Shown here: one piece after another, positions 1 through 64,000 of the stretch | Position numbering within the stretch: the first letter of the stretch is position 1 | Layout: each line of letters starts with the position of its first letter | Notes under the pieces: model-generated | The model's database searches: none | What the model was told of the DNA's origin: nothing | Seen by the model: only the letters and a program-made list of their open reading frames with translations | Program-made: the position numbers and the translations under genes | Source: Auanema rhodensis | Taxonomy: Eukaryota; Animalia; Nematoda | Length of the DNA stretch: 64,000 nt | NCBI GenBank assembly: GCA_964057225.1 | Contig: OZ059894.1 | Location: forward strand, 10,354,001-10,418,000 | Reading direction: 5' to 3'

Positions 1-25
1 ATTTTTGATCATTTACTTGTAAAGA

Positions 26-634
26 ATGGCTGCACGTCATTTATCATATTATAATGGTAAACGTAAATCAACTAGTGTGTTTTTGATTTTTACAATTATT
101 TCGAACTTTGTTCTTTCTGTCCGTTGAGTCCAACGCTTCCGTTAGATTCATACCGCATCAGAATTTATTTGTTTTACTCTCTTTTCCAAGTGTTCTCACG
201 GAAGATCTGGTTTGAATTTGGTTTACAAAATGGTGTCTAAACAGAACTTTATCAAAAATATTAGCAGCATTTTAAAAAAATTGTCAAAAATTACGAAATA
301 TTCTAGAGTGTCATAATGTATATGAGACGATTGTTTTCTTATTGCAGACACTGCTCTTCCCATCACACCTGACATTTCAAAAGACGATGATGCTGAATCT
401 GTGACATCATATGCTCCATCTACTCATTCAATTATCGATGATGTACCAAGGACACCTAAAAGACCAACAAGCCTCCTTGACTCTAAGAGGTACACAATTC
501 ATGTTATTGATCACAATTCTATCTTGTTTTCCAGTGTCAATGTTTTGACGGAGGTCCTATATGTATCCATTGGTCTTGGTGTTATTGCTGTCGGAGCTGC
601 TGTTGTCTATAAGTTTCTTCGTGGGAAACGATAA
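26..634 (+). CDS. Small (~90 aa) tail-anchored membrane protein, function unknown
   Basis: Exons 26-56 (MAARHLSYYN, donor G|gtaaac), 349-489 and 535-634 join in frame. The protein ends in a hydrophobic helix VLYVSIGLGVIAVGAAVVY plus basic tail KFLRGKR*. AATAAA at ~833. The first exon is the least certain part. Confidence 0.6.
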
Positions 635-1010
635 AGTTCGGACATATATAGCTGTTACATCACGCTTATTTCCTAGCAAATTTAGTGTGTCATAGGCGTT
701 AGGTGCATGATATCAGCTAATCCTCAATATTTTTAATTTTTATTTCTTCGTATTCGTTCACCACTACCATATACTCACGGGTAATTTTTCGATATAGCAT
801 GTGTTTGTTATATGAAATTTAGTTTGTACGATAATAAATATTCTACCATTTCACAATTGTTTATCATATTATGGGGCTTTTTCGACATTTATATTCATCA
901 TTATAGATAATCTGATATTTGAATACAGCCAGCTTAATAAAAATCAAGTGGAAAATGAAGCTTATCAGTACGTCATTATATTTATTCATTAATTTTACTG
1001 AACCGGTCGA

Positions 1011-2299
1011 ATGGCTGCAACTGATTTTTTTTCCAAAGATGCTGTGGTGAATCATAAATGATATTTGCTATTTATCAAATATATATTTTTATTTTGTTAA
1101 GCCGGGCAAAAACCTTCAATTGGGAGATTTTCAATTCAAAATTGAAAATGAAATCTACTCTGGACCCTTCTCTCAAGTTTATATGGTGTGTTTCAACCAC
1201 TATTGTTCATCTGTGATTCATATTTTGAAGATTTCTATTCCGAAGTCGAAAACTCCATTGGTTCTCAAAATATCAAAGGAAGAGAAGTAATCGCACTTAT
1301 CTAAGGATTACAGATATAATTCTGTTTTTTCCCCAGATTTATGAAAAGAGAAATATTTGTTTTGAAAAGCTTAAAACAAGTTCATGGATTTCCAAAACTT
1401 TATTTTGCGGGACAATTCGATGAATACTCTTTTTCTGTAATGAATTTATTTGGAAAATCATTACAACATTATCTCGATATGTCACCGAAACGAAGGTACA
1501 TATGCTTCCAGTATTAGACGAGCACGTAACATAAGTTGGTTCAAAGGTTTACCATCGGTACAAGCTTACGTATTGCTGTTCAAACTTTGGAGAGATTAAA
1601 GAAGCTTCACGAGTTCGGGGTATTACATAGGTTAGTAAAACAAAAATTCAACTATTGTTCAAGTGTTTCAGAGACATTAAGCCTGATAATTTTGTAGTTG
1701 GATTAACAAAATCCCATATAGTGTATGCTATTGATTTAGGATTTTGCAGACCATTTCGGTATTTTTTCATGCTAAACTTTGAAAAGTTCACTGACAGTTT
1801 CAATTCAGGAACAAAGATAATACCATAAAAGCCCCTAGAAAACGAGGACCTCTCGTTGGAACAGATTTCTATGGCTCACTAGCTGCCAACTTGGCAGATG
1901 ATCAGGCGCCTAAGGATGATTTAGAAAGCTGGTTCTACATGGTGTTGTACATTGCTTCCAGTTCGTAGAAACAATATTAATACCAGGAGTTTAACAACTT
2001 CAGGTTTTCTTCCTTGGAAAGGTTTAAATAGAAGACAAGTGATTGACTATAAAATTGCTGTGCGAAAGAGACCGGAGTTATTGGTTAACGGTTCGACCGC
2101 ATTTTTGGAAATATTCCACATCTTGATTAATACCAGGTTTGTTTGTTTCTAGAATATACACACAGATGTTTGTTGAAGATTCCAAGACGAGCCTAACTAT
2201 GCCAGGATACAGCATATATTATTTGAATTGATGGAAGAAAATAATATAAAGCCTACCAGCAAATTAGACTGGAAGATGGAGTTAAATCAACTAATATAA
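1011..2299 (+). CDS. Casein kinase 1 / tau-tubulin-kinase-like Ser/Thr kinase (nematode-expanded CK1 group)
   Basis: Spliced translation: MAATDFFSKDAV|PGKN...EIYSGPFSQVYM, LVLKISK, REIFVLKSL, GVLHR|DIKPDNFVVG, IDLGFCR, GTDFYGSLAA, QAPKDDLESWFYM, LPWK, ...DWKMELNQLI*. These are CK1-family signature motifs, separated by short introns. Confidence 0.9.
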
Positions 2300-2572
2300 A
2301 TCTAAATGATGATAATAAATACATTCAAAGATATTTATTAATAAATTAACATTCAGATATTTAACAATAAATTAGTAAAATCAATGATCATGACATATGC
2401 AAAATGAATAGCTGGAAAAAAGCTTCTTTTGAAAAAATATTAACAGAGAATGATACAGATGAGTGATGAGCACAAGCAAATTGAAAAAGAAAAACAGTTT
2501 GAAGTATTCTTAGACTAGAGGCAAGGCACTAAGAAGCCGAAAGTATATGTTCAATTCCTTGACGGTTTGGTA

Positions 2573-6366
<3,794 letters not shown>

Positions 6367-6689
6367 TTTTGCCAATGTCTCTATCTTCCTCCTGAAAATG
6401 ATTATAAATTATCAAAATTAATTACTAATAGTGCTAATCATAATGATAATATTACAACATTAACGAATTAATAAAAAATTAAAACAAAAAGATTAACAAA
6501 ATACAAAGCATGATGAAGAATTGTATTGATGCATGCGTTAAGCATGACCAACAAAACACTAAATAAATAATAAATAAAAATAACTTGCTATGATTACACG
6601 TAAATATGGATAACTATCTACTTTAAAAATACAAAAATTGCATTTTTGGAGAGAAATTCAGTTAATATTTGTATATAAAACGTGTATTA

Positions 6690-6810
6690 TGACAAGCGCT
6701 TTGAGAGGAACAGAGTGCAGCCAGCAGACAACTAGGGCGGCCGATCGATAAATCGGTATAGTGAATGCGATACACACAATGAGGCGGCTGCGCAAAGAGG
6801 AGTTTGGTAT
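6690..6810 (-). promoter_or_regulatory. GC-rich island ~300-400 bp upstream of the klc-2 acceptor; likely promoter
   Basis: Locally GC/CpG-rich patch in AT-rich DNA, upstream of the TTTTCAG acceptor at ~6392 that precedes the klc-2 ATG. Confidence 0.35.
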
Positions 6811-8144
6811 TATTTATATTCTATATAGAATATCTCTATGTATATGAGGTGTATACGTTTATTCAACTATACAATTAATTATTTTAATGTATCGATTGAA
6901 CAAGTAACTCGAAATATTTAGGATAAACGAACATTTAAGACGCATGACTCATCAAAATTAGAAAAAAGGACTTTGAATAGAACGTTAACATTCTTAAATT
7001 AATGTATCGCTAGTCGTTCATAAAAATTAAAAGCAAAGTTTCAATATTGATTACAAGTAAATGAAGCGAAATGCTTAGACAAGCTCCATTACTAAGCAGT
7101 TAAGCTCTATGTGCTATAGCATTGGTGATCTTGATGGATAACCGATGAGATATTTCACAATTTTATTGGATTTTCCATGCATTTCACGAGATTTTGCTTC
7201 ACATAAATATGAAATAAAAGTAGATTTTTTCTTAAAAAAAAAAAAGATTTTAATAGGAAAAGAAAAGATATATGAAAGATATATAGAATGTTTTAAGTTT
7301 AATAAAGGTATTGTTCTAAAGTGTAATTATAACCATAAAAGGACTTACAATCGATATGCCTGCATCGTTGAGCCCATTAAATTCATGGTTAAAGAGGTTC
7401 TGACCCGTTATACAATTCCTAAAATTACAATTAAAATAATATGTTTTAATATAAAATTAATAAAATAATAGAAATATATTTAAAAACATATTTATGTAAA
7501 ATGTAAATGTAAAAATATATGTAAAAATATAAAAATAAAATAAAGATAATTGTGTAATTGAGAAAAATATAAAGATTAAGAATTAAATAAATCATTCAAA
7601 GTAAGAGATCATAAATTAAAAAAAAAATTCTATAAATCAAAGGAAAAGCTGAAAAAAGGTTAGGATTTACTAGAAAAAACACATACTAATGGAGATGCAA
7701 TCCGAAATATAGAAGAAAGAAACAGAAGAACTGAATAATGGCTCTTTAAAGCTTTTCAATTTGAAGAAGGGAATAAATCAATGTGAAAAGATAGAAAGAG
7801 AGTTAAATTACTTCTAAAAGAGGAAAAATGACATGATACTGACGAAACAATGACGACGATGTCCAACTAGACAGAAAGCTTTGAAAAATGAGAAACTGAA
7901 AGATTTTTTTGGATAATTTATCATTCGATTCAAGGAAATGAAGTGAGAAGTTCAACTTACTTCCAGAAAAAAAAACCGAAAATGCTGTTATTTCGGTATA
8001 AAATTGAAAATAAATAAATTTGGATAGTGATGGTAAGAGAGAAACATCGATAACTTAACATGCGAACTTGTCATGTATGTCCAAATGTTTGAGAACAACA
8101 TAAGGAATTGAATAGAAATTGTTAAGATAAAACGGAAAAAGCAT

Positions 8145-8198
<54 letters not shown>

Positions 8199-8608
8199 AG
8201 AGAGAATTCCAGAAGATAATGAGAATCTTGAATTTAAACTGATGACAAACGAACGGAATCGTACAATTCTAATTTAACGTGAAAAACGTGAAGTTCATTT
8301 CAAATAGTTGACATTAATAAACTGGTTGTATACATAAATATGTAATTTTCTATAGTTTATTGAGGGAAAAAAAGAAAATAACGAAAAAAAAATGAAGAAA
8401 TGCTTTACTTTGCATCAAAATGTTAAAGATGAAAGTTTGATAGAATTGAGAATTAGATGGACAGCTGGAATATGATGGGAAAAGCTTGAAATGAATGACA
8501 AAAGAAGTAAAATAGATATCAGAAAAGCAAGAATGTTTAAAAATAAATATTACTGTAGAAAACTTAATGATTATTCAAAGAAAATAGTTCGAAAACTGAA
8601 TTTTGTAG

Positions 8609-9612
8609 ATTTTGCAACAGAAAATTTAATTCAGAAGGTTTAACATATGTTGTTGGTTTAACCGATTTGCCGCAAGAAGCCATGCTCCATCTCCCCCCTG
8701 GGTACTATTAAAACCTTTTTCTCAATGATGGAGAAAAATATGAAGAAGTATTTAAAAATTTGTATTTAAAATTAGTTTACAACTTTAATGAAATAGTTAA
8801 TATATTATAAAATATGTGAATTAATTATCTATTTTGTGGAAAACGTTTAATAGGTTTTTATAGATGTTCTAACATGATTCTTCTAATATTCCCTCATAAT
8901 TGAAATAGGAATTATTATAATTTTCTTTTTGTTTCTAATTTTTCCAATTATTTTTTTTTATAAAATATATATTTTTTCAGAATAATGAGAACAAATGTAT
9001 TCAGAAAATGTGCAAAATGATTGTATTGAAGTATAACGTAAGAGATTTTGAAGCAGGAATATAGTTTCGAAGCATGAAACAAATTTTTTTATTAAGTTAT
9101 ATCTAAGAAAATATATAAATTTGAATGAAAAATACGTAATTTTGATTGCAAATCTGTAAAATCTATGCAAATGAAGAAGATCTTAATGGATGCACAAGTG
9201 AAGTCTGTTGTCAGATGGCAGATGATGGAAGGATGATTCATGAAGGCTTTATTGAAACGAAAAGACAATTCGTGTCTATTTACGAACATGTTCATATAAA
9301 ATTTGTGTTTTCTTTCAAAACTAATTGACGTTTTATGTTGGAAAATAGCCAAAAATAGCCTTGTTTGAATATGCTTATGAGTATTACATGGTGATAAAAT
9401 GACTGACAAAGTACAGCTAATCTGATGGATGGATAGACGAATAGCAAACGTTCAGTTGGAACCATTGTGAAAATTTGGAAATAAAATTCAATAGAATGGC
9501 TCAAAGAAGATGAGTTTATCGGAAAGGCTAAACATGTTTCAGCTCCGAATTTCTATTTAGCTTCCGAGGACATGCTTTTCAGTACGACGTCGGCGTAGGC
9601 AGTAATTGGTAA
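8609..9612 (+). CDS. Possible multi-exon orphan gene or decayed pseudogene
   Basis: The 3' part joins in frame across 45-60 nt GT-AG introns (...RQFVSIYEH|PKIALFEYAYEYYM|TNSKQ|WLKEDEFIGKAKH|YDVGVGSNW*). The 5' exons could not be phased consistently. No recognised domain. Confidence 0.3.
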
Positions 9613-11344
9613 TGCATCTGTTTCTCTTCTTCTCCCTCTCCTTGGCTCTCTCTCTATTTCACTTTCTATTTCTCTCTCTCTATGTTTCATGATCAACGGC
9701 CTTCTTCCTTTTATGATTCATCGTAAAGATGGATAAATATGGATTGTCTTCAATCGAAATGGAAAGTTATAAATGAGCATTGAAATGAGCTTATTGAAAG
9801 AAAAATTAAAAAATTCTTATAAAACATTATAATAATATATGAAAGAAGCATCAAAGTTTCCAATGATTATACTAATGAAAAGGATATTTGATGTGTGGTA
9901 AGGTAGAGATAGTTTGAAGTGAAATACGATATGTAACTCAACTCAAAGCCAAAAAGATTACACTGCCTCAGTTAAGAAAAGGATTCTTCTTCTGCTGACT
10001 CAGTTTAATTGAATTTTAAACTAAAAAAAATTCTTTTTTCTTTTTGTTCTTTTCTATAGATGAATGAGCAGTGAATATGGGTCATGCACTATGCTTGTAA
10101 CATGTTTGAAACAAGGTTCAAAACTTAAAGCTTCACGTGTAAACTTTATGAAAATGCGAAGACATATGAAAGAAGAAGTAATTCATGAAGAGAAGCAGAT
10201 AAATCGATGGCAAATGAGGCCAAGCTTGAATCTTAGCGACGTTAATGAGATACTATCTGTTTCGTTCCCATCGTTGTGTCCTCCTCTCTTTCTCATCAGC
10301 AGCTTTAGCCTCATCCTTCCCGTCCTCATCATCATTATCGTTTCCATTCTCGTCTTCTCCATGTTCATTGTGCTCGTAATCATCATGTAGTGGATTGACA
10401 CTTCGTCAGGGTCATCGAAAGAATCAGATGCTACACATCATGCTCATCTGCTCTTCATCCAAATTATGTTTCACCTGTCCATAACTCTGACTTAAGAGCC
10501 TTAACTATGAAGATCTCCTTCCTTCTTCTTGTTATTCTTCGTTTAACCCTAAATTTCTGTTAGTAGTCGTCCCTTCGTTTCAATTTTTCAAGTTGGAACT
10601 ATATAACCAACCTTTCCCTCCCAAATCTATCAACATATTATTGCCCCTCGCAATACTTTTATTTTCTAATTAAAGACAAAAGGTTGAAAATTTCCTGTTA
10701 AGCTTTTATATGTATATGTACATGTATATGTCCCTTTCTTCTTCTATTTTCAGTTCATTTTCCCATTTTTAACCTAAAAATGGGGGCTGATCTGTATGTA
10801 TTGCTGTGGTAAATATAAACATAAAAAATTAAAATATATAGTTTTAATTTTCAAACAATAAATAAATAAATAAATATTAAAAAGCATATATAATCTATAT
10901 TTTCATATAATTTATTCAATTTTAAACGTAATTTAAATATAAAATATGAATTTATTGGTGATTCTTGTAACTTTAATGATAGATTAGAGCTCATTTGATC
11001 ATCTATTTCCACCTGTGATTTCTAATTCTTAGATCTTTATTGACTTTAAAATGTTTTTCATATAATACTATATACATATATAGTTAGTATATTTCATATA
11101 TCTGTAGGTATAGTTAGTTCGATAGATACCTATATCTCATCTCCTCCCTCTCCCTCCCCCTTCACATCATCCTATTCCACAGATTATCAAAGATTCCTTG
11201 TATCTTTTGATTGAAATAATATTTTCATAGAAATTATATTATTTTTAAAAAGAAAATTGCAATTTGAACATAATTATGTTTTCTGATCATATCATATAGT
11301 TAAAGGTGATTTTCTACACTATTCAAGGATTAATATATCTCTCT

Positions 11345-11399
<55 letters not shown>

Positions 11400-13100
11400 T
11401 GTCTCTCCCTGTATCCCATTTTCATCCTTCACTATCAAAACTCTTATCTGTTTCTCAAATGCTATAGTTTGTTTTTAAAAAGTAAGTTCTGATGCCATTT
11501 TCCTGGTCCCGTTCAGCAATTTCCCGACGTTTCCTTCAGAAGGTTTGCCATAATCTGCCTCCTCCTACCCAGTTTCTTTGTTTATTTATCGCTTTTTTCG
11601 ATAAAAAAAAAAAGAAATTTTTCATACACGAAACTCTGTTGTTATGGTATAAATTTGTTTTCTTTTCTTTAAAAAAAAAGAAAAAATGATGAGATAAAGT
11701 TTTTAAAATGGAAAAAAAAATATAAAAGATGAGCAGCAAATGAAAAATGAATCCAAAGCATGTGTATCCATCCATTAATAGGCTTTTGACAATTTGATCT
11801 TACTATATGTATGTATATGAAGTAAAAGTACAAAATATTTAAAAATTTAAAGAAAAATCCACACAAGTGGGTATTAAAGATACGAAGTTATGGTATTGTT
11901 TTGAAACAATCCATTAACATTTGAACATAAAAAAGAAGAAAAAGGAAGAAATTTTATAATAAAAATAAAATAAAAATATATATTTACTTATAAATTTATA
12001 ATTATAAATATATAAATAATAATATTATAATTAATATTTATTATAATCTAAAGTATATAAGATTAATAGTTTAATCAAATTAATATTTATCAAAAATCCT
12101 TCAAAAAAAAACGAACGAAAGCATAATGTTGTGACTTTTCCATATTATAAGAGTTCTTTCATTTTTTTTTGACAAAAAAAAAAGAAAAAAAAAAGGAATC
12201 GTCGACCAAAATATCAAAATAAAATAAAAATTTTCTTATAATATGAGAATGACGTCAAATTTGATGTCAAAAAGATTATATGTTGTTCTAACAATCTTAC
12301 TACTCTGGAAATTTAATTTTTTAAAGTTCATACGGGCAAATTGCCAGAAAAATTGTAAAAACTATTTAAATAATTTAAAAAATATGAATATGATGTCATG
12401 AGTAAAATATGCTATTCGATTGTCTGAATTGAGTTTTAATCTCCAACTTAAGTTGAAGCATATGAGCATATATAGGTATTATGAATTATATATATTATAT
12501 ATTATATGTATAGTATATATTAAGAGGTTTTCTCTCTCTCTCTCTCTCACTCATGTATCAGTATATGATTAAAACTGTTCATAATTCATCAAAGTAAAGG
12601 TTTATTTGGAATCAAGTTGAAGTTTATGTTATAATTAAGTTTTAATTAATATAATTTCTTATATATAATTGTATATTATCATTATTATCATCATTATCAA
12701 TAGCTTTCTACTTTTTATGTTTTTTTTTTGGATCATAAATAGAAATTAAAATAACAAACAAAAAGCTTCTAACTATCAGCACTTTATGAACAGACACACA
12801 TCTTGACAGGTAAATAAACTGAAAAATAAAATAAAATATATAGAATATCTACTTAATTTATGTAAAAATCAAAATAATAATAATATTAATAATAATAATA
12901 ATAATAATAAAAATACAGAAAGTAAGTACAAAATAAAAAGAAAAATAAAAGACTGTGATTAGAAATTCTTTTCAAAATTCAAAATTTTGGTGACTTTTGG
13001 ATGGTATTGTGCTGTATATAATAGAATTCCATTCAGTTGATCTTATTGTTAAATGGAAGTTATAACATTGAAAAGTGAATCGATTACCAAAGTTTCGGAT

Positions 13101-14496
13101 TTATCCAAATCGAAGAGGTCTTGGACCAAGTCCACGCTTCATAGAACTTAAAGCATAAAGTTTATTTATAAATTTTTATGATAAATGCTTACCCATGTAC
13201 AGGAACCAAAATCATTCCCTGTCCTTCATCCTCATAAAGTCGTTGCAGATAGCTATCCACTAAAAATAAATAAATTGGTTGTTTTTCCGTTTTTAAAATT
13301 TAAAAGTTCAAAAAGGTTGTTGGAAGAGAAGATAAAGAGGGAGAGGGAGTTAAAGAGGGAGAGAGAGGGAGCTAAAGAGGGAGAGAGAGGGAGCTAAAGA
13401 GGGAGAGAGAGAGAGATGGAAGAAACAATTTTAAACATAAAATCAATTAAATTTCCTTTAAGAATTATCATGAAAAGAGAGAATATGATGAAGATTCCAC
13501 CTACATAAAAGGAATATATTTGCAAAAACGATGTTCCATAACCATTTTTCTTAGAAAAAAGAATTTCTTTATATTCAAATCATATTCATTCTCTTTCTAT
13601 CTCTTTTTCTTCCCTTGTATTTTATAATATTATATGTAAATTGTAATCTTTTTTTTTTCTTTTTTTCATTATATATACATAGTTTTAGAAATTAATTATA
13701 TTATACATATTTAATTGAAAATCAGCTGTATATTAAAGATTTAAAACTAAAAAGAACAAAAATCGTTAAACCCATTATAAGAAATTTTTTTTTTGTTGGA
13801 AGAACAAATATTTAAAACAAATGAATTTGATAATTTGATAAGATGAGGTGATTAGAAGAGAGAGAGGGTGAAGGGATGAGAGAGAGAAAGAGAGAGATAC
13901 ATCAAAGGAAAATCCAAATATTGAAGGAGACAAAAGATATTTTGATGTTTCCCATGTAAGCTCTTTGATTCTCTTTCATGTTCGACTTTTCATTGGATTT
14001 TTGAAGTTTAGAAGCACCTTTTGGGAGATTCGTGAGAAGTTGAAATGCTGTGTCCGAAAAACAAGAAAATTGAATTTTGAACAAATAGCCAAAAAACTTG
14101 AGAGGACAATTTGAGGGAAATTAAATATCAGAGATTTATCATGAAAATTCTTTGATAAAGTGTATTCGTAGGTTAAAGGAAGTAGTTAATGATTTCACAA
14201 AAACTTATTTAAAAGTTTGCAAAATGAGTTTATTTATAAAAAATGTGGAAAAACATTGTAAAACTTAACTCTTTATAGTATAATTAGGTTTATGGATCAA
14301 TTACTTATAAAAAGGAAAAGAGAGAGAGAGAATGAAATGAAAAAGAGAAAATGACGAGATAATGTTTTTGAAACAAACAGAGAACAAACTCACATAGTCG
14401 ATAGGCTTCGGTATCAGAGACTGGAGCACTAGATACATGGAGAACACAGGCAACAGAGATGACGGCAACGATGAGGATGAGTGTGGAGCTTCGCAT
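13101..14496 (-). CDS. flp-21: FMRFamide-like neuropeptide precursor FLP-21 (GLGPRPLRF-amide / AF9)
   Basis: Three exons: signal peptide MRSSTLILIVAVISVACVLHVSS-APVSDTEAYRL, then LDSYLQRLYEDEGQGMILVPVHG, then SMKR-GLGPRPLRFG*. Dibasic cleavage site, the exact FLP-21 peptide, and an amidation Gly. Confidence 0.97.
13334..13415. repeat. 22-bp purine-rich minisatellite (TAAAGAGGGAGAGAGAGGGAGC x~3.5) in flp-21 intron 1
   Basis: Tandem copies visible directly in the sequence. Confidence 0.85.
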
Positions 14497-17019
14497 TTTT
14501 CGAGTTATACCTAGAGAGGGAGAAGATAATAATAGAAATTTCTATGAGTCTTCTAGCAAAGATTAAGCGAGTATATACTGATTCAAGAAGAAAGAAATTA
14601 CTGAATGTAGCCAACAAGCTTGACACACTCGTCGACTTGATAGGATGAACTCAGAAACGGAAGAGGCTGGCCTTGGCACAGGCAACAGCAGAAACTGGCT
14701 AGAAGAGGAGTAGGAGGAGGTGGAGATGGAAGAGGAGGAGGGTATAGCAGATTGAGCCCTGAAGGGACTTATGATACAAGCAAGAACAACAAGATCCCGC
14801 CCCAAAATGATGGTGGTGGTGCTGCTGCTACTGGTGGCGATGCTGGTGGTGATGCTGGACGACGACCAAAGCAAGAACGACAGAGTGGGGGAGGAGAAAG
14901 ACCACAACCACACTAACACCATCAACACAACCACCAGCAACACGACGACCAACCCAGCGTTGAAGAGGCTGAAGGGATGATGATGATGATGATGAGGCTG
15001 ATGATGATGATTGAAGTGAAAAAGCTTTATTACCAACTCTATTGAAAAGAGAAAAACTTTGAAAAAAAGTAAAAAAGTTGAAAAGAAAAATACAAAGTAA
15101 GTGAATATATTGATAGTTAGAAAGCGGATGTTTAAAGGTTTCCATGTCCTTCATCTATTCAATGTTTAAAACTGATAAATCATCATTCATCTTATTCTTT
15201 TCACTAAAATAAGTCATCCAAAACCTATTCTAACCTATTCAAATACGGTAATCATATTTTAAAACTTGAAAATGAACAGCTTAATCAACAAAAAAAAAGT
15301 TCAATAACATGTAATATGAGTAAGAGAAGAGATAAATAAAAAAAAAGCTGAAAAGTATATTTGGAGACAAAGTTTTAAACTGCATATGCTCTAAGTTGCT
15401 CAAGTTTTCAAGAGTTTATTATGTAATATTAGTTATGAATGTATATCTCAAAAAACTGACATCATCTGTTTGAGATCTTAAAGCATAAATCAATGAGAAC
15501 ATTGTTCTCATAAGTAACTATATGTATAAAATCATATATTAAGCTATATATAAGTATGAATTGGGGATGAAAAAAAGATAAAAAAATGTTCAAAAAGACC
15601 AATATTTTGAATAAAATATCATAATCTTAAGAAATCTTAGATAAACGTGATGATGTGAAGAAAAAATAGCAGAAAAATTGAAATGAAAACAGCGAACGTT
15701 CAATAGAAGTTGAAAAGAGAAGGAGAAAGAGAGAGATAGAAAGTGAGTGAGCTTTTCCTCAAAAAGCTATCTCCGCTTGTTCCTTTTTGTTCCTCTTTCT
15801 CTTTGTTTTTTTCGAGCAATACTAATTGGATAATACAATCCAATATTTGTATTTTGTCCACACATCAGACTATTTTATGTTTTTGACTTTGGTGATTTAT
15901 TCAAGTTCTTCTTCTTCTTCTTCTTCTTCTTCTTCGAACTGACTTCGTTAAATTGTTCATCTTCTGCTTATACTCATGTTTCTTTTCGTTTAAATTGAAG
16001 TTTGAATGAGTTTTTTTGTTTAATTTCTTAACCTATATGTATAGTATTAGATGTTAACTATACATTAATAATATTAATGAAGTAATTGAGGGAGGAGGTG
16101 GAGTGGGGATGGAGACATAACACTTGCTTAGTAGTACTAGAGTCATGAAAGCAACTTCGTTGTGTCATGACCTTCTGAAGCTCACAGCTGTACATAGCCA
16201 TGCATGACGTCAAGACGATTCTGGAAATTTAAAAGAACATAGTGTAGATGGATGGCGAAAATTTGAAATGATGATGATGGCTGTTACAAGATTCTTGTTT
16301 CAAAAAGCTCAGCTCTGTACTTGGATCGGAGGGATTTTATGTTGAAACATGTTTGATGTTGAGGATGAAATATCATATTTCTGGCTATAAATGTATGAAG
16401 GAAAAGAAGAAAAACGAAATATAGAAGAAAAAAAAAGGATATAAAGAGAGAATGAGAAAAGTTTTTATCGTTGAGAGGGAAAAGTAAGAAAGATTTATTG
16501 GGATGGGGTGCATGTCATCATAACTCCTCATAAATGCTTCTGGAATGTGACTAATGCCCACGTGAATGACCATAAAGAGGAAGGAAAAAAGTTAAAAAAA
16601 GAAATATTTATACAAAGTGAGTTTCTTTAAGAGAAAGATAGAGAGAGAAAGAGAGAGAGAGACATTTAAACGATTCTTGCATTCTGATATGAGAACTACT
16701 TCTCTACTTTTGAAATGAGATAGATAGTTGGATAGATAGATGATGATGATGAAGATGAAGCATTTTGAAGTAATAAGCATATATATAGCTTTATTCCTAT
16801 TGCTATGCAAAAGTCATTAAAGAACTCAAAGTTTATTTTGTTTTTTGCTGACCAAAGTCTTAGGTGTTTCGCAAAAAACCATTGGAACCAGGGATTTTCT
16901 AAGAAAGATTCTTCTCTTATACTCTCTCAAGCCAACCAAAAAAAAATTTAAACGGAAAGTACTCCTGTTTTCAATAGTTTTGCTAACAAAGGAAAAGCTA
17001 AGACGTTTGAAGTAGATGA

Positions 17020-17051
<32 letters not shown>

Positions 17052-17616
17052 GCAGTGGCTATGTGACTGTGATGAGCAGATTTCACGTAATCTAAACCAA
17101 AGGCAAAAGGAAAATAACAGAGAAAATAGAGGGTTTCGGATATTTTGTTGAAGAGAAGAAACACCACATGTATTGCTGCAGATTGTACTGCACGGTCTTC
17201 ATCTAAGGAGATTATTTTGGAGTTAAATGCTCAAGCTTGTTGTAGGAATTCCGATATGCTAACACTGATTCATACATCTATTTAGATTCAGATGAATAAG
17301 AACAAGCACACAAAACATCATTTTGATATTCTGTGACATGAATATCCTATAACGGATGTCGTGCACTAAATTTCTCGTAGTCATCATCTTATTGCACGAC
17401 GGTCATCATCATCATCATCATCATCATCGTCGTCGTCGTCGCCGTCGTCGTTGTAGGCAGTGGTAGTCGTTGTCATCTCATGGTTGTTGTTGTCATAATC
17501 ATCGTTAAGGATAAGCATATTATTAAGAAATTAAAAAAGAATTCATATACATATTTGAAAATAAATAAAATATTTTTTTATATTTAATTAATTAAAAAAT
17601 CTCTTTTATAGCTTAT

Positions 17617-17742
<126 letters not shown>

Positions 17743-18668
17743 AGGGATCAGAGAGAAATCTGAGAATGAATTCATTTTCTCCCTCCATCTCCAAAAATTA
17801 TATGTATACATAAACGAGGGTGAAGGATCAGAATCATTAGAATCGTCGTCATTGTTTTTATAATTTTTGACGTAAATGACAGGTTATATAGATGACCTAC
17901 ATAGCCTAAATATTTAATAATTTAATAATAATATCAATAATATAAAGAATTATTTATATGAAAATATAAATATTTACTTTTTTTTTGGTGAAGATGTGTT
18001 AATATTATTATTTTTTTTGTTAATTATTCTTCCTCACGGTATTTCAATCGTGTTTATCAGATATGTATTTACTCTTTGTATAATCTCTTTACTCTTTTAA
18101 ACTTTCCCTCTATCTCTGTTTTTCAGATAATAGCTCTCTAACTTCATGATTGACGTCAGCATCAGCTGGCATCATCACCGAAAAATCCTACATCCAATTT
18201 GCAAGTCAGCAGATTCCATCGTGACAGTGTCTGAAACGTAAAAAACGAATATTTGAAACAGAATTTTAGAACTGAAACTTAGTCATCTGATTGCTAAATA
18301 TCTATCATAGATGTGATTAAACTTCCAAAAACAAACGACAAGATGTGATTTTAGAATTCTCTTATCGTTTAGGCCAAAAATATAATTTGAGACCAAACGA
18401 ACCAAAGGAGAGCCATGTTAACGTTAGTTTTGTCACAAATTCAGAAAAAATGATGAGGAAAAGGACGACAAAGATGATGTTGATGATGATGATGTAAGTG
18501 AGAAGACTTAAATCATTTCATTAACTTGTGAGTTAGCATTTCTTATTAGTGAACAAACAGCAAAGATCGTGTATGATGTTGCTACATCAGCTACTTCTCT
18601 CAACTAATACATGTTGAAGTAAGAAAGAAGATGATAGAAGGTACATTTGAATAAGGATAAATAGAGTG

Positions 18669-18708
<40 letters not shown>

Positions 18709-19532
18709 AAGAAAGAGAAAGAAAGAGAGATTAATCATTTTCGAATAAGTAAAACTAAGAAAGAGTAAGAGATTATAAGTAGTTGTCCACCACATATACC
18801 GTAGATGAAAGTTAAATTTACACAAAGTATGTTGTGAAAAAAAGGAATTTAATTTGAAAACAAAAAGAAAAACGAATAGAAAAATAATGGAGAAGCTGCA
18901 GAAGTTTGTTAAACTATATACATATAAGGCAAGTTGAATCTCTAGCACATCATTTCGTTTTGTATTTCTGTGATGTATGGGTGGGGGGGGGGCAGTAGAA
19001 TTGCAAATTGGAAAATTTTATTTATTACATGTAAGTTACAGAGAATCGTTGTTTGAGTTAATTGAAAATACAAGAAAGAAATTAATTTGATGTTATTCTG
19101 ACTATAGCTTCATACGAACTATAGAAGAAGAACTGAAACTTACATGAAAGATGATGATGCTGATGTTGGTGGCGATAATGGTGGTGGTGGTGGTGGTGGA
19201 CATAGTGGAGCATTAGATAATCATTCTCAATGTTGAGAAAGAAGTTTCTTTCTTTCAATGTTCTATTTCGTATGACTTATGTCTTTTCAAATTCAATGTC
19301 GTTCATACTGACTGACTTCTCAATAACTGTGTAGAAGATGATGATGATGATGATGTTGTGGATTAGAATTGTTGTTGCTACTACTACTACTACGACTACT
19401 TTTGAAGCTTACATATGAAGTTGAAGGATGCCAGAAGATAGTGATGACAAAGGTGATGAAATCTTAAGTAGTCAGCAATTCTTCTGTTAGACCATTATGA
19501 TAAAGAAAAGAGGAATGGAAGAGAGAACGAGG

Positions 19533-19588
<56 letters not shown>

Positions 19589-20982
19589 GAAGTTATAAAC
19601 GAGAGGTTGAAAGGGAGAGGTTGAGAGGGTTGGTATTTTGAAAGAGAACTAGTGGTTGAAGAGAGGGATGGAAAGAGAATTAGTGGATGAGAAAGCAAAA
19701 TAACGAATGTTGATGAGCATCCAAAAACAGAATTTTTATCTTTTTAACTTTGCTTTTTGCAAAATAATATTATTCTTTTCTTTATTTTCAAAGAAATTGG
19801 GGACAAATTGTATAAAAAAATTAAATGAAGTATTGAAATAAGTAAAAATCTATTAGAACATTCTCATATCTTCGAAGATTAATGCGGTACGCTGATGATG
19901 TTGCTGTCGTAGGAGATACAGAATAAGCTTGATGTCTGATGCTGATGATGATGACGACATTGGAAAGTATAGAAACATTAGTTAAGAAATAGAAAAATAA
20001 TTTATATTACAGAAGAATATGAATGTAAACTTACAAAACTTTTTTTTGTCTTTCCAAATAAGTTCGTTTAGAAAATTCTTAAACAACATTCATATACATA
20101 CATTCATTCATTCATATGATGAGAGAGAGAGTAGAGAGAGAGAGAGAGAGAGAGAGAAATAGTTTCTTCTATATTTCATTTATGTATGTGGATGTACATA
20201 CATGTTGTATGTCAAAAAAGCTAAATTCTACAAATATATTGACAGAATATAAAAAAAAATGAAAAAAAATATCAAAATATACATTCTTATATATAGTTAA
20301 AAATTTTTATTTTAATAATAATAATATAGTACAGTAAATGTCCATCTATGTACATTCATGTATAACCACAGTTATTGCCCTCTCTCTCTCTCTCGCCCAC
20401 GCACTCTTTCTCTCTCTCTCTCTCTCTTTCTCTCTTAGTTTTAGTCTACTTTTCTTCTTTTTTTTACTTTTTAAATGAAAAAAAAATTGTATTGTCTGAT
20501 TTGTTTTTTTTTCTCATAAAAACTAAATATGTTCTTGAGAAATATTTGAGAGATTTTAAAATTATTGAAATACAGAGAATTGGAGAAATAGAAAGAAGAG
20601 ACAAAGAGAGATATATGTGTATGTATAGTTAAAATAAAAATGGAAATGTAAGAAGAGAATGATGAAAAATAAATTAAAAAAAAGGAAAAATATTCAAAAT
20701 TACACAGGTAAATATATTTATTTTATCTTTTTTTTTGGTAAAACATGTATTATAATCATGTAACAACGAGACAACGAATAAGAGCTTAGGGTTAGGATGG
20801 GTTAGTAGAGGCAAAAGATAGGTAAAGAGGAAAAAGAGGGAAAAATGGCTATTTCTTTGATTTTATGAGAAAAAAAAGGAAATTTTTTATTTGACAATAA
20901 AGATTTCTTAAAATGAAAAAAAAACGAAAAAATTTAAATCAATGATAATTAGAATGAAATAAAGGACACGAAAGAGATACAA

Positions 20983-21013
<31 letters not shown>

Positions 21014-21134
21014 AAAAAAAAAAAAAGAGAAAACAGAATAAAAAGTGGTACATCCAGTAGGGATTTGACTATACGGATATTTTTAAAAAGAAAACATGGT
21101 CTTTTAACTTTTTTTAGAAAATATAGTGACAAGC

Positions 21135-23228
21135 TTAAGCACGAGCAAGATGACTTGTCCGGGGATCAGGTAAACTGGCTCCTAGAGGTGTCAGATCAAT
21201 GCAACTACTGGATGGGCCCGACCGTGGACACTGAAAGCCAAAAAGTTGCAAACGTTTTGGAGTGAAGTGACAAACCTGGAGGCGAAAACAGTCCTTCTCT
21301 CTGTCTTCCGCACGGAATAATTCAGATGTTGACGCATGATGGTAAGCTATTCTAAAATTAAAATTGATTTCAGCGGCTTTTTCAAGATTTATGTCGCACC
21401 TTGCATGGCTGGAGAGATGGCTTCCAGTACTACTAAGACTTGATTGGCTTCCTTTGTTAAACAACGAGGTTGCACTGCCTCTTCTAAAGCAAGAATCAGT
21501 TTTAATTTGAATCTTAGTATTAAATACAAACCTTAATCCATTTTCGGTTGAAGTATACAAATTATTTGTGCTGGAAGCCATATTAGCTGTTGAACCACGA
21601 CGTGGAGCAGCACGAAGTCTGTCTATCATAGCAGCTATCATGATTGTCCATGCACGACAAGCATCAGGAAATCCACGAACACAATCCTAAAAAGGATTTA
21701 AATAATTCTTAATCTTTGATATACTACTATCAAAATAATTCAAAATTTCATTTTTGGGAGCCTCAGGATGAAATAAGTTACGCTCACTGACAGTCAACCT
21801 AACATTTGGTTGTTAAACATCATTGGCTATCGATGAGATGTTACACATTTCTCGACTACATCACATTCCCCGTACATTTTACGGGTGCGGAAAACTCTTT
21901 GGCAGTTGTACTAATGTTCATTACGTATTGTCAAATATTTATTATTACACATCAAGAATTATATTTCATTTTCAATTATTTTATATTAAAAATAATATAA
22001 ATATTTACCTGAATTACTACAATATCAACAAAATATTGGCCGACTTTTTCCCAATGTGCTGATTGGAAGCCATATTGGCGATAAGCCAAGTGCTTTCTTC
22101 CTAGAACAATGAAACGATTAAAAAGAATAGAAAAAGAAGAAATATGTATAAGTTATATAAATTTACCGATTGAATCTAAATGGTCAAACATTTCTTGTGG
22201 ATCAGAATGAAGATTTTGAATAACTTGTGATATTAATGACACTAAGAAATGGACATGATCATGAACTGTTGCTGTTTTTGATTTTGAGATTCTATAATAA
22301 TGATGATAAATACTCAATAGTAATATGGTCTTTCTGTTTTATTTTAAATGAAAATAAATGTTTAAAAATTTCTATTTTAGTAAATTATATGCTAATTTAT
22401 GGTTGACGTGATGATAGTCACGTACGTAGTTATTTAAATTTCAAAAGTAGTTCAGAGCGGTTGCATTTAATTATAAATTGTTCTTTATTATTTTATTTAA
22501 AAAAAAACATTTATGTTTAATTATTTACATATATAAATGTTTTTTTTCATTTATTTTATAAAGTTAATTAATAAAAATATGTTTTAATATACCTTTTTTC
22601 ACATCTTTCTTGCATAGAATCAACAAAAGCTGATTTATAGAACATTGATTTAACAGTATTATCTTTCTTAAATAATTATTTTGAATATAAGAATTAAATA
22701 ATTGTAATATGATTACCGTATCCATTTTATCGAAAACTTTTGTGACAAGTTTTGTGATGTCATGACATTGACTACCGGGTGGTTCACATAAACGTTGCCA
22801 TGTCATTTTCAATGCTCGAACTTGCTCATGTTTCAAGTTCCATATATTTGCCTTAAAACAATTTTTTGCAAATAAGAAAAAATGAATATGAATAACATAC
22901 CAATGTATTTACTTTCAATGACGGAACACTGCCACTACGTTTACGTGCAACACCGCCGGGAACAGTTAAAGAATTTCCGGAAGACGACTGAAAATACTCA
23001 GGTAGCTAGGCATTTCGGAAGTTTGAATGCAAAAAAGCTTCAACATACATGGATAGACTTCAATGTTGTTTTAGAAGGAGAAGGAGATACACTTGGATCT
23101 TTGGAGCTTTTCTGAAATTTCCAAATATTTTCAACTTTTATCCTCATTTTAAATCTTACCTTGGTTGTTTTAGTATTTGAATTTCTCTTTTTATAATGAA
23201 AAGCCGAAGAACGCGCTGCTGTCATCAT
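21135..23228 (-). CDS. Nematode globin (glb family) with N- and C-terminal extensions; possible extra first exon at 27181-27215
   Basis: A-helix LKHEQVRALKMTWQRL, CD region VKSMFYKSAF, E-helix TVHDHVHFLVSLISQVIQNL (distal His), F-helix DSIGRKHLAY (proximal His), G/H helices GFQSAHWEKVGQYF...ACRAWTIMIAAMIDRL. The specific glb orthologue was not identified. Confidence 0.88.
21759..21828 (-). ncRNA. Candidate box C/D snoRNA in a globin intron (sense orientation)
   Basis: Minus strand reads AGCC-A-ATGATGT...GTTGA-CTGTCA-GTGAGCG...CTGA-GGCT: a 4-bp terminal stem, C-like box, degenerate D'/C' boxes and a perfect D box, ~70 nt in total. Confidence 0.55.
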
Positions 23229-26200
23229 TTTGACTGAAAAATTATATTTGAAAACTGAATTTATCTCACAATATTCATGCGAATGTGTTTTTAGGTTCTG
23301 AAGAATTTAATAATTTTCTTCTTCACTGGAAGTTTTTTCTAAGAAATTGAGATTTGAGGAAGAAGCAGCAGAAGATGTGATAGAAGTTTACAGTGAGATA
23401 ACCAAAGAGAGATAGAGAGAGGGAAGATGTTTGAATAGAAAACAATAAAATTAGCAAGAGGAAATGAGACTAAAGTTGAACTGAAGATTTCAAGTTTCAA
23501 CCCATAGTTTGAATTGAAACTTGAATCGTCAAAAAAAATATTTTTAACAAAGAAAGATGGAGCAAGGAAGAGAGAGAGAGAGAGAGAGCGACTGAGGAGA
23601 TGTAAGCCATGATAGTGAAAACTGATTTTATAAAAAGAAAAAAAAATTTTTAGAAGAAAACAGGAATAAGGAAGTTGTTTCTAAAAGAGAATTTGAGTGA
23701 AATAGATTAAGCTGTCTTCTTTGGCATCACCTCTTTGTATTACATGTTACTTGTATAAATCGTTCTATGCCTCTCAGAACCTCCCTGATACACGTTTTTT
23801 TTGATATTTCCTTTTTATTCTCACAATTTTATGTCAAAAACATGGAAAACGTAAAGAAGAAAAGTCAAAAATAGAAAAAATATATGAAATACATCTAGTG
23901 ATTATAGATGACTGAGATGGCTGGACGAAAATTCGTCAGGTCTCAGGAGACAAATCATCGACAAAAGTTTTTAGTTAAACGGATCGAGAAAGGAGATGTC
24001 TCTCTCTCTCTCTTTCTCTCCGGCTGTTTTACAACATCAACTACTCAAGAAGCTTTTCTCTTTGAAACTGAACAACGCTCATTTGAATCGCAATCCCCAC
24101 CAGACACATTTTCTACTTTCATACTATGAAGTAATGGAGTAAGAAACAAGTAAAGAAAGATAAAAGAAAGAGAGAATTGAAAGAGAGTACAGAGAGAAAG
24201 AGAGAAAGGGAGAGCTAAAGAGTGAAGATGAAGGACAAAAAATGGTCGAAGAAAGAGGCTAAAGAGAGATAGAGAGATGAAAAGGATCACATAAATAAGT
24301 ACATCGATTACTTTTTTTTTTAAATAAATAAAAATTTATTGAGTTTTATAAAAATAAAAAATGATAAATGACCATAACACTTAAACTTTTTCTGTATTTT
24401 CCCCCCATTATCTAATCAAGTTAACATCATCTTCTATGCTATTTTGAGAATAAGTATGTAGTTCTTATATGAAAACTATTTGAAATTCTTCGAAAGAATT
24501 GTTGAAGAAATATTCAAAACGTGGGAAGTTTCAAGCTCATTTCTAAAAAAAAAAAATTATGAAGTAAAGAATATGGCGGCATGGTCTTTTATAAGAAATA
24601 TTGCAAATAGACGAACTTGCTGTAAACTTTTGATTTTGAATATAAAAACAAATAAAAAGGGAACTAAAGAATAGAGAGAAGAAATGAATTTCGGTCATAT
24701 TTTCATAACAAACGCAATATGAGAGGTACATAAGTATGTGTATGATGTCAGAGAAAGTGAGAAGATAGAGAGAATGAAAGAGAAAGAGAGAGAGAGAGAG
24801 AGGGAATTGGAAAGATTCTTGATGGTATCAAAACTTTGAAAGTTGAAAACTACTAAAAGTTTGCAAAAGTTGCATTCCACAATAAAAAGTTGAAAATAAT
24901 AAAGAGTTTCTTCATGATACTTCCAACTTTGTACGCTTTCATTCCAAATATGAAAGAATTTTCATTGAAATGACGGAAAAAGAGAAATGTCTAATGAGAT
25001 AATACACCTGAATAAGCTTTAAGTTTGACTTTATTTGAAAAAGTTTGAGTTTGGTCAAATATTTTAGTGGAAGAATGCAATTTTTTGAAATATTTCGAGA
25101 TATGACCACGAGGTAGTTATGTGATTTAAGATCAAAGAAAAGAAAAAAAACAATTTTTTATTAAAAAAATACTTAAAAACCATAAAGTTTTAAAGTTTAA
25201 CCAAGCTAATATGGAAAGGTTCGTATGTCCATGGCTATAAAATCATTTGTCATCTGCATCTCAAACGGCTGGATTGACATCTTTTTGGTTTTCAGACCTC
25301 AAAGTTCAAGAAAAGCCTTAGAGAAAACAAACATTTATACCAAAAAAAGCTTGGAGAAAACTAATTATGATAGGAAATTGTATCTGTAACGATAAGATAC
25401 GACGACATAATGCAGTTTAACAGGGTAAATTGACTACAATTAGTGGAAAAAGCTCAAGAAGTGAACTTGGACTGAGAAGTACGTGATTCAACTCGTTCGA
25501 TGAGTATTTATGATGATATTTCTTAAAATAGAAGAAAAAGGAAAAAAAAAGAAAAAGGGTACAAGAGAGAGAAGTGGAAAAGGGGAAGGATTTAGATGTG
25601 AACAAGGAAAAGCATGCTTTGCAGGGGTGGAAATTGAGTTCAAAGTTGTTGAAGAAAATCTTCCTCATGATAGTTTCGATGTGTTATCTTAAGGGAGTTA
25701 GATGGAAAAGATCGGAAGAGTGTTTGGTAGAAGAATTGAAAGAGGATAGAGAGAATGAGACAGAGATAGTAAACCAGACGAAGATGAGGAAGAGGAGTAC
25801 AAGATGGAAAATAGATGATGATGGGATTGAGTGTAGACGAGAACTTGTTGCAATTTTTCCAAACATTTTTACAAAAGAAAGTTGGAAGAGGACAAAAAGA
25901 ATTCTTATAGATGTATGTTACTATCATTCTCTCTATATATATATCCTAAGTATAATGATAAGTTCATATTGAAGTAATGATGGACTTAGACAGAAAAATA
26001 TGTCGTCGACTCAAAGAACATTGTCCCTGAGGCATTATACATGAGAATTAATTTTATTTTTTTCTTCATCTTCATAATACCGATATATAGAATATCTAGA
26101 GAGAGAGAGAGAGAGAGATAAAAATGGAATTTTGTCATTTCCTTCCTTAGAAAATATCTAAATTTAGGAAAAAAATTGAATTAGAATCATCTGACTAGAT

Positions 26201-27939
26201 GTGAGATGTTTCTCTATTTCCACAATTTGTGAAATTGGTGTCAAAGACTTGCAACATTGAGCCTCACATGAAGTTAAGTATCTCTAATTATATTAAATAT
26301 ATAAATTAATATAAAAAACCTTATTAAGATAGAGAAAAGAAAGTAAAAGACGGATATTAGGAGGGAGAGAGAGAGTAGGAACACAAGCTTGGGTGTAGAT
26401 AGGTAAGCAGTGCAACCTCCTGGTGCATCATTCTTTCCGAGTTACATAAGGGCCATGTTTTGGGTAAAGAGGGGGGGAGGTAAAAACAGAAAAGTGGACA
26501 AAGCAAGAATAGAAGAAGTAAAAGGGGAGCATATTGTGAGTTAAGATAAAGAATAAGAAGAAGACGAAGAAGACGAAGAAGAAGAAGGAAGAAGGAAGGA
26601 AAGAAAAAATAATGTGAAAGGAATAAAAGAAGAAACTAAACAGAGAGAATGATATAACATGAAGAAATAATAAAATCACGCCCACCAAAAGAGCTTTATA
26701 AGGATATTGTTGTCAAGATATTACATACAGATATTGATATGTTAGTAGATGGGTATGTATGTGTGTGTGAAGCACATATTGTGAATTTCGAGAGAGAATT
26801 CAGAATGAATGAAGCTGAATTGGAAGAAGCATATCAACGGATGATATGTTGACGTGGTGAAGTTGCATTAAGCATATCTCGCTCATTTTCCTTTTTTCCT
26901 TCAAATTTGACAGAAAGAATTGTAATTATTCTAAAACAATTTTCATTTCTTCGACATGCTATCATCAGACATGTTTCAAAAACTTATCTAAAAAGCTTAT
27001 GACAAGTTAGATTGACAACATCAACTGGCTGTTGTGTGGAATATTTCCTTCATTTTCAGAAAAATTCACAAAAAAAGTTGAAATGATGAGACGGAATTAG
27101 AGAAGTTTTCAAGAATATTTAGTAGAGAAATAGAGAAGAGGCATATGTGGATGGTAACTGACTGAAAGCTCTATACTTACTTGGCATGTTGCAGGCCCAC
27201 ACGTTCAATTCAAATCTGAAGATCAGATTGAGAAGTTTGTTTAGAGCAACTTGAAAGCTAAGCAAGAATATGAAGAAGTTTTTCGGAAATAACTTTGTCG
27301 TCGTAGTTGTCGCCTCTCTAAATGCCGTCGGTGAGCGTCTTCGTCGTCGTTGTGGTCGTCGTCGTCGTCGTCGTCTTCGGTGACGAGAAATTCGACGATG
27401 TCAATTTTTACAATTGGACTCCTAAACTGCTCTTTCTTCAGAATAGCCTTAAGGAATAGCCGATTCAAATGAGAAAATGAAGAGTTTAGTCACAGTTTAT
27501 TAAATAAAAATATGAAAATGATGTAATATACAGATATACACTATACAAGTTTAATGATATAATACTCAATGATCAAAGTATAATAATTGTATTTTTCCTA
27601 TTTTCTCTTATATCCTTCATCATCATCATCTTCTTCTTAAATTATATATTATACAGATATACATATAAGTAGATATATGTATATAGTTAAGTTTTGGTGA
27701 TGATCATCTTTTTTAAACTTGAATATTTGAAAAATATAATAAACGAAAGACGAAAATAGATTTTTGAATAAGAGACCAGTATACTTGATACGAATGTTTC
27801 ATAGTCGTTAATCCTTAAGATGGAACTATATGAAGAAATAAAAATGACAAAATCCCTCAAATAGTTTGTCAGAATGAACTCAACTATCATAGAATTGAAG
27901 AAGAAGAAGCTGACTTTGAAAGTCTTACTTGTCTTCTTC

Positions 27940-29209
27940 TCAGACTTTTTCTTTCGTTTTTTCCTTTGTTTGCTGTTTATGTGTTTTAACCAGTGTTTTA
28001 ACATCTCGACGATGAAGTATGGAATCTTTAGTTAAAGCTTCAATAGCAGCAGTAGCTACAGCTTCTTGACGTCGTTGTTGTAATGCTTCACGATATTGCA
28101 CTGAAAATATACTTTTAGACTGATCATTTTAAAATTATTCACGTATCATTCATCTAATTATATATTTATATTTGAAAAAAAAATTATAAATTATATATTT
28201 AACTAAATAGTTTAAATAAAATAAACGAACTTGAATGAATAATTAGGAGTCCACCCCAAGCAATTGACCAAAACCAGCCAACAAATAAGAATGTTATAGT
28301 AAAAAACTGACTAATACCAACTAATAGATTAACTAAAATATGCTAACTATAACAAGAAAAAACAAATGAAATATGCTTCTAATACCTATAAGAGTAACCA
28401 ATTTTCTACCTTCTTTCATGTTAACTCTAGGCTGTCCCATACATAATGCTGCCAATCCGGATAAGATTGTGCCTTAAAAGACAAAAAATTATAAATAAAT
28501 AAGCTAATTAGCATAAATTCAACCAATTTTTAGCGTTTTCAAAAATAAAATAATAGGACGTTAGCGTAGCTTTTTTGAATTTACGTGAATACACGTGAAT
28601 ACGTCAAATAACGGAGGATATTTGAAAAAAAAAGAAAAATAATAAAATTAATAAATAAGAAGAATATAAAATAATTTATATATATAGTTAAATATAAATA
28701 TAATATATATATAAACCTGTTCCTGGAATAATAATATTAAGTAAAAGACATAGAAGAGCCACCGGAACAGGAAGAAATGGAATTGCTTCATGCATCATTG
28801 TTATGTCATTTGTTGGCAAATTTACCTAAAAAAAAAGAAATAAAAGGACAAATAAATATATAAATTATAAATTATAAATTAAAAAATAAAATAATATAGT
28901 TAGTTCAACATACTTTATCTCCATTTTTAGCTTCTTTCTGTGTATGTGCTTCTTCTTGTGCTGCAAGTACAATACCAGTGATGTTGAATGCATTTCCTGT
29001 CTTAAACACACAAAAATACTCAAATAATCAATTGAAATACAGAAAATGTTCTAAAAACTTTTTAAAAATGAAAAAGAAGAAGACAAACTAACAGATTGAG
29101 CTTGTAGTATCCCTTCACTCTTTCCATATTCAATTATTCTAGGTAAAGCCTTCTGAACTGCTCTCCATCCTCGTACCTTTTCTGCTAAATCTTTCAATTG
29201 TTTCGACAT
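27940..29209 (-). CDS. Stum (stumble)/SPEC3-family membrane protein
   Basis: Six exons in frame: MSKQLKDLAEK...|...HEAIPFLPVPVALLCLLLNIIIPGT|GTILSGLAALCMG...|VNLLVGISQFFTITFLFVGWFWSIAWGGLLII|...QYREALQQRRQEAVA...KEKV*. The AIPxLPxxxAxxCxxLNxxxPGxGT and GWxWSIxWG motifs are characteristic of the family. Confidence 0.88.
28581..28614. repeat. CGTGA-core short array (stum intron)
   Basis: TTACGTGAAT ACACGTGAAT ACGTCAAATA ACG; CpGs at 28584, 28594, 28602 and 28612. Confidence 0.7.
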
Positions 29210-30574
29210 TTTCTGTAACTTTTTCTCGGAAAAATTAAATATTTTAAATAATAAAGTAAGTGAAGAGAATAAAATATCTGTTTTTTTCTTCTTTTTTCTT
29301 TTAATTATTCATTTTAAATATAAAAAAATATATTTAATATGTGTGTAAAAATAAAAATAATATGATTAATTAGTAATAAATATATATTATTTATAAAAAT
29401 ACACATATATCTATCTATATATGAACATATAGATTAATAAAATAATTTTTAAGCCAAAAAAAAAAATAAAAAATCTTATATAGCCAGTCAGTTATGGCTT
29501 ATATGTCCATCGATATTTAGTCTACTTCTACATACAACCGGAAATGGTTGCATTGGTCTTGGTCTGAATTCATTGTGCTTTCAACTACCTTTACAACTTT
29601 TTCTTTATAAATTCAATTTCTATATAAATTTTAGTCACCTTTATGAACTTTTAATATAAAATTTTATTTTTTTATTTTATTTTATTTAAATTTTCAATAA
29701 TTTGAATAATAAAACCTGTTAAGATATTGGCTACACCTTCAGCTACATTTTGAATCATAATTGGTTTGTAAATGAACGGATTTGATGTCAAATTCTTCAA
29801 ATTAAAATTCTAATTCTGATGATTAAGTTGAGTTTAAAGACGAATATTTCTGAAAAAAATTTAAAAAATTTTTTATAAAAGTTAAATCGTAAAGTAAGAA
29901 ACTAAAAGTATATGTCATATAGAAGTAAATGCTTAAATAACTAAATATAAAAGAAATTTCTTTATAAAACAAATAAAAAGAAAAATACTTTTAATGTACT
30001 TTAAAGTAAAAATTCTAAGAAAGAACCTTAGTATTAGCTGTGATTTGAAATAATGCTTGAAAAAGGCTTATACAACAGCTTTAGTAGGCAGAAACAAGGC
30101 ACTAATCATCCAGGCAATTCATACCTGCTATTATAGCTTTTACTTCAAAGGTAACAACTTTATACGAAAGGAAAAACCTCGTTTAAACGATCTTGTGGTC
30201 AAGAAGAAGAAAAAAGTAAAATTTCCATTGAAATTCATAGATATAACTGGTTTTTTTTCCTGAAAATTAAGAGAAGTAAGAACATCAATTATAGAAATTA
30301 TATTTTATTGTATTTCATTGTAAGAATTTAAAGTTTTTATTTAAATAATTTCTATATCATTACATATGATTTAAACTTGTAAAAACTTTGTTCAAATATT
30401 ATATTTTTATATTAAAATATTCCAAATCAAACTCAATTATGTAGATGTTTGTTTGCAGTTTTTTGTTATAAACAGAAAAAAAATGAAAAATATTTCAAGT
30501 TATAACAAGTTGAAATAACGATGAAGTATAGAATATAAACAAAAAATAAAAAATATCTATATATACATCCATAC

Positions 30575-30690
30575 CAGGGTTGTGTGGACCGGATCGATAG
30601 ATCCGCAAAATCCTCAATATTGCTGTATTTCGTTAGATCCGGATCCGTAAACGATACTGCGGATCCTGCCCCGACCGGACCACCGGATCA
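30575..30690. mobile_element. GC-rich relic with repeated GGATC/GATCC motifs, possibly one end of a non-autonomous DNA transposon
   Basis: Starts CAGGGTTG and contains ACCGGATC, GATCCG, GATCCGGATCCG, GCGGATCC and ACCGGATC within ~115 bp. Sharp composition contrast with the flanks. No partner TIR or TSD found. Confidence 0.35.
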
Positions 30691-31675
30691 TTTTAATTTC
30701 TCATTCCTCTTGTTAATTTTTAGGATTTTTGAAAAACAGAAAGAAAAGAGCACAATTCACTTGAGTAGGCATCTATGAAGCGTATATTCTGATTTCTAGT
30801 AAACTATGAAGGATTCGGAAAACAAGTAAGATAAGCACAACGCGGATACATAGATATGATATAACTTCTAATTAGTATTGTTGTTGTTGTTGTTGTTGTT
30901 GTTATATCTTCTTCTTCTTTTTTAAAAATTTTAAATGACAAATAAAGAAAAATGATTCCAAAATGAGTTTATACGATACGTTAATGACCTCAACTTCATA
31001 TTAAATTCATCCTCAATGCATATTTTGGATGTATAGTAGGCATCATCATAGACTTCAATTCATTTTTAAAAAGTTTAATAAAGAAAGTTTTAAAGTTTTG
31101 TTAAAGAATTATAAAACTTTAATTATAAAACTAAAAATTTTAAGTAAATGATAATACAAATTGATGAGATGACATCTCACTCAATTGATCCGATCATCAG
31201 CTTCTATACTAGGAAATTATTTTTAATTTCTTTATTTTGAATGCTTTGTTTATTCTTTAAATTAAAATAATCAAAATACTTCAAATTAACACTTTGTTTA
31301 TTGTTTTTTTTTATAAAAAAAAAAGATTTTAACGCTTATTGAACAAGCAGGCCAATAAAACAATTCAAAAAAAGCTTAGCAACCATGAGTGAGGAAAAAT
31401 CAGTAACAACAATAAGTGGGGCCCATACAAAGATAATTCAAATTAATTTCTTTAGAATTCGAAAGAAATGAAATTTTTTAAAGGCAAGATGATAGTGAGG
31501 GGGCTTTCTCTTCCAAAATTAGAAGATATGAGAGATGAAAAAAACAAACAAAAAACAGAACATATTGAGATTAAGGATTACAATTAAGGTTTTCTCATGA
31601 TTATACTTCTTAAAACTTAAATATACAGTATAATTAACGTTAATTATTCATAATAATGACCATATCATATTGTCA

Positions 31676-34600
31676 TTAACATCCTTTAACGGCTACGTTA
31701 TCTGGACATTCACATTTGGATCCGCTTTCTGAAGGCAAACATAGGTAATTGCATCCACCATTACTATCAGCACATGGAGATGGAGCTAAAATTAAAATAT
31801 ATTTATATATATCTTTCATCTATAATTGCTTTAATAAAACTTTAACAACTTAAAAACTTACGAGCAGCACAATTCTTAGGAATACTGATGATACCGTATA
31901 CCTTGCCGGATCCACCAAGAGAAATAGGGAAGCTGGTATAGCTATCTCCATAAATTCCTACAGAATGAATACGATTGCTGAAATAAAAGTTGTAAGTCTC
32001 AAAGGCGAATAAGCTGTATCTCATACTCTCTCCAATCAGTCCAATAGAATCGTTGTTCTTCATCATGTGTTAAACCAAATGGATATTCAAGTGGAGCATA
32101 AACAACACGTCGATGTTGTCCATCAAATCCAATGCATGACAATCTAAATAAGAATAAGTTGAAGAATAAGTTTATAAGAAATATTAATTATTATAAATAA
32201 ATTTATTAAATTCTTCTAATCATACCTATGACTTCCTGCATCAACCCAGCATAATTCACGACGATTAGGTAAAACAGTTAATCCATTTGGGAGATGAACA
32301 TCATCATTTAAGAATATCTAATAAGAATATGATTATTATTAATTATTCTATTTATTTATTTATTATACTAACTTTATTATTTTTACCATCCATATCAACA
32401 CGTCCAATTAAAGGATTTTCACGATGCCAATCAGTATAATACAAATGTCTAAAATATTATATTTTGTAATAATATAAGTTAATATAAGTGATTACCTGTT
32501 GTACAGATCTAATGCTACTGATCGTGGATTGACCAAGCCTTCCGTTACTAAGCTCTTCTTGTACTTTCCATCCAATGAAGCAACTCCAATTTCATCGTTC
32601 AGTGAATCCGCATAGTAGACGTTTCTGAGAAGCAAGCCATTAAAAATCAGAAAATGCAATCTCAACGTCATTACCTGCTGCTCCAATCGACGGCAATTCC
32701 TTCGGGACTGTTCAATTCAGATGATAGGAAGGCAGACTGATCTGATCCGTTTAAGGAAGCTGAACGAATCTGATGGCCAGATATATCACTCCAGACTAGG
32801 CGCTCCTCCTCACAATCAAAATCAAGTCCAACAGCAATATGATGAGGAATAACAATAATCTAAAACAAATATTAGATGTAGAGGCTGAAATGGAATAATT
32901 TACTTGTTTTCCAGGAACATCAGCCGTTGTTCCTCTTTGGAAGATAGCCATTCCTCTAGCAATAAAGAGAGAATCTCCACGATCTTCGGAATCAGCTATA
33001 AGATACAAAATGAATTATACGTATAGTTAAAGATTTTCTCATCACGTACCAGTACATGTTCTTCCATTTCCATGATATCCGTATAAGCAATTACATACGT
33101 AATGACCAGCTTCTCCGGGAACACATTCTGCATGTTCATCACAGATTTTTCGATCATCAAGGCATGAAGCTGAAAAACATGAAGCTTTACCATTGAACAG
33201 TGAGTCAAGTTGTTCTATGAGATTTGAACTTCTACATATAGCTCTGTTGATTTAAAGTTTAAAATACTTTAAGAAGTTTATAAGCATTCATGCGTAACGA
33301 ACACCCAACTCGAAAAACTTACTTCTCAAAGCACAAACGTGACCATTTCCTTCGTATCCAACATTACATTTACATTGATATGCTCCAGATACTGAATTCT
33401 GAGAACAATGACCATGAATAGAGCAGTTAGAGCATCGTGGAGTATCTTAATAGTTAATATATCATTTAGTTTATGACATCTATCTAGCTACAGTATACCT
33501 TGTACAGTACACTGATTGAATCCATCTCCAACAGATCCTGGCTTACAGATACAAACATAAGTATTTTGATCATGATTCAAGACACATTGAGCATTTGAAT
33601 GACACATTCGTGGATTTTCATTACATGTTGATGGACGAGCATATGGAAGACAGGATACTCCATCACCAGTGAATCCCGTGACACACTTGCAGACGTAAGC
33701 GCTTTCTGTTGTACCATAGACACATTCAGCATTTTGATGACAAGCTGATGGATCAGCAGGATTGCATTTGTCTGAAAAAAAAAGCAAAAAAATGAGAAAA
33801 AACGTTTGGAAATGCTTAAAGCATACCAGCAATCTGGCACTTGTTCACCCCATCACCACGATATCCTGGCAAGCATTCACAGATGTATTCATTTCCTGAT
33901 AGAGCAGCAACGCAATGGCCATTCTGATGGCATTCGGTTGATTCTCGGCAACGCATTGGACGAGCTAGAAAAGGAAACAATGACGTCATCATGCAATAGC
34001 TTTAACAAACCTGGAGTTCCACCTTCCCAGTTAGGAACATTGCTATGAATACGAACACATGATAAACCATCTCCAACATAACCTTCTTGACATTCACAAC
34101 GATATTTACTAAATATATATATTTAATTATATCATATAGTTAATATATGAACTTACTTATAATGTGAATCAAAAGTACATTGAGCATTCTGATGACAATT
34201 TCTTAAACGATCACATCCAGGTTGTTCAACTAAAATAAAAAATATTATTCTATTTTCATTTAAACTTCAAGTTTTAATTCACAAAATTTGGTGTAAACTT
34301 ACGTGGAGGCAATGCAGCTCCAAGCTCAGTTTTAGAGCAATACTTTCCGTCTCCAGAATATCCAGATTGACAAACACATTTGTAATTTCCACCCATTACA
34401 GTACGTTCAAAGATACAATCAGCAAATTGATGACAATCTCTTGTAACATCACAACCAACAGAAGCTTAAACAAACAAACAACATATAATTATCATTAATA
34501 TAGTTAGTATAACTAACGATTATTGTATGGAATATCAACTTCTCCTCCAGATGATGATCCAGATGACGTCAAATGGCATTCAATTCCATTACCAATATAT

Positions 34601-35885
34601 GGATCTGTACAAACACATTGATAATAGCCAAGTTGATGACTGTAAGCACATGATCCATGCTCAGAACATTCATCGTGTGATCTACATACAGTACCTGAAT
34701 ATCATTGTTTTAACATTTATAATGAACAAAGATAGAATTACCGATTGTTTCATCTTCAGTGTTATCACTTGAGCTACTATCATCCATCAATGATTCACAT
34801 GTTATTCCATTTCCAATATAACCAGCTTTACATACACATTCAGACTATAATAATAGTTAAATTATAATTAAATATTGGTAAAGCATACTCCTCCAGCTGT
34901 ATCTGGCATACATTCAGCATTCATGTCACACACATGTCGTCCACAAGGCTTTCCTGATTTTGCTGGTACATTAGCATTATGTTGTTGAGCAGTATTTTCT
35001 ATAATTATGTGTGTTTATAATCAGTATAGTTAACGATTATTACGTTCTGGTGGTCCACAGTGATTAACTCCATCTCCTACATACCATCCACGGCATTTAC
35101 AGATACCGGATGGATTTCCGGGTGTGAAAGAGCATTCTCCAAACTGATGGCATTGACGGTGATTTGTACAAGTTCCAGCTGGGCCCTATTATGATTTTTA
35201 TGCATTTGTTCTTCAAATTTGTAGAGAAAGAAATGTTTAAACTTACAGCTCCAGCATCAAATGGTTGAGCAGGATGGCTTTCAACATGATGTTGATGAGC
35301 TTGTTGAGCTGTATTTCTTTCTTCTCCAATTTCTAAATATCAATTCATATGAAGACAAATTCTAAAATAGATTTACTTGAACATGAATGTCCATCTCCTG
35401 TATAGCCATCATTACAGCTACAGCTATATCCACCATCACTGTTAGTACAAGAAGCAAAGTGTCCACAGATCTGTCCCTGACTACATTCATCAATATCTGA
35501 ATAAGTAAATGATTTTTTTCAAATTTTCTTGAAGTTATGAATCACCTTCACAATTCCATCCGATAGATGAAGCTGAATCAGCTTTAGCTTGAAAGCCTTC
35601 TTCACATACACACCGATATGATTGTTCCCATGGAATACAACGCATAAATGGAAGAGTACAGACATGAGCTCCATGAGCACAAACTCCCTATAAATTTTGT
35701 TTTCAAAAATTATTTTGAAAAAAAAATGAAATACCTCAGTAATTTGAAGAGGACGAGAAGCTGGACGAACTGTTTGACCATGTTGACGACGATCAAAGTG
35801 AGGTGAACTGGCTGGTGCTTCAGCAGTACGAGTATTAGTTCCGACATGATTACGAGAAGCATAACTGAAACTTTAATTATGAAAA

Positions 35886-35947
<62 letters not shown>

Positions 35948-38739
35948 GGAGAAGGGGTAACTTGAAAAAACCACTTACCGTACAATTCCTTCATTAGAAT
36001 CATATGTTACATGAACTCTTTTAACTGATAATTTCACAGTTGTTGGCTTATCAAACTGAAACAAAAAATGAATTTCAATTAAATTTTAAAATTTGATATA
36101 TTACCGATTTGAATGGACATTCTTTGAAATTAATTTGTTGATCAATCGTTACTCTCATAGTTTGTTCTTGACCATTTTCACGAAGAATAACATCCATAGA
36201 TGTATATGACCGAATAAATCCTTTAAATATATTATTATTATTAACTATATGTATAATATTATTTATATAAAATACCATTTCCTTCTTTTCTATATTCTTC
36301 TTCATAATCAGGGAATACAACTTCAGCATCTGGAGAAATATCAGGAAGAGTTCCAGAAACGAAAACCTTCAAAAAATAAATTTTAAAAAATAAAAAATAA
36401 AAAAATTAATACATTAGCTTTAAGATAATGATAGATATCTCTTCCAGAAAATTCTTGTTTGATTGTTACATAGTAACGATCACCAATATGAAGAGTAACA
36501 GATCGATTGAATAATCCACCAGTTAGCATGAATCCATTATAAGCATCAGTTGCTTGAACCTGAATATATTAAATTAATTAATTAAATTAAATTTAAATGA
36601 AATCAATCAATGCGACCGTTTGTTTGTTGTTTGTTTATTCAAATGCTCATTTGCCCAGTTCACGTGGAATTCACGTGGAACTCACGGTAATCATGTGAAT
36701 CTCATCACGTAAGAATACATTAGAATAGTGAGACTTACTTCAGCGAATAGCCATCCCATAACTGATCCAACAGGAAGAAGAAGAAGCATTGGACTGGCCA
36801 AATCAGATGGAATCTGAATTCAGAATATGAGTATCCAGATCTGATGCTGTTTTATGAAAACCTTTGAAACTGCAGTAAATGCATGACCATCAGTTGGAGT
36901 AATGAATGTATGAAGATCAGTCTTTTCAACTGCTTTACCATTGAGTACAGCTTCAAAGAATCCAGATATACGTTGAGGATCTCCTGAATATGACATTCAG
37001 TTAATATAATTTTATAATTTGTTTTTAAACCTTTCTTTAAACATTCTTTTCCATTTCCGTAATAGCCAGGTTGACATATACAGCAATAACCTGGATTTTG
37101 ATCCCTGAAAATCATATTTGTTTTAATTTTAAAATGAATATGAATTACCGGCATTCTCCATTTGTGTGACAGGCTGTTTCACCAGCAAGATCGCAAGAGC
37201 TAGCAACTTCTTCAGAATCATAGCTACCAAGAGGAACTGAAAGTTTGTTAATTAAGAATATGATGTTTGAATACAATAAGCTTACTTCGTTGAGATGAAC
37301 GATCAGGCTCAGCTGGTTGAGCATCTTCAACTTGACGTGATTCATCAGCTTCTCCATCTTCCTCAGATTCAGCATCTAAATTATAAATAATATTGTTAAC
37401 TATTCATTTAGATATATAAAACCTGCACAGATGCATCTAGTACATCCACGATCATCAACAAGGTTATTACAACGTTCAGGACAGCTATCAGAATAAGCAT
37501 CAACTGGGCAATCTTTTGCTGAAAATATAAGAAAACAGTTAATGGAATATTTGAAATAGGCTTTACGTTGTTGACGACGTTGTTCTCCATCATAGTCTTG
37601 ATCATAATTTCCATAATCATATTCTTCTCCATTCTCTTTAGGGTCTTCAAATGCTGGTCCAGAAATACGGAAAATGAAGTAATTTCCATCATTTTGATTT
37701 GAAAGACTAAACTTATATATCTAATTACGCTGTTAACTATGCTATTAACCTGGCAATTTGTTTAACATCTGGTCCACCACTGTTCACAAGTGCATGGTAC
37801 ATGTCAGGCCCTGTGAAACCAGCTTGAGCATAGATTCCAGCTGATGATGACCATGGTAAATCTCTGTATAATAGGATACAGTATGAGAATATTCCATCAG
37901 AAGCAATTGCTAACTAAACAAATTATATGAAATAATAAAATAATTGAATTCTCTATGAATTTTTACTTGAAAAACAGCTTGTCCATCGTTTTCTTTGTTA
38001 TTAACTTCATCCCAAGTTACAATAATAGCTTGGAGAGTTTGAAACTCTGAACCATCAGCAAATTGATTTCGAACATAATCTGATAATTTTCTTAAAACAG
38101 CTTGATCAGATGTAGTTGATCTAAAAATATAAATTAATTATATAAATTAAATATTTATAGATGACCTATAGTATACGGTAGAATCTTCTACTGGTGCATA
38201 GTAAACAGCAATTGCACTACGATTCAATCGTTGAAGAGGAGTAATACTATCTAATATTATATTTATTAATTATATATTTATATTTTTATATTTTTTAAAA
38301 ATTATTTAAACATACCAGGTACTTTTTGATCAAAAGATACAATTCCAGTCGAACTAATGAATAGCTCATCATGTTCATTTTCAAGAAAAACTACAGGAAT
38401 TTCCAATGCTACAGCATGCTGTTCAGTAGAATACGGTATAATCTAAAGAAATACAAATTCATTTTCTTCTTAAACATTCAGCATATCAAAGATATTTTTT
38501 TTTTAATTTCAATAAGAGATTTCTTATCATTTTACTAAAAATTTTATTTTCTTATCTGATAGATTAGAATAAGCAAAAAAAATTACAATTCATAGTAATT
38601 TTGTATTAATTAATTAAAATAAATAAATAAAAATATATAAACATACTTGATCTCCAACAGTTTGTCCAAAATCAAATAGTTCTGCTTGAGCAGATATTAA
38701 AGGAATAATTAGTGACAGTAACAATAGTTTGAGCCTCAT
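31676..38739 (-). CDS. nid-1: Nidogen/entactin (basement membrane glycoprotein)
   Basis: Signal peptide MRLKLLLLSLIIPLISA; NIDO domain (IIVTWDEV, FQLAIASDG, AQAGF); EGF; G2F beta-barrel (PVGSVMGWLFA, NGFMLTGGLFNRSV); many EGF repeats (CHQNAECV...CKCVTGFTGDGVSC); YWTD propeller (SPEGIAVDWSS, LVNPRSVALD, LYYTDWHRENP, LCWVDAG); final EGF ending CECPDNVAVKGC*. Dozens of short introns. Confidence 0.97.
36659..36712. repeat. TCACG-core array (nid-1 intron)
   Basis: TTCACGTGGAA TTCACGTGGAA CTCACGGTAA TCATGTGAA ... TCACGT; CpGs at 36663, 36674, 36685 and 36708. Confidence 0.8.
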
Positions 38740-40571
38740 GGCTCCTAAAAAAATGAAAATTTTAATAAAAATGAATTTAAAAAGAAAGAAAAAAGAATAA
38801 TATTACTTATATAGTTAAATATATATTATAGAATATATATATAATAGTATATTGGTTGGTATATACTATGTATTTGATGATTGATAAGAGCTGCCAAAAG
38901 AAAAAAAAAAGAAAAAATGGCTTGACCCCTTGTCTTATAACTTCATTTGATACCATAAAGAGAGAGGATGAGGGAGAGAAAGTAAAGTATAAAGAGAAAG
39001 AGAATGAGAGAATAAAAGGAAATATTATTATATTGATAAGACATTTGAATGATAACATCGTATTATGATTGGGTTGTTTCACATAAATTTTGTTTGCAAT
39101 ATCTTCTAAAAGTTTATGAAAAACTATGAACTAACTCTTCTCAACTAACTATTTAACATATAGTTTACATTTCATATCTTATACATATATATATATATAC
39201 GTATAGTTAGTTATAAATAAGAAAAAAAGAATGATTTTCATATAAAAAAAGGCTGAATAAGATGAAAAAATGGCTGAGGATGATACGAAGTGAGTATATG
39301 CTATGAATGAAGGGGGAGGAGTGAAGTTGTAGTAGAGAGAGGGCAATAAGATGACGCTGAATGAATCAGTATAGTAAAGGTGAGATGATACATATATGTA
39401 TTTATGAATATAAAAATATATATTAAACAATACTATATATATATAGTTAGCTGTTTATAGTTATTATTTATAAGATTAGAGGTAGAAGAGGTCAATGTGT
39501 TGTTGAAGAAAATGCTGACTCATTTACGGATGGATGAGCAAAAATTCTATTAAGAAAGGATAATATGAATACTAATATAAGTAATAATTGGACATATTCA
39601 GTATTTAGATAGAATAGTTAGAGTAGAACTATACCATATAAGGTTAACGACCTCAGGTCGAATTTTCAAATGGAAAACTGCTCATATGAATGGATGACAA
39701 TGAAACAATGGAAGAGGTGTCAGCAAAGGATCAAATGCAGAAATACAAGGAGGATTTAGGTAAAAGATGACATAAGATTTTCATAAAATTTAACCATATC
39801 ATATAGTTAATAGTAAAAATGGAAAGACAACAACAGCTTACAACAGTTCGAGCAGAGAACATAAGCGGTAACTGAGGTGTTTTTTTTTCCGAAAAGCAAG
39901 ATAACTTCTGCTGTCGGTAATCTGAGAATACCGTCTGGTCGGCAGAAAGGAAGAGAGGTCCTTAATAGCCTTCTGGAGTATAAGGAAAAGGCAAAAAGAG
40001 GAGGATATTATGAATTAGATGATAAACAGACGTCAAATAGAGATTATAAAAAGTAGGATAACAGGTGCTTGTATATAATGATATAAGAAAAAAATAGAAA
40101 ATACCATATAACAATAGAAATAGAAAGAAATATATTAAGATGTATGAAAAGAAAATAAGAAGAAGGTAAGAAGGGTGAGAGAGTTAGAGGTTAAGAAGAA
40201 GGAGAGAGGAAGAGTAAGAGGTTAAGAAGAAGAAGGAGGAAGAGGAGAGAGGGAGGGAGGGAGGTGAAGAAAAAAAGGGATTAAATATAAAATACATAGA
40301 AAGAAGAATAGAAAGGTCATTATACTTAACTGTATATATGTATTAATATGAGCCACTTGATAGAATTAAATAAAAAAATTAATAAAACAATAAATGGATT
40401 TAGATTGAATATTAAGAAGTTTAATCATTTTTTTAGAACAAAATCAATATTGTAATGAGGATCAAGAGGTCAAAATAAAGAAAATTATGAACAAATTTTT
40501 GATTATACACACGTGAAATACACGTGAAGATAGATTAAGTAGAATTCTAGACAAAAAGAGACAGAGTGTGT

Positions 40572-40629
<58 letters not shown>

Positions 40630-41347
40630 TGAAGAATAAGGCAGAAAACTGAAAAGATTTGTTGAATTGTAAGCTCGTTATGTTACATCGTTAAGGCTCC
40701 ATCTATATTTGTATGCATTTAGGAAAGAATGTGGTAAAGTTAAAGGAAATGAGAAAAAAAACTTTGGAAGATATTAAGTATTTCCAGCTGCAATACAAGA
40801 CAAATGGAAGTTGTGTGAAAGATCTTTTGAACGATGAATTTTCAAATAATGAGACAAGAGACTGTGAAAAGCACCTTTGACCAAGAAATTTGTCATTTTA
40901 TTTCAGAATAAAAATGAGAACATGTGTCTATTGAACTGTTAAAAAGTCATAAAAATCTTTTTTTTTTCTGTTCATTTTCACATTTTAAAATAGAAAATAT
41001 ATTATACTATATTATACATATAATAAATATAATTTATAGTTATACATATAAATAATATTTTATTTAAAAAAAAAAAAGGTTTGTAATTTGATTTCAAGTT
41101 TGAAACAAATGAGGTTTTTTCCAGCCATGCTAGATCTCTTTATAATTAATCATTTCGTTCTATCTGTTGTAACAGTTTTTTTCAATGACTCAATCACTTT
41201 AAATCTTTTTTTTTGCTCAAAAATTTTATTTTATGTTTGGAAATAAACATTCAACTTCAACTTGAAATTCGGATATATTTGGATTTTTACAGATATTCTC
41301 AGACATCTTCAAATTTCGGTTTAAGCTTTGTTTCATCAATATTGATT

Positions 41348-41410
41348 ACACGTGAACTAAACGTGAGCTGTGCGTGAGCTATACGTGAAATGTGCGTGAA
41401 AATCACGCTT
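41348..41410. repeat. CGTGA-core array with exact 11-bp period
   Basis: CpGs at 41351, 41362, 41373, 41384, 41395 and 41406; the spacers differ between units. Confidence 0.9.
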
Positions 41411-44400
41411 ATCAGCGTCTTCATTCATTATTTCATTTTCAAATAGTAGACGTTCAATTGGTTTTATATAGTATATACAATATTTTATATACTATATATA
41501 CATATAGTTAAGATTTAACCAGTTATGTATATACTAACTATATGGTTTGATTATTATATTTGAAGTTCTAATTCAAGAATATGAAGTATATAACTTGAAT
41601 GTAAAATTAGAAAATTGAACTTTCAATTAAAATTATTTTACAAGAAGAAGATTTGAGATTTTTTAATTAAATTAGTAGTCAAGTGATTACATCAACGAAT
41701 GATGATTCATCAGTTAATTTCATTCTTTTTTTTTCAAATTTTCATTTATTTTTCAACTTTAATATTATATATATATATTTTATTAATATTTTATTAAAAA
41801 ATTTAATAAATTTGAAGAATATTTTGTGATCTATGAGTTTTTAAATTTTTTTTGTTTACCGAAGAGACGACATGTAACCTATACATCTTGACGAGTAAAC
41901 TCTTCAGAAATCCACACACACTTTCAAGAAGCCGGTTCGGATAAGTTTCATCCTCTACTTCAGTCTTATGCAAATTTGAGATGTAATCTTTATCTTTCTT
42001 TAAATTTAAGAAAATAATAACTTAAATTTTAATAATAAAAAACTTCTTAATTATATACATATAGTTAGTTATATTTAAATATATTTTAAAATTTTTAATT
42101 AATTTCATAATCAACTGTATTTCTTGAAATTGAAGTAAAAATTCAAAAACTTTTATTCTTTTTGATAAAAAAAAAAGAATATTTTGATTAAAGAATTCAA
42201 ATATAAATTCTTTAAAAAAGATTGAAGAAGAAGAAAATTGAGAAAAGAAAATGATATAACATGTCATAAAGAGAAGAAATACATATAAATCTTTTTGACC
42301 TCTTAGTCCAGCTATATATACATATATTTCCATTTTAATCAAAATATTATGTTTATTTATTATTTAATCTATTAAGATAAATCTGAATTTATATAAATCT
42401 TTTTTAAAAAATATGTTTTTTTTTTTCTTCAAATATTTCTGTGTGAAATGAAAAGTAAATTTTGAGAAAGAAATGGGAATAGAATGTGCCAAATGCTCTA
42501 CTATGTCAACATTCTTCAATGATTTTTCTTCTATTGTTACTGAAATAATTTATTACAAATGAAACAAAAAAAAATGGAAAAAATCGTTTATCGCAGTAAG
42601 CTGTGTTCTTCTCAACTCTGACGATGATGAGTGTGGCCAGTGGTCACTACTACTCCTACTTCTACTAAGCATGTCAATGATTTCATTGTCTCTTGTTCAA
42701 TTTCATAGTTCTTTCAGTAACTTTCTCAATATTTTTCTTTTTTGTTTTCATATAAATGCCATGAATCCACCAGTAAAGCTCTTAAGTAGTTTTGGAATGA
42801 AGAAAAAAAAAAAGATTTTCGTTTTAGAAATAATTCAAATTTGGCGCCCAACGGATGTCGTGCAAGGTCGCCATCACATCGTCATCGTTGTCATATTCTC
42901 TACGATGAGGACAGTTGCAACAAATATTCTGATTGACAGAAATTTTAAAATACCTTAATATCTTAACTATGTGTATAAATTAATTTATTATTCTAATTTA
43001 ATAAATTTATTCGTTAATATCTCATTATGGATCATCATAAGCTATCAAGGAAAGTCTTATGCCTTCATCGTCGTCATTCTTCTTATTCTTCTGCTTCTTC
43101 TTCTTCGTGAACTTTTCCATTTTTATCATTCTTTATTCTTGCAAGCATTCTTCTCACACATACATTCACACACACAGTTTTTCTTGAAAAGGTCGATTTT
43201 CAAATTTGATAACATGACATCGTTCACCAGCTGTTTATACTTTCTTCTTCTTTTTCTTTTTGCACTACTTAGTAAATGAATGTTTGCTTTTTTCTTGTTT
43301 TCCCCTCTCTCTCTCTCTCCCTCTCTTATCTCTCTCTATATTCTTGTTTCTCTCACTCCCTCTGATTGTCTTCAATCGTTTTTCTTTCATCATCTTTCTT
43401 CATCCTCATCTTCCACACCCAGTCCTCCTCCTCACTTTTCGCTTCTATTCCCTTTTCTCTTGTTCATCCCCTCTCTATCTCTCTACTGTCTCTCGCTATT
43501 TCTATCTCTGTGTATATTACCTTTGTTGCCTTTCTTTCTCTCTCTCTCTCTTCATATCTTTCACTGTCTAGCCCTATGTTCCATTATGTTTTATATTTTA
43601 CCAATTTATATGTCCATAATAAATTATTTTATTTTCTTGCTTATTTTCCCCTAAAACTTCCTGGAATTTCGCCCGAATATCACGAGTATTTGTGAGTCGG
43701 CTTCTCATTTTCACGGAAAAAAAAAACGTCGTCGTCGTCATCGTTGTCGTCGTGATAGCTTAATCGTTGTCTAAATCGCCTCCGGGCTATTATCTCCAAT
43801 ATGTTAGCCGATTACTCATTATTTCTTAACAAATTATTATTTTTATGACTCATTAAAATACATTTTATCTTCTCATTATCTCTTCATTTTTCAATTAAAG
43901 CTCTCGCTCTGCTTCTTCTTTAATAATAATTTCGCTTCAGATTTTGATTGTTTTCACTCACATTTTCGTGTTATTTCTCGTATGAAACTTTAATTTTTAT
44001 AAACTTTGGCTTTTATATTCATAGAAGGTTCATATCCACTTAAGCTTCATTTCATTTTATTCTTTGAATTTCCGATCTACCTCTATTCTCACATCAATCT
44101 AAACCCAATTCTTAATACAAATCAATGTCTTAAAATCAAAAATTAGTTGTTTTCTCTCTCTCTCTCTCTTTCTCTCTTTAACTTATAATTCAATTGTATT
44201 TTATCTAAATATAAAGTTCATTAACGGCTTTTTCTAATTGTTAATTCAACAACACAAAACATCTGTTTAGCAACTTTAAGATAAAGAAAATGATATTACT
44301 TTCATCATGTTCTAACTTGATTGATTTCAAATCATTAAATCGCATTGTATCTGCTTGTCAATCTTATCTTTTCATTCTTACTAACTATTCCTTCTTCTTA

Positions 44401-45065
44401 ATTAGTTTTTTAAATAAAATTTATTTGTTAAATATATGATTTTATAAAGAAAACTTATTCTTTCAACTTTACTGAACATTGATCGTTCAAACTTTTACAA
44501 AAAAATTTATTTTCATTTTTATTTTTTTTGCACCTTTACCTGATGTTTTAATTCTTTTTGTTAAAATAATATTTCTATTATTTCACACATATATTTATAA
44601 TATTTAATATATTTATAATAATAATAATAATCTTTATTATTATTATTATTATTTTAAATTATAAAAAAAAAAGAAATAATTATTATATTTTAATTTGGAA
44701 TGTAATGTCTGTTGATCAATCTATATAATCTGATTAAATGATATCACATGACAAATCTCTATTACTTAATTAGCATATCATGTATTATAAATAATTAGAA
44801 TAATTAAAATTTTAATTTATTGTTCAATTTAAATTGAATTTCTTCTAACTTCTTACTTTCTTTATATATTTTTTTAATTTTTAATATAATATATACATAA
44901 GTGTATATTCTAAACTATACATATAGTTAAATATATTAACAGTTAAGCTTTTATGTGTATGTTCTTCTTATTTATCTGATTATATGATATAGTTAGTGAT
45001 CATAATAGTTATGATTTTTAGTCATTTAGTTAAGAGAGAATGTATACAATCTTCACACCTCTCTC

Positions 45066-45096
<31 letters not shown>

Positions 45097-45447
45097 CTTT
45101 CTCTCTCTCTCTATTCCTATTAACCCAGAATACATACATACATACACGTATATTGAAGAGTTTGCAAATAGAACAAAGACATATCATAACTATGTGTATA
45201 TAGTTTATAATTTATTTTAAAATAATAAAAATATTTTTAAATATTCTTGAAGAAGACTTTTTTCTTTTTTTCTTTTTTCTTTAAGCATTATGAACACATG
45301 TGTTGCTATGCAATTATCTTTAGTTCTTTTCCATTAGCACAAAGTTCTTGAAAAGACCTTTTCATTTTTTTCGAAAAAAAATTGAAACTTAAGGTCTGGG
45401 TATTGTCTTTTCAAAACTTCTTATAACTCTCTCCCTCTCTCTCTCCT

Positions 45448-45479
<32 letters not shown>

Positions 45480-47978
45480 TATCTCTCTCTCTCTCTATCT
45501 CTCTCTTTCTTTCTTTATATATATCTTTCTCTATGTATGTTTTACTATTTTTATTATAATCTTATTGATTTCAAAGTTTTTATTTCAATATTATTATTAT
45601 TCTCATCAATCATTTTCATTTCTTATAATATAACAACATATAACTTATATTATTTAGAAAATTATATATAAACCTTCTTCTTCTTCTTCAACTTTTCAAA
45701 AAAAAAAGTAGAAAACAGGAAGATGAAGATGACAATTTAAATATTTAGATATTATTCTATCTATCTTATGTACATAAACTTTTCTGATTCGTCGTGTTTT
45801 TGCCGAAGAAAAACGAGAACTGCGTTCCACTACTCTCGAAACGTTTTTGAAGTTCAGCATTAACGTCACGGAAAATACTGAATCTTATCTCACAACTGCT
45901 TCATTCTGTCTGCCAATTTTTGTGAAATATGAAAAAAATTAAAAGAAAGAGCAAAGAAATAAGTAAATACTCGATTGAGAATATCATTCTCCACACTCTC
46001 TTGCCCTTTTTCTCCCCTATCTCTCTCTCTTTTTCTCTCTCTTTCTATCTATCTATCTCTCTCTCTCTCTCTTTCTTCATATATATTTCTCTCTCAACTT
46101 CTTGTTCTCTTCTAGACAATTTGTTCACTTTTTTTGATGCCTTGTCCTCCTCCATACATTCTATTTGCTTACACGGTTGATTCAAGTTGTTGAAGTTTTG
46201 ATATCGGATTCATCTTCATTTCAATTTTTTCAACCTTTATGTTTTCTCCCTCTCTCTCTATCATACTCTCTTCTGATTTTTCAAGCTGTGTCATATAAGT
46301 CATCGTTGGCCTCTCCTTCTTGATATACTTTGCCTTTGTCAAGTTTTTGTAACCTTGTCTCACTCAACTTTTTCCGAAAGAGAGAAAGAGACTGACCTCC
46401 TAGGTTGAGTCGCATGAAGTCATTTCACCCACTTTCATATTTTTTTCTTTGTTTCTCTCATTCCCTCCATAATACCTGTGCTCTCTTTCCTCACTTTTTT
46501 CATTTTTTACTTCTTATCTTTCAGTTATTCTAGATTTATTTCTCTTCAATATCAAGTAACAACATAAACAACAAAAATTGAAAATCAAAAGTAATCGAAG
46601 CCCCGGATATCAGACTTCACCCACCATCGTTTTCATTCATTTTTCCTAAGCTTTCCAACAACTTTCAACAACATATTTTTCAAATGAACTTAGAAGAAAA
46701 TAGCTAATAGCATACATATAATTCAATAAACTTTTCATTTTTATTCTTCTTAAACTTGAAAAAAAAAACATTTTTTGTAATTAAATAATATAAATTCATT
46801 TAAAAATAATAACAAATCATATTTTCTATTCTTAAATCATTTTTTCTTTTCTTTAAATGAATAATGAGAAAGTAATTCTTGAAGTTTTCAAGAGACATCG
46901 TTTTCCAAAAATTCATTGTCATACTCTTATCTATCAAGTAAATCAAATGTGGTGTTTGTTTGATCTCATTCTCTTTGAACAAATCTTTTTGAAACTCTTT
47001 ATTCAAAAATATGTTTTTCTTTTCTTTTTTTTCGTCACAAAATGATATATTGATGTATGTATATATAAGTAAATGACCTCTAAAATGGTTAAAAATTCTT
47101 TTTTCTCTCATGTAATCTAACATGTCACTCATTTCTTAATCTCTTTTTTGTCTTTTAGCATGTCTATATTTCTATTTTTTTGTACTTTTTATCATTTTTT
47201 TTAAATATTTAAATATATTTATTTTAATAAATATCAATAATATCATTCAAATACTATCAATAAATTCTCTTTTATTTTATAGTCAAGGTCACGGTAACGC
47301 CTACTTCTATTTACGGTTATATCATATTAATCAAAAGCTTTTAATTTAAAAAAAAAAGAATAATTAAAGGTTTATTATAGTTTTTTTTTTGTTAAATTAG
47401 ATGAGATAGAAATCTTTATTACAATATAAATTACTTTAAATACTTTGGTTTTAATAACATATTCTATCATTTCCAGATGTTCTAATATTTTAAAAGTACA
47501 AAAAGATTATTTATAATATTACCCGAAATCTTATGTTTTATATTTTCGTAAAATCCAACATGAAAGTTTGGTTATTAAACTTACAACTTTAACAGCATTT
47601 TTCTATCTTTTGATCATTTTAAGCGGTCTTCCTTTTAAGAGTTGTGACATGATTCCATAACTGACATCTAAACATCTCCTTGATGTCTTTCTTTTCATTC
47701 TTTTCTTAATCAAAGAAAAAGAATAAGAGAGAAGAAGAAGAAGAAGAAGAAGAAATATATATTAAAATAGAAAAGAATATATTCTTTATACCATATAGTT
47801 AGTTAAGAAATCACCAGAAAATACATTCTTTTGTACTGAGAAATACGAATATTTCCTTTTTTTTCCTCTCAATATACAAAGATCTTAACATGTCTCTGAG
47901 TATATCAGTCTGTTTCTCTCACACATGCACTAAACTCCTTTTCCTGCTCGCTTATACTCTTTCTCTTTCTCTTTCTCT

Positions 47979-48034
<56 letters not shown>

Positions 48035-48765
48035 CACCTTGTCTTACCCCCTCTTCACAGGTATATGTTATGAGAAAATATATATTTTCCTTCTTTTTTT
48101 TTCCTTAAATCATCTATATATATATACATATTGAAATATTTTCTATCTTTCTGATACATAATAGATTTTCTAAACTTTTATCAATGAAATCTCATTTCTA
48201 ATATCATTTTTCTTCCTTCTTTCATATTTTTTGAATGTTTAAAATCAATAAGATTTAACTATTATTTCTTTTCTGTTATAAATAACCTTTATATTAATCT
48301 TAATAAAGAAATAATATAATAATATGTATATATTATTCTTATCTATACTAATTATAAATATATTTATTTATTTTACTTTTTAATCCAATTTCATATTTTC
48401 CTATCAATTTCCTTATTCAATACAAATCAATATAAGTTGATGATTACGCTTGTAAAGCAAGATAAAGCAGAAGCATGAAAAGCTTCATGCACTTATAATA
48501 CTATCTACGTATGTATATTATATGTTTTCTTTCTATTTCTTCTATATTTTATTTTAAAATGAATGATGTAAATAGACAATAATTATTATTTAACTAATGA
48601 ATCTATTCATTTTAACTTATATAGTATAAGTTAATGTTTTTCTTAACAACTTCACTGTCAGTTTAATTAAAAAAGTGAAAGTTTCTGTCTCCAAATTCTT
48701 GTTGCTTACAACCGTACATCCAACGTTCATAACAATTCAAATGAACTTTCCATTTTTATTCAGAA

Positions 48766-48900
48766 CACACGTGCAACTCACGTAATTCACGTAAATCACT
48801 ATAATGCTATAAATCATTCTACTATTCACGTAACTCACGAGCTATTCACGTGACTCACGAGCTTCTCACGTAACTCACGCTAGCTCACGTGGGCGTAATT
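48766..48900. repeat. TCACG-core array with alternating 11/9-bp spacing (20-bp dimer GCTATTCACGTAACTCACGA-like)
   Basis: CpGs at 48770, 48781, 48790, 48829, 48838, 48849, 48858, 48869, 48878 and 48888. Confidence 0.9.
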
Positions 48901-51900
48901 CACTTAGCTTTAGCTATTTCTTCTACTTTACACTCATCCTATACTATTTTTTTGGTTTAAAAATATGAAAACGTTGCCTTTCTTTACTTCTTTTGTTGTT
49001 TTTTTCCCAAATAACGTATAGTATATGATATTCACGTACATAAATTTGAATTTTTGCTTTTTATCTTGTTTTAAAATATGAGAAAAACATCAAAGCATAT
49101 CTAGCTATCGTTGAAAATCAGTAGATTTGAAAGAAAATGTCATCTATATAAGGCTATGTGAAAGCTACTGACGAGAAGAATCTGACAGCCTCTTGGGATC
49201 AAAGTCATCATGGTGGAAAGAAAGAAGGAAAAAAACATTTTTCATCTAAATTCTCTGTTAAGATGTTACCTATCATACATTTTCTATATATTTTATTAAA
49301 TTATTATATTAACTATACATAATCATATTATTATGATTTTATTATAATCAAGTTAGTTTTTGGTACTTCTTTATAATTGTTCTAATTTCAAAACAAAATT
49401 AGCAGAGAGAGAGAGAGAGAGAAACTGATTGTTAAAAGGGAGGAGTGAATTAACTGTTTTCTTTTGTATTTTCGAGAGAAAAAAAACATTATTTCGATAA
49501 TAAAAAAATGTAGTTCCTTTTTAATTATGTGCATAATTTAATGAATTTACAGACTTTAGCCACGCAAACTCCGAGAAAAAAACCAAAATTCTTAAATTTT
49601 TTTTTGTGAAAGATGGTGAAGATTCATTGTTGATCACATCTCAAATAGAAACCTTATAGTTGCTGAGATACTTTTTTTTTGAAACTATCCCTTGGGATAT
49701 TAGTTAAGATTATAAAGTATCTTAGTTTTCTTTCCATTTTTTTCTCTTTTTTTTTTACAACAACTTCTAAGTTCAATAGAATGAGAAGAATTGAGAAAAA
49801 TGATCAAGCATTTAACACAATAGAAGAACTAAAAGCAAAAGTATAGTATATACCGACAAACCTTTTTATTCGTAAAAAAAAACAGAGAAAGAGAGAGAGA
49901 GAGAGAGATAGATAGAGAGATAGTCATATAAATTATATTTTTTTTATAAATATTAATATATATAATATATTTTTTTAAAGGAAAAATAAGTATATTTGTA
50001 TTTAGTTATTTAGAAGTTTTTTCCCATTCAAAAATGAGACAGCTCTCATTTCAATGAGCTGACACGTGCGAAAATGTATTTCCTTTTCTGGTATTACGTT
50101 TTCATTTCCTTTTTTAACTTTTGAGTTAAAATTTTCAGAGAAGAATAATCTTTTATTTCTTTTTTTTTTGATTTTATAAATATATTTGTTTTGAAACAAG
50201 CTATGTTCTGCAACATCCTAAACAAGTAAAATGATTTTCAAGCTTCACTGAATATTTGTTTCATGTAACATCTGAAGATCTTCGAAACAACGTTTACTTA
50301 CAATTTTATTTTATTTTTCATTGTTTTTTCTGTTCTTTTTGAGTTTATTTATTTGAAAAAATTGTTTTAAACTATGCCTAATATGGCAATCAAATAGTTT
50401 GATTGAAAAACTAGGGAAAAAAAAGATATTTGGTTTCTAATTTCTAACGAAAAATTCTCATTTTACTTTCGAAATTTTCCAAAATCTGTTTCTAACTAAC
50501 TCTTCAACTCCATTCTTCAAGTTTTTTCTGTTCAAATAAATGCTTTTTGGCTCTTTTTTCACAGCTTCCTACCCTTTTCCATCCATACTGCCTAACATTT
50601 CTCTCAACTCTGTGTTACTATCTTTCTGTTGTTAGTCTCTGGCCACCCTCTCAATCTTCTTGTCTCCTCACCCTTACTATCTCCCTTCCAATTTCTATTT
50701 CTCTCTTTTCCTTTTTCTAATCTATTCTGGCCTATGATGTATCTTTAACATGAAGCAGAAGCAGAAGCAGAAACAGAAGCAGAAGGCTTCTTCAATCCAA
50801 TCTCACAAAATCACCAAGATTCATGTCGAAATTTCATTTTCTGGCCACAACCAACATGAACATGATCATCATGATCACAATGATCATAAGCTACTCAAAT
50901 TGAAAAAAAGAAAAAGAAAAACAAGAGAAGATTGAATTTTCTTCATATTTTCTTATATTTTCATGCTTTTTCTATTATCTTTTTACTTTATTTTAGTTTT
51001 TCTTTTATACATATATGCATCCTACTATCAACATATTCCATTTTTCTGTTTTTCTTCCAACATTTCTCCATTTGTTGCAACTTCATATCTTCGTCTTCTT
51101 TCACATACTTTCAACTTTTTTTTTGTTTGAAAAGCAAAAGCTATCGTTTCATGATTCAAGCCATCATCGCTGACAAAGCTTTCAAAGTCTTGTCTGATCT
51201 GACGTTTATTCTCTTTTAACTCAAACTTCTATTAGTTCGTTCAATGTTCAATAGAACAAAGTTTTTCGACGACAAACGAGCAGAAACAACGTTGTGTCCG
51301 CCTAATTGACCATATTTGACTTATTGAAGCAGGGTGAGGAGGAAAAGAACGCCTTCACGACAAAAACAACAAGCTGATTTGAGAGTTACGACGAGATATA
51401 GAGCACATCATGAAAACGTTTGAGCAGGAAAAAGCAGATATATCAGCTTCTCAGTCCAGTCATTCAGCAGTCCTACCATGTACAACCATTGTTTTAACTA
51501 AATATTATTTTTTTAAATTTAAGACCAAATTTGTAAGAAAAAAGAAAAATTTCATATTTTACTCAATTATTTTCAAAAAAAATAAAAGGAATTTTTAAAC
51601 TTTTATAATATTCTATTTAATCTTTTATGCAATTTTAGATCAAACTTCTTTTTAATTTCCTTTAGTTTCTTATTATATTTTATCTATTCATCATTTTTAT
51701 TTTTAAAATAATTTCTTTTCATCTATCATATCATCTCATATTCCTCTCCCCCCCCCCCCTCAACCAAAACTTTTCATGTATTGATGTATAAACTAAGTGA
51801 ATATATCATAAAAGAATGGAAAAGCATCACCCAAATCTTTGGAGGCTTTGGAAAAAACAAAATTTTCCTCCCTTCCCTTCCAATCTCCGCCACTATCCGA

Positions 51901-52167
51901 CTTACCCACACATCCAAGCACATACAGACATGTGCATATCTCCAACCACATCCATTTACCTCCATTTTCAATTGAATATCATTTACTTTATTCTATTTTC
52001 TTCTAAATTGCTATTGTTGTTGTTGTAGAGACAAACAGAAACATTTTTTGAATCATGTTTATTCAATTTTTCGTCCAAAAATAAATAAATAAAGTTACAT
52101 TTGTCAGATAAGGCGGAAACGTGGTGCCATCAAGTTCGAGGCATTCAATTCGACCCCAGCCCACCTC

Positions 52168-52236
<69 letters not shown>

Positions 52237-52553
52237 CTATCTCTTTCTCTTTTTCTTCACTACTATCATCTCCCTATAATTATATATATAATTATTTATT
52301 GAAAATTATTAATTTCCTCAAATCTTTACAATTCTCTCTTTTTGATTTTTTTAAGATATTATATGTTGGTTAAAGAAATATCAGTTTTTTATAAAAAATC
52401 AATGAAATTCTCAGTTTTTTAATTTGAAATCTTATTATTCGTTAAATCCATTCAATGACTTTTCTATGCCAAAGTTTGAATTCGGATTTCTAAACAAATC
52501 AGCGTCAAATTATTGTATCAAAGAACGAACACCTACATATAGTGTTCTATTCG

Positions 52554-52602
<49 letters not shown>

Positions 52603-53446
52603 TCGCACATTTTTTTGATTCAAAGAAGATCTAGTTTTTCTTTTTTTAGTTTCAATCAAACCTCCTATTTTCCCAGATGATACGATTCACTCGTTTTCCT
52701 CCCCCCCCCCCACTTCCCAAATCTCTCCATCATTCATTACCTGTTTATTTCCTAGTATATAAATATTTTTATTTGTTATTTATATTTTTTCATTCATATA
52801 ATCTTTAATCTTTAACTTTTCTTTTTCTATATCATCATTTGCAAAAAGTACATATATAGCTTTTTTTGATTTTTTTAAGGAACAAAGCAATTTGAAGATA
52901 TTGTCTGGTCTTTCCTTTTAAAATTCTTTAACTCCCAACCCGTTCAACAGACCTGCTCTCTCTCTCTCTTTCACTCTTCTCCCCTCATTTTTTTGTGATT
53001 CTCTCTCTCTCTTTCTCTCTCACGCCCTTTTCTCTTCTCACTTCGCAGTGCCTCTTCTTGCTCTTGATGAAGCAGTAGCACATTTATTTCATCCTAGTAT
53101 TGCTCATTCAATACAATTTATCGTCTTACCCTTAAATAAACGTCCATTTTAAAATGTTTTACCCTCTTGAATTACTATATAGTACTATATACAACAAATA
53201 ACGTTATATTCCCCCTCTCTCTCTCTCTATCTCTCTATCTCTCTATCTCTCTATCTCTCTCTCTCTCTGTCTATATCAAATGAAAAATTAAAATTAAATT
53301 CTTTCTTTCTTTTTTTTTTTGCATCATATAATTGTGTTTATTTATATCTCATCACATCTCATCATTATATTTGGTTTTAACTCTATTATATTCATTTTCA
53401 TTCTTTTTTTCAGTAACAGTGTATGGTTTTCTAGCAACAGATTACA

Positions 53447-54769
53447 ATGATTTTGGCCTGTATTCTAGGTTCTTTTCAACATTTTCATCAGCAACTTCTC
53501 TATATTTTCAACTTTTCAGTGAATTTATCTCTTGTCTATGCATCAGCTTATAAAGCTCAGGGAAATCTTGCAGTAGTCATTAAAGGAGGACAAACTCTGT
53601 ATTCATCAGATGATAATCCATTAACAGCTTATACTCCAGAATTATGGTTAGTTTGAAACTTTTTCTTTATTTCTTTCCACATAAACTTGTAAACAACAAC
53701 ACAATTCATATAAAACTATATAAAGGTGTCAAGTAGCTGATGGAGATACTATCCTTCCACTCTCTTGGGCTCGTTTTGTTCGAACACGTGATCGACAGGC
53801 TTTTGATGTATAATGGATTTTCATTAGTATTATCATTGAATGAACTGTTTTAAGGCTACACTTGACGACAATAAGCTTAGAGCTAAACTTATCTTTGGTG
53901 ACACACCTGTTAGTACTGCTGGAAAGTATAGATGTGAAATGAGAACAACTGATGGAGAATTATTGTATGGAAATATGTTTGTCAACAGTAAGTTCAACAA
54001 GCTCATAAAGTTTAAGTTTATCATTGAATGCTCTTAAGCTCGTCCTTACATCTACAATAATGGATCTCTCGAACTAGAAATGTCTGATACCGAACAAGCT
54101 TTGGTTGTATCAAAAGCTCCAGTCAAATTAGCTCCAGGATCTCCTGGAGTATTGAATTGTCCAGCTAAAGGCTTCCCACATCCAACTATCATTTGGTATA
54201 AGGATGGTATTCAATTAGGTTTGTATAAGCTATTTCATTCATAGTGAATGTTTTCTCTTTCTAGAAGAGAGTGAAAACGTTTTCATCGACAATCAAAATG
54301 TCGAGTTTACTGACGTTACACCTGAAGATGCTGGAGTATATAAGTAAGAATGTTTAAGTCTTTTCATATTTTACTCTTTCTGAATCTTCCAGATGTGTAG
54401 CATATAACCGCTTTAGCATGATCGTAGATCGGAAAGAACAAGAATTCGAGGTTAAATACCAACAGACTGTTGAAATGAAGGGTTAGTCTACACTTTTTAT
54501 TTTGATTTTCATTCAAATTATTCAAACGAATTTCAGGAAGTTATGATTGGGTTCTTCCTCTGACTGTCATTCTTATAATACTTATTCTTCTCTTTATTGT
54601 GATTTATTCCTGCCAAGCTTGTAAACGATACAAAGCTGCTCAATATAATGTAAATGAACGAGAGTACGTCAAAGATCTCAGGAAACTATTTATAAATCTC
54701 AAACTTTTCAGACGTAGACAAGGCCGAACAGCTGAGGAAACTAGAGCTCTTAAAGCTGACGCAGTCTAA
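53447..54769 (+). CDS. zig-1: Two-Ig-domain type I membrane protein (ZIG-1/basigin-like)
   Basis: Signal MILACILVNLSLVYAS; Ig1 ...LWC...AGKYRCEM; Ig2 LNCPAKGFPHPTIIWYKDG...DAGVYKCVAYN; TM WVLPLTVILIILILLFIVIYSC; short tail ending ALKADAV*. Confidence 0.85.
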
Positions 54770-55842
54770 GTAGGTATGTACATTTAAATAATTTAAATCA
54801 AAAATATAAACTTCGAACATTAAGTATGCATATTAGATAATTGCCACGTGTGTATGCATGACCAACTGTTATTATTGATTATTTTATAATTTTTTTGAAT
54901 AAATATTAAAGGTTTTACATGCTTCAACCTTTAAATTATCTATTTTCAGATAATTTTTGGTACTTCCTTGACCCATCGTAAAGCGTTAGCAAACTTATTC
55001 TACGCTTATCAAGCTTCATATTGCTCTCCAATACATTTGCTAGTTTTGACATTCATTACATCATAACCTTACATTAGTTCTTTTCATTTGAACTTTTTGT
55101 TTTAAATTAAGAATCGTAGGAAAAGAGATTAACCTGCATTAGCAGGTCGCTCACTTACATGTGGTTTTTCGTCAAAGCTATTATATTTCATCAGAAAACT
55201 CTTTCACTTTATTAAATATGCGATATGATTTAAGAAAATGGATGAAATGTATTAGTTCTCGCTCCATAATTGCTTTCTTTAGGACCTTGTTAGAACATTC
55301 TTCACCCGAATGCCTACGTTGTCTTGGTTATTGTCAGGCCTTCCTGCTTATATCTTTGTGGCCATAGAAAATTATCCAAAAAATGCCTTAAATTCATAGC
55401 TTCCTGAAATAATTCAATGCTTCAATGGCCAGAATTGCATAACCGGTACAAGATATATGTTTTTTACCATTTTTCATTATCAATTGTTGAACTAATGCCG
55501 AGCTTCATTAAGTTGCTACCAAATTATTATATAAAGAAATTTTAATAAATATTTTTACTTTTGTTTTACAAGTATTACAATAATAAATTGAATTCCAAAG
55601 TCATACATCAACGTATATTGTCTCTAAACAAAGCTGCATCATTGAACAAAGTATTGCGCCGGTATTCAGCCAAAATTTTAGTCAAATGATCAGGCGAAGG
55701 CAACAGCATTAGAAATCATATTCTGAAGCAAACGTAAAATAAAAGATTGGCTTGATGAGTAAGACCTCTTTGAATCAACGTAGAATAGGATCGAATAGAG
55801 AAGTTTCGTGATATTACAAACATTTCAGTTGGAATTCGTTTC

Positions 55843-56518
55843 ATGAACGCCACTAAGTATAATTGTCTTGATTATGTTGATAAATTTCGAAGAATAGGTT
55901 AGTTTTTAAATTCCATGCTTGCACAATTACTACTTAGGGACTATCCCACCATATAAATCTTCAACAAAACACAAAATGCCCCCGTTCTGCCAGCCTGCTC
56001 GTCCTACTAGCTTATCAGATGTTACGACCGAACCTTCAGAAGATTCTTCATATAAGAAGCGTTACGTTTCCAATTCGATTTCAAATGCTTCGAAGGAGTC
56101 AAATGTTTGTTGCACTACTTCTTCTCATAATTCTCTCGGATTTTAGAAGAATTGCATCTCAAGCAAAATTGCAAATCGAAAAAAACCAAGACGGCGGCCA
56201 ACATCACATGTTGCTGCCGACAATGAAATCACTAAGCAAGTTGCTCGAAGTGCAAGTGTGATTGCTCCCGATGATGATGATGATGTATGTTTTAAACAGA
56301 TTGATTAGTAAGATTTAGAAGATTTCTAGATTGATACAAGCGAACGTTCACAATCTGTTCCTGCCGAATCACAGCAAATCATATTAACAGATTGGAAACT
56401 CAGAGAATTGGCCCTACGATATCAGCGACAATGTGAAGCAGCGCAACAGCAACAACGAAAGAGTCGAATTCCAGTTCTCAAAAATCAAATTTGGAAGCAC
56501 CCTGTGAAGTTTGAATAA
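55843..56518 (+). CDS. Low-complexity Ser/basic orphan protein with C-terminal SxIP motif; 5' end uncertain
   Basis: Four exons in frame: MNATKYNCLDYVDKFRRI|GTIPPYKSS...KESN|KNCISSKIANRKKPRRRPTS...DDDDD|IDTSERSQS...QQQRKSRIPVLKNQIWKHPVKFE*. Confidence 0.65.
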
Positions 56519-56680
56519 GGATCTTATCAGTTGTTTATGAACATCAATGTACAAAGTAGTTGAAAATTAGTTGAATGATTATGATCAAATTTGATTAAAT
56601 TAACAATAATAAAATAAATTAGACTGGAGAGATCCCACGCATTCTCTAGGGTATAAAATAAAATAAGGTATACAAACAAA

Positions 56681-58326
56681 TTATGCTGTTGCAGCCGCAA
56701 GTTTTTCCGCTAGTGCTTCATCTTCGTCGCAAAATTTCGGTTTTAAACATCCTTCAATGAATGCAGGTTCAAGATTTGCTAAAGTTACACCATTTACAGT
56801 AATTCTGTTCCTGGTGATATCTAAAATAAGAAGAATAAATGATGTCTTAAGAAGCAGTCTGCACCTCCACTTATTTCAGGTAAAACCGTGTTGCCTAATA
56901 CTATGTCATATCCATCATAATTTAATAAACGTACTAGCATTTGAGCAGTACTACAAACAGAGTCCTGCAATATAAAGTATAAGCATAAGACTAGCCACCC
57001 AAATTTGTTGTACCATTTCTTCCAGTGTCATATCAAAAGCAATACGGAATCCTGGCTCAGTAGGATCGACTAGACCAGGGCTGCCAGGCAAAAACAAACC
57101 TTAAGCATAAGAATTAAATTAATTTTTTTTGTTTTACTGACCAGCAGCTAGTGCTTCGAAGAATCTACGAAATGCTGGGCCTAACGGTAATGGCACACGA
57201 TTGGGGGTGTGGAGGAGGCAGAATTGACACTAAAAAGACAATAAAGTAAAATTAAAAAACTAAAGCTATTACAAGAAATTCCATGGCCCACACAGAAAGT
57301 GGGTGTAATCCAGGGAAACGCGAACGGACATCTTTCATAACTCTTAGTAAAACCTTCAACAAGAAATTTATGAATAGAGTTGATAAATGGTATTTACTCT
57401 GATGGGAGAATTGTCTGATACACTTTCAAACCAAGCCGCATGACGAATCGAATGATAATTATACATCATTGATCTTTCTGGGACTAAAAAAAAATGACAG
57501 AAATAAAGAAAAAACAATAATTGTACTCACGATGTGTTTCTGGTTGAAGTAATCCAACATTACCGGGAACTGTAGTTACCAGCAACTTAAGCTCAGCATG
57601 TTCCCCGGAAATATGAATTCCATATTCTCTTGTTGCGAATGTAGCAACTACAATAAAAAAATAAATAAAATATAATAGTTATAACAATTAAGTTCAAAAA
57701 TATCGATAAAGGAATGAAGAAAACTTAAAGAATAGGAAAATGAAAAAAATCACCTTCATGTAGTGCTTGAAGTTCTTCGATAACAAGAGTACCAAACTTG
57801 GTGACGAGTTCGTCTGAAAATACAAACGATTTTGAAAATATCGGATATCTCTACTAACAAGAAGGTAAAATCCCCATCACTATCGCTATGTCAGCAGTGA
57901 GGTGTCCGAGAAGGGCGACGTCTTTCTTCCATGATCCAACCTCTCGAACTTCTTCAATTTTCTAAAAATTATATAATTGAAAATATTAAGAAAAACTACT
58001 TACAAATTCGTTGTTGACTTCAGTATTATTAACAATATTATCTACAATCACTTTAACTCGGTTCAATAAGGTTGTTACAGTGTTACGTTCTTCCTCGGTG
58101 GGAACAAGTTGCTCTGAGCGTGTTCGTACACACTATAACAGCAAAATAAATATACTTTATGAAATTAATACAGTACCTGTGTTAATGGAGCTTCATCATA
58201 CACATTGACTCGCTCAAAACTTTCCCCGCAATTATGAATGTCAAATGGAGGGCTGCGAACCATAAAAGATGGGCCCATGCTTTGAGGCCGTCCACCACCT
58301 CGATGTCCTCTGAATCCTCCACGCAT
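56681..58326 (-). CDS. ILF2: Interleukin enhancer-binding factor 2 (NF45) homologue, DZF domain
   Basis: MRGGFRGHRGGGRP...PPFDIHNCGESFERV, IEEVREVGSWKKD, ADIAIVMGILPS, SIRHAAWFE, VLLRVMKDVRSRFPGLHPLSVW, FRRFFEALAAGLFLPGSPGLVDPTEP. A TTTTCAG acceptor lies 1 nt before the ATG. Confidence 0.92.
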
Positions 58327-58518
58327 TCTGAAAAGACGATATTTTAAATGTTCTATTATACAAATTAAAACAATTGAAACTATTAACATAACATTTGTGA
58401 ATTTTGATGTTTAGAGACGTGAGATGAAGAACTTTAAATCCAATTGCGTATTGATTTTCGATTGCACGTCTAATATTCAAATTAGCATTGTATATATTGT
58501 AAATTATATGCTTGCAAA

Positions 58519-59634
58519 ATGCTCTATCCAACAGGATGGATTTACCCACAAGATTCTATCAAGGTGAGATATCATAACTCTATTTCGAATTTTTTTCGAG
58601 TTTTCTTGGTAACAACAACGTTTTACAGAATACCCCCTCAATAAATCAGGGATATTCTTTTGAAATAGATGAACGGCTAAGAAGAGAAGGGATAAAAGTT
58701 ATTATGGATATTGGGCATATACTGAGGCTGTAAAGTTCTTTTCTTTCGAACTGTTTTATTAAATACATTATTACAGCAAAGTAAATCCAACTTTAGCGAC
58801 TGCTGCTGTATATTTTCATAGATTTTATATGAATCATAGTTTTCAATCTTTTCCAAGAGAGGTAGACCTATATATATATATTTGTTTATTTATTCATGTG
58901 CTTTGAAGTTGGTGGCAATTGGTTGTCTTTTTTTGGCCGGAAAGGTTGAGGAGACCCCTAAGAAAAGCCGAGACCTATTAAGAGTTGCTCAAATGAAGTT
59001 TCCAACATTATTTATAGAAACTAAGCCAGTGCGTAATCAGAGTAAATAGTGGTTTAATCAAACTGTTTTTTTCAGGAAGATATAATGGGAATAGAACGAA
59101 TTTTATTAAGAACATTAAAATTTGATTTACAAGTTAATCATCCATATAAATATCTTATACAGTATATTCAAAGTCATAATCTAAGTGCAGAAATCGTAAG
59201 TCACGTTTATATTTCCGTTAATCCTATATTTTTTCAGTCGAAAAGTTACATACAAACTGCATATGCATTTGTTAATGATAGTTATTCCACCACTTTATGC
59301 TTATTGTGGGAACCCCAGGTATATTTCATTCAACATTCTTTTCTAATTTAATCATCTAACAGGTATTAGCCGTGGCGTTTGTAAATTTGGCGTTTCATGT
59401 AAGTAAAAATTACAAGGTAAGTATTTAAATTGAAATTATTATTATAACTTAATATTTTAAGCCTAAGCCTGATTGGTGGGATGAGCATATATTAAACCTA
59501 ACATCAACAATCGTTGAGGACATATGCCATGTGGTAAGCATAGTTTAGAATTTTCATTAACACTTTGTTTCTTTTTTCAGGTTTTGGATTTTTACTCAGT
59601 ATCAAAATGTGAAAAATTTGAATTTGATACCTAG
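58519..59634 (+). CDS. ccnk-1: Cyclin K (CDK12/13 partner), short form
   Basis: NTPS...[112 protein letters not shown]. Confidence 0.92.
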
Positions 59635-59815
59635 ATCAAACGTGCATAATCTTCTGGACTTCATTTTCAAAAGGTTACCAAGTTTTCAATAACCGTGTCC
59701 AGCTTTTCCTCCAACAGCTAACGTATCTAGTCACTTATCGCTTTATTTTTTTTTTTGCGAGAACTTAGTATGAAACAATATGTAGTGCTAGATTTATCTT
59801 TTTATAATCAGTTTT

Positions 59816-61889
59816 TTAAAAACTTCCTAATAAATATGCTAGAATTATTGGTAGTAAATATTTTACATGGTTAACGCCATTATTAATTTTGTCTAAAGTT
59901 ATGCCATCCACACCATATTTCTTCATATGCTCCCAAAAGTTGAATTCGTCTCGTAGGAGATCTACAATTTCCGTAATTTGATACTTTTTACAATATTTCT
60001 ATCACCTGTATGGACTGCAGGTTTTGGAGCTAGTTTAACGTGAGAAAATTTCTCATCGAAAGAAATCCAAGGAATACTATCAGATTGAGGAATACTGTAA
60101 AACTAAAAAATACATTAAGTTCTAGTAATAGCTGATCACCCTGTTTTAATGAAATTAGCGTAACTTTCCAGAAGCATCTCACGAATAGTGTAGTCTTCCT
60201 CGTCAAACTCAAAGACATTGACGAGATAACGACCGAATATATAAGGAAATTCATGGCAATGATAGGTTTCTGAAATTCTGATGTCATAGTCTATATAATA
60301 TCTAAAACTATTAACTTTTCATTGGAAAATCATCATTGAATTGATGAGGATTGAAATAATCGAAGCTGAGCACATATACATTTCCATTTTTACTGCGAGC
60401 CTTTGCTTCTCGAACTATAGCTGTATTGAATGTTATTGTAGAAAGAATCTGATAATTGAAGTAGTAGTTTATCTGTAGACCACTATATCAAATACCTGAG
60501 TGTCTTGATTCATGTAATAAGGATAATCCGTTCTTCCGGATGGTAAGAAAAATCGTTTTGAATCATTAAAAACTCCACTGCTTTGATCGGATGGGAAACG
60601 CGGAATAATCACGTCGTTAATTCGATTGATAACGGTTTCTTCATTCACAGTTTGGTAAATAGATGAATTACTTTTTAGATAAGCTAAATAAAAAAATTGA
60701 AAAAATTAGATAAAATTCTTCAAACTAAACTGAAATATAATGATTCTGCTGACATAACCGATATTAAGACTGGAAGAGAAGGTGTATTTGTAGAATTCAG
60801 ATTTTGAGGTTCATATGGCAGAATAGAATCACCAATGTATGGGAAAAACGTTCCTTTGCTCTATTAAAACGAATGTTAGATGATATTTGAATGAATGAAA
60901 CCTGATAATACAGAATATCCTTGATTGAAGCTGTTTGTAAGCATTTGTGATAAGTGGTAGTACAATTTAATGCTTTGAAAAAGTTTTCGGTTGATTGTAT
61001 GGCTTGGTTTCTGTAAGATGTTAGACCCCAAGCTGAACCACTTAATTGAATAGTTCGGTTATAAAGTCCTATAAAGATTATGAGTTTTCTAACAATCAAC
61101 GTAAGATATCATACCAACTGTGAATGGAGAAAGATTCAAGGCGCTTACAGAAAATGCTCCAGCACTGTGACCCATTACAGTTATTCTATTATGATCCCCA
61201 CATAGCTTGTTCGCGTTCTTTTTCACAAATTTCAAAGCCATAATTTGATCCCAAATTCCGAGATTTGTTGTTCCATTTATAGCAGCAAAGCCTTAGAGGA
61301 TGTTAATGCAATTAATGAAAATTTTGAAATACCGAGAACTCCCAATCTATATTGAATGGTTACAACTACAACACCTCTAGAAACAAAGTTTTTAGCAAGC
61401 GGATAGTCATCTGGTTCAATAGCATCTCCTTCAACAAAGCCTCCTCCATGTATGAAAATGAGAATTGGATGTTTAGTGTCACACTACAAGTAATGCTGAT
61501 ATAAACTTTCAAAGCAATAGATTACCTCAGTTGGAGTAAATACATTCAAATACAAACAATCCTCACTGATAGGAAGGTTTTTCAATTTAGTCGTATCTTG
61601 AATACAAGCTGGTTTATATGTTTTTGTTGGTAAATCTTCTATCCAACTAACAGGTTCAACAGATTTCTAAAATTGAAACAAACAACAATGAAATTTATCC
61701 AAAATATACTTTTCCACGATCATCTATAGTTAGAGGTTTAGCAAATGGTACACCCAGAAAGACATTCATAGAAAAATCAGGAAAATCTTTTTGGAATCCA
61801 ACAATATTTCCATAATGTGTGTTCAACACAACATCTTCACAGTATGCTTGTGAAAGCAAAGATAAATATAACACTAATAAAGCTTTCAT
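59816..61889 (-). CDS. Type-B carboxylesterase (secreted, hydrophobic C-terminal anchor)
   Basis: Signal peptide; VFLGVPFAKP, SEDCLYLNVFTP, FIHGGGFVEG, VVTIQYRLG, GIWDQIMALKFV, catalytic GHSAG, SAESLYF, TYHCHEFPYIFG (catalytic His); tail NNGVNHVKYLLPIILAYLLGSF*. Confidence 0.93.
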
Positions 61890-62999
61890 AACTGAAACAA
61901 GTGGTAAATTATTTAAAAATTAAGATAGAAGTATAGGAAAATATAAATATATCAGAACTTCAGATGTACATAGGTTGGTAGATTCTATTGTGAATGAATG
62001 ATCAATTAAATGTTCCATAAGTATAATCAGGGTTTTAAAAAGATTAAATAAACTTTTTTAGAATGAATATTCAATATAAAATTTAACGATAAAAACGATA
62101 ACAGAATGCGAAAAACTGGAAAAAATCAACAACTTGAACTCACAGATTTAACTAAAAATTTGAATAAATGAAATATATCATGAAATATCAAATCAAATAT
62201 GAAGAATCAAGAAAAAATCTATCATGATTCTCAAGATTGCTGATTATTAAGAAGTAATCTGAGTATAGCATTCCATGAAAAGTTTCTTGATAACATTTTT
62301 TTTTTGATAATTTAACATGTTTTATATAAGCATAATGGCGATGAAAGATATTAATGTTATATCTTTATGACCTATAGGAAAAAAATGTTTTATATATCTT
62401 ATATTATTTGAAAAAGAGAACATTACAATCTGTGTTAGCTTATGAGCTTGTTAGAAACTGAAGAAATAGTATAAGGTTTCAAACATTGAACACATTATTG
62501 CTTATGTAAGAAGATCCAAAAAGAAGAATATTCTATAATTGTTATAAAACTAAACGAAAAGTTTAGTTCCGTTGATCTATTATCATTCCTGATACTCTTG
62601 CCTGATTGAAATTCTACTTTCTAATATTATTTATTGAAGTAACTTCTGTTTCATTTTGTTTTTACAAACTCCTTTAATTCAAAAAATATAAATTTGTAAA
62701 GAAATTGATGACAATGATAGGTTTTTATGATAATGCGTACAACACTTGTAACAGAAACAGAAATATAGGCAAAATGGCTGACATGACAGATATCAAGACT
62801 GTGAGAACAGTTCGAAGGCCGTTCGCAGAATTCAGATGTTCTGATTTACTATGTGTGATACCCATTGATGTGAACTTCTTCAATTCGCCATACTAAAAGT
62901 GAAAACAGTGAAAATATAAATAAACCATTCTGCTTTAAAAATCTTCGGATAGTCGAAATTGTTTGCAGAAAGTCGGCTTTCATATAACTTCACAAGTTA

Positions 63000-63075
63000 G
63001 TTTACTTGGCACTTTTAGTTTTTTAAACTTGCCAAGTAAACCTAAGGAAACACATTAAAAGCTTAATTAAGCTTT
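63000..63075. other. 12-bp perfect inverted repeat (18-nt spacer) followed by an 18-bp perfect palindrome
   Basis: GTTTACTTGGCA (63000-63011) / TGCCAAGTAAAC (63030-63041); AAAGCTTAATTAAGCTTT (63058-63075). Confidence 0.9.
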
Positions 63076-63731
63076 AAAATTAGGTAAAATAATACAATAT
63101 AAATAAAATAAAATAAAATAAATAAAATATCTTAGAATTGATAGGAAATCAGATGAACAATTGATGTTTTACTTTAAATTATTTTTTAAAATACTATAAC
63201 TTCTTAGCGATGACTCATACAAAGAAAAACTAGTATATTTAAAACTTGGAATTAAGAATCAAAGTAATATTTTCAGAAACTTTTATGGGTTATTCACCAT
63301 TGATGGGACGTCACAGATACACAAATACATAACAACCGCTCATCTCAAGTTTCATTTTAGAAATGATTCACACATCTAATTTGAAAACATCTAATTCATA
63401 TTTGATTGAAATACCATTCCAACCAAATGTATTGAAACATCTATTGAAACGTGTTTAGTAGATTTTTGAATTATGCTGAATCTTCTGAAGGCAGGTAATC
63501 CGCTCTTGTTAAAACTTAAACCTAGTCACGTGTCTATCGTTTTGTTTCAAACTTTTCGATGAAAACAAACAAAAAACATAAACTTTAATATCAATATGAT
63601 TGAGCATATCAAGATTACAAATTAAGCCCGTGATGGGTAAAAATAGAGGCACACAAATTATACCAAATTAACAAACATCTTATTACAATTAGAAGAAGAG
63701 ACGGAGCAATGTCTCTTTTTTCAAAAATACA

Positions 63732-64000
63732 TTACAATCTCTGTTGGCTCATGAGTTCGTGCTTAATAGCCTTTTCATCAATATCAGACAGCTCAGAAGC
63801 TTGAACCTGCATAAGTGACTGAAGACCAAGAGTAGCTTTCAAAGCAGCTACAGAGGAGGCGTACAACATGCGTCGACGAACTGGAGCGTCATCGGGGCAG
63901 CTAAAATAAAGAAATTAAAACAAATAATTGTTAAACACAAACTATTGGATGAAGATGACTTTGCTGAGCTTGCTTCCTCCTTCAGTTCCTTGTCTCTGAA
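63732..64000 (-). CDS. unc-60: ADF/cofilin, muscle isoform UNC-60B, 3' exons (partial; gene continues beyond the window)
   Basis: QRQGTEGGSKLSKVIFIQY|CPDDAPVRRRMLYASSVAALKATLGLQSLMQVQASELSDIDEKAIKHELMSQQRL*, closely matching the UNC-60B C-terminus as recalled. Confidence 0.95.

Follow-up and report, generated by a model that had tools for sequence, protein, structure and literature searches.

In Drosophila, the promoter motifs that have a precise position and a set direction include the initiator word INR1 (TCATTCG; INR, TCAGTY) and the downstream word DPE2 (KCGGTTSK) (PMC1779564, Table 1), whereas the DPE was reported not to be enriched at start sites of C. elegans (PMC3730108). Nematodes also carry Ruby-motif piRNA genes, thousands of tiny, dispersed and oriented units with a YRNT-like start, a downstream stretch of about 20 nt that is unconstrained, and the word GTTTCA about 40 bp upstream. 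This Ruby motif is ancient in nematodes, whose piRNA precursors are about 28 nt long and require promoter-proximal pausing (PMC6436959). Further parallels are offered by the site clusters of bHLH-PAS and bHLH-ZIP factors, namely the HRE and CME (RCGTG), CLEAR (TCACGTGA) and the ChoRE of Mondo/Mlx (CACGTG-N5-CACGTG), and by minisatellites, in which head-to-tail units derive from recent duplication.

The window analysed here is a stretch of 64,000 nucleotides from the nematode Auanema rhodensis (contig OZ059894.1, positions 10,354,001 to 10,418,000). An earlier note had reported in it five clusters of the pentamer CGTGA/TCACG and a pair at 8278/8287, and all of these cores were recovered from the window sequence at the same places. 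What went unnoticed at that time is that the arrays belong to an oriented composite cassette, in which they are the component whose copy number varies. In order, the cassette comprises an optional octamer-like ATGCTAAT box, ACGT boxes (one to a dozen, in either orientation), the initiator-like word (C/T)ATTT, 22 (plus or minus 1) unconstrained bp, and CGGTTG; the whole is non-coding and measures about 100 bp. The favoured reading, to which we give a probability of about 0.6, is that homotypic ACGT-core arrays, enlarged by tandem duplication, lie upstream of an Inr+DPE-like cassette to which their factors would bring TFIID. The features of the window are the following:

8278..8291, plus strand: CGTGA pair with 9-bp spacing, two copies of AACGTGAA (core search of the window)
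8296..8328, plus strand: cassette beside this pair, CATTT (8296-8300), 22 bp, TGGTTG (8323-8328), pointing right
22387..22463, plus strand: complete four-part module, octamer-like ATATGCTAAT (22387-22396), CGTGA (22407), TCACG (22418), TATTT (22431-22435), 22 bp, CGGTTG (22458-22463)
28507-28516: octamer-like ATTAGCATA of the cluster 1 cassette
28520..28552, minus strand: cluster 1 cassette, TATTT, 22 bp, TGGTTG (plus-strand CAACCA 28520-28525), pointing left
28584..28606, plus strand: cluster 1, two copies of ACGTGAATAC (CGTGA at 28584 and 28594) and one TACGTCA
36613..36645, minus strand: cluster 2 cassette, CATTT (plus-strand AAATG 36641-36645), 22 bp, CGGTCG (36613-36618)
36660..36709, plus strand: cluster 2, TCACG at 36660, 36671, 36682 and 36705, with a decayed TCATGTG in between
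40512..40527, plus strand: cluster 3, two copies of CACGTGAA 11 bp apart, that is CACGTG-N5-CACGTG (CGTGA at 40512 and 40523)
41351..41407, plus strand: cluster 4, five CGTGA exactly 11 bp apart (41351-41395) with diverged spacers, and an inverted TCACG at 41403
48709..48743, minus strand: cluster 5 cassette, CATTT (plus-strand AAATG 48739-48743), 24 bp, CGGTTG (48709-48714), pointing left
48778..48889, plus strand: cluster 5, TCACG at 48778 and 48787, then seven over 48826-48885

The analysis confirmed that the groups are genuine and that this DNA word, one of the protein-binding type, is clustered non-randomly. The window holds 16 same-strand pairs of neighbouring cores at 7-17 bp, compared with a mean of 0.30 and a maximum of 2 in 300 second-order Markov simulations of the window, and among its rare pentamers TCACG alone forms such clusters. 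The background had been called CpG-sparse, but its depletion is only moderate (CpG observed/expected 0.72). The 10-bp unit of cluster 1 was also picked up by TRF. The first two cores of cluster 2 form CACGTG-N5-CACGTG; this cluster is intronic, about 15 bp from the end of a nidogen exon, and its cassette has the same sense as the gene. The six CpGs at 11-bp steps that had been reported in cluster 4 were found again, as the product of five CGTGA and the inverted TCACG. In the seven-core part of cluster 5 the steps are 9, 11, 9, 11, 9 and 10 bp, a 9/11 alternation given by three copies of a two-core unit of about 20 bp, and the 24-bp gap of its cassette is an exception, 2 bp above the mode. The canonical cassette is absent at cluster 3 and also at cluster 4, the best-phased array, near which there is only CATTT-N20-TGGTTT. 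A dispersed GA-rich repeat begins 20 bp to the right of cluster 3.

The genome scan for triple cores proposed in the earlier note bore out the clustering. Genome-wide, the pattern of three direct cores, each gap being 1-12, matched 403 arrays, compared with 11 for the reversed word, 6 for the composition-matched CpG word CTCGA and 96 for CTCGA reversed. The 231 units of 64 independent arrays yield the consensus word TTCACGTR (equivalent to YACGTGAA): TCACG is preceded by T in 67% and followed by T in 84% and then by R in 73%. The conserved word thus exceeds the CGTGA/TCACG that had been proposed. Conservation between independent arrays extends to columns that the search word does not cover, as expected of a protein-binding site.

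Homotypic E-box/HRE clusters proved to be the closest of the analogies offered before. Like the site clusters of bHLH-PAS and bHLH-ZIP factors, the arrays often consist of several closely packed copies, and ACGTG occurs in 195 of the 231 units (84%) and GCGTG in 20 (9%), a sequence match to the asymmetric core RCGTG. By type, 69 units are CACGTG, 76 CACGTA, 25 CACGTC and 25 CACGTT. The core had been described as often lying inside CACGTG, which is true of 30% of the units; the rest are not E-boxes. A cluster of canonical E-boxes (CANNTG) was rejected on this ground, and the CLEAR word is found in 35 of 231 units (15%). Clusters 2 and 3 match the ChoRE to the letter, but the period of the arrays ranges over 8-14 bp and is not a fixed 11, and most units differ from an E-box. 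The sequence class of the word would fit factors of the bHLH-PAS, bHLH-ZIP or bZIP type. The conserved 3' extension GAA is not known to form part of bHLH-PAS or bHLH-ZIP consensus sites.

The cassette was found to be strongly oriented with respect to the arrays. Within 130 bp of the 64 arrays, (C/T)GGT(T/C)G boxes point outward in 47 cases and inward in 3, and an outward box is present at 44 of the 64 arrays, about 7 being expected from the box frequency in the window. The strict word CAACCG/CGGTTG behaves alike within 300 bp (35 outward, 1 inward). In 30 of the 47 outward boxes (C/T)ATTT stands at a fixed distance, and the initiator-like columns carry T in 41, 36 and 35 of the 47 array-linked cassettes. 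The orientation of the cores relative to the cassette is random (25 versus 22), as it should be for an activator site that works in either orientation. Genome-wide, CATTT-N20-24-CGGTTG has 1,836 matches, compared with 100 for the control; among 40 copies taken with this pattern, which allows gaps of 20 to 24, the gap was 22 in 26, 21 in 6 and 23 in 8, with no copy at either extreme. At 40 loci chosen on the cassette alone, and not on ACGT boxes, ACGTGA or TCACGT lay within 150 bp in 24 and was missing in 16, and ACGT occurred 1.43 times per locus upstream and 0.23 times downstream of the cassette. Literature searches on the motif words and on Auanema promoter motifs brought up no description of this element.

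Judged by its letters, the cassette resembles the Inr+DPE promoters of Drosophila, in which the Inr A is the start of transcription and the DPE is contacted by TFIID. It combines an initiator word, (T)CATTT (in the fly TCAKTY or TCATTCG), with a same-strand DPE word, CGGTTG (in the fly RGWYV or KCGGTTSK), it is strictly strand-specific, and with the A of CATTT taken as +1 the GGTTG falls at +28 to +32, which gives the spacing from A+1 to G+28. The likeness, which is one of sequence alone, has its limits in that the G of TCAGTY is replaced by T, in that the host is a nematode, and in that the direction of the cassettes does not follow the neighbouring spliced genes. In the 2.4 kb downstream of 40 loci the splice word TTTCAG occurred 67 times in sense and 67 times in antisense, and 5' splice words showed no sense bias over the same distance. 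The strand test itself works, since within the nidogen gene it gave 9 versus 0. A promoter of spliced genes was therefore rejected. As the most likely mechanism, factors on the ACGT boxes would recruit or stabilise TFIID at an Inr+DPE-type core promoter, whose output might be tuned by the copy number of the boxes.

A different account of the arrays would make them mostly neutral minisatellites, in which slippage starts from the one or two functional ACGT boxes of a cassette and the additional copies have no function of their own. Adjacent units of the same period share 73% of their spacer bases, compared with 41% between arrays, and 13 of 40 such pairs are identical, which indicates that the arrays grow by local tandem duplication; the units stand head to tail as products of recent duplication. 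The spacers, which had been called free, are so between arrays but not within them, and the contrast drawn with a slipped satellite was a false choice, the signature of tandem duplication being clear. Nor do 9 and 11 bp hold the special place once given to them: in the 64 arrays the core periods were 9 (34 intervals), 11 (30), 12 (24), 10 (16), 14 (14), 13 (10) and 8 (8), so that the main range is 8-14 bp and the commonest values are 9, 11 and 12. With this spread the spacing is not strictly helical, and a fixed pitch of one turn was rejected. As in minisatellites and other short tandem repeats, with periods here of 7-22 bp, many arrays are near-perfect, and 14 of 33 consist of repeats at least 80% identical; with so many young, perfect repeats, some of the copies may be neutral. 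The period is constant inside an array and differs from one array to the next (6 to 18 bp), decayed cores such as TCATGTG occur inside them, and most sampled cassettes have 0-2 boxes. Neutrality as the main account nevertheless appears unlikely, though worth serious consideration, given that 11 of the 33 arrays, and cluster 4 in the same way, keep cores and period with spacers less than 60% identical, and that arrays of composition-matched words are 4 to 70 times rarer, from which it follows that the word itself matters and not slippage alone. Unlike minisatellites, the arrays have one 7-mer core in common, which recurs in hundreds of independent cases whose spacers are unrelated, and they are coupled to an oriented flanking module. 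A descent from transposons, as MITE bodies or transposase-binding subterminal repeats, would account for a short word repeated genome-wide in both orientations, and we regard it as extremely improbable: BLAST of the 128 flanks of 700 bp around the 64 arrays revealed no common sequence adjoining them, an inverted-repeat scan around the window clusters found AT-rich chance inverted repeats and no terminal ones, and a genome search with a 13-kb region yielded nothing but an unrelated GA-rich repeat. Without common flanks or terminal inverted repeats, the arrays are not a MITE, and the transposase analogy of the earlier note falls with them. The search with the 13-kb region likewise found no second copy of it in the genome, either allelic or paralogous.

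Cis-elements acting at the level of the chromosome, whether pairing-centre, dosage-compensation or architectural protein arrays, would be in keeping with the uneven counts of distinct arrays (14 each on contigs C1, C3 and C7, 9 on C6, 3 on C5, 2 on C4 and 0 on C2), with the outer parts of C1 (0-6.4 and 17.9-24.7 Mb), which lack arrays, and with the three triple arrays found inside 12 kb of the window, although such a trio is expected, by our estimate, about once among the ~2,000 windows scanned in the genome. The arrays occupy the gene-bearing central domains of six large contigs (C1, C3, C4, C5, C6 and C7) and not one end or one chromosome, so that the pairing-centre and dosage-compensation analogies fail, and they are closely tied to a module that resembles a promoter; a chromosome-level function is very unlikely. 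The cassettes might also be autonomous mini-genes whose products are short capped RNAs, either piRNA-like or of another unstable class; Pol II, after initiation at CATTT, would then pause or terminate near CGGTTG at about +28. Thousands of oriented copies are dispersed in introns and intergenic DNA regardless of the direction of the host gene, no constraint is seen on the 22 nt that separate the boxes, C-A-T-T within CATTT conforms to a YRNT start, its T at +3 being strongly conserved (41 of 47), and the length of nematode piRNA precursors and their dependence on pausing would agree with it. Such mini-genes are nonetheless improbable. No conserved GTTTCA column was seen about 40 bp upstream of the cassettes, by which a Ruby-motif piRNA locus was rejected; a crude Ruby-type pattern, which in the genome matched mostly one tandem array, carries no weight here. 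Unlike Ruby-motif genes, the cassettes have a defined downstream box, and their upstream boxes lie at variable distance. Activator sites of the ACGT-box and octamer kinds are not known as piRNA features. A structured RNA product was rejected as well, the folding signal downstream (mean z -0.37) being that of the control (-0.33) and the window containing no match to an Rfam family.

The broader proposal that thousands of autonomous Pol II mini-promoters produce short capped RNAs, with the ACGT arrays setting the output of each locus, is distinctly doubtful; the product could be a non-Ruby small-RNA class specified by DPE and pausing, or another unstable non-coding RNA. Were this proposal true, this particular nematode lineage would use a fly-type Inr-DPE grammar for an undescribed class of product. 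The genome has about 1,800 strict Inr-N22-CGGTTG cassettes, and probably many more relaxed ones, dispersed in introns and intergenic DNA with upstream ACGT arrays and octamer-like boxes and unaligned with genes. An abundant DPE-like cassette thus contrasts with the situation reported for C. elegans (PMC3730108). As real start sites, the cassettes would constitute a compact promoter grammar, possibly serving an unknown RNA class in one nematode lineage, and the natural variation in their spacing and number of boxes would allow testing of the way in which homotypic clusters act on a core promoter. Should they not be start sites, the cassettes would still represent a very abundant oriented protein-docking module.

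T-runs are mildly commoner on the sense strand of the cassettes over about 900 bp downstream (T5 435, A5 247), the per-locus sign test for this excess being not significant. For a comparison with a sister species, the nidogen exons were queried singly, by reference. An exon used as protein query retrieved only a strongylid fragment, and the exact-product look-up gave no record. A search of all representatives and one with a full-length nidogen query returned no close relative, the matches being to Steinernema, filarial nematodes, Caenorhabditis and one Logan transcript, which is 63% identical in the nidogen exon.

The clustering of the pentamer core CGTGA/TCACG in the window is not due to chance. 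In a background of 30% G+C, with a CpG observed/expected ratio of 0.72, 16 same-strand neighbour pairs occur at 7-17 bp, whereas 300 second-order Markov simulations averaged 0.30 such pairs and never exceeded 2, and among the rare pentamers of the window only TCACG clusters. The core positions described earlier in five intervals (clusters 1-5, at 28581-28614, 36659-36712, 40509-40528, 41348-41410, and 48766-48900) were all borne out on reading the sequence, and the full core list of the window also contains the pair at 8278/8287 and the 9/11 alternation at 48826-48885. The 11-bp phasing claimed for cluster 4 is likewise present, with five CGTGA at 41351-41395 exactly 11 bp apart and an inverted core at 41403. 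The observation as a whole is confirmed, with corrections to the pitch and to the freedom of the spacers.

The arrays form part of an oriented cassette that is abundant in the genome and composed of (C/T)ATTT, ~22 bp, and a CGGTTG box. Up to 300 bp from arrays, the strict box CAACCG/CGGTTG pointed away from them in 35 cases and inward in 1; with a 130-bp limit, the relaxed form [CT]GGT[TC]G was outward in 47 cases, at 44 of 64 arrays (~7 arrays expected by box frequency in the window), versus 3 inward. When the 47 boxes were aligned, T occupied columns -25 to -23 in 41, 36, and 35 of them, in the form (C/T)ATTT, with [CT]ATTT at that fixed distance in 30/47 and purine-A directly before the box. 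CATTT-N20-24-CGGTTG occurs 1,836 times genome-wide, versus 100 for the reversed control. In 40 loci picked by the cassette alone, with ACGT boxes disregarded (L061-L100), the gap was 22 in 26, 21 in 6, and 23 in 8; gaps of 20 or 24 were absent from this sample, though the pattern allowed them. ACGTGA or TCACGT was found within 150 bp upstream in 24 of these 40 loci, at least twice in 14, and ACGT averaged 1.43 per locus upstream versus 0.23 downstream. Many of the loci carry, further upstream, an octamer-like ATGCTAAT/ATTAGCAT box. This box, POU-type by sequence, precedes the ACGT boxes by 20-100 bp. Relative to the cassette, cores are oriented at random (25 vs 22). The cassette is present at five of the seven core clusters in the window, and none was found at clusters 3 and 4.

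Features of the window (window coordinates) and of the left part of contig C1 (contig coordinates)
8296-8328, + strand, cassette
22431-22463, + strand, cassette with octamer-like box and two cores
28520-28552, - strand, cassette
36613-36645, - strand, cassette
48709-48743, - strand, cassette with 24-bp gap
22387-22396 and 28507-28516, octamer-like box (also in L066, L072, L075-L077, L085, L089, L090, L094-L096, and L100)
31600-37950 (~37.9 to 31.6 kb), - strand, nidogen (NID-1) gene with NIDO, G2F, EGF, and YWTD exons
40549-40640, 45426-45542, and 47953-48035, GA/CT-rich repeat copies
G000:C1:3377189-3473690, 4220023-4228532, 4884268-4890949, and 5918537-5924084, repeated units with cassette matches

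Array anatomy was analyzed in 64 arrays (60 fetched from the genome plus the window's own), comprising 231 units anchored on TCACG. T directly precedes TCACG in 67% of units and follows it in 84%, and the next base is a purine in 73%; since conservation extends outside the search word, the site is TTCACGTR, or YACGTGAA on the opposite strand. Cores were said to lie often inside CACGTG, which holds for 69/231 units, but 76/231 read CACGTA, making the E-box label loose; the palindrome TCACGTGA accounts for 35/231. The asymmetric ACGTG(AA) is the part of the site that does not vary. An asymmetric ACGTG core is common to bHLH-PAS response elements.

The fixed helical pitch did not hold: periods spread over 8-14 bp, with 9 (34 intervals), 11 (30), 12 (24), 10 (16), 14 (14), 13 (10), and 8 (8), and the spacing looks like sites packed closely. 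Spacers are free between arrays (41% identity) but not within them, where adjacent same-period units share 73% identity and 13/40 such pairs are identical. Because neighbouring spacers are alike within arrays and not between them, the arrays grew by local tandem duplication. Near-perfect repeats make up 14/33 arrays, whereas 11/33 have diverged to <60% identity; some arrays afterwards retain core and period as spacers drift, most clearly cluster 4.

All-against-all BLAST of the 700-bp flanks of the 64 arrays revealed no shared sequence adjoining the arrays, and no terminal inverted repeats were found at the window clusters beyond AT-rich chance pairs. A genome search with window 36000-49100 found no second copy of the region, its sole return being an unrelated GA-rich dispersed repeat of ~100 bp. 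With no common flanks, terminal inverted repeats, or family from the genome search, a transposon/MITE origin was rejected; the earlier note's interpretation is partly right, its reading of protein-binding-type arrays appearing sound from sequence, with the amendment that the arrays are also tandem duplications. The GA/CT-rich repeat, with >100 copies (77-97% identity), occurs on C1 and C3-C7 but is missing from C2; the start of one copy is 20 bp from cluster 3, which itself lies outside the repeat.

The window DNA is eukaryotic, with short exons. The closest protein matches of the nidogen gene are nematode nidogens; its exons were searched singly. About 175 N-terminal residues are without placement upstream of 37913, and clusters 3 and 4 may therefore lie in 5' introns or the promoter region of nidogen. 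Searches with nidogen exons and full-length nidogen did not find the locus of a close relative.

In the 181-Mb assembly (window, G000:C1:10354001-10418000), the scan for multi-core arrays (three direct cores, gaps 1-12) gave 403 matches, versus 11 for the reversed core word; the composition-matched CpG word CTCGA gave 6 triple arrays and its reverse 96. Distinct strict arrays number 14 on C1, 14 on C3, 2 on C4, 3 on C5, 9 on C6, 14 on C7, and 0 on C2. Three triple arrays lie within 12 kb in the window, a high local density; at ~1 array per 400 kb, ~1 such window is expected among the about 2,000 scanned in this genome. On C1 (24.7 Mb) arrays are confined to 6.4-17.9 Mb, and unique cassettes occur from ~5.6 Mb (near 5.58 Mb) on. 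Before that, repeated units alone match; cassette matches in the left 5.5 Mb are identical copies within them, which suggests a repeat-rich outer left domain. C2 lacks both TCACG triple arrays and the GA-rich repeat, and may thus be another kind of contig than the other large ones.

Precisely positioned directional promoter motifs of Drosophila include INR TCAGTY, INR1 TCATTCG, and DPE2 KCGGTTSK (PMC1779564, Table 1). If numbering starts with +1 at the A of CATTT, GGTTG occupies +28 to +32, so that the cassette, judged by its letters, strand, and register, resembles an Inr-DPE core promoter, and promoter is the best-fitting role by inference. Four points count against a simple promoter version. 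The direction of the cassette is no predictor of spliced transcription: TTTCAG, the 3' splice word, occurred 67 times sense and 67 antisense at 40-2450 bp downstream of the cassette in the 40 loci (9 vs 0 inside nidogen, the positive control), with 5' splice words at 36 versus 33; no excess RNA structure was found downstream of the cassette; Rfam had no match in the window; and C. elegans start sites are reported to show no DPE enrichment (PMC3730108). No description of this element was found in the literature searched. T-runs exceed A-runs on the cassette sense strand 0-900 bp downstream of CGGTTG in L061-L100 (T5 435 vs A5 247) and, more weakly, upstream (613 vs 467); the per-locus sign test was not significant.

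A short capped RNA as the cassette product would agree with the lack of constraint on the 22 nt and with cassettes being oriented independently of genes, and nematode piRNA precursors are ~28 nt and dependent on pausing (PMC6436959); against a piRNA-type RNA stands the absence of the ancient GTTTCA motif upstream of cassettes. Matches to a crude Ruby-type genome pattern came mostly from one long tandem array at G000:C1:12346635-12433481, ~1.93 Mb beyond the window, with steps of ~230/460/690 bp. In the repeat unit, the Ruby/SNAPc-like word CTGTTTCA stands ~38 nt before CACATT, and the array may consist of snRNA- or SL-RNA-type genes.
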